Source of the DNA: a virus
Lineage: Duplodnaviria > Heunggongvirae > Uroviricota > Caudoviricetes
Strand: one strand, 5' to 3'
Length of the DNA stretch: 22,386 bases
Virus record (IMG/VR): IMGVR_UViG_3300029653_000080
In this document: positions 1 through 22,386 of the stretch, in pieces
How positions within the stretch are numbered: the stretch's first letter is position 1
How the letters are laid out: every line of letters starts with the position of its first letter
Made by a program: the position numbers and the translations under genes
The notes under the pieces: model-generated
Told to the model about the DNA's origin: nothing
Databases searched by the model: none
What the model saw: only the letters and a program-made list of their open reading frames with translations

Positions 1-117
1 GAAGGGCATACAAAAATGGAAGCAATACGCTGCCTGAAGCGCTATATCTCACGCGAAGTTTATACATTACTGCGTAATCAAAACAGGCAGCTCAACAGCA
101 TCCCGATAACGGCTTGA
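1..117 (+). CDS. 3' end of a transposase-like ORF (C-terminus resembles the IS110 family), 5' part outside the window
   Basis: Frame-1 translation ...EGHTKMEAIRCLKRYISREVYTLLRNQNRQLNSIPITA*. The EA(I/M)RCLKR(R/Y) motif is recalled from IS110-family C-termini; family assignment is tentative. Confidence 0.35.
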   Translation, partial: EGHTKMEAIRCLKRYISREVYTLLRNQNRQLNSIPITA

Positions 118-124
118 CTCTTAG

Positions 125-442
<318 letters not shown>

Positions 443-450
443 CCACTACA

Positions 451-1374
451 AAACACTGCTGAGATATTCAATTTTCCAGTGCCGGATGTGGCACAAAAGG
501 AGCGGCGCGTGGCAGATCTCGACGATGGTTATACGCGCATTGCAAATGAGTTGCTGGAAGCTGTGATGCTGGCCGGATTAACACAGCACCAGTTTCTGGT
601 CTTCCTGGCTGTCATGCGCAAAACATATGGCTTTAATAAAAGACTGGATTGGGTGAGCAACGAGCAACTTTCCGAATTGACCGGGATATTGCCGCACAAG
701 TGTTCTGCTGCAAAAAGCGTTCTGGTAAAGCGTGGGATTTTTATTCAGAGCGGGCGGAATATCGGCATTAATAATGTGGTCAGTGAATGGTCAACATTAC
801 CCGAATCAGGTAAGAAAAATAAAGTTTACCTGAAAGAGGTAAATTTACCTGAATCAGGTAAGAAAAGTTTACCCAAATCAGGTAAAGGCGTTTACCCGAA
901 TCAGGTAAACACAAAAGACAAACTAACAAAAGACAATATAAAACCTTTTTCGTCCGAGAATTCTGACGAATCCTCTGACCAGCCAGAAAACGATCTTCCT
1001 GTGGTGAAACCGGATGCTGCAATTCAGAGCGGCAGCAAGTGGGGGACAGCAGAAGACCTGATCGCCGCAGAGTGGATGTTTGACATGGTGAAGACCATCG
1101 CGCCATCAGCCAGAAAACCGAATTTGCAGGGTGGGCTAACGATATCCGCCTGATGCGTGAACGTGACGGACGTAACCACCGCGACATGTGTGTACTGTTC
1201 CGCTGGGCATGCCAGGACAACTTTTGGTCTGGTAACGTGCTGAGCCCGGCCAAACTTCGCGACAAGTGGACCCAACTCGAAATCAACCGTAACAAACAAC
1301 AGGCTGGCGTGACAGCCGGAAAACCAAAACTCGACCTGACAAACACTGACTGGATTTACGGGGTGGATTTATGA
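451..1374 (+). pseudogene. O: Replication initiator protein O (lambda O-like), disrupted: start removed by IS insertion and a 1-nt frameshift near 1123-1126
   Basis: Translation from 451 (NTAEIFNF...QKERRVADLDDGY...MRKTYGFNK...) parallels lambda O. After ...ARKPNL the frame changes; the next frame continues with the lambda O C-terminus (...ANDIRLMRERDGRNHRDMCVLFRWACQDNFWSGNVLSPAKLRDKWTQLEINRNKQQAGV...TDWIYGVDL*). Track ORFs 479..1153 and 1153..1374 are the two halves. Confidence 0.85.
797..950. repeat. Lambdoid replication origin inside O: five about 18-bp iterons (TTACC-N8-GGTAA) at about 797, 826, 845, 869 and 892, followed by an AT-rich tract (910-950)
   Basis: Direct repeats ttacccgaatcaggtaag / ttacctgaaagaggtaaa / ttacctgaatcaggtaag / ttacccaaatcaggtaaa / ttacccgaatcaggtaaa, each internally palindromic, then acacaaaagacaaactaacaaaagacaatataaaacc. 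Same architecture as ori-lambda. Confidence 0.8.
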
Positions 1375-2072
1375 AAAACATCGCCGCACAGATGGTTAAC
1401 TTTGACCGTGAGCAGATGCGTCGGATCGCCAACAATATGCCGGAACAGTACGACGAAAAGCCGCAGGTACAACAGGTAGCGCAGATCATCAATGGTGTGT
1501 TCAGCCAGTTACTGGCAACTTTCCCGGCGAGCCTGGCTAACCGGGACCAGAACGAACTGAACGAAATTCGCCGCCAGTGGGTGCTGGCTTTCCGGGAAAA
1601 CGGGATCACCACAATGGAACAGGTTAACGCAGGAATGCGCGTAGCCCGTCGGCAGAATCGACCATTCCTGCCATCACCCGGGCAGTTTGTTGCATGGTGC
1701 CGTGAAGAAGCATCCGTTATTGCCGGACTGCCAAACGCCAGCGAGCTGGTTGATATGGTTTACGAGTATTGCCGGAAGCGTGGCCTGTATCCGGATGCAG
1801 AGTCTTATCCGTGGAAATCAAACGCGCACTACTGGCTGGTTACTAGCCTGTACCAGAATATGCGGGCCAATGCGCTTACTGATACGGAATTACGGCGCAA
1901 GGCTGCCGATGAACTGACTTGTATGACCGCGCGAATTAACCGTGGTGAGGCGATACCTGAACCAGTAAAACAACTTCCTGTCATGGGCGGTAGACCTCTA
2001 AATCGTGTTCAGGCGCTGGCGAAGATCGCAGAAATCAAAGCTAAGTTCGGGCTGAAAGGAGTGATGAAATAG
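1371..2072 (+). CDS. P: Replication protein P (DnaB helicase loader), essentially lambda P
   Basis: 233-aa ORF MKNIAAQMVNFDREQMRRIANNMPEQYDEKPQVQQ...KAKFGLKG, near-identical to lambda P as recalled. Start overlaps the O stop (ATGA), as in lambda. Confidence 0.93.
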   Translation: MKNIAAQMVNFDREQMRRIANNMPEQYDEKPQVQQVAQIINGVFSQLLATFPASLANRDQNELNEIRRQWVLAFRENGITTMEQVNAGMRVARRQNRPFLPSPGQFVAWCREEASVIAGLPNASELVDMVYEYCRKRGLYPDAESYPWKSNAHYWLVTSLYQNMRANALTDTELRRKAADELTCMTARINRGEAIPEPVKQLPVMGGRPLNRVQALAKIAEIKAKFGLKGVMK

Positions 2073-2321
2073 AGCTAAAGTATTAGCTTAAAAATAAAGT
2101 ATACCTAGCGAATATAATCTAGGACTAGTTGTTATGCCCGAAATGATTGATTGCGTGAGTAACAAAGTGTCTCTTCCATTGTTGTGAAATCATTTAGCCA
2201 TAAAGTTTATGCAGAGATTTTATTTTATTTTTGAGTTGATTTTTTTGTAACGATCTGTATATTTCGCGCCTCTTGTCATACCAGTTATTTTTTTCATTAT
2301 ATTCATAACGTTGATTGAACT

Positions 2322-5300
2322 ATGACCACTGTGAATAAAAAGTTAAAAAAAACTGCATCTGGCGCGATTACATGGTCGGTAATTGTTACCCAGATATTAT
2401 CTCCAGTTTCTCTTTCTTTGATCCCAGCAAACAGTTTTGCATCATCTGGTAATAAAGATGTTACGCAAACTTATGCCAGCGATGAGCATGCAAATAAAGT
2501 GGCCTCATTTGCAGCAAGTGCAGGTCAGAGCCTGGCGAATAATAATGCAAGTAGTTTTGCTGTAAATACTTTATCAACTCAGGGGACAAAAGAGGTCGTC
2601 GACTGGTTGCAACAATATGGCAATGCGCGCATCAAGCTTAATGTCGATGATTCTTTTTCCTTGAAGGATTCATCATTCGACTTTTTATATCCATGGCTGG
2701 ATACTCAGGATTATGTGTTATTCAGTCAGACATCACTACATCGTACTGATGACCGAAATCAGACCAATATTGGTTTGGGGATTCGTCATTTCACTCCTGA
2801 TAACGCAATGTTGGGTGCGAATGTTTTTTATGATTACGATTTAAGTCGCAGTCACTCTCGTGCAGGTTTTGGGGTTGAGTACTGGAGGGATTATTTCAGG
2901 CTTGGTGTAAATACCTATTTTGGTCTATCTGACTGGAAGAACAGTCGGGATATTGATGATTATCTGGAAAGACCTGCAAATGGCTGGGATTTTTCTGCTG
3001 AAGGATGGCTACCTGCTTATCCGCAATTAGGGGCATCTATTCAGTTTGAAAAATATTATGGTAAAAATGTCGGGTTATTTGGAAGCGATAACCTTCAGGA
3101 AAACCCTTACGCAGTTACTGGGGGAATTTCTTATACACCAGTTCCTCTGATTAAGTTTTCTGCACAGCATAAGCAAGGACAGAGCAACGTTCACGATACA
3201 ACCTTCGGTGTTGAGTTTAATTATCGCCCGGGCGTTTCCCTGGCTGAACAGCTTAGCAGCGATAATGTTGCAGTTATGCGAGAAGTCCAGAATCGGCGTT
3301 ATGATTTTGTTGAACGAAATAACAACATTGTTCTGGAGTACAAGAAGAAGCATGCACTGAAAATCAGTTTGCCAGAGTCTGTTCAGGGGGAGGGGGAATC
3401 AATCATCCCTGTAACACTGACAATCAACAATGCTAGTGGTGGTATCAAGTCTGTACAGTGGAATGATAGTGCATTCACTGCGGCTGGCGGCAAGATCAGT
3501 GGAAATGGCACATCATGGCAGATCACTTTACCGGCTTATAAAAGCGAAGGTGTAAATTCGTGGAATGTTGGAGCCACAGTCCAGGATAACAGAGGCAATG
3601 TTTCCAACTATGCCGTTATGAATATCAGCGTTAATAATAGTGGTGTCTCGACAGCGGATTCATCTTTTACGCTGGATGGGGATTCGTCTCCGACGATCTC
3701 TGCTGATGGTCAATCCACTTATCCAATAGTATTAAGCCTGAAAGACAGTAACGGTAAGGCATTAACCGGACTGGCTGATGACATTGAAATGTCTGTGGAA
3801 TTTACTGCGGATAGCAATAGTGCTCGACAGCGTGAAACGGTAACTGCTCCGTCATTAGGCGCGGTAGAGGAAATCTCTGCTGGTGTATATCGCTCTGTTC
3901 TGGCTGCTGGTTCGCAGGCTGGGACGGTACGTGTAACTGCAAAAGTTCAGGGAAAAACATTTACTCTCAGTATTAAGCAAACAGCAGCAACAGAACCTGA
4001 TTCTGAGGTCAGTGCTGTTTTAACCGCTGCACCAGCAGAACAGGTAGTTGGTTACAATATCAATCTACAACTGGCAGTGAAGGATTCACAAGGAAATGCA
4101 ATCACTGGTGATAACACTCTGAGCTTTTATGCTCTTAACCAGGCAGAAGGAGTCGAGTTTGGGACTGTAACGGAAAAAGACGGTGTCTATAGCGCGACAG
4201 TAACTTCAAAACGAGCTGGTAAGATTACTATCGGTGTTAAATCTGATAGTCATGATTTCTCAGGTGTTAAGAAAGAAATCACCTTTATTGAGGACCGGCA
4301 GCAGGTTACATTCTCTCAGTTTGAAGCCAGCCAAAATAATGCATTGGCTGATGGAAAACAGAGAAATATGGTAACTGTAAGCCTTGCGGACCGTTTCGGC
4401 AATGTTGTTCCTGGTTATGCTGTCACATTGTCTTTACCAGCAGGGATAACTCAAGTTGGTGGTGAACATGCTGTTTCAACTGACGAAAATGGTAATGCTA
4501 TTTTTGCGTTAATAAGCTCCACTCCGGGGTCTTACGTGATTACAGCTCATGCTGGTTCTCAGATGTCTACTGAGTTAACAGTGACCTTTGCATCAAATAT
4601 GACCGGAGCTTCACTGTCACTGACGCCTGAAAGCAGTAGTTTAATTTCCAATATTCCTGCTAATGGTAAGGATGCAGCGGTATTAGATGTGCAGCTGACA
4701 AATACGAATGCGTCGGTCAATGGGCAAAAGATTCAGCTCATCACCTCATCTGAAGGATTATCTGTACCAACAAATATCGTGACTGATTCAACAGGGCATG
4801 TTTCTGTTCCGCTTACAACGGTGAAAGCTGGTGAGTACACGGTGACTGCACGGGTGACTGACGGTTCCCATAGCGTGGAATCTGGCAGCGTTAAGTTAAC
4901 TTTTGTGCCCGATGTTGCTTCTGCAGAACTTACTATGAGTGTATCAAAACAGGAGATTGTGGCCGATGGCAGTGAAAACGCAACAGTAAACATTCAGTTG
5001 GTTGATGCGAATAACAATGCGTTTACAGGTGAGGTGGATTTAACGATTACACCATCGACGGGAGCATCATTGACCAGTAGTAATCTGCAACTGGATGCTC
5101 ATGGACAGGCAACAACGCAGTTCACTGCATCGAAATCAGGCCAGTACACAATTCAGGCCGAGTATGTTCTGGATGGGAAACGCATAACCGCAAGCCAGAA
5201 TATTGATGCCGTGACGGATGTGAAGGGGGCTGTGTTGGAGATCACATCATCTGCATCTTCGGCTGTAGTGAGCGATACCAACAATCTGGTATTTACGTTA

Positions 5301-5873
5301 CTGTTGAAAAGTAAGTCAGGCGAAGCATTAAGTGGTCGAGCATTGAATGTTAAGACATCTGGGCCGTCTAAATATGGTGCGTTGGTGGTTGATAAAACCA
5401 CAGTAACGACTGATGAGAACGGTCAGGCTACGGTAAGCGTACATGGTCGAACGGTTGGTTCGTATAAATTAACGGCGACCTTAAACGAACTTGGCAGTGA
5501 TGTTAGCGCGGTGAAATCATTCTCCCTGTACGCTGATGACGCAAATGGAGTATTGACTCTAACAAAAGATCCTGGTTATGAGACAAACGATGGCTCTCCA
5601 GTAGGTATTTATGCTCGATTTGTCGATCATTTTGGAAACCCATTATCTGGTACGGTTGAGTTTTCTGCTGGTAGTGAAGATAGTCCAGACTCTCAACGGG
5701 TCAAAATGGAGCCTGCTACAGTAACGTTACACTGGACAGGTAATGCAGCTTCGGAATTCAGCACCTATGAAAGTGGTTATCACTGGATTAAGGCCAAAAT
5801 AACGAATAGCAAAAATACATATGAGAAAACAATAAGGACTTATGTTGTAAAACTACCTGAAAAGGATAGTTAA
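2322..5873 (+). CDS. Inverse autotransporter (invasin/intimin-family, type Ve) adhesin with repeated bacterial Ig-like (Big_1-type) domains; no LysM domain
   Basis: Long N-terminal signal (…SLIPANSFA). The beta-barrel region (DWLQQYGNARIKLNVDDSFSLKDSSFDFLYPWLDTQDYVLFSQ...ERPANGWDFSAEGWLPAYPQLG...NPYAVTGGISYTPVPL...DFVERNNNIVLEYKKK) closely parallels the Yersinia invasin beta-domain. About 8 Ig-like repeats follow. AT-rich codon usage. Confidence 0.85.
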   Translation: MTTVNKKLKKTASGAITWSVIVTQILSPVSLSLIPANSFASSGNKDVTQTYASDEHANKVASFAASAGQSLANNNASSFAVNTLSTQGTKEVVDWLQQYGNARIKLNVDDSFSLKDSSFDFLYPWLDTQDYVLFSQTSLHRTDDRNQTNIGLGIRHFTPDNAMLGANVFYDYDLSRSHSRAGFGVEYWRDYFRLGVNTYFGLSDWKNSRDIDDYLERPANGWDFSAEGWLPAYPQLGASIQFEKYYGKNVGLFGSDNLQENPYAVTGGISYTPVPLIKFSAQHKQGQSNVHDTTFGVEFNYRPGVSLAEQLSSDNVAVMREVQNRRYDFVERNNNIVLEYKKKHALKISLPESVQGEGESIIPVTLTINNASGGIKSVQWNDSAFTAAGGKISGNGTSWQITLPAYKSEGVNSWNVGATVQDNRGNVSNYAVMNISVNNSGVSTADSSFTLDGDSSPTISADGQSTYPIVLSLKDSNGKALTGLADDIEMSVEFTADSNSARQRETVTAPSLGAVEEISAGVYRSVLAAGSQAGTVRVTAKVQGKTFTLSIKQTAATEPDSEVSAVLTAAPAEQVVGYNINLQLAVKDSQGNAITGDNTLSFYALNQAEGVEFGTVTEKDGVYSATVTSKRAGKITIGVKSDSHDFSGVKKEITFIEDRQQVTFSQFEASQNNALADGKQRNMVTVSLADRFGNVVPGYAVTLSLPAGITQVGGEHAVSTDENGNAIFALISSTPGSYVITAHAGSQMSTELTVTFASNMTGASLSLTPESSSLISNIPANGKDAAVLDVQLTNTNASVNGQKIQLITSSEGLSVPTNIVTDSTGHVSVPLTTVKAGEYTVTARVTDGSHSVESGSVKLTFVPDVASAELTMSVSKQEIVADGSENATVNIQLVDANNNAFTGEVDLTITPSTGASLTSSNLQLDAHGQATTQFTASKSGQYTIQAEYVLDGKRITASQNIDAVTDVKGAVLEITSSASSAVVSDTNNLVFTLLLKSKSGEALSGRALNVKTSGPSKYGALVVDKTTVTTDENGQATVSVHGRTVGSYKLTATLNELGSDVSAVKSFSLYADDANGVLTLTKDPGYETNDGSPVGIYARFVDHFGNPLSGTVEFSAGSEDSPDSQRVKMEPATVTLHWTGNAASEFSTYESGYHWIKAKITNSKNTYEKTIRTYVVKLPEKDS

Positions 5874-5885
5874 CAAAATTGAATG

Positions 5886-5912
5886 GGGAGGGCTTAGCCC
5901 TCCCTCTTTTTA
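5886..5912. terminator. Bidirectional intrinsic terminator between the convergent adhesin and esterase genes
   Basis: Perfect 8-bp GC-rich stem gggagggc-tta-gccctccc followed by tcttttt on the plus strand; A-rich on the other side gives a U-rich tract for the minus strand. Confidence 0.7.
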
Positions 5913-6953
5913 CAGGTTAGCGTTTGGGTTTTGTTGTTGGGGAGCTGTTTTTATAGGCGCTCCCAGGTTTTTAGTAAACCACTCAACGACTCTGTTTATA
6001 ATAATTGGCTGATACCATGTCTTATCGCCATGCTCGGCCCCTTCTACCAGCACGTACTCAGCGTTATCGCCGTTCTTCTTCAACATCCTGAATAGTTTGG
6101 CGCTTTGCTCAGGTGAAACCAGAGTGTCTTTGCTACCATGCATAATAAGAAATGGGGGTTTTACTCCTTTCATATGTCCGATTGGACTGGCGTTTAGCGC
6201 TTTTTCTTTTGACGCTGTGATGGGGGCTCCCGCAAAATTTCTGAATGCAGGGCCATTGATCATTAAGGCTTCGGTTACGGCAGGAGAGCGATGAACCTCC
6301 TGCACTGATTCAGGGAACCCCTCGCCAATATTCAACAAGTCAGAAATCCCATAAAGTGTGGCAACTGCCTGAACATCTGAGGATTGCTGAAGAAAGTCAC
6401 CTTTATCAAAGGTTTTGTCACCATTTGTAGTTCCCATCATCTGAGCAAGCCATCCACCGGCAGAGTCACCCAGAACTCCGATTCTTTGAGGATCAATCCC
6501 ATAATTGCTGGCATGCTCTCTCAGGTAACGTATTGCAGCTTTTCCATCCTCAACTGGTGCTGGAAATGTATCAGGAATTGTTCTGTATTCTACAGCGGCC
6601 ACAACAAAACCAGCTTCTGCCAGAGCCATTCTCATTTCAATAAATTTGTCATGTTCAGAAGACATGAATCCGCCGCCGGGATAATAAATAATGGCTGGTT
6701 TTAAATCATTTGTTCGCGGGACAAGAACTGACATGTGAAGCTGTCTGACAGAACGAGTTCCTTTTATCTGGGAATAAACAACATCACCAATGAGATCGAC
6801 TTGGTTTCTGGTCGGTGAAACACTAATGATATCTGCACCCGGGGTGTAACCAGGAAGATTAGTCTGGACAGGTGTTGCACAACTCCCGACCGACATGGCC
6901 ATTGACATACCATACAATAGTGTTGCAGATGATAATATCTTGTTAATTTTCAT
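5910..6953 (-). CDS. Secreted (probably lipoprotein) alpha/beta-hydrolase-fold esterase/lipase, HSL-like (Abhydrolase_3) family
   Basis: Signal peptide MKINKILSSATLLYGMSMAMSVGSC (possible lipobox), oxyanion-hole motif YYPGGGF, nucleophile elbow GDSAGG, C-terminal EGAEHGD histidine. Confidence 0.8.
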   Translation of the reverse strand: MKINKILSSATLLYGMSMAMSVGSCATPVQTNLPGYTPGADIISVSPTRNQVDLIGDVVYSQIKGTRSVRQLHMSVLVPRTNDLKPAIIYYPGGGFMSSEHDKFIEMRMALAEAGFVVAAVEYRTIPDTFPAPVEDGKAAIRYLREHASNYGIDPQRIGVLGDSAGGWLAQMMGTTNGDKTFDKGDFLQQSSDVQAVATLYGISDLLNIGEGFPESVQEVHRSPAVTEALMINGPAFRNFAGAPITASKEKALNASPIGHMKGVKPPFLIMHGSKDTLVSPEQSAKLFRMLKKNGDNAEYVLVEGAEHGDKTWYQPIIINRVVEWFTKNLGAPIKTAPQQQNPNANL

Positions 6954-7400
6954 GTTTTACATGCCTTGACTTATCGGATGAAATTCTCTTACTGAATTTA
7001 ACGGCAGTTTAATAGCCGTACAACTCGTGGTAGCCAGGGAAATATCCCAGTCGTGGTTAAGGTTGTACTTGACGGCTATTATTTCAACAATGCTTAAAGT
7101 GAGAGCTTAAGGTTATGCGTATGTTTTACAGTCCGAGTAGATTCTGACCAATAGCTTCTTTGTATAATTCTGTCAGAAATAAATCTTGGCTTGCATGAAG
7201 TTTGAGACCTTATCTTGTTTGATTATGAATAATCAATTCGCCATAATTGTATCACCGGAGCCTGAACAACTCCGGTGACTTCTGCGCTAAACGGGGACGT
7301 TTATGCGCACACACAATCCAAACTCTCTTCTCCCTTCACAGATGCAGAAATGCACCTGCGTTTTTTTGCATCCAGCGTCTGACCTCTGTGGAGGTGAAGC

Positions 7401-7856
7401 GTGAACCTACCACAAGATGGCATCAAACTGCATCGCGGTAACTTCATCGCTATCGGCCAGCAGATCCAGCCTTATCTGGAGGACGGAAAATGCTTTCGCA
7501 TGGTGCTTAAACCGTGGCGTGAGAAACGCAGTCTTTCCCAGAATGCACTCAGCCATATGTGGTACAGCGAAATCAGTGAATACCTCATCAGCAGGGGGAA
7601 ATCGTTCGCTACCGCAGCATGGGTAAAAGATGCTCTCAAACACACATACCTCGGTTATGAAACCAAGGACCTGGTTGATGTCGTAACCGGCGAAATCACT
7701 ACTATCCAGTCGTTACGCCATACCTCCGATCTTGATACCGGAGAGATGTATGTCTTCCTGTGTAAGGTTGAAGCCTGGGCGATGAATATTGGCTGCCACC
7801 TGACTATTCCGCAGAGCTGCGAGTTCCAGCTGCTGCGCGACAAGCAGGAGGCGTAA
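7401..7856 (+). CDS. ninB: NinB/Orf-family recombination mediator (DLP12 ybcN-like)
   Basis: 151-aa ORF with GTG start and GGAGGTG RBS; position and size fit lambdoid NinB, and the next gene overlaps in the ATGA pattern typical of nin operons. Confidence 0.8.
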
Positions 7857-8026
7857 TGGCTACACCGCTTATTCGTGTCATGAACGGACACATCTACAAA
7901 GTACCAAATCGTCGTAAGCGTAAACCTGAGCTGAAGCCATCCGAAATACCAACACTGCTCGGGTATACCGCCAGCCTGGTTGATAAAAAATGGTTGCGAC
8001 TGGCAGCAAGGAGGAATCATGGCTGA
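7856..8026 (+). CDS. ninE: NinE-like small protein
   Basis: 56-aa [59 protein letters not shown]. Shares the KRKP...Y.A.L.D..WLR pattern of lambda NinE; start overlaps the ninB stop. Below the ORF-track length cutoff. Confidence 0.55.
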   Translation: MATPLIRVMNGHIYKVPNRRKRKPELKPSEIPTLLGYTASLVDKKWLRLAARRNHG

Positions 8027-8309
8027 TTTAAGAAAAGCAGCGCGTGGTCGGGAATGCCAGGTAAGAATCCCTGGCGTATGTAATGGCAATCCTGAAACGT
8101 CAGTACTGGCACATATCCGGCTGGCTGGATTGTGCGGTACCGGTATCAAACCGCCAGACCTGATTGCCACCATTGCATGTTCTGCCTGCCACGACGAAAT
8201 CGACCGTCGCACGCATTTTGTTGACGCTGGATATGCAAAAGAATGCGCGCTGGAAGGTATGGCGAGAACACAGGTTATCTGGTTGAAAGAGGGGGTTATT
8301 GAGGCGTGA
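8019..8309 (+). CDS. ybcO: YbcO-family protein (DUF1364, putative metal-dependent nuclease)
   Basis: [62 protein letters not shown]...; AAGGAGG RBS before the ATG at 8019. Track ORF 7980..8309 uses an upstream TTG. Confidence 0.7.
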
Positions 8310-8668
8310 ATACCTACAGCATCACATTACCCTGGCCTCCGAGCAATAATCGCTATTACCGCCATAATCGTGGGCGCACGCACGTCAGCGCAGAGGGGCA
8401 GGCATACTGCGATAACGTCGCCCGAATCATTAAAAACGCAATGCTGGATATCGGCTTGGCTATGCCAGTGAAAATCAGCATTGAGTGCCACATGCCGGAT
8501 CGCCGTCGCCGTGACCTTGATAATCTGCAAAAGGCCGCTTTTGACGCACTCACCAAAGCAGGTTTCTGGCTGGATGATGCTCAGGTCGTTGATTACCGCG
8601 TTGTGAAGATGCCCGTTACCAAAGGTGGGAAGCTGGAGCTGACTATCACTGAACTGGGAGATGAATGA
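8306..8668 (+). CDS. rusA: Holliday-junction resolvase RusA
   Basis: 120-aa [37 protein letters not shown]...[31 protein letters not shown], near-identical to E. coli RusA as recalled. Confidence 0.93.
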
Positions 8669-8805
8669 TGTTTGAGTCTTATATGGCAGAGCGTCTTCGC
8701 CGCCGCTGGGTGCGCCTGCGCTTATATCGTTTTCCTGGTTCTGTTTTGACCGATTACCGAATACTGAAGAATTACGCCAAAACCCTGACAGGAGCAGGAG
8801 TATGA
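8665..8805 (+). CDS. ylcG: Small YlcG-like protein (46 aa)
   Basis: [49 protein letters not shown] overlapping the rusA stop, at the position of DLP12 ylcG. Below the ORF-track cutoff. Confidence 0.5.
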
Positions 8806-8890
8806 AGTCAGAGATAACAATCAACTAATACTGTTTTGTTGATTTTTGCTTGTAATTGGCGTTCTGGTCTGATTTTTGTGGAGTAAGTTG

Positions 8891-9274
8891 ATGCGTGATA
8901 TTCAGATGGTTCTTGAGCGTTGGGGAGCGTGGGCGGCTAATAATCATGAAGATGTGACCTGGTCGTCCGTTGCCGCCGGTTTTAAGGGATTAATTCCTTC
9001 AAAAGTAAAATCTCGCCCGCAATGTTGTGACGATGACGCGATGATCATTTGCGGGTGCATGGCCCGTCTGAAAAAGAACAACAGCGATTTACACGATTTA
9101 TTAGTAGATTATTATGTATGTGGTATGACATTCATGTCACTGGCAAGTAAGCATTGCTGCTCGGATGGTTATATCGGGAAAAGGTTACAGAAGGCTGAGG
9201 GCATAATTGAAGGGATGTTAATGGCATTAGATATCCGGTTAGATATGGATATCGTTGCTAATAATTCTAATTGA
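8891..9274 (+). CDS. Q: Late-gene antiterminator Q (phage 82/DLP12 QuuD type)
   Basis: [26 protein letters not shown]...[32 protein letters not shown]... with Cys-rich zinc-binding region; GGAG RBS 7 nt before the ATG at 8891 (track start 8876 is an upstream TTG). Confidence 0.85.
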
Positions 9275-9306
9275 TATGCAATTGTTTACTAAAAGTTATT
9301 AAAAAT

Positions 9307-9324
9307 GGGGCGTGGAAACGCCCC
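9307..9324 (-). terminator. Intrinsic terminator for minus-strand transcripts (porin gene / IpeX-like RNA)
   Basis: ggggcg-tggaaa-cgcccc stem-loop; on the minus strand it is followed by AUUUUUAAUAA. Confidence 0.55.
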
Positions 9325-9411
9325 CAAAATAAAGGGTAATATATAACAGAAGGTTTATATAGTAAGAAGCAAGGTAGTGCTTCTAAAGGAAGTGGCTTGA
9401 GGGCTCCACTT

Positions 9412-9451
9412 ATATGTTGCGGAGGCAAAGCCTCCCGCAACATATCTTTTT
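9412..9451 (+). terminator. Plus-strand intrinsic terminator downstream of Q (tR'-like); also a stabilising hairpin at the 3' end of the porin mRNA
   Basis: 15/16-bp stem atatgttgcggaggc-aaa-gcctcccgcaacatat followed by cttttt on the plus strand. Confidence 0.5.
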
Positions 9452-9462
9452 CGTAAGTCAGA

Positions 9463-10545
9463 TTAGAACTGATAAACCAGACCTACAGCGACGATGTCGT
9501 CGGTATCAATACCAGCTGTTTTGGTAAACTTACTATCGTCAATTAAGTTGATTTTGTAATCAACAAAAGTGGACATGTTTTTATTAAAGTAGTAAGTAGC
9601 ACCGACATCGACATACTTGACTAAGTCTCGGTCACCATGAACACCAAGGTCTTTACCTTTTGACTGAAGGTAAGCAACAGATGGTCGCAGACCGAAGTCA
9701 AACTGATATTGTGCTACTGCTTCAAAGTTTTGTGCTTTGTTTGCAATATGGTTATTACCAAAAACGGTCATATTCTGAGTTTCAGAATATGTGGTAGCCA
9801 GATAGATATTGTTCGCATCATATTTCAGGCCTGCAGCCCATACTTCCGCATTTTTGCCGGAGGCATTGAATTTGCTCTTACCATAGGCGACCTGACCGTC
9901 AGTGCGATCTGATTTAGCATAGGTTGCACCCACGCCGAATCCTTCATACTCATAAGTAGTGGAGAAACCGAAACCATCACCATTGGCTTCAGTTACGTCA
10001 GTGCGGTCATTTTTACCCTGATACTGAGCAGCAAAGTTCAGGCCATCGACCAGACCAAAGAAGTCGTTGTTACGATAAGTTGCAACACCAGTAGTGCGAC
10101 CAGTCATGAACACATCTGTTTGGGTCCAGGTATCACCACCGAATTCTGGCAGGACGTCAGTCCACGCACCGATGTCGTATGCTACACCGTAGTTACGGCC
10201 GTAATCGATTGAGCCGTAATCACCAAATTTCAGGCCTGCAAATGCAAGACGGGTTTTGTCTTTGGAAGAACCTTGAGATTCAGCACGGTTGCCTTTGAAT
10301 TCATATTCCCACTGACCGAAACCAGTCAGTTGATCGTTGATTTGGGTTTCACCTTTGAAGCCAAGACGGGCATAAGTAGTATCACCATCATCTGCATCAT
10401 TAGAGGAGAAGTAGTGCTTGGCATTAACTTTCCCGTATAGATCCAGCTTGTTACTGTCTTTATTATAAATTTCAGCTGCCTGAGCAGACATCGCCATCAG
10501 TACTGATGCAGCTACAGCAGAAATTGCCACTGTTAATTTTTTCAT
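9463..10545 (-). CDS. nmpC: Outer-membrane general porin, OmpC/OmpF/NmpC family, apparently intact
   Basis: 360-aa ORF with signal peptide [23 protein letters not shown] and C-terminal ...VAVGLVYQF; matches E. coli NmpC as recalled, at the same Q-to-holin position as in DLP12. Confidence 0.9.
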
Positions 10546-10972
10546 TGTACGCCCTTTTTTTTGAACTATTATTAAAAAATGATGTCACTGCGCGATAAAT
10601 ATTCATCTAATCAATGCGATTATTTCAAGATGTAAGTTTTAGTTTCTCATTTAATTTGTGAAGTAGATCTCTATTTTTATCTGAACCTTTTCTATCTAAT
10701 CCTATTCATGGCTCTTGTTTGAACGAAAATAAATCTATTAGCTAATTTATATTAATGGCACTTATTTATAAGCGCTCTATAATTCTTTAACTTAATTTAA
10801 ACAAACTAAAAATAACATCGGAAATTATTCGTTGGTTATTTGTTGAAGTTTTCTTATGTATTTGTGGTGGTGTTTTGAACACTCGGTGGCATTCTCACAA
10901 ATATCATTTAGTAGTTTACGTACGTAAAAAATTGGTTATGCTGTTAAGAGTGGTTACTTCGTCACACAGCTT

Positions 10973-11006
10973 AAACCCGCCGTCGAGCGGGTTTTTCCAT
11001 TTTTTG
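10973..11006 (+). terminator. Plus-strand intrinsic terminator in the 590-bp AT-rich region between the porin promoter and the holin gene
   Basis: aaacccgc-cgtcga-gcgggttt followed by ttccattttttg. Confidence 0.6.
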
Positions 11007-11134
11007 AGTCTCGATATTAGCTGATAACCCAATACCTGAGTTATTCACTGACTCCGAATCTGTTACGTTTCTGCCTTTATTGCGATACGTAGTATCCCCT
11101 TAATTTACACCCGCTTTGTCTGCGAGGTGGGGTT

Positions 11135-11350
11135 ATGAAATCCATGGATAAGTTAACAACGGGTGTCGCCTATGGCACCTCAGCAGGTAGTGCCGGGTAC
11201 TGGTTTTTACAGTTGCTCGATAAAGTCACGCCCTCACAGTGGGCGGCAATAGGTGTGCTGGGTAGTCTGGTATTTGGCTTGCTGACGTATCTGACAAACC
11301 TTTATTTCAAGATTAAAGAAGATAAGCGTAAGGCTGCGAGAGGTGAATAA
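11135..11350 (+). CDS. S: Class II pinholin, S21 type
   Basis: 71-aa [74 protein letters not shown], closely matching phage 21 S; stop overlaps the next ATG (TAATG). Confidence 0.9.
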
Positions 11351-14300
11351 TGTCGCCATCATTACGCAAGGCTATTGCTGCTGCTATTGGTGGTGGGGCT
11401 GTTGCCATAGCGTCTGTGCTCATCACTGGTCCGAGTGGTGACGATGGCCTGGAAGGTGTCAGCTACATACCATACAAAGATATTGTTGGTGTATGGACTG
11501 TATGTCACGGGCATACAGGAAAAGACATCATGCTCGGTAAAACGTATAAAGGCAGCAGTAAGGGGCATACCCCGCGCGAAGCGAAGGACAACCTGAAATC
11601 CACGCAGTTACTGAGTGTGATCGATGCCATCAGCGAAGGGCCGATTGAAGGTCCGGTGGATGGGTTAAAAAGCGTGCTACTGAACAGTACGCCGGTGCTG
11701 GACACTGAGGGGAATACCAATATCTCCGGTGTCACGGTGGTGTTCCGGGCAGGTGAGCAGGAGCAGACTCCGCCGGAGGGGTTTGAATCCTCCGGCTCCG
11801 AGACGGTGCTGGGTACGGAAGTGAAATACGACACGCCGATCACCCGCACCATCACGTCGGCAAACATCGACCGTCTGCGTTTTACCTTCGGTGTGCAGGC
11901 ACTGGTGGAAACCACTTCAAAGGGTGACCGGAATCCGTCGGAAGTTCGCCTGCTGGTTCAGATACAGCGTAACGGTGGCTGGGTGACGGAAAAAGACATC
12001 ACCATTAAGGGCAAAACCACCTCGCAGTATCTGGCCTCGGTGGTGGTGGATAACCTGCCTCCGCGCCCGTTCAATATCCGGATGCGCAGGATGACACCGG
12101 ACAGCACCACAGACCAGCTGCAGAACAAAACGCTCTGGTCGTCATACACCGAAATCATCGATATGAAACAGTGCTACCCGAACACGGCACTGGTCGGTGT
12201 GCAGGTGGACTCGGAGCAGTTCGGCAGTCAGCAGGTGAGTCGTAATTATCATCTGCGCGGGCGCATTCTGCAGGTGCCGTCGAACTATAACCCGCAGACG
12301 CGACAATACAGCGGTATCTGGGACGGAACGTTAAAACCGGCATACAGCAACAACATGGCCTGGTGTCTGTGGGATATGCTGACCCATCCGCGCTACGGCA
12401 TGGGGAAACGTCTTGGTGCGGCGGATGTGGACAAATGGGCGCTGTATGTCATCGGCCAGAATTGCGACCAGTCGGTGCCGGATGGTTTTGGTGGCACGGA
12501 GCCGCGCATCACCTGTAATGCCTGGCTGACCACACAGCGTAAGGCGTGGGATGTTCTCAGTGATTTCTGCTCGGCGATGCGCTGTATGCCGGTATGGAAC
12601 GGGCAGACGCTGACGTTCGTGCAGGACCGGCCGTCGGATAAGGTGTGGACCTATAACCGCAGTAATGTGGTGATGCCGGATGATGGCGCGCCGTTCCGCT
12701 ACAGTTTCAGCGCCCTGAAGGACCGCCATAATGCCGTTGAGGTGAACTGGATTGACCCGGATAACGGCTGGGAGACGGCGACAGAGCTTGTGGAGGACAC
12801 GCAGGCCATTGCCCGTTACGGTCGTAACGTCACGAAGATGGATGCCTTTGGCTGTACCAGTCGGGGGCAGGCACACCGAGCCGGGCTGTGGCTGATTAAA
12901 ACGGAACTGCTGGAAACGCAGACCGTGGATTTCAGCGTGGGCGCAGAAGGGCTTCGCCATGTGCCGGGCGATGTTATTGAAATCTGCGATGATGACTATG
13001 CGGGTATCAGCATCGGCGGGCGCGTGCTGGCGGTGAACAGCCAGACCCGGACGCTGACGCTCGACCGTGAAATCACTCTGCCATCCTCCGGTACCACGCT
13101 GATAAGCCTGGTTGACGGAAGCGGCAATCCGGTCAGCGTGGAGGTCCAGTCCGTCACCGACGGCGTGAAGGTAAAAGTGAGCCGGGTTCCTGACGGCGTT
13201 GCCGGATACAGCGTGTGGGGGCTGAAGTTGCCGACGTTGCGCCAGCGCCTGTTCCGCTGCGTGAGTATCCGTGAGAACGATGACGGCACGTATGCCATCA
13301 CTGCCGTGCAGCATGTACCGGAAAAAGAGGCCATCGTGGATAACGGGGCGCACTTTGACGGCGACCAGAGCGGCACGGTGAATGGTGTCACGCCGCCAGC
13401 GGTGCAGCACCTGACTGCCGAAGTCACCGCAGACAGCGGGGAATATCAGGTGCTGGCGCGCTGGGACACGCCGAAGGTGGTGAAGGGGGTGAGCTTTATG
13501 CTTCGCCTGACCGTGGCAGCGGATGACGGCAGTGAGCGGCTGGTCAGCACGGCCCGGACGACGGAAACCACATACCGCTTCACGCAACTGGCGCTGGGGC
13601 GGTACACGCTGACAGTCCGGGCGGTAAATGCGTGGGGGCAGCAGGGCGATCCGGCGTCGGTATCGTTCCGGATTGCCGCACCGGCAGCACCGTCGAGGAT
13701 TGATCTGACGCCGGGCTATTTTCAGATAACCGCCACGCCGCATCTTGCCGTTTATGACCCGACGGTACAGTTTGAATTCTGGTTCTCGGAAAAGCGGATT
13801 ACCGATATCAGGCAGGTTGAAACCACAGCCCGCTATCTTGGCACGGCGCTGTACTGGATAGCTGCCAGTATCAATATTAAGCCGGGCCATGATTATTATT
13901 TTTATATCCGCAGTGTGAATACTGTTGGCAAATCGGCATTCGTGGAGGCTGTCGGTCAGGCGAGCGATGATGCTTCCGGCTATCTGGATTTTTTCAAAGG
14001 CCAGATAACTGAATCCCATCTCGGCAAGGAGCTGCTGGAAAAAGTCGAGCTGACGGAGGATAACGCCAGCAAACTGGAGGAGTTTTCGAAAGAGTGGAAA
14101 GACGCCAACGATAAATGGAATGCCATGTGGGGCGTCAAAATTGAGCAGACCGAAGACGGCAGGCATTATGTCGCGGGTATTGGCCTCAGCATGGAGGATA
14201 CGGAGGAAGGCAAACTGAGCCAGTTCCTGGTTGCCGCTAACCGTATCGCGTTTATTGACCCGGCAAACGGGAATGAAACGCCGATGTTTGTGGCGCAGGG

Positions 14301-14940
14301 CAACCAGATATTCATGAACGAAGTGTTCCTGAAGTATCTGACGGCTCCCACCATTACCAGCGGCGGCAATCCGCCGGTATTTTCCCTGACACCGGACGGG
14401 CGGTTGACGGCGAAAAATGCCGATATCAGCGGTAACGTGAATGCGAACTCAGGGACGCTCAATAATGTCACGATTAACCAGAACTGTCGGATTCTGGGAA
14501 AACTGTCTGCCAACCAGATTGAAGGTGATATTGTCAAAACGGTGGGAAAAGCCTTTCCGAGAAATGGCAGTTATGCCAGCGGTACAATAACGGTCACTGT
14601 GTACGATGACCAGGCTTTTGACCGTCAGATAGTAATCCCACCCGTTCTGTTTCGCGGTGGTAAGCATGAAAACTTCAACAGCAACAACCAACAGTCATAC
14701 TGGTATTCAACCTGTAAGCTGCAGGTACTGAAGAACGGACAGGAAATCTTTCAGCAACCCGCGACGGATGTCAGCAGGGTATTTTCATCCGTCATTGATA
14801 TGCCAGCGGGACACGGCCATGTCACCCTGACTTTCAATGTTTCTTCATATGGTGCAAATAACTGGACGCCAACGACCAGTATCAGCGACCTTCTTGTTGT
14901 CGTGATGAAGAAATCAACAGCCGGTATCAGTATCAGTTGA
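11350..14940 (+). CDS. Chimeric ORF: N-terminal 66 codons of a SAR endolysin (R21 type, signal-anchor-release domain) fused in frame to codon 3 onward of a lambda-type tail-tip host-specificity protein J; C-terminal about 150 aa of J diverge from lambda
   Basis: Residues 1-66 [66 protein letters not shown] match the R21 SAR endolysin N-terminus. From [36 protein letters not shown]... the sequence is near-identical to lambda J from residue 3. Junction at about nt 11547. Confidence 0.85.
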
Positions 14941-14998
14941 ATTTTATAACCCAAATACGGGCGCCAGAAATGGCGCCTTTTTTATTTGTGGAGTGAAT

Positions 14999-17060
14999 AT
15001 GGCAGTACAGATTTCAGGCGTGCTGAAAGACGGTGCAGGAAAACCAATACAGAACTGTACTATTCAGCTCAAAGCAAAGCGTAACAGCACCACGGTACTG
15101 GTGAACACGGTGGCCTCTGAAAATCCGGATGAAGCCGGGCGTTACAGCATNNNNNNNNNNNNNNNNNNNNNNNNNNNNNNNNNNNNNNNNNNNNNNNNNN
15201 NCGCCTTCACATGCCGGGACCATTACCGTCTATGAAGGTTCCAGACCAGGTACGCTGAATGATTTTCTCGGTGCCATGACGGAAGATGATGTCATGCCGG
15301 AGGCATTGCGTCGTTTTGAGGTAATGGTGGAGGATGTGGCACGCAACGCTGAAGCCGCCTCTCAGAGCGCAGCGGCAGCAAAGAAATCAGAAACAGCAGC
15401 GGCATCGTCCAGGAACGCGGCGAAAACATCAGAGACGAATGCAGGTAACAGCGCGAAAGCGGCAGCTTCTTCAAAAACAGCCGCACAAAACGCAGCAACA
15501 GCGGCAGAACGTTCAGAGACAAATGCCCGTGCGTCAGAAGAAGCCTCCGCAGACAGTGAAGAGGCTTCCCGCCGTAATGCAGAGTCAGCCGCTGAAAATG
15601 CCGGAGTCGCCACCACAAAAGCGCGGGAGGCTGCAGCAGACGCAACAAAGGCCGGGCAGAAAAAGGATGAGGCTCTGTCGGCAGCGACACGAGCTGAAAA
15701 GGCGGCAGACCGCGCAGAAGCCGCAGCGGAAGTGACTGCAGAGCCCTATGCGAATATAGTGCCGCCGCTGCCTGATGTGTGGATACCGTTTAACGATTCA
15801 CTGGATATGATTGCGGGTTTTTCTCCGGGCTATAAAAAAATAGCTATTGGTGACGATGTGGTTCAGGTCGCCAGTGATAAACAGGTTAATTTCAGTCGCG
15901 CATCAACGGCAACATATATCAACAAATCTGGCGAACTGAAAACGGCGGAAATTAATGAGCCGCGATTTGAGTGTGATGGCCTGCTTATTGAGGGACAAAG
16001 AACGAACTACATGCTCAATTCGGAAAGTCCAGCCAGCTGGGGGAAGTCATCAAACATGGATGTGCCCGAAACCGGGACGGATAGTTTTGGTTTTACTTAT
16101 GGAAAGTTTGTCTGCAACGATTCTCTGGTTGGGCAAACTTCGGCTATTAATATGGCATCAATTGCTGCAACAAAGTCAGTTGATGTCTCAGGCGATAACA
16201 AGTACGTGACAACCTCATGCCGTTTTAAAACAGAACGACAGGTAAGGTTACGTATACGGTTTGATAAGTATGATGGTAGTGCAACAACTTTTCTTGGCGA
16301 TGCGTACATTGATACGCAAACGCTTGAAATTAATATGACAGGTGGTGCTGCCGGCAGAATTACGGCACGAGTCAGGAAGGATAAGACCACGGGCTGGATT
16401 TTTGCAGAGGCAACGATTCAGGCAATTGATGGTGAGTTAAAAATAGGCTCTCAGATACAGTATTCTCCTGAGCAGGGTGGGGCAACAGTATCTGGTGACT
16501 ATATTTATCTTGCCACCCCACAAGTAGAGAATGGGCCGTGTGTATCATCATTTATTATTTCAGGAGGCAGCGCAACGACAAGAGCCAGTGATTTGGTTAG
16601 TATCCCCACCAGAAATAATCTTTATAAGTTACCATTTACTTTTTTACTTGAGATTCATAAAAACTGGGATATTGCACCAAACGCCGCACCCCGCGTGTGG
16701 GATATAGCAGCAGCCAATACCGGGCAATCAGCAATTGCAGCAATCAACAGAGGTAGTGGTAAGTTATATATGAGTCTGTCAAACCCTTCAGGCTCGTATG
16801 TTAATAGCGCAGCGACAGATGTATTTGCAGAGAAAACCACATTTGGATGTATTGCAAAAGCTGATGGTCACTTTCATGTGGTGACAAATGGTAAAGCGGT
16901 TAATGAAGTTTATTGTGAATATAATGGCGTGACCGCTGATAAAAATATCCGATTTGGAGGGCAGACGAATACTGGAGAACGACATCTGTTTGGCCATATT
17001 CGCAATTTCCGCATATGGCATAAAGAATTAAATGACAGGCAATTAAAAGAGGTCGTATGA
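14999..17060 (+). CDS. stf: Side tail fibre protein (Stf-like): lambda-Stf-type N-terminus, Ala-rich central repeats, lectin-like (LamG / concanavalin-type) C-terminal region; interrupted by an assembly gap
   Basis: N-terminus MAVQISGVLKDGAGKPIQNCTIQLKAKRNSTTVLVNTVASENPDEAGRYS...PSHAGTITVYEGSRPGTLNDFL parallels lambda Stf. C-terminus ends ...NIRFGGQTNTGERHLFGHIRNFRIWHKELNDRQLKEVV, the typical end of Laminin_G_3-type domains. A 51-N run breaks the frame; track ORFs 14993..15235 and 15129..17060 are the two parts. Confidence 0.8.
15151..15201. other. Assembly gap / masked bases (51 N) inside stf
   Basis: Run of n characters. Flanking codons match lambda Stf on both sides with about 17 codons missing, and the N count is not frame-preserving, so the length is a placeholder. 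Confidence 0.95.
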
Positions 17061-17335
17061 AAGATTTAACTTTGAAGTTTCATGACAAACTGCAGTTTAA
17101 GGCCTTCCTGTCATCTCTTGGCTGGGCGGAAGATGAAGACCTCCAGAATAAACTGTTAGTTGATGAAATTGGTTTCACCTACACAGAAACAGGGGTAACA
17201 GAAGAGGGAGAACCTGTCTGTATCCGGAATGATGGTTATTTTGTCAACATTCGCATTCTTGATGACTTGTTTGATGTTTCTGTATTCTCTGATTATGTCG
17301 TGGAGCTGGAAACACCGCTTCGGGAATGGAGCTGA
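17057..17335 (+). CDS. Hypothetical acidic 92-aa protein translationally coupled to stf (tail-fibre accessory candidate); not Tfa-like
   Basis: ATG overlaps the stf stop (ATGA); RBS AAGAGG upstream. Sequence MKDLTLKFHDKLQFKAFLSSLGWAEDEDLQNKLLVDEIGFTYTETGVTEEGEPVCIRNDGYF... has no signal peptide and no family I recognise. Confidence 0.55.
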   Translation: MKDLTLKFHDKLQFKAFLSSLGWAEDEDLQNKLLVDEIGFTYTETGVTEEGEPVCIRNDGYFVNIRILDDLFDVSVFSDYVVELETPLREWS

Positions 17336-17347
17336 AAGGAGGAAATA

Positions 17348-17788
17348 ATGGATATAAGCCCCTTACTTCATGCACTTTGTGCTGTGGCTGCGCAGATACT
17401 GGTTGGTCTTTTTACCGGAAACTGGGCTTACGGAGCGATAGCCGGTTGTACGTTCTTCATTGCGCGTGAACATACCCAGGCAGAATATCGCTGGATTGAA
17501 ATGTTCGGGCATGGCAAGCGAATGAATATGCCGTGGTGGGGCGGTTTTGATCCGCGTGCTTGGGATGTGGCAAGCCTGATGGATTTTGCTGTGCCGGTGG
17601 TGGCGTGTCTGCTGGTCTGGCTGTTGGTTAATCGTGGGCGAAAAAAGGTGAGCTGTATATGCAACGGAGGAAGAAACCCCGTTGCTGGAAGCCAGGAAAA
17701 AGTATCGGGTGTTGCTGTCCTCGGATGTTGTGCTAATTGGGTGATAACAGATCCTGTGTATGGGAGTTTCCCTTTTTGCGTGCGTTGA
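17348..17788 (+). CDS. Hypothetical inner-membrane protein (about 3 predicted TM helices); the C-terminal about 45 codons are doubtful and overlap the sitD 3' end
   Basis: Strong RBS AAGGAGG 6 nt before the ATG. Hydrophobic segments LLHALCAVAAQILVGLFTG, WAYGAIAGCTFFIA, ASLMDFAVPVVACLLVWLLV, then a basic NRGRKK; the Cys-rich tail overlaps convergent sitD. Confidence 0.5.
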   Translation: MDISPLLHALCAVAAQILVGLFTGNWAYGAIAGCTFFIAREHTQAEYRWIEMFGHGKRMNMPWWGGFDPRAWDVASLMDFAVPVVACLLVWLLVNRGRKKVSCICNGGRNPVAGSQEKVSGVAVLGCCANWVITDPVYGSFPFCVR

Positions 17789-18590
17789 TGCTGGTAACGG
17801 CAAACGTCATGATGAACAAAACCGCGAATAAGACGACAATCGTCGGAGCTGGTGCGCTGTCGATAAAAAAGGACAACCAGACACCAGTCATTGACACTAT
17901 TACCGATATGCCAGTCGCCAGTAGGAGCGCAATATGAAAGCGTTGTGTCAGGAGTACCGCAATGGCGCCAGGCGCAATGAGCAGAGAAATGGAGAGAATG
18001 ATACCTACCGCTTTCAGCGTCGCCACAATGGTCAGAGAGACCATGCACAGCAGCCCATAATGCAGCCATCTCGTATGCAAACCGCTTACCTGCGCCTGTT
18101 GATAATCAAAGCTGAACAGCAAAAAATCCCGCCATTTTACGCTAATAACAAGTGTAACCAGCCCGGCAATAATCATCGTCTGGATTATATCGCCGATGGT
18201 TATCCCGAGCATGTCGCCGAAAAGAATATGGTCAAGATGTACGTCTGGTTTGACTGCAATATACAAAATCAGACCTGCGGCAAACATGCCAGAAAAAACA
18301 ATCCCCATCACTGTATCTTGCTTGATTCGGCTGTTGTCTTTCAGGTATCCCGTCGCCACCGCGCAGAATACTCCGGCGACGAATGCCCCTGTAGCCAAAG
18401 GTAACCCCAGAATCCAGGCAAGCACGATGCCAGGAAAAACCGCATGACTCATCGTGTCACCCATCAGTGCCCAGCCTTTCAGGACCAGAAAGACCGACAG
18501 CAGCGCACAGGGTATGGAAACTACCAGTGAAATCAGCAGTGCGTGACTCATAAAGGTGAACTGCAGTGGCTCCAGTAATAATGCCATCAT
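17733..18590 (-). CDS. sitD: Mn/Fe ABC transporter permease SitD
   Basis: 285-aa polytopic permease; last gene of the four-gene minus-strand operon, start overlapping the sitC stop. Confidence 0.9.
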   Translation of the reverse strand: MMALLLEPLQFTFMSHALLISLVVSIPCALLSVFLVLKGWALMGDTMSHAVFPGIVLAWILGLPLATGAFVAGVFCAVATGYLKDNSRIKQDTVMGIVFSGMFAAGLILYIAVKPDVHLDHILFGDMLGITIGDIIQTMIIAGLVTLVISVKWRDFLLFSFDYQQAQVSGLHTRWLHYGLLCMVSLTIVATLKAVGIILSISLLIAPGAIAVLLTQRFHIALLLATGISVIVSMTGVWLSFFIDSAPAPTIVVLFAVLFIMTFAVTSINARKKGNSHTQDLLSPN

Positions 18591-19444
18591 GAGCGATCCT
18601 CCAGCGCCTTATGCGCACGCCGACGATTTGCCAAAAGCCCATGGGTGGGCGCAAAGACAAATGCTAAAAGAAACAGCAGTGTCTGCGCCACCACGATGAT
18701 TCCACCTGTCGCGCCGTCCAGAAAGTAACTGACCCACGCGCCGAGGAAACTGGTTACACTGCCAATAGTTACAGCAATCATGAGCAGGCGGGGAAAACGA
18801 TCGGTTAACAACCATGCTGTTGCTCCGGGAGTCACCACCAGACAGATCACCAGAAAGGCACCAACCGTTTGCAGCGCCGCAACGGTCGAAACCGACAGCA
18901 GGGTGAAGAAGAGGAGTTTTAATCTGCCCGGATGCAATCCAATAGCACGGGCGTGATTCTCGTCGAAAAAGGTCACCATAAGATCTTTCCATTTGAAAAA
19001 AAGCACGATGATCGAGAGAATGCCAATGATAGTGAGTTGCAGGATATCCGCCGGATCGATTGCCAGAATATTGCCCAGGACGATGGTCTGAATGTTCACA
19101 GATGTCGGGTTCAATGACACCATAAACAGCCCCAGGCCAAAAAAGGACGAGAAGATCAGGCCGATGATGGCATCTTCTTTTAAGCGGGTGCGTTGGTTAA
19201 GAAACAGCATGCTGCCCGCAGCCAGTCCGCCGGAAAAGAAGGCTCCCAGAGAAAACGGAAGCCCCAGCATATATGCCCCCGCAACACCCGGGACAATAGA
19301 GTGCGACAACGCATCGCCAATCAGCGACCAGCCTTTTAGCATCAGATAGCATGACAGGAAAGCGCAGAGACCGCCGACCATCGCCGAGACCCACATCGCA
19401 TTGAGCATATATTCATAGCTGAAGGGTTCCAGTAGCACGTTCAT
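18587..19444 (-). CDS. sitC: Mn/Fe ABC transporter permease SitC
   Basis: 285-aa permease paralogous to SitD; start and stop overlap neighbours by 4 nt. Confidence 0.9.
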
Positions 19445-20268
19445 CTTTCTTCCCTCTGCACCGCTGACGGTCGATGAGCCACAAAAGGGCGTTCATCGTC
19501 AGTAATAATGCTTTCTTCCGAGCCGTTAAGTGTGACATGGCGCAGTACGCCGCTAAAAGCCAGCTCCAGGTTCTCGGCTGTAAAAGTGGTGTCTGTCGGC
19601 CCGCTTGCCAGGACGGTGCCTTTGACCATGACCGTATAATCGCAAAATGTCGTGACGGATCCGAGATTGTGCGTTGAGACAAGCATCGTTTTGCCTTCCG
19701 CGCGTAACTCCCTCAACAGGCTGATGATTTTGGCTTCGGTTTTCACATCAACGCCAGTAAAAGGTTCATCCAGCAGGATCACATCACCCTGCTGTGCAAT
19801 CGCTCTCGCCAGAAAGACGCGTTTCTTTTGTCCACCGGAAAGCTCGCCGATTTGTCGATGGCGAAAATTCACCATATCGACACGTTCCAGCGCATCGGTG
19901 ACAATTTGACGATCCCTCTTTTTGGCGATACGCAACATACCCATATGCCCATAGCGGCCCATCATCACCACATCTTCCACCAGTACAGGAAATGACCAGT
20001 CAACCTCTTCTGACTGAGGGACGTAGGCAACCAGGTTTTTCTGTAACGCCTGTCGCGTGGGAATACCCAGAACAGATATCTTTCCGCTGGTCAGACGCAC
20101 AAATCCCATAATCGCTTTAAACAACGTCGATTTTCCGGAACCGTTTACCCCAACCAGAGCGGCAATAGATCCACTTGGTACTGTGAAGGATGCATCGCGC
20201 AGTGCTGTGTGCCCGTTACGCCAGGTGACAGCAACATCATTAACGACAATGCCTGCAGATTGCATCAT
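19441..20268 (-). CDS. sitB: Mn/Fe ABC transporter ATP-binding protein SitB
   Basis: Walker [13 protein letters not shown] signature LSGGQKKR, Walker B ILLDEP. Confidence 0.92.
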
Positions 20269-21182
20269 TATTTCTCCCTTTTCCCGGCTTTAATTCCCTG
20301 TACCAGCGTACTGGTAGTAACCTTAAGAAGGTCGATATACGTCGGTACCGGGCCGTTTTCTGTGCTCAGGGAATCGACATAGAGCACACCGCCGTAGTGT
20401 GCGCCGGTTTCACGCGCAACCTGACGCGCTGGTTTATCGGAAATCGTACTCTCGCTAAAGACTGCCGGGATATGATTTTTCTTAACTATATCAACAACCT
20501 TACGTACCTGCTGCGGTGTTCCTTGTTGATCGGCATTAATCGGCCACAGATAAAGCTCTTTTAGCCCCAAATCGCGTGCGAGATAAGAAAAAGCCCCTTC
20601 ACTGGTGACCATCCATCGCTGATTCTCAGGGAGTTCCGTAATCTGCTTACGCAGGGGGGCAAGGGTTTGGGTAATCTTGGCTTTATAAGTATCGGCATTG
20701 CGTTGGTAGGTTTGTGCATTTGCCGGATCGTATTTTATCAACGCATCACGAATATTATCGACGTAAATCAGAGCATTATCTGGCGACATCCATGCATGGG
20801 GGTTAGGTTTGCCCTCATAGGGTCCTTCGGTGATCCCTACAGGCGTCACACCCGAAGAGACAATTACTTCTGGAACCCCATTGAGATGCTGGTAAAAGCG
20901 TTGGAACCACAATTCCAGATTCATACCATTGGCGAGAATCAGTTGTGCCCCCTGCGCACGTTTAATATCGCCAGGGGTAGGCTGATACTCATGAATTTCT
21001 GCACCAGGCTTGGTTATGGATGAGACTTCTGCAGCATCTCCCGCCACGTTTTTGGCCATATCCGCGATGATGGTAAATGTTGTAATGACCTTAAATTTTT
21101 CAGTTGCACTTGCCTGAAATGCGATCGAGCAGGTGAGTGCGAGGCCCCCCAAGAGCATGGTTACTTTTTTTATTGAGCGCAT
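20268..21182 (-). CDS. sitA: Periplasmic metal-binding protein SitA (cluster A-I substrate-binding protein)
   Basis: 304 aa with signal peptide [26 protein letters not shown]; first gene of the operon. Confidence 0.9.
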
Positions 21183-21214
21183 AATTTAGTACCTATAGTG
21201 AGCAAAATTAGAAC

Positions 21215-21236
21215 AAACATAGCAACGGCTATGTTT
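21215..21236. promoter_or_regulatory. MntR operator-like palindrome in the sitA promoter
   Basis: AAACATAGC-AAC-GGCTATGTTT, a perfect inverted repeat of AACATAGC, the core of the MntR box, 33-54 bp upstream of the sitA start. Confidence 0.65.
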
Positions 21237-21258
21237 TATAGCATAACCTATACAGAAT

Positions 21259-21277
21259 GAAAATGATTATCATTAAC
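21259..21277. promoter_or_regulatory. Fur box in the sitA promoter
   Basis: gaaaatgattatcattaac matches the 19-bp Fur consensus GATAATGATAATCATTATC at 16/19 positions. Confidence 0.65.
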
Positions 21278-21375
21278 ATCTTTGAGGCCCAAAACAGGGA
21301 TTAGTTTGTTTCCTGCTGGATGAAAGGACTCTTGGGATAGCACATGCCGCACGAAGAGCAGCATTACATGATGTT

Positions 21376-21615
21376 TTGTCGAATGAGCTACGAATCCTGA
21401 TAGAAATACGAAACAAGCTAGCACATGGACAATGGATCTATCCCTTCAATAATGAAGGAAATACTGTGGACCCTGATAAATATAAATTAATCAATAAAGA
21501 AAACTTGCAGTCACTCCAATTCAAATATTCATTAGCACAGCATTTAGTTGACGCTGTACATGATTTGGTTGTAAGTCCTACGACATTCGAACGAGATTTC
21601 GAAAGCCATTTTTAA
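21376..21615 (+). CDS. Short AT-rich ORF with a HEPN-like Rx4H motif; possibly the remnant of an Abi/HEPN-type gene
   Basis: Translation ...SNELRILIEIRNKLAHGQWIYPFNNEGNTVDPDKYKLINKEN... contains R-N-K-L-A-H. No ATG start (TTG in the track) and no convincing RBS; located in the cargo zone next to attR. Confidence 0.3.
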   Translation: MSNELRILIEIRNKLAHGQWIYPFNNEGNTVDPDKYKLINKENLQSLQFKYSLAQHLVDAVHDLVVSPTTFERDFESHF

Positions 21616-22097
21616 AAATTATATCAAGTACGAACAAACTTAGTGACAAAAGACTACGAAAAATATAAAACAATTTTAGTATTAAGTAGAGAGAAATTTC
21701 GTTCTGCTAGGACGCAGCAATAGGTTCATGAGATTCTCTGATACTTGTTACCTTAGTAAGCCTTAAATTTTTAAAAATTCTTTTACGTCCACTCCTCGCT
21801 CATAACAGGCATTAACTACATTTATCTTCATTGGCTATGCAAGTCGTAATAAAAGGTGGGACAAAACTGAGACACATAAGCTCTCACAAAGGTCTGCAAG
21901 GCCTCACATGTATTGAGATGTTAATAAAATGTAGACTTGTAATTTTGATATAAATGGTAGATAAAACCTTTCCCCAAAATAAAAACGAACGTCAATGAAA
22001 TCAAATGGTTGAATAAAGTTGATTTTGGCTAATAAAAAAACAATAAAATAATTTTTATCATTAAATATCAATGACTTAAACTTAATGTTTTTATATA

Positions 22098-22262
22098 CTG
22101 CTGCGCCATATGGGCTGGACTGAAGCCGCAGACCTGATTGTTAAAGGTATGGAAGGCGCAATCAACGCCAAGACCGTAACCTATGACTTCGAACGTCTGA
22201 TGGAAGGCGCTAAACTGCTGAAATGCAGCGAGTTTGGTGACGCGATCATCAAAAATATGTAA
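22098..22262 (+). pseudogene. icd: Duplicated 3' end of icd (last about 54 codons of isocitrate dehydrogenase), icdC-like attR remnant
   Basis: Abrupt switch from AT-rich DNA to in-frame [54 protein letters not shown], which matches the E. coli Icd C-terminus as recalled; no upstream icd coding sequence. Confidence 0.85.
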
Positions 22263-22285
22263 TTACCACATGTGTTAAATATTAT

Positions 22286-22315
22286 AACGGGCGTATAACA
22301 CGCCCGTTGTTTTTG
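22286..22315 (+). terminator. icd intrinsic terminator
   Basis: aacgggcg-tataaca-cgcccgtt followed by gtttttgtg, 24 nt after the icd stop. Confidence 0.7.
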
Positions 22316-22386
22316 TGCACAGAAAACCCCCAGCTAGGCTGGGGGTTCCGGAAAGCTTTCAGCTTTGAGCCAGTTATTAAAACCCC

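Follow-up and report, generated by a model that had tools for sequence, protein, structure and literature searches.

Several inverse autotransporters (IATs) of Escherichia coli have been named. IatB, IatC and IatD reside at the cell surface and drive biofilm formation upon expression (PMC6714894). The adhesin encoded in the window, i.e. the whole stretch of 22,386 nucleotides analyzed here, belongs to the same protein family and the same species as FdeC, YeeJ, IatA (YchO), IatB (SinH), IatC and IatD. These proteins are encoded at fixed chromosomal sites, whereas the gene for the window IAT is found on phages. Like FdeC and IatB it is without LysM domain and lectin cap, and like several named E. 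coli IATs its passenger varies in length among strains. Its identity is 32% with the IatD cluster and, its own cluster aside, at most 46% with the cluster representatives listed. Its scores are below the cut-off of every named NCBIfam IAT model that matched (intimin 346 vs 1400, Inv 285 vs 710, IatC 404 vs 2400, SinH 317 vs 999, YchO 269 vs 508). The window IAT does not belong to the groups named by Goh et al. 2019 (PMC6714894). Its order of parts is that of invasin (InvA) and intimin, with a signal peptide, an N-terminal 12-strand barrel plus linker and C-terminal Big_1 Ig-like domains. The window IAT differs from both in its higher number of Ig-like domains, in the lack of a detectable C-type-lectin-like tip and in the location of its gene on a lambdoid prophage rather than on the LEE or the chromosome.

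The second protein encoded at this locus is related to BD-FAE, an enzyme active as both a feruloyl esterase and an acetyl-xylan esterase (PMC8165983). It matches the BD-FAE profile PF20434 over positions 7-214 of 215 (153.9 bits versus a cut-off of 26.8), and Abhydrolase_3 also matches. Foldseek matches to BD-FAE (6TKX/6XYC) and to the GH43-CE of Bacteroides eggerthii (6MLY) have E-values of about 1e-17, at sequence identities of only 24-26%; among solved structures, goat-rumen Lip_vut4 (6NKF, 32%) comes nearest. Unlike the genes for BD-FAE and GH43-CE, the esterase gene lies outside any polysaccharide utilisation locus, is phage-borne and encodes a signal peptide with a lipobox.

Cargo at this place in lambdoid genomes is known from the K-12 prophage DLP12, in which emrE, ybcK, ybcL and ybcM occupy the same slot, from P/ren to ylcH-ybcN, with a different gene content (ren-emrE-ylcJ-ybcK-ybcL-ybcM). 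The IAT and esterase genes also resemble lambdoid morons such as bor/iss, nmpC-type porin and NanS-p genes in their low GC content and in their variable presence among otherwise near-identical phages; at 3.6-4.6 kb, the adhesin gene is far bigger than classic morons. We consider it probable that the locus consists of two independent lysogenic-conversion cassettes in a swapped lambdoid cargo slot, one for an adhesin and one for an esterase of plant-ester type.

A low-GC insert in a lambdoid cargo slot

The window comes from a lambda-like prophage that is defective and lies at icd in an E. coli chromosome. IS elements stand where the immunity region would be, the O gene is frameshifted, a lysozyme::J fusion is present, and sitABCD is found further along. 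A low-GC insert occupies 2062-7217 (Table 1), with the replication gene P to its left and ylcH-ybcN to its right. The GC content of the block 2073-7217 is 43.0%, versus 53.0% in P and 48.7% in ybcN..quuD, and GC3 is 0.358 in the IAT gene and 0.385 in the esterase gene versus 0.577 in P and 0.612 in ybcN. These profiles bear out the view of the initial annotation that foreign low-GC cargo occupies the P-to-nin slot, and P and the two long open reading frames lie at the coordinates stated. A second low-GC cargo gene in the window encodes a porin (9463-10545).

Table 1. Features in and around the insert
Feature	Position	Strand	Evidence
P, replication gene, left flank	1371..2072	+	Pfam Phage_lambda_P 207 bits
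AT-rich region upstream of IAT gene	2062..2321	+	30.1% GC (2073-2321)
IAT (type Ve) adhesin gene, 1183 aa	2322..5873	+	Pfam, PDB barrel matches
Single copy of 357-bp (119-aa) Ig-domain unit	3642..3998	+	Allele alignment
G+C-rich hairpin between convergent genes	5885..5905	.	Terminator scan, folding
Esterase gene, 347 aa, BD-FAE family	5910..6953	-	Pfam, motifs, lipobox
Region upstream of esterase, right end of its cassette	6954..7217	-	38.3% GC, homology limits
Conserved lambdoid segment outside insert	7218..7400	+	Matches in ~2,800 genomes
Conserved hairpin in lambdoid segment	~7252-7276
ylcH/orf33-like ORF, 33 aa	7303-7404	+	ORF list
ybcN, DNA base-flipping protein, positional counterpart of ninB, right flank	7401..7856	+	RefSeq annotation of identical region

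The insert had been delimited as 2073-7400. It is real, but homology breakpoints (2061, 5906/5912 and 7218/7259) place its ends at about 2062 and 7217. The left border falls within the final three codons of P, whose product ends in ...GLKGVMK* in the window versus ...GLKGASV* in phages with ren. Homology to esterase-only phages stops at 2061 and is then unbroken from 5906 to 11548. Widespread lambdoid homology begins at 7218: of 5,426 complete E. coli genomes, about 2,800 match the query, mostly over 7218-7400 alone, including K-12 DLP12 and phage 82, in which the counterpart of this segment is annotated as orf33 with promoter signals. The right neighbour, taken for ninB at first, is ybcN; its product scores 23.2 bits with the Pfam NinB model, slightly below the cut-off of 23.8. 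No transposition-type repeats were found flanking the insert, and no convincing ORF was found in the region upstream of the esterase gene, within which the esterase promoter presumably lies.

Features of the two encoded proteins

The adhesin was predicted initially to be a type Ve IAT of the invasin type with about eight Ig-like domains. The family assignment is well founded: Pfam IAT_beta matches residues 57-334 with 335.6 bits and is followed by Big_1 and Invasin_D3 repeats. A long signal peptide (about residues 1-40, probably cleaved after SFA) and a short periplasmic segment without LysM precede the 12-strand-type barrel with its linker (97-341). The remainder (342-1183) consists of eight Ig-like segments of about 100 residues each, six of them with significant Big_1/Invasin_D3 matches; the first matches intimin D00 (PDB 6TQD, E 9e-10) and the last is weakly Big_1-like. 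The term invasin-type is right for the barrel, which aligns end to end with those of invasin (PDB 4E1T, E 6e-75, 50.0% identity) and intimin (PDB 4E1S, E 5e-64, 45.9% identity), but for the barrel only. Domain searches detected neither a lectin-like tip nor, as in invasin, a LysM domain, and the protein misses the NCBIfam invasin and intimin cut-offs widely. Because no recognisable relative of the tip domain was found and its predicted structure has a pLDDT of 36, a binding function is assumed from family membership only. A role in adhesion or biofilm formation is most likely, by analogy with FdeC and IatB-D. In PHROGs, the IAT corresponds to phage protein families without an assigned function, and no mention of either protein was found in the literature searched.

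The number of Ig-like domains is polymorphic. The 119-aa unit, for which no tandem repeat was found in the window's own copy, is a perfect tandem repeat in other alleles (offset-119 self-identity 100%). Alleles with 0, 1, 2, 3 and 4 units have 1064 (P0241), 1183, 1302, 1421 and 1540 residues, respectively, and the 1302-residue form is the commonest. The gene is under purifying selection, with a dN/dS of 0.15 for the whole gene and of 0.02 for the barrel (versus a 94%-identical allele). In several genomes it is interrupted by IS elements, and it is therefore dispensable in at least some lineages. It is carried by ST131 and by strain SaT040 of the genome set of PMC6714894.

The second product had been described as an α/β-hydrolase esterase with a signal peptide, and Pfam matches, the Ser-Asp-His catalytic residues Ser164, Asp276 and His308 and the signal peptide support an exported enzyme of this kind. 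GDSAG is present as proposed (162-166). The presumed HGGG oxyanion motif is in fact PGGG (92-95, within Y-P-G-G-G at 91-95). The residues of both motifs and of the triad are invariant in 121 homologues, except for Ala to Ser in GDSAG in two of them. The signal peptide closes with the lipobox VGS-C25, and the esterase is therefore a predicted membrane-anchored lipoprotein. Its dN/dS is 0.18. The AlphaFold model (pLDDT 82, pTM 0.83) has rumen and gut carbohydrate esterases as its closest folds, i.e. Lip_vut4 from goat rumen, BD-FAE and the Bacteroides GH43-CE. Of the three non-phage homologues closest to the esterase (75-79% identity), two are directly preceded by a gene for a phenolic-acid decarboxylase, which corresponds to 2 of the 9 esterase contexts outside the phage slot. 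The presence of the decarboxylase gene before the two nearest relatives examined with chromosomal context suggests an esterase of the feruloyl type. A Dickeya homologue is near a GH5 cellulase gene. The closest homologue (P0123, 80% identical) instead has PerC and a SPATE protease as neighbours. The enzyme most likely acts in the gut, where it would cleave feruloyl or acetyl esters in substrates derived from plants.

It could also be that the esterase deacetylates host or self glycans (O-acetylated sialic acids, O-antigen or peptidoglycan) as an analogue of NanS-p of Stx prophages. Pathogenic E. coli commonly carry sialate O-acetylesterases on prophages (bioRxiv 10.64898/2026.05.13.724894), acetyl esterase activity is also known for BD-FAE (PMC8165983), human ExPEC lineages form the bulk of the carriers, and the context of the 80%-identical homologue is of virulence type. 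We nevertheless regard this as rather unlikely, since the family differs from that of NanS (PF20434 versus PF03629), the scores of the esterase with the Aes, PaeX and AxeA1 models are far under their cut-offs, and the decarboxylase and cellulase genes beside close homologues speak for phenolic esters of plants.

Separate distributions of the two genes

The initial annotation regarded the block as a two-gene moron, called a large adhesin unusual as cargo at this position and suggested that the pairing of adhesin and esterase might be functional. Among 5,426 complete E. coli genomes, a set dominated by a few clones, 681 have the esterase gene and 561 the IAT gene; both were adjacent in 438, while the junctions showed the esterase gene without the IAT gene in 172 and the reverse in 53. 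The esterase-only order, P-ren-emrE-hyp-ybcK-esterase-ylcH-ybcN, occurs in chromosomes and in eight isolated lambdoid phages of 47-50 kb, and the IAT-only order, P-IAT-ylcH-ybcN, in an intact-looking prophage. Each gene thus occurs without the other, with a sharp break between the cassettes at 5906-5912, and the block is not a single unit. The position is a known cargo slot, and intact-looking ST131 prophages are among the 438 carriers of both genes. Outside the Escherichia phage slot, no IAT neighbour was found in nine contexts of esterase homologues, and no esterase adjoins the IAT homologue (46% identical) that was the nearest of those looked up outside Escherichia, so that the two are never together in these ten contexts. 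Unrelated distributions had been named at the outset as an argument against the two-gene moron, and unrelated they are. The two genes can be exchanged independently, are both common in E. coli and amount to ordinary cargo of phages in a slot already known.

Could adhesin and esterase still form one functional module, the esterase processing the adhesin or modifying a surface glycan or lipid? In 438 genomes the genes sit side by side and converge on a single hairpin, both products would be exported to the cell envelope, GC3 is similarly low (0.36 and 0.39), and about two thirds of the carriers have both genes, a distribution with which a weak functional link is compatible. Such a module is very unlikely and a functional pairing is not supported, given the esterase-only genomes and phages, the IAT-only genomes, the sharp break, the different terminator of the esterase-only phages and the homologue contexts described above. 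In the reading that we prefer, that of two independent cassettes, the contents of the slot between P and ylcH-ybcN are exchanged among lambdoid phages, and modular recombination would have made the genes neighbours rather than partners in joint action. One cassette (about 2062-5905) comprises the AT-rich regulatory region, the IAT gene and a hairpin terminator, and the other (5906-7217, opposite strand) the carbohydrate esterase of the BD-FAE family with its Ser164-Asp276-His308 triad. Modelled on intimin and invasin, the IAT would be exported by Sec via its long signal peptide, its 12-stranded barrel would be put into the outer membrane by BAM, and the chain of eight Ig domains would be threaded outward as a rod on the cell surface. 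Gain or loss of the identical 119-aa unit would alter the length of this rod.

Regulatory signals and other readings

The terminator shared by both genes, as proposed initially, corresponds to a hairpin called on both strands, GGGGAGGGC-TTA-GCCCTCCCT, followed by CTTTTT on the + strand. The 9-bp stem is rich in G+C, and the folding energy is -18.1 kcal/mol on the + strand (z -3.1) and -16.7 kcal/mol on the - strand (z -2.75); only the + strand has a good T-tail, that of the - strand being poor. This hairpin goes with the IAT cassette: it is present in IAT-only prophages, and a different hairpin takes its place in esterase-only phages. As the immunity region is lost, each of the two genes must depend on its own promoter. 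An element of about 47 nt (2255-2301) is common to the window and to the chromosomal IAT locus of E. albertii (alignment including strain 144), which adjoins ydcSTUV-patD. This element contains a sigma-70-like pair, TTGTCA (2273-2278) and CATTAT (2295-2300), with 9 of 12 matches. Since promoter-like sites upstream of the IAT gene are no commoner than in shuffled sequence, the IAT promoter is putative. Silencing of this region by H-NS is plausible from its composition (30% GC).

Two further readings were considered. The IAT might serve the phage, by masking outer-membrane receptors against superinfecting phages or by clumping lysogens, as it is found on lambdoid phages beside other envelope cargo (the porin here, Iss/Bor in relatives) and has its PHROGs entry. 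This is highly improbable: characterised members of the family are adhesins or biofilm factors (PMC6714894), none of the 50,697 deposited phage genomes contains the IAT gene, and E. albertii has a relative of this gene, with the same element upstream of it, at a core-chromosomal site that belongs to no phage. It is also unlikely that the block is silent baggage, kept by linkage in a decaying prophage and silenced by H-NS or devoid of a promoter. The heavy degradation of this prophage (IS elements, frameshifted O gene, lysozyme::J fusion), the AT-rich upstream DNA and the IS-interrupted IAT genes would fit, as would the finding of Goh et al. (PMC6714894) that expression in the wild-type strain was undetectable for every IAT they looked at. 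However, both open reading frames are intact and under purifying selection, most strongly in the barrel, the same genes are found in intact-looking prophages and viable phages, and the regulatory element is conserved across species.

The adhesin-esterase block and its phage slot

The gene map of the initial annotation was recovered in full from an ORF list and a Pfam scan (see the table). That annotation is largely right, and the AT-rich insertion that it described next to P is real. The block has 43.0% GC versus 53.0% for P and 48.7% for ybcN-quuD, and GC3 is 0.358 for the inverse autotransporter (IAT) gene and 0.385 for the esterase gene versus 0.577 for P and 0.612 for ybcN. The 249 bases 5' of the IAT gene have a GC content of 30.1%. 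The limits had to be revised. The right end had been placed at 7400; conserved phage sequence restarts at 7218 instead, and about 2,800 of the 5,426 complete E. coli genomes searched match the query, mostly over 7218-7400 only, K-12 DLP12 and phage 82 included. The gene labelled ninB is in fact ybcN. The left junction lies at about 2062, so that the last three codons of P are supplied by the insert. Direct or inverted repeats that might point to transposition were sought at the block ends, with only short matches at chance level, and Rfam gave no match in or near the block when run over the whole window. Between the two stop codons lies a 9-bp G+C-rich hairpin, which the terminator scan calls on both strands. 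In this candidate for the bidirectional terminator proposed to be shared by both genes, the T-tail is good on the plus strand and weak on the minus strand. Like a moron or lysogenic-conversion cassette, the insert comes and goes between conserved phage genes, deviates in GC3 (0.36-0.39 versus 0.58-0.61) and carries a hairpin terminator.

Features of the window discussed in the text
Feature	Coordinates	Strand	Remarks
ISEc21 and IS3 ends	1-465		IS fragments in place of immunity and early-left regions
Replication gene O	479-1153; remainder 1153-1374		frameshifted; ORF list/Pfam
Replication gene P	1371-2072		ORF list/Pfam
Element of about 47 nt, 5' of IAT gene	2255-2301		7945-7990 in locus L007
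-35/-10-like pair	2273-2300		conserved
IAT gene	2322-5873	+	1183 aa; PF11924, Big_1/Invasin_D3 repeats
Repeat unit, 357 bp (119 aa)	3642-3998		single copy in the window allele
Hairpin	5885-5905		between both stop codons
Esterase gene	5910-6953	-	347 aa, convergent; BD-FAE PF20434
Allele differences, end of esterase gene	5910-6050		positions 311-346
ylcH/orf33	within 7218-7400		33 aa; conserved segment
Lambdoid ybcN, ninE, ybcO, rusA, ylcG, quuD, then porin, then holin gene			right of the block
OmpC/NmpC-type porin	9463-10545	-	between Q and holin; GC 43.6%, GC3 0.39
Porin upstream region	10546-11134		33% GC
rrrD::J fusion	11350-14940		1196 aa; annotated as tail-tip J
sitABCD	17733-21182	-	iron/manganese transporter genes
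STnc490, partial	22325-22386		RF01405, 65.9 bits; clipped by window end

The annotation had further read the block as a single two-gene unit, in which adhesin and esterase might be functionally paired. This part is not supported. Among related, near-identical phages the slot between P and ylcH has four fillings. K-12 DLP12 carries ren-emrE-ylcJ-ybcK-ybcL-ybcM. Several chromosomes and eight isolated lambdoid phages of 47-50 kb (4A7, 4C10, D2, 1W, 3W, PhiR47_2 and Perceval among them) carry ren-emrE-hyp-ybcK-esterase and no adhesin. Adhesin and esterase stand together in the window and in intact-looking ST131 prophages at icd, and an intact-looking prophage of strain 144 has the adhesin without the esterase. 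Homology with the esterase-only phages begins at window position 5906, while homology with the adhesin-only prophage ends at 5912 and restarts at 7259. The hairpin moves with the adhesin, and the esterase-only phages carry a different one. Searches specific for each junction in the 5,426 complete genomes found both genes adjacent in 438 genomes, the esterase only in 172 and the adhesin only in 53; the totals for each gene, with IS-interrupted copies counted, are 681 genomes for the esterase and 561 for the adhesin. Outside these phages, no inverse autotransporter occurs in nine contexts of esterase homologues (Dickeya, Pantoea, Klebsiella, Kluyvera and several metagenomic contigs included), and no esterase lies beside the closest non-Escherichia IAT homologue looked up, in Enterobacter. 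Each gene is thus found without the other and these homologue contexts never join them. Such unrelated distributions, which the initial annotation had itself named as a refuting outcome, do not support a functional pairing, and nothing indicates that the two proteins cooperate.

The block therefore consists of two cargo cassettes, both of an ordinary kind and each mobile without the other, in a phage slot already known for cargo; they are common in E. coli. No end repeats of the transposition type were found; we infer that recombination between phages, which would swap the cassettes, is the simplest account. The residue differences between the esterase of the window and the esterase-only alleles are clustered in the last 37 residues, and this cluster, located beside the 5906 junction, is consistent with a recombination scar. 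No concept is changed by these data, which illustrate ordinary phage mosaicism: one slot receives interchangeable cassettes, and adjacency there does not mean joint function.

A phage-borne inverse autotransporter with variable repeats

The product of the IAT gene contains the intimin/invasin barrel PF11924 at residues 57-334 (335.6 bits versus a cut-off of 22.3), and its barrel residues 97-341 align end to end with invasin 4E1T (E 6e-75, 50.0% identity) and intimin 4E1S (45.9%). Behind a signal peptide, read from the sequence at the N-terminus, and the barrel come eight Ig-like segments, each about 100 residues long (residues 342-1183), i.e. the inverted domain order. On these grounds the protein is a type Ve inverse autotransporter with about eight Ig-like repeats, as had been proposed. 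The first Ig segment matches intimin D00 (6TQD), the next six (segments 2-7) give significant Big_1/Invasin_D3 matches, and the last one (1071-1183) is weakly Big_1-like (Pfam E 0.05). Invasin and intimin end in a C-type-lectin-like receptor-binding domain (invasin D5, intimin D3); none is detectable in the window IAT by Pfam or PDB sequence searches. Segment 1071-1183 has no lectin or Intimin_C match in Pfam, and the tip domain, used by itself as query against PDB sequences, gave no match even at E<=10. Weak matches of this segment land on internal Ig repeats of other IATs. The tip (residues 966-1183) was modelled with AlphaFold from a single sequence, in the absence of a diverse alignment, every close relative being a near-identical E. 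coli allele; with a pLDDT of 35.6 the model is unusable, and a lectin cap is apparently lacking as far as the sequence searches show. In contrast to intimin, which has a periplasmic LysM, no LysM match was found in Pfam.

The invasin-type label given to this protein is justified for the barrel, half identical to that of invasin, and not for the family, since the NCBIfam model for invasin sensu stricto (NF040980, Yersinia InvA) scores 285.5 bits against a cut-off of 710. The other NCBIfam cut-offs are missed as well: 346 bits versus 1400 for the intimin equivalog NF033627, 404 versus 2400 for IatC, 317 versus 999 for SinH (IatB) and 269 versus 508 for YchO (IatA), with those of Ilp and YrIlm likewise far above the scores obtained. 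Identity between the window IAT and the IatD cluster is 32%, a value above 50% is not reached with IatD, FdeC or YeeJ, and no match to the solved FdeC fragment was found. When 1.84 billion cluster representatives were searched, none of the listed representatives outside its own cluster exceeded 46% identity. By sequence, the window IAT is outside every named inverse-autotransporter family. Seven E. coli IAT groups, i.e. intimin, FdeC, YeeJ and IatA-D, are distinguished by Goh et al. (PMC6714894). SaT040, a genome of their set, carries the gene, and the IAT, which may have been overlooked or merged into another group, is not named in that paper (PMC6714894). A literature search by accessions and keywords found no description of either the IAT or the esterase gene. 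Matching phage protein families exist in PHROGs, where their function is unassigned, and the IAT is encoded in none of 50,697 deposited phage genomes.

Comparison of alleles revealed lengths of 1064, 1183 (window), 1302 (the commonest), 1421 and 1540 aa, each step being a perfect 119-aa Ig unit (repeat-variable proteins P0001, P0004, P0011 and P0241). This polymorphism is visible only by such comparison; Tandem Repeats Finder detected no repeat in the IAT gene of the window. Measured against an allele of 94% identity, dN/dS is 0.15 for the whole gene and 0.02 for the barrel, which means that the gene evolves like one that is still functional. Several prophages that are identical apart from this (genome hits H1-H7, H26, H31 and H107) have it interrupted by IS3-family elements, ISEc23 or ISEc52, which suggests that function has been lost repeatedly in some lineages. 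Close relatives are restricted to Escherichia. One of them, an E. albertii gene, follows ydcSTUV-patD immediately on the downstream side in the core chromosome; it has 80% identity in the N-terminal 237 residues and shares the element of about 47 nt found 5' of the IAT gene. This element holds the -35/-10-like pair, although promoter-like sites are not enriched over shuffled sequences. The E. albertii locus may have given rise to the phage cassette, or received it. No other species yielded a full-length relative when genome contigs were scanned with the IAT; the finds were limited to an N-terminal fragment from E. albertii, located at a contig end, and a contaminant-like 357-bp fragment labelled Moraxella.

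A putative lipoprotein esterase and possible roles of the cassettes

The esterase matches PF20434 (BD-FAE) with 153.9 bits versus a cut-off of 26.8, over profile positions 7-214 of 215. Ser164 (in GDSAG), Asp276, His308 and the PGGG motif at residues 92-95 are invariant in 121 homologues, two of which have Ser for the Ala of GDSAG. The GDSAG motif reported initially is therefore present; the HGGG reported with it is PGGG, with an invariant proline. An alignment-based AlphaFold model (pLDDT 82, pTM 0.83) has as nearest folds goat-rumen Lip_vut4, Thermogutta Est2, BD-FAE 6TKX/6XYC and a Bacteroides GH43-CE esterase domain, with 6TKX, 6XYC and 6MLY found by Foldseek at E values of about 1e-17. 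BD-FAE is a feruloyl and acetyl-xylan esterase (PMC8165983). Membership of hormone-sensitive-lipase family IV was rejected, as HGGG is lacking and all NCBIfam HSL subfamily scores are far under their cut-offs. The protein also scores well under the cut-offs of Aes, PaeX and AxeA1, and the NanS-p sialate esterase of Stx prophages, which the literature matches to "esterase" concern, belongs to an unrelated family.

The predicted signal peptide is present, although it is not a plain one: it ends in Cys25, within the stretch GMSMAMSVGS-C25 that fits a lipobox pattern (PROSITE PS51257-type). The five E. coli and phage alleles read all have this cysteine, a single database variant has Tyr25, and most of the distant homologues have ordinary signal peptides. 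The sequence thus points to a probable lipoprotein. Homologues with 63-80% identity occur widely among plant-associated and enteric Enterobacterales. Of the three closest relatives (75-79% identity), two are encoded directly downstream of a phenolic-acid decarboxylase gene, whose product acts on the acids that a feruloyl-type esterase would release, and the Dickeya copy is near a GH5 cellulase gene. The closest relative (80% identical) and the other contexts have no decarboxylase or cellulase link. Given this mixed evidence, a hydroxycinnamoyl or acetyl carbohydrate esterase is our best guess. The dN/dS of the gene is 0.18.

Each cassette most likely acts as a lysogenic-conversion gene. By its family, the adhesin would be exported, with the barrel placed in the outer membrane and the Ig rod displayed at a length set by the copy number of the 119-aa repeat. 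It would probably mediate adhesion or biofilm formation, by analogy with IatB-D, for which biofilm or adhesion upon over-expression is reported by Goh et al. (PMC6714894). Plant-derived esters would probably be the substrates of the esterase. Silencing by H-NS, suggested initially, is plausible for the AT-rich promoter regions and fits with other E. coli IATs being silent in culture, as reported in the same paper (PMC6714894).

What is modestly new is the adhesin lineage: within a well-known family, it has no name so far, is borne by phages and varies in its repeats. The adhesin gene is present in about one tenth of complete E. coli genomes, ST131 included. If functional, it would be a phage-transmissible addition to the E. 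coli inverse-autotransporter repertoire. The five-step repeat polymorphism offers a simple marker, and a testable means of varying reach past capsule and O-antigen. The esterase would exemplify metabolic cargo for plant phenolic esters on viable lambdoid phages. SinH and FdeC are pursued as ExPEC vaccine antigens. A broader reading, which we hold to be rather unlikely, is that the IAT is an unrecognised eighth E. coli lineage, restricted to Escherichia and spread by lambdoid phages into pandemic ExPEC clones (ST131), with its reach tuned by the perfect 119-aa repeat (five alleles, 1064-1540 aa), and that it truly promotes colonisation or biofilm formation and might serve as a vaccine antigen, as SinH and FdeC might, the lipoprotein esterase separately opening dietary hydroxycinnamate esters to lysogens.

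The prophage remnant at icd

The identical stretch is present in many complete E. coli chromosomes. In strain MCJCHV-1 it is part of a defective prophage adjoining icd, with a frameshifted integrase, an immunity region replaced by IS30, IS3 and ISEc21, and sitABCD at the far end. Replacement of the immunity and early-left regions by IS fragments leaves the early-right operon with no pR or N. Since this prophage has lost the region of the repressor, N and pR, each cargo gene would have to use its own promoter.

The matches to plasmids were inspected for one record: NZ_AP026904.1, "plasmid" pMY504-2 (locus L005), is a 237-kb linear record with the same chromosomal prophage segment, and is probably an assembly artefact or mis-assigned chromosome fragment. 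In the window, the ORF annotated as tail-tip J is an in-frame fusion of the rrrD lysozyme gene with J. Its first 66 or so codons come from rrrD, with a Phage_lysozyme domain at residues 34-83 and the J domains at 150-1196, and homology to intact phages stops at 11548, inside this ORF. The fusion implies the loss, by a single deletion, of Rz, of the terminase and head genes and of most of the tail genes. The sitABCD genes lie past truncated tail-fibre genes, still inside the remnant, and the partial match to the Hfq-binding sRNA STnc490 is at the window end. The porin is a second low-GC cargo, and it is also found in the viable phage 4A7.

Follow-up and report, generated by a model that had tools for sequence, protein, structure and literature searches.

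How does a prophage come to hold one reading frame that begins as a lysis enzyme and ends as a tail tip attachment protein, and does its product serve any role? Within the 22,386-nt viral DNA analysed here (IMG/VR record IMGVR_UViG_3300029653_000080; the whole stretch is called the window), an uninterrupted ATG ORF of 1196 aa occupies 11350..14940, just as a sequence-only reading had described it, and the gene just upstream is a holin. We regard this chimera as very probably an unselected in-frame deletion scar, a by-product of prophage decay. The features needed for the argument are listed by coordinates, strand, identity and basis.

8891..9274, + strand: Q-type late antiterminator quuD, intact in the window (RefSeq annotation of near-identical loci)
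9463..10545, − strand: OmpC/Lc/NmpC-like porin, a moron (porin OmpC in the annotation of phage 4A7 and all relatives)
10973..11005, + strand: terminator-like hairpin and T-run (consensus scan and direct reading of the sequence)
11135..11350, + strand: phage-21-type pinholin essD, intact (Pfam PF04971 Phage_holin_2_1, phage 21 S family, E=2e-35)
11350..11547, + strand: signal-anchor-release (SAR) endolysin, first 66 codons (SAR segment and E35/D44/T50; rest of the lysozyme fold absent)
11547..11548, + strand: deletion junction with 2-bp TA microhomology (alignment to phage 4A7)
11548..14940, + strand: gpJ, tail tip attachment protein, codon 3 to stop (PDB 8iyk alignment, Pfam, 4A7 J)
14999..17060, + strand: side tail fibre stf (alignment to 4A7; 51 masked N at 15151–15201 in the window)
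17733..21182, − strand: sitDCBA iron/manganese transporter (RefSeq annotation of relatives and 4A7; 99.6% identical to 4A7)

Residues 1–66 of the chimera align end to end with phage 21 lysozyme (PDB code 3hde) and DLP12 RrrD (4zpu), with 62/66 identical and E ~3e-38, which bears out the earlier assignment to the N terminus of a phage-21-type SAR endolysin. With these enzymes (phage 21 R and RrrD; 3hde, 3hdf and 4zpu; 94% identity over the first 66 residues) the chimera has in common the SAR segment and the E-X8-D-X5-T catalytic motif, retained as E35, D44 and T50. Basic R6 and K7 precede the weakly hydrophobic Gly/Ala-rich segment, whose residues 8–26 have a mean Kyte-Doolittle value of 2.11, equal to that of R21. 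As in phage 21 R-type endolysins, the start codon overlaps the pinholin stop, here by one base between the ATG and the TAA of the 71-aa holin ORF (TAATG); the coupling to the holin that had been claimed stands as far as this overlap goes, but it is merely the native S/R arrangement, found in 4A7 too. A complete T4-lysozyme-like catalytic domain (~165 aa) is absent, residues 1–66 being all that is present: the match to Pfam Phage_lysozyme PF00959 covers profile positions 3–34 of 125 only, and the alignment to 3hde ends at residue 67. Judged by this truncated fold, the chimera cannot be an active muramidase.

Residues 67–1196 are collinear with residues 3–1131 of lambda gpJ (PDB code 8iyk), matching the earlier claim that lambda J begins at its residue 3 from codon 67, and all six gpJ Pfam domains are found (FNIII-A, Phage-tail_3, Ig_J, Ig_J_second, Phage_Tail_Tip and Ig_GpJ_C; E 1e-35 to 1e-43). 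The J proteins of phages 4A7 and 4C10 (Bievrevirus) likewise run collinear with the chimera from their residue 3 through to the C terminus and have the same six domains (98.1% aa identity between the J part and 4A7 J), and the neighbours of their J locus, stf, sitABCD and the icd attachment site, also lie beside the chimera. Unlike in lambda and 4A7, J here has neither its own Met-Gly start nor its ribosome site, and no tail genes from Z to I precede it; J residues 1–2 are swapped for 66 foreign endolysin residues on the N-terminal end of the hub-forming region, and the tail operon partners with which J assembles (gpI, gpL, gpK, gpM and gpH) were not found in the window, every gene from terminase to I being deleted relative to 4A7. 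A second departure from lambda lies at the other end, where the final 166 aa score 297 bits against A8 gpJ (9wca) versus 132 bits against lambda gpJ. This receptor-binding domain, ~82% identical to OmpC-targeting A8 gpJ, belongs by alignment to the A8/OmpC type and not to the lambda/LamB type, and OmpC is the probable receptor of the J part.

The undeleted counterpart of the locus is phage 4A7 (NC_049946, Bievrevirus), whose gene order is the same as that of the window (esterase, ybcN, ninE, rusA, Q, porin, holin, endolysin and, further on, J, stf, sitDCBA, icd', int) and to which the window flanks are 99.4–99.6% identical (99.4% for the quuD region); both 4A7 and 4C10 can be induced and form plaques (bioRxiv 10.64898/2026.05.26.727859). 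In alignment to 4A7, endolysin homology stops at window position 11548 and J homology begins at 11547 (a 2-nt BLAST overlap), so the breakpoint is a 2-bp TA overlap at 11547–11548 (endolysin side ...ACGTA[TA], J side GG[TA]AAGGC), the same place as previously proposed (~nt 11547). Missing from the window are exactly 4A7 47328–49168 plus 1–15412. On this alignment a single 17.25-kb deletion at the TA microhomology explains the junction, in keeping with the single in-frame deletion suggested before: what is gone is the endolysin beyond codon 66, Rz, cos/terminase, and the head and tail genes as far as I.

The porin gene, read from the opposite strand, separates Q from the holin, the terminator-like hairpin lies 130 nt upstream of the holin, and a consensus scan identified no late promoter. 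The pinholin shows zero differences across six carrier sequences set base by base against the window. The side tail fibre cannot be read through in the window because the 51 masked Ns lie inside it. Strain M1/5 matches the window letter for letter from holin to J (11135–14940) and has 0–2 differences per 500 nt over the rest of what the two share; its stf is an intact 686-aa ORF. An intact stf had been claimed, which fails for the window copy, broken by the Ns, and holds for M1/5; stf as a pseudogene, suggested by its split RefSeq annotation and the broken window ORF, was ruled out by the masked Ns and the M1/5 ORF. The integrase and O are both frameshifted, the cI/cro/N/recombination region is gone with IS fragments in place, and the remainder of the prophage is dead, integrase function and the whole regulatory region having been lost. 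This decay resembles that of the cryptic lambdoid prophages DLP12, Rac and Qin of K-12, with morphogenesis genes lost by internal deletion, the nin region, Q, porin moron, holin and cargo kept, and the regulatory region replaced by IS elements. What sets the chimera apart from the chimeric pseudogenes of those prophages is that by chance its endpoints leave an in-frame ORF of great length, labelled intact gpJ (WP_001556898.1) by annotation pipelines. The cargo that keeps the island in the genome is plausibly sitDCBA.

Of 5426 complete E. coli genomes, 79 carry the junction (80 records); it also occurs in 4 metagenome contigs and 8 IMG/VR contigs, and at least 1000 contigs are recorded as encoding the exact chimera protein. 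An assembly or sequencing artefact, a concern of the sequence-only reading, is possible in principle, J being a multi-copy repeat in E. coli genomes at which mis-joins could arise; we found no support for it. Many laboratories and platforms produced the 79 complete genomes, each assembled independently, in which the identical junction occurs; together with the metagenome and IMG/VR contigs they leave a vanishingly small probability for such an error, and the population data have already refuted it. A junction scan of species-representative genomes found nothing, a protein word-index search with the junction peptide returned short proteins only and not the full-length chimera, and literature searches found no description of the fusion.

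The carriers are nearly all one recent clone (ST1193 and relatives). At least 60 show no difference (100% identity) over 3806 nt, among them the ST1193 genomes MS10711, MS10858, MS10860, MS8320, MS8324, MCJCHV-1, 09-02E and AVS0096 (PMC11488385). Because these carriers are clonal, ORF intactness in ST1193 is uninformative on selection. A few older lineages carry the junction as well, for example A3, H22 and BCE049. The ORF is intact in most carriers, these older ones included, and nearly all carriers keep the pinholin, SAR segment and Q without change, observations that count against a scar.

Natural knock-outs are also found. The same IS4 insertion near codon 910 is present in FDAARGOS_536, 21AR0173 and AREA_492 (USA and New Zealand), strain PAR has a nonsense change (TAC to TAG) at codon 392, the metagenome contig OFFK01044636 has a 14-nt frameshift deletion in the chimera ORF, and carrier BCE049 has an internal stop in Q. 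A succession from TAC to TAG to TGG at codon 392, read as selection for an open frame, was ruled out: TGG (Trp) occurs as natural variation in Turner and SPF_0923, both functional phages. Given this, and with the TAG on a 4A7-like flank, the PAR codon is a simple TAC-to-TAG mutation. Truncated proteins P0001, P0002 and P0068 were not counted as further knock-outs; their lesions look like long-read assembly error, being mostly 1-nt homopolymer indels of a kind that also occurs in intergenic DNA of the source genomes.

Differences among the older lineages are concentrated in J. The flanks of A3, H22, PAR and BCE049 differ from the window at 0–3 sites per 500 nt, except in bin 8001–8500, where a patch of 12 sites differs, as it does in 4A7, and their J differs, from 62 nt past the junction, at 15–30 or more sites per 500 nt, mostly synonymously. 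Both states are present in a seven-phage J gene panel at 67% of the 117 sites that separate the window from A3. By these patterns gene conversion has repeatedly replaced sequence of the J part with that of other J alleles. The reading frame was kept through several conversion events, a point that counts against a scar.

Private substitutions number 10 synonymous versus 12 non-synonymous or nonsense in A3, BCE049 and PAR, against 24 versus 8 in phages 4A7 and Turner (Fisher p=0.044, a weak signal from small numbers). Those of the window allele (15 synonymous to 4 non-synonymous) resemble functional J but may stem from a donor phage outside the sample. The dN/dS ratio among carriers has no power within ST1193, where there are zero differences, and is confounded by recombination in the older lineages. 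Purifying selection on the chimera is not borne out: loss-of-function alleles exist, at least 60 carriers are clonal and the J divergence is recombinational. Nothing indicates selection for the chimera product.

Could the product act in the envelope? Q-dependent late transcription would have to be followed by export of J through the SAR segment, and periplasmic J, tethered or released, would then block the receptor (probably OmpC) or exclude J-dependent phages in some other way. Export via the SAR anchor is conceivable from sequence, the segment being 62/66 identical to the experimentally characterised R21 segment with equal hydropathy, and SAR endolysins are known to be Sec-exported and then released from the membrane (PMC9239132). 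J is moreover full length with its A8-like receptor-binding domain, and most carriers have Q and the pinholin intact. We nonetheless consider this function highly unlikely. IS4, nonsense and frameshift knock-outs persist in nature, Q is dead in BCE049 and the conservation of the chimera is clonal; periplasmic J would meet the inner face of the porin, whereas the loops that bind phage are extracellular, as established from gpJ–LamB binding (PMC11101478); gpJ normally trimerises with gpI and gpL in the cytoplasm (PMC10721106); and a 1130-aa β-rich passenger would probably be a poor Sec substrate. A search of the chimera and holin against PADLOC defence families gave 0 matches at E<=0.001. Exclusion proteins known to act in this way are small, and lysogenic promoters rather than a late operon express them: Cor (phi80/N15) and Llp (T5) are small lipoproteins that the lysogen makes, with no relation to receptor-binding tail proteins. 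Only the idea of a prophage product acting on an outer-membrane receptor from inside the envelope is shared with them, the chimera standing in a late operon and having no similarity to either. A related scenario, in which Q (its own or that of a co-resident induced phage) would express the chimera, the SAR segment would insert it in the inner membrane and pinholin depolarisation would free complete OmpC-type J into the periplasm, disturbing porin biogenesis or superinfection, strikes us as very improbable. The receptor-masking exclusion factor and the domesticated module, both put forward by the sequence-only reading, are unsupported by a locus found almost entirely in one recent clone, with the ORF or Q broken in several natural lineages, J a patchwork and no regulatory region.

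Alternatively, the remnant could be a gene bank, selected or at least of some consequence, whose J and stf trade sequence with incoming lambdoid phages and alter their host range, the reading frame being irrelevant. J has exchanged sequence with other alleles several times while junction and flanks stayed fixed, and the remnant stf is uninterrupted, while that of 4A7 bears an IS at its 3' end. However, flow into the remnant alone is demonstrated, not out of it; such exchange goes on generally wherever prophage DNA is homologous and needs no host selection; and the fusion itself would be left unexplained. We think this reading unlikely.

The neutral deletion scar, which had been offered earlier as a fallback, is favoured by clonality, knock-outs, recombined J and the dead prophage. 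On this reading a 4A7-like (Bievrevirus) temperate phage with sitABCD was integrated at icd, and one illegitimate recombination at the TA microhomology removed ~17.25 kb, joining endolysin codon 66 to J codon 3. The join fell in frame by luck, a one-in-three chance, and because it is in frame the intact 3.4-kb J frame is appended to the endolysin start codon that overlaps the pinholin stop. The chimera would since have been carried passively with an island probably kept for sitABCD and other cargo, and it presumably looks conserved because most carriers are one young clone and J was repeatedly overwritten from functional J genes. Transcription, if any, would depend on Q and on reading through from the late promoter; its product would begin with a predicted working SAR segment and so probably lodge in the inner membrane. 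Nothing points to a role for it. Through other deletions the same endolysin N terminus is fused in frame to Lom (P0088), a DUF1441 terminase-like protein (P0107) and gpW (P0099), and in-frame endolysin fusions are, by these comparisons, a generic phenomenon.

If the functional reading were true, a single deletion would have turned a structural tail protein into an envelope-located exclusion factor, a one-step route from tail protein to envelope protein. The finding is mainly a caution, in that a deletion scar passes as intact gpJ, fixed in pandemic ST1193 and present on at least 1000 contigs. It offers a natural example of how a one-in-three in-frame join can give a very long, misleading ORF, and of how the tail gene of a dead prophage can stay open through youth and repeated gene conversion. 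The junction sequence is also a handy lineage marker of the sit-carrying island.

The fused ORF begins on the last base of the holin stop codon (TAA), one base being common to the two genes, and is the lone ATG ORF of its stretch:

11135–11350, + strand: phage-21-type pinholin, 71 codons (Pfam PF04971, E=2e-35)
11350–14940, + strand: chimera of SAR endolysin and gpJ, 1,196 codons
14440–14937: J receptor-binding domain, resembling that of the OmpC-targeting A8 gpJ

Residues 1–66 align without gaps to residues 1–66 of phage 21 lysozyme (R21; PDB 3hde) and DLP12 RrrD (4zpu; E~3e-38, 62/66 identical), and residues 67–1196 align with residues 3–1131 of lambda gpJ (8iyk), with all six gpJ domains found. 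The make-up proposed in the sequence-only reading, a SAR endolysin N terminus followed by gpJ from its residue 3, is thus correct to the codon; the feature is real and was exactly described. The sole hydrophobic segment in the entire chimera is residues 8–26, whose mean Kyte–Doolittle value (2.11) is the same as in R21. The E35/D44/T50 motif is present, and the Pfam lysozyme match covers profile positions 3–34 of 125 only, so the catalytic fold is incomplete.

Searching phage records with tblastn, we found J proteins 98.1% identical to that of the chimera in Escherichia phages 4A7, 4C10, 1W and 3W. Both 4A7 and 4C10 are live phages, inducible from lysogens and forming plaques on E. coli C (bioRxiv 10.64898/2026.05.26.727859). 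Gene order in 4A7 (NC_049946, genus Bievrevirus) is the same as in the window: esterase, ybcN, ninE, ybcO, rusA, ylcG and Q, an opposite-strand porin, then holin, endolysin and Rz, followed by terminase, head and tail genes, J, stf, two small ORFs, sitDCBA, an icd fragment and integrase. BLAST aligns the two in two segments:

window 5906–11548, 4A7 41685–47327: 99.4% identity
window 11547–15150, 4A7 15413–19016: 96.1% identity

The segments overlap by 2 bases (endolysin side ...ACGTA[TA], J side GG[TA]AAGGC), and hence 4A7 47328–49168 plus 1–15412 are missing from the window: 17,253 bp and ~23 genes, reaching from the remainder of the endolysin gene to tail gene I inclusive. This matches the earlier proposal of one frame-preserving deletion from endolysin to J, which arose by a single illegitimate recombination at the 2-bp microhomology. 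The prior for an in-frame outcome of such a deletion is one in three. In 4A7, a three-ORF transposase element (20875–23291) lies immediately after a shortened stf (643 aa); stf is longer (686 aa) and uninterrupted in the 'dead' remnant. A run of 51 N inside the window's stf (15151–15201; masked or a gap) stands where relatives have 50 nt, so that coordinates downstream are off by one and stf appears broken in the ORF list; strain M1/5 has it as an intact 686-aa ORF, which RefSeq annotates in two parts, a pseudo N-terminal fragment and an independent CDS.

The junction is no assembly artefact, a possibility ruled out by its recurrence across complete genomes, metagenome and IMG/VR contigs. A 201-nt query across the breakpoint, with the E-value limit set to drop half-matches, found the same junction in 80 records from 79 of 5,426 complete E. 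coli genomes; a junction 23-mer occurs in a further 12 contigs (4 metagenome, 8 IMG/VR), and the exact 1,196-aa protein on at least 1,000 contigs. From holin start to J stop, 60 or more complete genomes match the window at every one of 3,806 nt. These include MS10711, MS10858, MS10860, MS8320, MS8324, MCJCHV-1, 09-02E and AVS0096, each of them assigned to ST1193 in print (PMC11488385); what looks like conservation is therefore mostly that of one young pandemic clone, within which sequence identity is uninformative on selection. The junction is also present in a 237-kb record from strain MY504, and the plasmid-labelled NZ_CP195449.1 (p23AR0151A, 195 kb) holds a second copy of >43 kb of the chromosome, running from icd across the entire island, chimera included, to minCDE and ycgM; this represents an F-prime-like capture or else a fault of assembly.

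Six records from complete genomes match the junction query at only 95–99% identity, among them BCE049 (cow), A3 (bat), A26 (wallaby), H22 (human) and PAR (cockatoo). Whole-region comparison of four of these older-lineage carriers with the window reveals the same junction, zero indels and flanks differing at 0–3 sites per 500 nt, save for a 12-site patch in bin 8001–8500 that is seen in 4A7 too. The J part, by contrast, has 15–30 or more differences per 500 nt, beginning 62 nt past the junction and stopping at the start of stf; across window 11610–14916, carriers with identical junctions and near-identical flanks differ by 27–170 nt. Most differences are synonymous (87 versus 23 in A3), both states at 78 of the 117 window-versus-A3 sites are present in a panel of only seven phage J genes, and the J alleles of carriers diverge from one another as much as those of independent phages. 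The simplest reading of these comparisons is one deletion event, after which other J genes several times served as conversion donors for the J part, in tracts that would have stopped on the left where homology ends. The J part is thus a recombination patchwork, indicating that the tail gene of a dead prophage has undergone gene conversion repeatedly. Such conversion could restore or maintain an open J frame without selection at the locus.

Disrupted alleles occur in nature. An IS4 insertion near codon 910 is common to FDAARGOS_536, 21AR0173 and AREA_492 (USA blood, New Zealand urine and USA stool, respectively), codon 392 is changed from TAC to TAG in PAR, on a 4A7-like flank, and in metagenome contig OFFK01044636 the loss of 14 nt between short repeats leads to a stop at codon 153. 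In BCE049 the chimera ORF is kept and Q is interrupted by an internal stop; two sources carry the same in-frame deletion of 3 nt within the SAR segment's alanine run. Truncated proteins P0001, P0002 and P0068, which the junction-peptide search brought up from other genomes, were not counted as knock-outs, the DNA lesions traced being mainly 1-nt homopolymer indels. Among long-read records, JBIGOP010000001.1 has 0 indels in the 4.1 kb upstream of the junction and 12 from there to the J end, and UGEW01000002.1 is free of them over its initial 3.1 kb, has three in the 0.7 kb immediately upstream of the fused ORF, of which two are intergenic and one falls in the holin, and shows ten more once the SAR segment is reached; this unevenness reflects either real decay or polishing that failed because the gene is multi-copy. 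Private substitutions number 10 synonymous versus 12 non-synonymous or nonsense in A3, BCE049 and PAR, 24 versus 8 in phages 4A7 and Turner (p=0.044 against carriers) and 15 versus 4 in the window allele alone, all small and panel-dependent counts.

The surrounding island is itself decayed. Its features in the window include:

479–1153 and 1153–1374: O-like replication gene, split into two ORFs
2322–5873: inverse autotransporter, intimin/invasin-like, with Ig repeats
9463–10545, − strand: OmpC/Lc/NmpC-like porin, between Q and holin as in 4A7
10973–11005: terminator-like hairpin

The island of the ST1193 genome MCJCHV-1 is flanked by icd on one side and a duplicated icd fragment on the other, and comprises a PtuA-like ATPase and HNH nuclease, a frameshifted integrase, xis, fragments of IS3, IS30 and ISEc21 in place of cI, cro, N and the recombination genes, a frameshifted O, P, the inverse autotransporter, the esterase, the nin region with Q, the porin, holin, chimera, stf and sitDCBA. 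Thus pR and N, the natural drivers of Q transcription, are gone, and a consensus scan of the window for a late promoter was uninformative, locating none. The split O agrees with its 'frameshifted' annotation in ST1193; A3, H22 and BCE049 still have an unbroken O, so decay is further along in the window's lineage. The autotransporter stands in place of 4A7's ren, qacE and recombinase segment; it has 1,183 aa in the window and ST1193 versus 1,302 aa in A3, BCE049, PAR and FDAARGOS_536 from the same start, which indicates a difference in internal repeat copy number, and an IS3-family element cuts it off in M1/5. The AAA ATPase and HNH nuclease (MCJCHV-1 1609–3983, beside icd at the integrase end, just outside the window) match PADLOC models PtuA (E=2e-239) and PDC-M01B (E=1e-114), making them a candidate Septu-like defence pair. 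At the other end, immediately past the duplicated icd fragment, 22325–22386 matches the Hfq-binding sRNA STnc490 in Rfam (65.9 bits, clipped by the window end).

Could the product nevertheless act, for instance by masking a receptor from the periplasm? SAR endolysins are Sec-exported and tethered to the inner membrane, with release spontaneous or triggered by pinholin (PMC9239132); the SAR segment here is essentially that of R21, so membrane targeting of the chimera is plausible by inference. The last 166 residues are ~82% identical to A8 gpJ (PDB 9wca; 297 bits versus 132 for lambda), and A8, itself a chimera, uses OmpC for DNA delivery (PMC11338833), which makes OmpC the likely receptor; the ancestral phage probably used it. 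A functional product is nonetheless highly improbable. The phage-binding surface of OmpC is extracellular, out of reach from the periplasm. In a normal tail tip, gpJ forms a trimer together with gpI and gpL (PMC10721106). The chimera has no match among PADLOC defence models and belongs to a late operon that has lost its upstream regulators, and its knock-outs persist. The porin moron may be the element's real exclusion or receptor-replacement device.

The neutral deletion scar, offered earlier as an equal alternative, is thus favoured: the chimera's origin is explained by the loss of 17.25 kb at a microhomology, in one step, from a phage of known type, and its persistence by clonality, hitch-hiking with the sit island and gene conversion. 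In P0088 the same endolysin N terminus runs in frame into the C-terminal half of Lom, in P0107 into a DUF1441 terminase-like protein and in P0099 into a gpW-like protein; it also begins the chimeric ORFs P0086 and P0116, the continuations across these five being Lom, DUF1441 terminase-like, gpW or Rz. Each arose independently in another E. coli prophage, as a deletion or frameshift scar. Lambdoid prophage decay creates such chimeras routinely, and only the length of J makes this one conspicuous. It is a fresh instance of a familiar object, a chimeric ORF from prophage decay, of value for annotation hygiene and as a lineage marker, and for little beyond these.

Follow-up and report, generated by a model that had tools for sequence, protein, structure and literature searches.

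Organization of the locus and integrity of the fibre gene

We analysed a 22,386-nt stretch of DNA, referred to below as the window, which carries a side tail fibre gene (stf) just 3′ of the tail-tip gene J, within a lambdoid late region. J ends at position 14940, and the stf ORF runs from an ATG at 14999 to a TGA at 17058-17060. It is followed by a small gene encoding an acidic protein of 92 amino acids (aa), referred to here as the companion. The features of this region are summarized in Table 1.

Table 1. Features of the stf locus in the window
Feature	Position	Strand	Basis
Tail-tip gene J, presumed attachment partner of Stf	11350..14940	+	Pfam J domains; an endolysin N-terminus contributes 66 aa by fusion
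Terminator-like hairpin and T-run between J and stf	14959..14988	+	Consensus match only
Side tail fibre gene stf	14999..17060	+	ORF listing; match to PHROG 1419 ("tail protein"); 686 aa in identical genomes, N run breaks the window copy
Lambda-type Stf N-terminal domain (aa 1-95), anchors the fibre to the tail tip	14999..15284	+	PF08400; sequence of the solved lambda Stf N-domain; identity to lambda orf-401
Run of 51 N within stf	15151..15201		Stands for 50 real bases; makes an apparent frameshift between the stf halves
Ala-rich shaft (aa 100-255)	15297..15764	+	Composition; repeated alignment to the Ala-rich region of lambda
Conserved neck (aa 256-338)	15765..16013	+	Family identity; low-confidence monomer model
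First beta-sandwich domain, ConA-like class (aa 339-512)	16014..16535	+	Forms the core of the "GTA head spike fiber" domain; no other part of the family varies as much
Second beta-sandwich domain, LamG/Laminin_G_3-like (aa 513-686)	16536..17057	+	PF13385 match; AF2 model; Foldseek
Companion gene, 92 aa, acidic (pI 4.2)	17057..17335	+	Start overlaps the stf stop (ATGA); PHROG 1361; synteny

The J ORF matches the Pfam family Phage_lysozyme at aa 34-83, while its aa 67-1195 are 89% identical to aa 3-1131 of lambda J. Through this endolysin-J fusion, the E. coli prophage in question has lost all of its head genes and most of its tail genes, and the fibre therefore cannot enter a virion here. The remnant adjoins the sitABCD genes. 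No lom gene is present between J and stf, and a neighbouring gene of 97 aa lacks a stop codon.

The two halves of stf are read in different frames in the window (14993/14999..15235 and 15129..17060). In the E. coli chromosome NZ_CP030111, which is 100% identical, 50 real bases occupy the place of the N run and stf is unbroken (687 codons, 686 aa). The frame break thus results from the length of the N run, i.e. 51 versus 50 bases, unless the window copy has a 51st base of its own. A frameshifted pseudogene as the source of the frame difference was ruled out for the identical genomes, in which the ORF is uninterrupted. The PGAP annotation splits the gene into an incomplete N-terminal pseudogene and a separate CDS of 417 aa, with neither a stop codon nor a frameshift behind the split. 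A 3-kb stretch containing the locus recurs with 99% identity or more in 83 records, and at least 80% of it is present in 450 complete genomes. We conclude that stf is a real side tail fibre gene of the lambdoid kind, and that its type is common and already catalogued.

A lambda-type anchor joined to a widespread distal module

The Pfam profile PF08400 (prophage tail fibre N-terminal) recognized both halves of stf, with 85.8 and 93 bits (cut-off 26.6). The first 94 aa match the sequence of the solved N-domain of lambda Stf (PDB 9e7m/9mgh; E 6.7e-49), and aa 1-158 share 73% identity with lambda orf-401. The segment that follows contains 34% Ala (aa 100-255), aligns repeatedly with the Ala-rich region of the lambda protein and is presumed to form a trimeric coiled coil. 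The E-values obtained for these lambda-like parts lie far beyond chance, and they bear out the description, given in an earlier note on this DNA, of the N-terminal 100 or so aa and the Ala-rich centre as lambda-Stf-like.

The remainder of the protein (aa 256-686) has no similarity to either the C-terminus of lambda orf-401 or orf-314. It may be divided into three segments: (i) the neck, (ii) the first beta-sandwich domain and (iii) the second beta-sandwich domain. No segment of the family is better conserved than the neck, whose mean pairwise identity among 35 representatives is 0.80; even in T5-like fibres, with only about 30% identity in the other domains, it is 73-79% identical. In the monomer model its pLDDT is 31-49.

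The region of the first sandwich domain matches NF048003 ("phage head spike fiber domain", NCBIfam) with 55.7 bits against a cut-off of 36, and the alignment (aa 329-529) covers positions 1-181 of the 182 in the profile. [quoted passage not shown]

Laminin_G_3 (PF13385) was detected on aa 560-681, within the second sandwich domain, with 25.1-25.7 bits (E 1.4-2.2e-5), i.e. just below the gathering score of 27.6; 16 of the 35 family representatives match the same profile (E ≤ 0.01). The C-terminal strand motif LFGHIRNFRIWHKELNDRQL aligns to the end of this profile. The AF2 model of the domain is of moderate confidence (pLDDT 62, pTM 0.63), and a Foldseek search with it returned the Hc-N domain of botulinum toxin and pentraxins (E 3.7e-6, TMq 0.5-0.6). 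Within the family, the flanks of this domain are conserved, and its central part falls into at least five discrete allele types.

The models of both sandwich domains match the folds of LamG, pentraxins, galectins and botulinum-toxin Hc-N, in that they are two-sheet jelly-rolls superposable on LG, pentraxin or galectin domains, with uncertain loops and a sequence identity of only 8-20%. The alignments supplied to AF2, drawn from searches of a large protein database, comprised 22-35 moderately diverse rows, with relatives mostly 40-100% identical to the respective query; confidence stays low in the models for the neck and for some of the last domain. These results support the assignment of the distal part to the concanavalin-A-like/LamG jelly-roll class rather than to gp37-like tips, as had been proposed from the sequence.

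The nearest homology of the distal part, which the earlier note had overlooked, is to the head-spike fibre domain of the Rhodobacter gene transfer agent (RcGTA), i.e. NF048003/Rcc01080. Homology to Rcc01080 (GhsB) and to gp58 of RcapMu extends over aa 271-544 of the stf product, with 29% identity to RcapMu gp58 (blastp E 2.5e-12). [quoted passage not shown] In a search of the PDB, Rcc01080 was the sole sequence relative of the distal half and a profile of the last domain matched nothing else; in the Rcc01080 structure, only residues 2-10 were resolved experimentally. Capsular polysaccharide is reported to be the ligand of the RcGTA head-spike fibre, a property known for RcGTA only (PMC7296036; PMC10218006). 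The RcGTA fibre differs in being a single-chain head decoration of 325 aa, anchored to a pentameric base by an N-terminal Ile/Leu-Gly repeat (PMC7296036), and Rcc01080 has neither the Stf N-domain and shaft nor a counterpart of the second, LamG-like domain. The Ile/Leu-Gly repeat is absent from translated stf, whose N-terminus is the Stf tail-attachment domain. The two proteins therefore share a domain, but not the role in head decoration.

The distal module is widespread. The profile of PHROG 1419 was matched by aa 194-686 over its positions 299-793 of 793 (E=0, 1113 bits), and the group covers 228 phage records and more than 2,500 proteins. Variation within the family is located mostly in the two sandwich domains, with the neck conserved, and the domains are exchanged separately: for the middle and last domains, respectively, identity is 94% and 46% in the fibre of Tritos, and 28% and 43% in that of Lambda_4B5. 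The same module is also found behind other anchors, including PF12571, PF03406, the N-terminus of T5 Ltf and a 1479-aa fibre of the rV5 type.

The closest relatives are encoded by lambdoid phages. The fibre of mEp460_4F5 (LR595868) shows 98.5% identity across 686 aa, rising to 99.8% in the distal part. Phages mEp460_4F5, PhiR57_1, 3W and D2 encode essentially the same protein, together with an identical 92-aa companion and, downstream, the same gene of 97 aa; their genomes are complete and plaque-forming, whereas the locus analysed here lies in a prophage remnant beside sitABCD. The receptor-binding-domain swap that the earlier note proposed is not an event special to this genome, given the frequency of PHROG 1419 and the near identity with mEp460_4F5. 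Lambda Stf (orf-401/orf-314) occupies the same place after J and has the Ala-rich shaft in common with the protein studied here; it differs in carrying a gp37-like tip, accompanied by Tfa and lom, in place of the neck, the two ConA-like sandwiches and an unrelated companion of 92 aa.

A more distant relative is Gp22 of the T5-like phage Bas32 (IrisVonRoten), with 46% identity over aa 127-686 and the same companion downstream. Homologues of Gp22, belonging to PHROG 1419, occur in T5-like, Dhillonvirus, Seuratvirus and rV5-like phages. The C-terminal "galectin-like domain" of Gp22 was described as a possible additional receptor-binding domain (PMC11990801); the literature on this fibre type in coliphages yielded nothing beyond this Bas32 figure legend. 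Gp22 differs in having a T5 Ltf-type N-terminal anchor and in carrying a second fibre, the T-shaped distal Gp24, of which there is no counterpart in the window or in mEp460. The LtfA/LtfB fibres of DT57C were considered as the closest T5-like model and rejected, since they end in a peptidase_S74 intramolecular chaperone and belong to a different family.

A small companion gene in the place of Tfa

No Tfa homologue was found downstream of stf, either by Pfam and NCBIfam searches of the downstream ORFs or by comparison with lambda Tfa. In this respect the earlier observation that a Tfa-type gene is missing was correct, but its absence had been read as the lack of any accessory gene, and the 92-aa ORF was passed over. 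The companion matches PHROG 1361 (function unknown; E 3e-42). It has no Pfam or NCBIfam family at E ≤ 0.1 and no BLASTP match to lambda Tfa at E ≤ 10.

Homologues of the companion occur directly 3′ of the fibre gene in mEp460, Tritos, VogelGryff, VSe12, AKFV33, naswa and Bas32. The family is represented in 147 phage records, and all 40 sampled rows adjoin a fibre gene; at every locus examined the companion was homologous and adjacent to the fibre. Translational coupling of the companion to the fibre gene is seen in lambdoid, Dhillonvirus, Seuratvirus, T5-like and rV5-like phages; the companion is missing where the last domain is also missing, i.e. from the GTA and the Rhodobacter phages, in which no companion gene was found. 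As a conserved partner, it accompanies this fibre type across four or more phage lineages, namely the lambdoid, T5-like, Seuratvirus and rV5-like ones.

A companion 90% identical to that of the window was found beside a fibre whose sandwich domains share only 28-43% identity, which suggests that the conserved neck, or the flanks of the domains, are what it recognizes. A search for fusion proteins carrying the companion domain ("Rosetta stone") gave none, the 54 cluster representatives all being small and stand-alone. One long match, to a eukaryotic protein of Ig repeats, was weak and boosted by the repeats; it was set aside as due to chance or as no more than a hint that the fold is rich in beta structure. 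The companion could well represent an uncharacterised class of fibre partner, acting as an assembly chaperone or a structural adaptor, which is specific to fibres composed of the neck, a GTA-spike-type domain and a LamG-like domain and which replaces Tfa; we regard this proposal as about evenly balanced.

Proposed role of the fibre and alternative explanations

It is probable that the gene encodes a fibre in which a lambda-Stf anchor and an Ala-rich shaft carry the neck and two ConA-like sandwiches for reversible, lectin-type binding of a glycan, and that it persists in this prophage as an intact module. The Stf N-terminal domain would plug the fibre into the J-containing tail tip, with each chain presumably composed of the N-domain, the shaft, the highly conserved neck and two tandem concanavalin-A-like domains. 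The latter may act as lectin-type modules whose primary receptor is a polysaccharide on the cell surface (O-antigen, capsule or some other glycan); this contact would be reversible and would come before J engages its own receptor, a protein of the outer membrane. Concanavalin-A-like domains, e.g. LG domains, bind proteins too, and a protein receptor is therefore possible for this fibre as well. The lateral fibres of these siphoviruses are regarded as binders of O-antigen or other glycans (PMC8594841; PMC11990801). Independent exchange of the middle and last domains among phages could retune specificity. The companion, in the genomic place of Tfa, would most likely be an assembly or structural partner acting on the conserved parts of the fibre.

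Alternatively, the neck and the distal domains, perhaps together with the 92-aa protein, might form a proximal scaffold onto which a second distal fibre, the true receptor binder, docks; the partner would have been lost here and the lectin-like domains would be accessory. A second fibre gene does follow the companion in Bas32, AKFV33 and VogelGryff, and as a 5′-truncated copy in VSe12. The N-terminal 70 or so aa of these second fibres are conserved (72-73% identity in the full-length proteins, 69% over 29 aa in VSe12), which fits a common docking site, and Bas32 Gp24 has been modelled as attached to the "proximal fiber" Gp22 (PMC11990801). Tritos has a second fibre gene too, although BLASTP finds no N-terminal similarity between its product and the other second fibres. 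The strong conservation of the neck is also as expected for a scaffold. On the other hand, the isolated lambdoid phages mEp460_4F5 and Lambda_4B5 carry the fibre and the companion without a second fibre gene. Lambda_4C10 likewise has a companion and no second fibre, though its own fibre gene appears to be interrupted by mobile elements. Moreover, it is the sandwich domains, not the neck, that vary, and they do so in discrete allele types, as expected for parts that contact a receptor, and the GTA homologue is reported to bind capsule unaided (PMC10218006). We therefore consider the scaffold explanation unlikely.

Somewhat less likely still is that stf is a decaying pseudogene, the functionless relic of a prophage that is dead. 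In favour of this, all head genes and most tail genes are gone from the prophage, PGAP calls the N-terminal part of the gene an incomplete pseudogene, the adjoining 97-aa gene has lost its stop codon and in the window an N run covers part of stf. Against this stand the uninterrupted ORF of 686 codons in the identical genome, where the PGAP split reflects neither a stop nor a frameshift, the recurrence of the 3-kb stretch across the 83 records and 450 complete genomes cited above, and the distal part being 99.8% identical to that of the fibre of a working phage. It is very improbable that the distal domains are enzymes, i.e. depolymerases of the glycan hydrolase or lyase kind built on a ConA-like fold (e.g. 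GH16 or polysaccharide lyases). Pfam and NCBIfam searches gave no match to any glycoside-hydrolase or lyase family, lectin-type domains that are not enzymes score at least as high in the fold comparison, and the family-invariant residues cluster in the neck and the inter-domain linker rather than forming a catalytic motif (e.g. ExDxxE) in a sandwich.

We thus favour glycan binding by a lectin-type fibre. Within the remnant, stf persists as an intact module, which incoming lambdoid phages may acquire by recombination, so that the prophage could serve as a reservoir. For the genome of the window the finding is an ordinary one: a known module has been kept in a defective prophage that carries sitABCD.

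The range of smooth or encapsulated E. coli strains within reach of a phage is set by its side and lateral fibres, and fibre swapping is now used to retarget lambda-based delivery particles. The fibre type described here occurs widely, both in the prophages of ExPEC and in coliphages of several families from gut and sewage. The division of its distal half into a neck and two independently exchanged lectin-type domains is useful for both fibre engineering and the prediction of host range. As this fibre has a small partner gene of its own rather than Tfa, a transplant should carry the 92-aa gene along.

Reading frame of stf

In the window, stf starts 58 bases after the stop codon of the J gene (14940), and the frames before and after an internal run of Ns differ, the two parts being listed apart by the ORF lister (table below). 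Outside the N run, a 3-kb stretch (window 14900-17900) is 100% identical to many complete E. coli chromosomes, including NZ_CP030111, from a cerebrospinal fluid isolate. The 51 Ns stand for 50 bases of this otherwise identical chromosome, so that a gene intact there looks frameshifted in the window. The apparent frame break is therefore due to the length of the N run; in NZ_CP030111, stf is an uninterrupted ORF of 687 codons encoding 686 aa. PGAP splits this ORF into two features, an 'incomplete' N-terminal pseudogene and a 417-aa CDS named 'phage head spike fiber domain-containing protein'. No stop codon or frameshift lies between the two pieces in NZ_CP030111, and the split appears to be an annotation artefact arising from two different family models.

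Coordinates of stf, neighbouring features and related loci
Feature	Location	Strand	Remarks
Inverse autotransporter gene	window 2322-5873		1183 aa
ompC-like porin gene	window 9463-10545		
'J' ORF	window 11350-14940	+	endolysin-J fusion
Terminator-like hairpin	window 14959-14988		between J and stf
stf ORF	window, ATG 14999 to TGA 17058-17060	+	ORF listing and sequence
Pieces of stf in the ORF listing	window 14993-15235 and 15129-17060		
N run	window 15151-15201		51 N, inside stf
PGAP pieces of stf	NZ_CP030111 locus (L001) 15100-15463 and 15907-17160 (window 14999-15363 and 15807-17060)		417-aa CDS begins at an internal codon
Companion gene	window 17057-17335	+	92 aa, acidic, pI 4.2; start overlaps stf stop (ATGA)
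146-aa ORF	window 17348-17788		
sitABCD	window 17733-21182	minus	directly follows stf and the 92- and 97-aa genes
sitABCD, Lambda_4B5	L011 4945-7269		
sitABCD, Lambda_4C10	L012 4677-8126		
Second fibre gene, Bas32	L009 5289-7013		
Second fibre gene, AKFV33	L006 5586-7259		
Second fibre gene, VogelGryff	L004 5559-6725		

Lambda-like half and lectin-like tip

The lambda-like N-terminus and Ala-rich centre recognized in the earlier note were borne out by several comparisons. PF08400 of Pfam matches aa 1-50 (85.8 bits) and the stretch beyond the N gap (93 bits), the N-terminal domain of lambda Stf whose structure has been solved experimentally (9e7m/9mgh) is matched in sequence by aa 1-94 (E 6.7e-49), and aa 1-158 share 73% identity with lambda orf-401. 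The region of aa 100-255 contains 34% alanine and aligns repeatedly with the Ala-rich region of lambda.

The distal half (aa 256-686) is composed of three segments: a neck (aa 256-338) and two beta-sandwich domains, the middle (aa 339-512) and the last (aa 513-686). The neck is the best-conserved segment of the family (mean pairwise identity 0.80 among 35 representatives) and is 73-79% identical to that of T5-like fibres, though their other domains show about 30% identity; its monomer model is of low confidence (pLDDT 31-49). The middle domain, for which a confident AF2 model was obtained (pLDDT 71-95), is matched, along with the last part of the neck, by NF048003 of NCBIfam ('phage head spike fiber domain'; aa 329-529; 55.7 bits, cut-off 36). 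Residues 297-543 are similar (E 1.4e-9) to Rcc01080, the head-spike fibre of the Rhodobacter capsulatus GTA (RcGTA), of which only residues 2-10 are resolved in the deposited structures, so that there is no experimental fold for the middle domain.

In the last domain, Laminin_G_3 of Pfam matches aa 560-681 (E 1.4-2.2e-5; 25.1-25.7 bits, just under the gathering score of 27.6), and it also matches 16 of the 35 family representatives at E <= 0.01. Modelled alone with moderate confidence (pLDDT 62, pTM 0.63), this domain resembles pentraxins and the Hc-N sub-domains of botulinum toxins (E 4e-6 to 1e-4, TM 0.5-0.6, about 157 columns). The sub-gathering match and the model matches support the LamG/concanavalin-like jelly-roll reading of the tip put forward in the earlier note, which here covers two tandem domains, not one. 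[quoted passage not shown]

Distribution, domain exchange and the companion gene

The stf product matches PHROG 1419 ('tail protein'; E = 0). A tblastn search with aa 250-686 found 228 phage records, including lambdoid isolates (mEp460_4F5, 99.8%; PhiR57_1 and 3W, 99%), Dhillonvirus phages, the Seuratvirus VogelGryff (Bas25), rV5-like myoviruses, many T5-like phages (e.g. VSe12, AKFV33 and SP15) and, as a distant match, Rhodobacter phage RcapMu. A large protein collection yielded over 2,500 matching proteins. The N-terminal anchors ahead of the distal module comprise PF08400, PF12571, PF03406, the T5 Ltf N-terminus and a 1479-aa rV5-type fibre. Of the 5,426 complete E. coli genomes in RefSeq, 450 contain 80% or more of the 3-kb stretch. 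The protein kind, lectin-like tip included, is already on record through Gp22 of the T5-like phage IrisVonRoten (Bas32), which is 46% identical to the stf product across aa 127-686. Records labelled 'Campylobacter phage' C13 and C14 (87-100 kb) and 'Listeria phage' LM 4-14-1 and LM 4-11-1 (fragments of 7.5 and 1.8 kb) also bear this enterobacterial fibre and the companion; mislabelling or contamination of these entries is probable.

In Tritos, the N-domain and middle domain are 99% and 94% identical to those of stf and the last domain 46%, and in Lambda_4B5 the N-domain and shaft show 94-97% identity, the middle domain merely 28% and the last 43%. These comparisons show that the fibre domains have been exchanged independently. 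Variability across the 35 representatives is greatest in the middle domain (mean identity 0.59), and the core of the last domain forms at least five discrete types (minimum identity 0.19) with conserved flanks. Such a pattern would be expected for receptor-contacting modules under diversifying exchange.

The claim that no gene for Tfa, the lambda Stf chaperone, lies downstream held insofar as nothing Tfa-like was found (the downstream ORF had no Pfam or NCBIfam match and no BLASTP match to lambda Tfa), but the small companion gene overlapping the stf stop codon had been overlooked. Its product belongs to PHROG 1361 (E 3e-42). A homologous ORF of 88-110 aa overlaps or abuts the 3' end of the fibre gene in every fetched locus with a complete fibre gene, the identity being 100% in mEp460, 90% in Lambda_4B5, 54% in Tritos, 51% in VSe12, 50% in VogelGryff and Bas32, 42% in naswa (rV5-like) and 28% (E 1e-12) in AKFV33. 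By tblastn, it was found in 147 phage records, and in 40 of 40 sampled matches beside a fibre gene. Just 54 of 1.84 billion cluster representatives fall in this small family; they are all short stand-alone proteins with one exception, a eukaryotic Ig-repeat protein that matches weakly. In the tblastn search of phage records, the companion was absent from Rhodobacter phages, in which the second sandwich domain is likewise missing from the fibre homologue.

In Lambda_4B5 the companion is highly conserved beside strongly divergent sandwich domains; it therefore does not follow the variable parts of the fibre. These parts presumably contact the receptor, and the companion, if it binds the fibre, should bind conserved parts, i.e. 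the neck or the domain flanks. From its position and co-occurrence with the fibre gene, we infer that it acts as an assembly chaperone or a retained adaptor.

Defective prophage and proposed function

A defective lambdoid prophage, inserted at the icd/e14 site, makes up the window. In the annotation of NZ_CP030111 it is bordered by a truncated isocitrate dehydrogenase fragment, with ymgL, ycgX and bluR outside. From left to right, it contains replication gene remnants, the inverse autotransporter gene, ybcN-ninE-rusA-quuD, the ompC-like porin gene, essD (holin), the 'J' ORF, stf, two small ORFs and, on the opposite strand, sitDCBA. In the 'J' ORF, a 66-aa endolysin N-terminus (Pfam Phage_lysozyme) is fused in frame to a part 89% identical to lambda J aa 3-1131; a single deletion running from the lysis genes up to where J begins therefore removed all that lay between, including every head gene and most tail genes, and virion production from this element is impossible. 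The RefSeq product name of the fusion is plain gpJ. At the position of lambda lom, the interval separating J from stf holds a strong consensus match to a terminator-like hairpin (GGGCGCC-AGAAAT-GGCGCCT plus a T-run), and reading through it would, if the terminator is real, require late-operon antitermination.

The order stf, 92-aa gene, 97-aa gene, sitABCD is also present in the isolated lambdoid phages Lambda_4B5 and Lambda_4C10, which means that active temperate phages, and not the remnant alone, carry this iron/manganese transporter operon as cargo. The first 97 aa of the 146-aa ORF are identical to the hydrophobic 97-aa protein (PHROG 1443) of both phages; the ORF has no stop after aa 97, runs into the 3' end of the oppositely oriented sitD and is classed as incomplete by PGAP. 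The inverse autotransporter and porin genes, located from the RefSeq annotation of the identical genome, are also prophage cargo.

We propose that the lambda-type N-domain would attach the fibre to a lambda-type tail tip and the Ala-rich coiled coil would carry it outward, its end presenting two lectin-type sandwich domains per chain, which may bind a host surface polysaccharide as primary receptor; the 92-aa protein may help folding or assembly, or remain bound. O-antigen-type glycans are regarded as the ligands of lateral fibres in T5-like and small siphoviruses (PMC8594841; PMC11990801), and the RcGTA head-spike fibre binds capsular polysaccharide (PMC7296036; PMC10218006).

It is unlikely that the stf product serves instead as a proximal scaffold on which a second fibre is mounted. 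In Bas32, AKFV33 and VogelGryff (and, 5'-truncated, in VSe12), the companion is followed by a second fibre gene, and in the first three the products differ in their distal parts but share a conserved N-terminal segment of about 70 aa (…NLSDLADRAAAWLNVRPIGSTPLAGDPVGDYDAATKRWVENK…), likely a common docking segment for the proximal fibre; the N-terminus encoded by the second fibre gene of Tritos has no BLASTP similarity to the other second fibres. However, a second fibre gene is absent from mEp460_4F5 and Lambda_4B5, as well as from Lambda_4C10, whose fibre gene is apparently interrupted by mobile elements. That stf is a functionless relic, as the defective state of its prophage might suggest, is very doubtful, since the ORF is conserved and is intact in the identical genome NZ_CP030111.

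The proposed polysaccharide-binding fibre is unusable in a virion within this genome. It has been shown in principle that lambdoid phages gain modules from defective prophages by recombination (PMC3945230), and the complete conservation of stf and the almost identical fibre in working phages are consistent with a module that infecting lambdoid phages could acquire. The observation is confirmed and its fold-class interpretation supported, but the finding is ordinary, because the family is already named in NCBIfam, PHROG and RefSeq and a homologue has been noted in print, an isolated phage carries an almost identical fibre, and the gene sits in a dead prophage. What deserves to be retained is that the fibre is homologous to the GTA head-spike fibre, that its lectin-like tip has two domains exchanged independently, and that a conserved 92-aa partner would replace Tfa.

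What the first reader, a model, noticed from the sequence alone, without database searches (positions are those of the whole stretch)
17057..17335. Unrecognised acidic 92-aa ORF translationally coupled to the tail-fibre gene
It sits where tfa would be, overlaps the stf stop (ATGA) and has a good RBS, but it is not Tfa-like. It is strongly acidic, with no signal peptide or TM segment. Candidate roles are a novel fibre chaperone or assembly factor, or a small cytoplasmic cargo protein (acidic anti-defence proteins often look like this). I do not recognise the family.
Basis: inference. Interest (0 to 1): 0.45.

Follow-up and report, generated by a model that had tools for sequence, protein, structure and literature searches.

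The report
Small partner protein of LamG-ended phage fibres
The 92-residue acidic ORF is a real, conserved gene that sits directly after one particular kind of phage fibre gene in siphoviruses, myoviruses and podovirus-like contigs, so it is almost certainly a dedicated helper or subunit of that fibre, from a family whose function nobody has described.

Summary
ORF 17057-17335 (+) encodes 92 aa, overlaps the stf stop by ATGA, follows an AAGAGGT ribosome-binding site, has pI 4.2 and has no hydrophobic segment.

In all 87 close loci, 8 distant metagenomic or prophage contexts, and T5-like and rV5-like phages, a family member lies directly after a fibre protein homologous to this stf up to its LamG-type C-terminus. 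The two genes usually overlap by 4 nt.

The gene travels with that fibre end. rV5 gp41 shares its shaft (89% identity) with the APECc02 fibre, but ends in an S74 intramolecular chaperone and has no such ORF. The LamG-ended APECc02 allele has one.

dN/dS is about 0.34. The protein is always acidic and the fibre's LamG end is always basic.

Best reading: a trans-acting assembly factor or cap for LamG-ended fibres. The main rival is a structural joint for a distal fibre, whose gene follows the ORF in many phages but not here. An anti-defence role is not supported. The function itself remains unproven.

The parts
14993..17060 (+). Side tail fibre gene (stf), interrupted by a run of 51 N at 15151-15201. 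It has an N-terminal attachment domain, an Ala-rich coiled coil, a conserved neck (aa 204-293 of the 643-aa ORF), a spike-fibre domain and a basic LamG-type C-terminal domain.
   Evidence: Pfam phage_tail_N and Laminin_G_3, NCBIfam GTA_spike_fiber, phrog_1419. ORF 14993-15235 matches phrog_1419 positions 1-51. N run. PDB 6TB9 Rcc01080 head spike fibre at E 6e-10. Conservation profile.
17047..17053 (+). Ribosome-binding site AAGAGGT for the 92-aa ORF, inside the end of stf.
   Evidence: Read from the sequence. The same site is annotated as an RBS in the phage 21 record.
17057..17335 (+). The 92-aa acidic ORF, a member of PHROG 1361. Its start overlaps the stf stop (ATGA at 17057-17060).
17336..17342 (+). 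Ribosome-binding site AAGGAGG for the next ORF. There is no terminator-like or promoter-like site between stf, the 92-aa ORF and the next ORF.
17348..17788 (+). Next ORF in the same transcription unit, 146 aa here. Its first 96 aa match phrog_1443. The gene is a 97-aa two-TM membrane protein in phage 21 and most prophages. It is a variable neighbour, not a fixed part of the pair.
   Evidence: In the lambdoid phages Tritos and PhiR49_1 a small ORF of the same size (97 aa) comes after the distal fibre gene; its homology to this gene was not checked.

Best explanation
The 92-aa protein is a dedicated partner of fibres that end in a spike-fibre plus LamG-type domain. It is made with the fibre from the same late transcript, and the coupled start suggests matched amounts. 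I infer that it binds a conserved feature of the fibre. The most likely target is the basic C-terminal LamG end, whose last ~35 residues are conserved even when the receptor-binding loops are swapped. I infer that it acts as a trans-acting assembly factor or cap for that end. That is the job done by Tfa in lambda-type fibres and by the S74 intramolecular chaperone in T5- and rV5-type fibres. What is shown: the gene is real and under purifying selection; it is strictly linked to, and overlaps, this fibre type in siphoviruses, myoviruses and podovirus-like contigs; it travels with the LamG-type C-terminal cassette; it is acidic where the fibre end is basic; and it is unrelated in sequence and fold to known fibre chaperones. 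What is inferred: physical binding, the binding site, and the chaperone or cap activity.
For: (1) In all 84 close loci where an upstream ORF could be read (of 87), that ORF is a long fibre ORF homologous to this stf right to its last residues. 83 of them overlap the small ORF by 4 nt.
(2) Eight distant contexts show the same pair. These are: an Atlantibacter Mu-like prophage, where the pair sits between the DNA_circ_N gene and the gp44-like hub gene; two lambda-like contigs; SU10/P22-like podovirus contigs, where the pair sits among the head genes; a contig with T4 neck proteins; and one next to a DUF4815 protein.
(3) Apparent exceptions are really divergent members. 218 phage records hold the fibre against 143 that hold the ORF by tblastn. 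The two groups sampled from the excess both have a member directly downstream: AKFV33 orf136 (E 6e-24) and rV5-like gp190 (E 1e-18).
(4) A natural allele swap. rV5 gp41 is 88.8% identical to the APECc02 fibre along the shaft. It ends in an S74 intramolecular chaperone and has no family member anywhere in 45 kb. The LamG-ended APECc02 allele has one, and the next gene there is Dit, not a fibre.
(5) The ORF is kept under purifying selection (median dN/dS 0.34) in lambdoid prophages that have no distal fibre.
(6) Net charge is -8 to -14 in 15 phages, while the last 150 aa of each fibre have pI 9.0-9.8.
(7) Receptor-domain cassettes are exchanged without changing the ORF. In L023 the ORF is 99% identical while fibre residues 301-643 are only 30-50% identical. 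The ORF must therefore recognise conserved fibre features, namely blocks 204-293, 459-533 and 609-643.
(8) These fibres have no S74 domain and no tfa gene.
Against: No binding, assembly or virion data exist for any member. A complex prediction could not be run. Beta-sandwich domains such as LamG usually fold unaided. The homologous RcGTA head fibre Rcc01080 is reported as a single-subunit fibre, and the papers read name no such partner. The ORF does not co-vary with the LamG domain: KarlJaspers has a LamG end 76-84% identical to this one but an ORF only about 51% identical. A tip-specific chaperone would be expected to co-vary. In many phages a distal fibre gene follows the ORF directly, which fits a structural joint equally well.
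Confidence: 0.5

Rival explanations
1. Structural joint or adaptor. The protein stays in the virion at the end of the proximal fibre and forms the socket into which the conserved N-terminal peptide of a distal fibre plugs. This would resemble T4 gp35, which sits between the proximal and distal half-fibres.
For: The gene order proximal fibre, ORF, distal fibre is found in Drexlerviridae, Queuovirinae, Dhillonvirus, T5-like phages and some lambdoids. It is also found in distant contigs: L090, L106, L092, L109 and L107. Ten of the 12 distal fibre genes read, plus AKFV33 orf135, begin with M[AV]T.T[VN]IP.DIT.LK whatever their receptor-binding part. All 48 enterobacterial phage hits to the first 90 residues of one such fibre lie next to the ORF wherever both positions were listed. 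DT57C LtfB docks on an S74-ended LtfA with no such ORF, and it lacks that peptide.
Against: The ORF is kept, under purifying selection, where no distal fibre gene follows. This holds for this window and the whole phage 21 group, for rV5-like phages (next gene Dit), for the Atlantibacter Mu-like prophage (next gene the baseplate hub), and for contigs where the pair sits among head genes. The window has no ORF carrying the docking peptide. The published AlphaFold-Multimer models of IrisVonRoten show Gp24 attached to Gp22 and do not discuss the small protein (PMC11990801).
Confidence: 0.3
2. Small acidic cytoplasmic cargo: an anti-defence protein or DNA mimic, or another moron that merely sits after the fibre gene.
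For: The protein is small, acidic and soluble and has no known domain. It lies next to cargo genes: a small membrane protein and sitABCD.
Against: It is never found apart from the fibre gene. It overlaps that gene's stop codon. It moves with the fibre into head and baseplate gene clusters of unrelated phages. It is lost together with the LamG-type end in rV5. It is conserved in strictly virulent phages in the same position. It has no PADLOC hit, although PADLOC holds defence systems rather than anti-defence proteins, so this point is weak.
Confidence: 0.04
3. The reading frame has no function of its own. It is conserved only as a homologous flank that serves recombination of fibre cassettes, or as a translational-coupling spacer for the next gene.
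For: Recombination break-points fall in or next to the ORF, and its 3' two-thirds stay constant while fibre cassettes change.
Against: dN/dS is 0.2-0.5. Protein-level motifs are conserved down to about 30% identity in unrelated phages: MxDxxL[KR]F, DxIG, G[YW]xVNxR and PxRxW at the C-end. The AF2 fold is confident. Only one of 87 copies is truncated (L029).
Confidence: 0.04

Closest known systems
Lambda Tfa / Mu gpU / P2 gpG tail fibre assembly proteins
   Same: The gene lies immediately after the fibre gene with an overlapping or adjacent start. It is carried along with the fibre's C-terminal part. It is a small soluble protein. It fills the slot that tfa fills in lambda itself, since phage 21 and lambda share the stf N-terminus.
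Peptidase_S74 intramolecular chaperone domain (T5 pb1, K1F endosialidase, rV5 gp41)
   Same: It is an alternative solution at the same position. In Vequintavirinae the same fibre shaft carries either an S74 end or a LamG end plus this ORF.
   Different: It is a separate polypeptide. It has no S74 motif and no evidence of cleavage. Its predicted fold differs: a three-stranded sheet with helices.
T4 gp35 (hinge between proximal and distal half-fibres)
   Same: The gene lies between a proximal and a distal fibre gene in many phages.
   Different: It is 92 aa against about 370 aa (the gp35 size is from memory). No homology was tested and none is expected. The ORF is also present where there is no distal fibre, as in this window.
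RcGTA head spike (Rcc01079 base plus Rcc01080 fibre)
   Same: The stf spike-fibre domain is homologous to Rcc01080. Some distant pairs sit among head genes, as a head fibre would.
   Different: The small partner in RcGTA is encoded upstream and is a jellyroll base pentamer (PMC7296036). It is not this alpha/beta fold, and the fold searches of solved structures returned no RcGTA chain. Rcc01080, at 325 aa, matched only the spike-fibre part of stf; whether it has a LamG end was not tested.

Membership tests
PHROG 1361 (unknown function; labelled VOG7707 in some phage records) | Full-length match to the family profile | tested here: met
   E 3.2e-42, residues 1-91 on profile positions 1-91 of 92. 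Dru_SM1 and tuinn homologues carry the labels phrog 1361 and VOG7707.
PHROG 1361 and wider family | Conserved motifs MxDxxL[KR]F, DxIG, G[YW]xVNxR and C-terminal PxRxW | tested here: met
   Alignments A1-A3. The window protein has MKDLTLKF, DEIG, GYFVNIR and PLREWS.
PHROG 1361 and wider family | Position directly after a fibre gene that ends in a spike-fibre plus LamG-type domain | tested here: met
Tfa-type tail fibre assembly proteins (lambda Tfa, Mu gpU, P2 gpG) | Sequence membership in a Tfa family | tested here: not met
   No Pfam or NCBIfam hit apart from LUD_dom at E 0.29.
Tfa-type tail fibre assembly proteins | Fold similar to a solved fibre chaperone | tested here: not met
Tfa-type tail fibre assembly proteins | Gene immediately downstream of, and co-expressed with, the fibre gene | tested here: met
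   ATGA overlap, own RBS, and no terminator-like or promoter-like site between the two genes.
Tfa-type tail fibre assembly proteins | Required for folding or oligomerisation of the fibre | not testable with these tools
   This needs co-expression or a deletion mutant.
Peptidase_S74 intramolecular chaperone | S74 domain match | tested here: not met
   No hit in the ORF or in stf. The domain is present in the distal fibres of other phages.
Fibre joint or adaptor (T4 gp35-like role) | Encoded between a proximal and a distal fibre gene | tested here: not met
   In this window the next gene is a small membrane protein, and no ORF carries the docking peptide. The feature is met in many other members.
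Fibre joint or adaptor (T4 gp35-like role) | Present in the virion | not tested
   No proteome of a phage carrying the ORF was found. rV5, which has a published virion proteome, lacks the gene.
Acidic anti-defence proteins or DNA mimics | Occurs independently of structural genes, in early or accessory regions | tested here: not met
   Every copy whose neighbourhood could be read follows the fibre gene (directly, or two genes downstream in L093) in a late structural operon.

The most novel reading that the evidence does not exclude
The protein is a virion component that turns the LamG end of a proximal fibre into a universal socket. Distal receptor-binding proteins with the short N-terminal peptide (M-x-T-x-T-V/N-I-P-x-D-I-T-x-L-K) plug into it. 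Phages could then swap, or even borrow from co-resident prophages, whole distal fibres without touching the proximal fibre. Phages such as 21 would carry an empty socket.
Probability: 0.25. Interest if true: 0.6.

Novelty: new variant of a known kind. Interest (0 to 1): 0.45.

Why it matters
Fibre accessory proteins decide whether an engineered or chimeric fibre assembles at all. This family accompanies a fibre type found in about a fifth of complete E. coli genomes. It is also present in much-used phage groups: T5-like, T1-like, rV5-like, Dhillonvirus, Queuovirinae and lambdoids. Yet it is annotated only as 'hypothetical protein', apart from one RefSeq record that calls it 'tail fiber protein', and it is left out of published fibre models. 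If it is needed for assembly, or is part of the fibre, host-range engineering and structural models of these lateral fibres must include it. If it is the socket for distal fibres, it explains how branched fibres are built in these phages. It would also add a third, unrelated answer (besides Tfa and the S74 domain) to the question of how phage fibre ends are completed.

Tried and rejected
- Pfam, NCBIfam and PADLOC scans of the ORF gave nothing.
- A PDB sequence profile search gave only a chance-level match to Tetrahymena p19 at E 0.22.
- BFVD returned only uncharacterised phage proteins.
- The afdb50 library was not available.
- I tested whether RcGTA GhsA (Rcc01079) is the counterpart. I rejected this because it is an upstream jellyroll base protein.
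- The Alteromonas 'transient chaperone caps' resemble S74 domains according to that paper's abstract, so I did not treat them as relatives. No sequence or fold comparison with them was run.
- Long repetitive proteins in the representative search (P0151, P0180 and others) look like hits to repeat units that resemble the GYFVNIRILDD hairpin (WGDG-containing repeats, by eye). I judged them not to be fusions; no domain scan was run.
- P0260 in L093 is a weak member separated from its fibre by a 53-aa ORF. I kept it only as a marginal case.
- Literature searches for family identifiers found nothing. The BASEL papers, the DT57C papers and the O-antigen review do not discuss the small protein.
- The rV5 virion proteome could not be used because rV5 lacks the gene.

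Full report
**The observation**

It runs from ATG at 17057 to TGA at 17333-17335 and encodes 92 codons. Its start codon overlaps the stop of the upstream fibre gene as ATGA. AAGAGGT sits 4 nt upstream.

The protein has pI 4.17, with 20 acidic against 8 basic residues. Its most hydrophobic 19-residue window scores 0.83, so there is no membrane or signal segment. It hits no Pfam, NCBIfam or PADLOC model.

The upstream gene is a side tail fibre. It has the prophage tail-fibre N-terminal domain, an Ala-rich coiled coil, an NCBIfam 'GTA head spike fibre' domain, and a C-terminal Laminin_G_3-like domain that scores just under Pfam's cut-off.

One correction is needed. That gene is split by a run of 51 N at 15151-15201, and it really begins near 14993.

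**Is it a real gene?**

Yes.
- It matches PHROG 1361 ('unknown function') end to end at E 3e-42.
- tblastn finds it in 143 phage records.
- megablast finds it in 1131 of 5426 complete E. coli genomes.
- Profile searches find 328 clusters at 90% identity, plus more distant relatives down to about 30% identity.
- Among 17 distinct alleles from lambdoid prophages, pairwise dN/dS is 0.2-0.5 with a median of 0.34.
- Only one of 87 fetched copies is truncated (L029).
- Motifs are conserved across the whole family: MxDxxL[KR]F at the N-end, DxIG, G[YW]xVNxR, and PxRxW at the very C-end.
- AF2 with a 41-sequence alignment gives a confident model: pLDDT 89.7, with order strand-helix-helix-long hairpin-short helix-tail.

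**Where does the window come from?**

The region is 99-100% identical to phages Perceval, ev207, 21 and mEp460. Phage 21 has the same order: J, terminator, stf, this ORF, a 97-aa two-TM protein, then sitDCBA on the other strand.

The window itself looks like a defective prophage. After O, P, NinB, RusA, Q and a holin comes one ORF (11350-14940). It joins the first ~85 residues of a lysozyme to protein J from its FNIII-A domain onwards, so the head genes and most tail genes appear to be deleted.

**The linkage**

I fetched 87 close loci.
- In 84 loci a long upstream ORF is present. In 83 of these it overlaps the small ORF by 4 nt, and in one by 1 nt.
- The other three lacked a readable upstream ORF, at least some because the contig or the stored flank was too short.
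- Every upstream protein aligns with this stf through to its last residues.

The pair is also found far outside E. coli siphoviruses:
- An Atlantibacter Mu-like prophage has a 525-aa Laminin_G_3 protein and a 93-aa member, again with a 4-nt overlap. The pair is inserted between the DNA-circulation gene and the gp44-like hub gene.
- Two lambda-like contigs have J, a ~553-aa protein, a 100-aa member and an S74 fibre.
- SU10/P22-like podovirus contigs carry the pair among the head genes, in two of the three just after the capsid gene.
- A contig with T4 neck proteins carries it.
- Another has a 730-aa Laminin_G_3 protein, the member, and a 1620-aa DUF4815 protein.

An HMM of the stf C-terminal 450 residues hits six of these eight upstream proteins. 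The other two share the same C-terminal motif.

The fibre's C-terminal 433 residues hit 218 phage records, against 143 for the ORF. I sampled the excess.
- T5-like AKFV33 has an 88-aa ORF right after the fibre. It is a divergent family member (HMM E 6e-24).
- rV5-like phages such as APECc02 and JeffSchatz have a 110-aa member (E 1e-18; 42% identity to the window protein over 79 residues).

In the two groups I sampled, the excess reflects divergence rather than absence.

**The most informative comparison**

This comparison comes from the Vequintavirinae. rV5 gp41 and the APECc02 fibre are 88.8% identical along the shaft (gp41 residues 225-1049) but have different ends.
- rV5 gp41 ends in an S74 intramolecular chaperone. 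No family member exists anywhere in 45 kb of its structural region.
- The APECc02 allele ends '...GERHLFGHIKDIRVWNSALTD', which is the LamG-type end. It is followed by the 110-aa member and then by Dit, not by another fibre.

The small gene therefore belongs to the LamG-type C-terminal cassette. It occupies the slot that the S74 domain fills in one lineage and that tfa fills in lambda.

**What does it recognise?**

Receptor-binding cassettes are exchanged without it.
- Locus L023 has an ORF 99% identical to this one, next to a fibre whose residues 301-643 are only 30-50% identical.
- Conversely, KarlJaspers has a LamG end 76-84% identical but an ORF only about 51% identical.

The protein must therefore read conserved features of the fibre. 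The fibre's conserved blocks are residues 204-293 (the neck, PxPDVW...TNY), 459-533, and the last 35 residues.

In all 15 phages compared, the small protein carries a net charge of -8 to -14, while the fibre's last 150 residues have pI 9.0-9.8. This points, weakly, to the LamG end as the contact.

**The complication**

In Drexlerviridae, Queuovirinae, Dhillonvirus, T5-like phages and some lambdoids (Tritos, PhiR49_1), a third gene follows: a distal fibre. In the five I scanned (KarlJaspers, VogelGryff, IrisVonRoten, L090 and L106) it carries an S74 end.

Ten of the 12 distal fibre genes I read, plus AKFV33 orf135, begin with the peptide M[AV]T.T[VN]IP.DIT.LK, whatever follows it. The 48 enterobacterial phage hits to the first 90 residues of one such fibre lie right after the small ORF wherever both positions were listed. 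DT57C LtfB attaches to an S74-ended LtfA with no small ORF between the genes, and it lacks this peptide.

The distal fibre therefore depends on the LamG-fibre-plus-ORF module. The reverse is not true. The module stands alone in this window and the phage 21 group, in rV5-like phages, in the Mu-like prophage, and in the contigs where the pair sits among head genes.

This leaves two live readings: a trans-acting assembly factor or cap for the LamG end (my preferred one), or a structural joint that also serves as the docking site. The two are not exclusive.

**Comparison with known systems**

- It is not an S74 domain.
- The stf spike-fibre domain is homologous to the RcGTA head-spike fibre Rcc01080 (PDB 6TB9, E 6e-10). 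However, the GTA's small partner Rcc01079 is an upstream jellyroll base protein, so it is not a counterpart (PMC7296036).
- The BASEL papers model IrisVonRoten's Gp22-Gp24 fibre and note the galectin-like end of Gp22. They do not discuss the small Gp23, which is this family (PMC11990801).
- Searches for family identifiers in the paper library found nothing.

**Verdict**

The 'fibre chaperone or assembly factor' idea is the best-supported reading. The anti-defence idea is not supported.

The family is catalogued but uncharacterised. It would be a new, unrelated kind of fibre accessory protein, tied to LamG-ended fibres in siphoviruses, myoviruses and podovirus-like contigs.

The function is inferred from gene context, allele comparison and charge, not demonstrated. 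Complex prediction, pull-down, virion proteomics and a deletion mutant would settle it.

Noticed in passing
window 11350-14940 (+): One 1196-aa ORF joins the first ~85 residues of a phage lysozyme (Pfam Phage_lysozyme, residues 34-83) to tail-tip protein J from its FNIII-A domain onwards. It comes right after a holin gene (11135-11350). This looks like a deletion that removed the rest of the lysis genes and all head genes and most tail genes, so the prophage appears defective.
   Followed up: partly
window 15151-15201: A run of 51 N lies inside the stf gene. The stf N-terminus (phrog_1419 positions 1-51) is in ORF 14993-15235, in a different frame from 15129-17060. The listed 643-aa stf ORF is therefore an artefact of the masked stretch. 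Phage 21 stf is 686 aa.
   Followed up: yes
window 17348-17788 (+): The ORF after the finding is 146 aa here and in a few identical loci. It is 94-98 aa in most of the other lambdoid prophage loci, and 97 aa in phage 21, where it is annotated as a two-TM membrane protein (phrog_1443). The extra 50 residues run antisense into sitD, which suggests a lost stop codon.
   Followed up: partly
window 17733-21182 (-): A complete sitDCBA iron/manganese ABC transporter operon is carried as phage cargo directly after the fibre module. The same arrangement is in phages 21, Perceval, ev207, ev017 and PhiR63_2.
   Followed up: partly
window 2322-5873 (+) and 5910-6953 (-): A 1183-aa ORF of unknown function (phrog_7803 and phrog_16344) and an esterase-like gene sit between replication gene P and the nin region. 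This is an unusually large insert for that position.
   Followed up: no
L001, L002, L003, L095-L098, L101, L102, L104, L105 (gene after the ORF92 homologue): Distal fibre proteins of otherwise unrelated sequence share an N-terminal peptide M[AV]T.T[VN]IP.DIT.LK. It is absent from DT57C LtfB (L114).
   Followed up: partly
L113 (rV5, gp41) versus L111 (APECc02 fibre): The same fibre shaft (88.8% identity) carries either an S74 intramolecular-chaperone end with no small ORF, or a LamG-type end plus a 110-aa member of this family.
   Followed up: yes
L092, L093, L108 (metagenomic podovirus-like contigs): The fibre-plus-small-ORF pair sits among the head genes: just after the capsid gene in L092 and L108, and between the portal and coat genes in L093. 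This recalls the RcGTA head-spike fibre, to which the stf spike domain is homologous. These may be head fibres.
   Followed up: no
L103 3779-4100 (Dru_SM1): The distal fibre gene seems frameshifted near its start. The docking peptide MTKQVTNIPADIK is in one frame and the rest of the fibre is in another. This may be a sequencing error or a pseudogene.
   Followed up: no
phage records MG065652-MG065692, OR847733, OR849447: Records named Campylobacter phage or Listeria phage carry sequences that match the rV5-like E. coli phage protein at 98-99% identity, or match this window's fibre and ORF at 50-72% identity. They are probably mislabelled or contaminated entries.
   Followed up: no

Follow-up and report, generated by a model that had tools for sequence, protein, structure and literature searches.

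Several exclusion and conversion genes lie beside the receptor-binding-protein genes of phages, including cor (phi80, N15, T1) and llp (T5). Z/fun of P2 is located between G and FI, and gtrABC and oac of P22-like phages have the tailspike gene on one side and int on the other. P22 has its O-antigen conversion genes in this slot. The class I holins include lambda S and P2 Y.

Phage 21 carries a block of a side tail fibre gene (stf), a 92-aa gene (CPT_21_23) and a 97-aa gene annotated as putative membrane protein (CPT_21_24, UMO75439.1), followed by the convergent operon sitDCBA. Its genome has been announced and contains a lysis cassette of its own (PMC9119081). Among the lambda-type phages of the infant gut, sitABCD has been described as the commonest moron (PMC6969025). 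Existing annotations or publications already cover the gene, the module and the sit moron.

The DNA studied here (the window) is a stretch of 22,386 nucleotides from the IMG/VR tailed phage record IMGVR_UViG_3300029653_000080. The window and phage 21 (OL657228) share the gene order, the seam between phage and sit DNA and the sitABCD cargo, with 98.8% DNA identity over 15202-21319 (6.1 kb). By gene order and junction sequence the window holds a phage-21-type sitABCD moron module, and CPT_21_24 is 100% identical to residues 1-97 of the window protein. In phage 21 the gene closes with TGA, whereas the window has CGA and continues for a tail of 49 codons. Unlike phage 21, the prophage of the window is defective: it has an R'-J' deletion and lacks head genes.

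In this study, we conclude with high confidence that the 146-codon frame of the window is a conserved 97-residue phage membrane-protein gene which lost its stop codon by a single base change and reads through junk into the end of sitD, an ordinary decay in a defective phage-21-like prophage.

The open reading frame and its native 97-codon gene

The open reading frame called on the window runs from an ATG at 17348 to 17788 on the plus strand and encodes 146 aa. It is preceded by the Shine-Dalgarno sequence AAGGAGG (17336..17342, plus strand), 5 nt upstream of the ATG and at the place where phage 21 annotates a ribosome binding site. The frame overlaps sitD by 56 nt. A preliminary description, made from the letters of the DNA, had given this position, the strong ribosome binding site and an overlap of about 56 nt, all of which held.

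The native coding region comprises 97 codons (17348..17638, plus strand) and belongs to phrog_1443, a family that PHROG annotates as of unknown function. Residues 1-96 match the PHROG HMM with E = 2.4e-58 over profile positions 1-96 of 97, so that the window protein covers the model at full length. A search of 5.8 billion proteins gave 543 homologs, nearly all of 90-105 aa, and an exhaustive HMMER search gave 339 clusters at 50% identity with again a length range of 90-105 aa. This family length (~90-105 aa) is that of the first 97 codons and not that of the 146-aa frame. The full 146-aa length is thus not conserved among homologs, and the earlier proposal that only the first ~100 aa are native and the Cys-rich tail is not is borne out by the homolog lengths.

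We aligned 27 members from Escherichia, Salmonella, Citrobacter, Leclercia, Enterobacter, Aeromonas and Comamonas. The alignment shows 27 residues to be invariant, among them the block AREHTQAEYRWI and MPWWGGFD. Invariant throughout the family are D2, H8, Q16, G20, G29, C34, R40, E41, T43-I50, R58, M61, P62 and G65-D68, further W72, D79, P83 and C87, and the entire set is present in the window protein. All 27 members end at most ~12 residues past the last helix. Alignment of homologs had been recommended for finding the native C-terminus, and it places this end at 97 aa, in ...LVNRG. The basic patch NRGRKK noted before is therefore composite: NRG is native, and the read-through begins with the three codons for RKK. 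Between the window gene and its relatives in E. coli phages, dN/dS is 0.14-0.26.

AlphaFold2 models three helices at residues 4-23, 26-53 and 74-96, with a mean pLDDT of 91.5 over residues 1-97, in agreement with the compact three-helix protein originally proposed for the first ~100 aa. Hydropathy has maxima at residues 4-24 and 73-96 and a weaker one at 25-39. Membrane topology is ambiguous: AlphaFold2 gives three helices in the window protein, whereas the phage 21 annotation lists two transmembrane domains by TMHMM.

Judged from sequence comparison and model, codons 1-97 are a real gene under purifying selection, because of the PHROG match, the homologs, the invariant residues, the dN/dS and the AlphaFold2 model. 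The opposite reading, a chance open frame without any gene, could draw on the lack of a Pfam, NCBIfam or PADLOC family and on the pseudogene label in RefSeq. Against it stand the 543 homologs, the 339 clusters, the 27 residues kept invariant across genera, the dN/dS and the strong ribosome binding site. For the frame as a whole its probability is practically nil; it is refuted for codons 1-97, though in effect correct for codons 98-146.

Scans of the 97-aa and the 92-aa proteins against Pfam, NCBIfam and PADLOC gave no match. A Pfam scan of all 27 alignment members gave only sub-threshold matches to the PhoR N-terminus (E = 0.037, in 5/27), a resemblance we judged to be noise from transmembrane composition. 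A PDB sequence search, with single sequence and with profile, returned nothing below E = 0.28. No paper on the gene was found by protein accessions, by PHROG id or by 'phage 21' together with sitABCD.

Some metagenome proteins (clusters P0002-P0004, P0007 and P0010) are 190-194 aa long and 95-100% identical to the 97-aa core. Their length is that of the 92-aa gene, a spacer and the 97-aa gene taken together, which suggests fusions or sequencing errors in the upstream stop.

Loss of the stop codon and the read-through tail

At 17639..17641 (plus strand) the window has CGA (Arg) in place of the TGA stop of its relatives, a T-to-C change at 17639. All six comparison loci that carry the gene have TGA at this position. 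The stop loss therefore opens a non-native tail of 49 codons, which with its own stop (TGA, 17786-17788) covers 17639..17788 on the plus strand. The remainder had been described as about 45 Cys-rich codons; it does contain 5 Cys, while its length is 49 codons.

The tail is made up of three pieces. It first passes through a remnant of the C-terminus of a tail-fibre assembly (tfa) gene (17652..17717, plus strand). Compared with the open reading frame, the remnant is in frame +1, where it gives AVYATEEETPLLEARKKYRVLL, and PGAP calls the homologous stretch a partial Tfa. Because of this shift the tail reads the remnant out of frame, and the Tfa frame does not encode the product. The next 15 nt (17718..17732) are sit 3' flank and connect the seam with the stop codon of sitD. 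The stretch 17733-17785 is antisense of the sitD C-terminus, and a chance TGA at 17786 closes the frame. According to the RefSeq annotation of an identical locus, sitD (17733..18590, minus strand) is the last gene of the convergent Fe/Mn ABC transporter operon sitABCD, which extends over 17733-21182 and is also carried by phage 21. The overlap with sitD is a chance by-product of the read-through.

For the 146-aa form, AlphaFold2 predicts a tail without secondary structure, at pLDDT 35-51. In the protein search with its 543 homologs, none covers the tail except the 146-aa cluster P0001.

Could the longer product nevertheless be a functional, selected neo-protein, whose tail anchors or regulates it, or whose translation into the sitD 3' end modulates sit expression in ST1193? 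A successful clone has kept the allele, at least 77 complete genomes carry it, the 146-aa cluster counts 205 member sequences and the 97-aa core is undamaged. However, the tail consists of an out-of-frame tfa remnant and antisense sitD and is predicted to be unstructured. Its sequence is identical to untranslated DNA of TGA carriers, and its length is therefore accidental; by our arithmetic, (61/64)^49, a stretch of 49 open codons has a chance of ~10%. Clonal hitch-hiking explains the frequency of the allele. Furthermore, the prophage is defective and has lost head and tail genes, so that relaxed selection is to be expected. We regard a selected neo-protein as very improbable.

The preliminary description had read the locus otherwise, namely that joining of the sit cargo replaced the original C-terminus, with a frameshift in a run of six A as a second possibility, and had expected the junction within 17640-17740. 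The junction is indeed there. Sit-free Qin-type loci are homologous up to 17717, and sit loci without the phage piece (W409 in a Rac-type context; plasmid p32-4_A) start to be homologous at ~17706-17713, which places the seam at 17713-17717, inside the tail. The A6 run exists as well, at 17641-17646. But the seam follows the native stop at a distance of 75 nt, and phage 21, S14 and Combat2C1 have the identical seam, with the native end ...LVNRG and the stop retained and the gene ending normally at 97 aa. For this reason the seam is unrelated to the tail. The A run has equal length in every locus fetched and therefore no frameshift took place; the sole difference is T to C at 17639. Replacement of the C-terminus and frameshift in the A6 run are both refuted by the position of the seam, the retained native end and the constant A run, and we hold either to be extremely improbable. 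In the window ...LVNRG is fully retained, and TGA became CGA. Nothing observed ran counter to this account of the structure.

The junction of the phage-21-type moron can be traced back to a longer one, extant in some strains, that was shortened by a microhomology deletion of 255 nt. In E. coli W409 (1-3900), sitABCD stands in the Rac-type context with trkG, ynaK and a Lom fragment, and stf, the 92-aa gene and the 97-aa gene are missing. The sit cassette therefore occurs in more than one prophage background.

The defective prophage and the frequency of the CGA allele

The 97-codon gene is the last of a tightly packed block. It starts with stf (15129..17060, plus strand), which matches Pfam phage_tail_N (6e-27), Laminin_G_3 and phrog_1419, a tail protein (3e-283). 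A run of 51 N (15151-15201) in the N-terminal region of stf appears as a stretch of X in the translation. The start of the 92-aa gene (17057..17335, plus strand) overlaps the stop of stf; its product matches phrog_1361, of unknown function according to PHROG, with E = 3e-42 over profile positions 1-91 of 92.

A near-identical region in FDAARGOS_536 (RefSeq) is a defective prophage adjoining an icd fragment. It contains replication gene P, an inverse autotransporter gene, nin genes, Q, an ompC-like porin gene and S; after S, a fragment of R' abuts a fragment of J', without head genes, and stf and sit follow. In FDAARGOS_536 the J' fragment is further split by IS4, whereas the window has no IS4. 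The window has a single ORF of 1196 aa at 11350-14940, in which the start of the endolysin gene R' is apparently fused to the C-terminal part of the host-specificity gene J. This apparent R'-J fusion implies a large deletion of lysis, head and tail genes. Also present in the window are a large inverse-autotransporter (intimin/invasin-like) gene (2322-5873), which differs from FDAARGOS_536 in repeat number, and an ompC/nmpC-like porin gene (9463-10545) between Q and S.

By transfer of coordinates from FDAARGOS_536, an icd (isocitrate dehydrogenase) fragment lies at ~22095-22262, ~900 nt past sitA. Between sitA and the icd fragment no integrase gene is annotated in FDAARGOS_536. The prophage therefore occupies the icd attachment site, which is that of phage 21 and e14, and has apparently lost its int end.

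The CGA is a minority, derived allele. The exact 61-mer with CGA is found in 77 of the 1739 E. coli records which carry the sequence, and most of the others are one base off; TGA was present in every locus inspected among 1634 records at 95-99% identity. In IMG/VR, 72/80 loci have TGA and 4/80 have CGA, all four of them adjoining sitD. Named CGA carriers are MS10711, MS10858, MS10860, MS8320, MS8324, MCJCHV-1, 09-02E and AVS0096, and all eight, complete genomes, are ST1193 (PMC11488385). The allele was also found in one ST80 strain and in one bovine mastitis strain.

All CGA loci inspected adjoin sitD, and PGAP labels each gene as a pseudogene 'missing C-terminus'. This annotation is corrected here: RefSeq describes a missing C-terminus, whereas the C-terminus is complete and the gene has lost its stop codon. 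The same locus with stf, the 92-aa gene, the stop loss and sitD is found in pMY504-2 (linear, 237 kb) and NZ_CP195449.1 (195 kb), both of them recorded as plasmids. They may be large mobile elements or chromosomal contigs that were assigned wrongly.

Genomic position and possible role of the 97-residue family

The stop loss as such matters very little; only the function of the 97-aa family is worth an experiment. Family members occupy an accessory slot next to receptor-binding-protein genes. In several settings the gene adjoins or overlaps such a gene at its end. These are lambda-type phages, the P22-like JEP4 and 611R6, where it is flanked by the tailspike gene and int, prophages of the P2/HP1 type in Aeromonas and Leclercia, and Halomonas phage phiHAP-1 (VP882-like), where it lies between tfa and the sheath gene. 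A Comamonas prophage has it after gpJ, with a 72-aa gene in between; a PHROG scan of the genes downstream of this homolog for a lysis cassette gave no informative match. On a 160-kb Salmonella assembly contig that resembles a virulent phage, the homolog stands between two tailspike genes. Of 37 diverse IMG/VR loci, at least 28 carry an ORF of 346-1288 aa in the same direction that ends right at the start of the family gene, and seven of ten sampled upstream ORFs have receptor-binding-protein Pfam domains (Peptidase_S74, Tail_spike_N, Phage_tail_fib, Head_binding, pectate-lyase).

Exceptions exist. On the chromosome of Aeromonas rivipollensis (locus L010, 5001-5309) a homolog stands alone, without phage genes within 5 kb, among housekeeping neighbours (pirin, RIO1 kinase and two lipid A acyltransferase genes). 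Another homolog is in a different mobile-element context, and one is in a jumbo Aeromonas phage. In many predicted prophages of IMG/VR (L027-L046 and others; locus length 5294) the viral region ends 3 nt after codon 97. Prophage-boundary callers therefore often take the family gene as the last phage gene.

A crude scan of 16900-18000 for promoters and terminators found no sigma-70-like site and no terminator. On this sequence evidence, the lack of a detected upstream promoter and the tight coupling to late genes point to a probably late rather than lysogenic expression.

How might the 97-aa core act? It would be an accessory inner-membrane protein whose gene closes the late operon, immediately behind the receptor-binding-protein gene. 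It could act on the host envelope, e.g. as a block to superinfection or by a change in a receptor-related step, and its conserved polar surface (D2, H8, Q16, R40-E41, E46-R48, R58, D68, D79) may bind a host membrane component that is itself conserved, or a ligand. We consider such an envelope or superinfection-exclusion role possible, at somewhat below an even chance. The position after the receptor-binding-protein gene and the purifying selection fit this role without proving it. Against exclusion or conversion speak the lack of similarity to characterised exclusion proteins, the occurrence in an apparently virulent phage contig, the stand-alone chromosomal copy and the lack of a promoter-like site.

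Alternatively, the core might serve the lytic cycle, as a late membrane factor for receptor-binding-protein function or for lysis timing, in the manner of a holin or antiholin. Stop and start overlap or abut at the upstream receptor-binding-protein gene in JEP4, phiHAP-1 and the Aeromonas and Leclercia prophages, the crude scan found no promoter-like site, and the 160-kb contig with its copy between tailspike genes is apparently virulent. Like class I holins, the protein has ~100 aa and three predicted helices, which recall these holins if all span the membrane. Unlike them, it is encoded outside the lysis cassette, after tail fibre genes, and has a long inter-helix loop, of 35 strongly conserved residues, which is not holin-like. 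It has almost no charged C-terminal tail and no holin match in PHROG or Pfam. Moreover, the gene stands alone on an Aeromonas chromosome and has stayed intact in degraded prophages without virion production, and the phages concerned have lysis cassettes of their own. The window prophage has a holin-type lysis gene, essD, elsewhere, and the native C-terminus of the 97-aa protein is NRG. Identity with a holin was rejected on position, C-terminus and absence of HMM matches. A late role in the lytic cycle in its wider sense is rather unlikely in our estimate, if far from negligible. The probability that remains beyond the envelope or exclusion role and the late-cycle role goes to something else.

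Taken more broadly, phrog_1443 might be a widespread class of inner-membrane factors which travels with receptor-binding-protein genes of siphoviruses, podoviruses and myoviruses and may, for instance, have an exclusion or receptor-pathway role, through a conserved polar site directed at a host envelope component that is likewise conserved, in which case the stop-loss allele fixed in ST1193 would be a natural test variant. This generalisation is doubtful, and we put it forward as speculation.

The 97-aa core has no sequence or fold similarity to characterised exclusion or conversion proteins, and homology assigns it to none of the families Cor, Llp, Imm, Sie, Z/fun, Gtr and Oac. It has no lipobox, unlike Cor and Llp, and its gene, unlike cor, llp, Z/fun, gtr and oac, runs in the direction of the upstream gene and is coupled to it; a promoter of its own was not detected. 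Like the known exclusion and conversion products, the 97-aa product is a small protein with a predicted membrane location, and like cor, llp, Z/fun and gtrABC/oac its gene occupies the slot directly after tail fibre, tailspike or tfa genes. As a conserved family behind the receptor-binding-protein genes of many unrelated phages, it is a reasonable candidate for a test of exclusion or host range.
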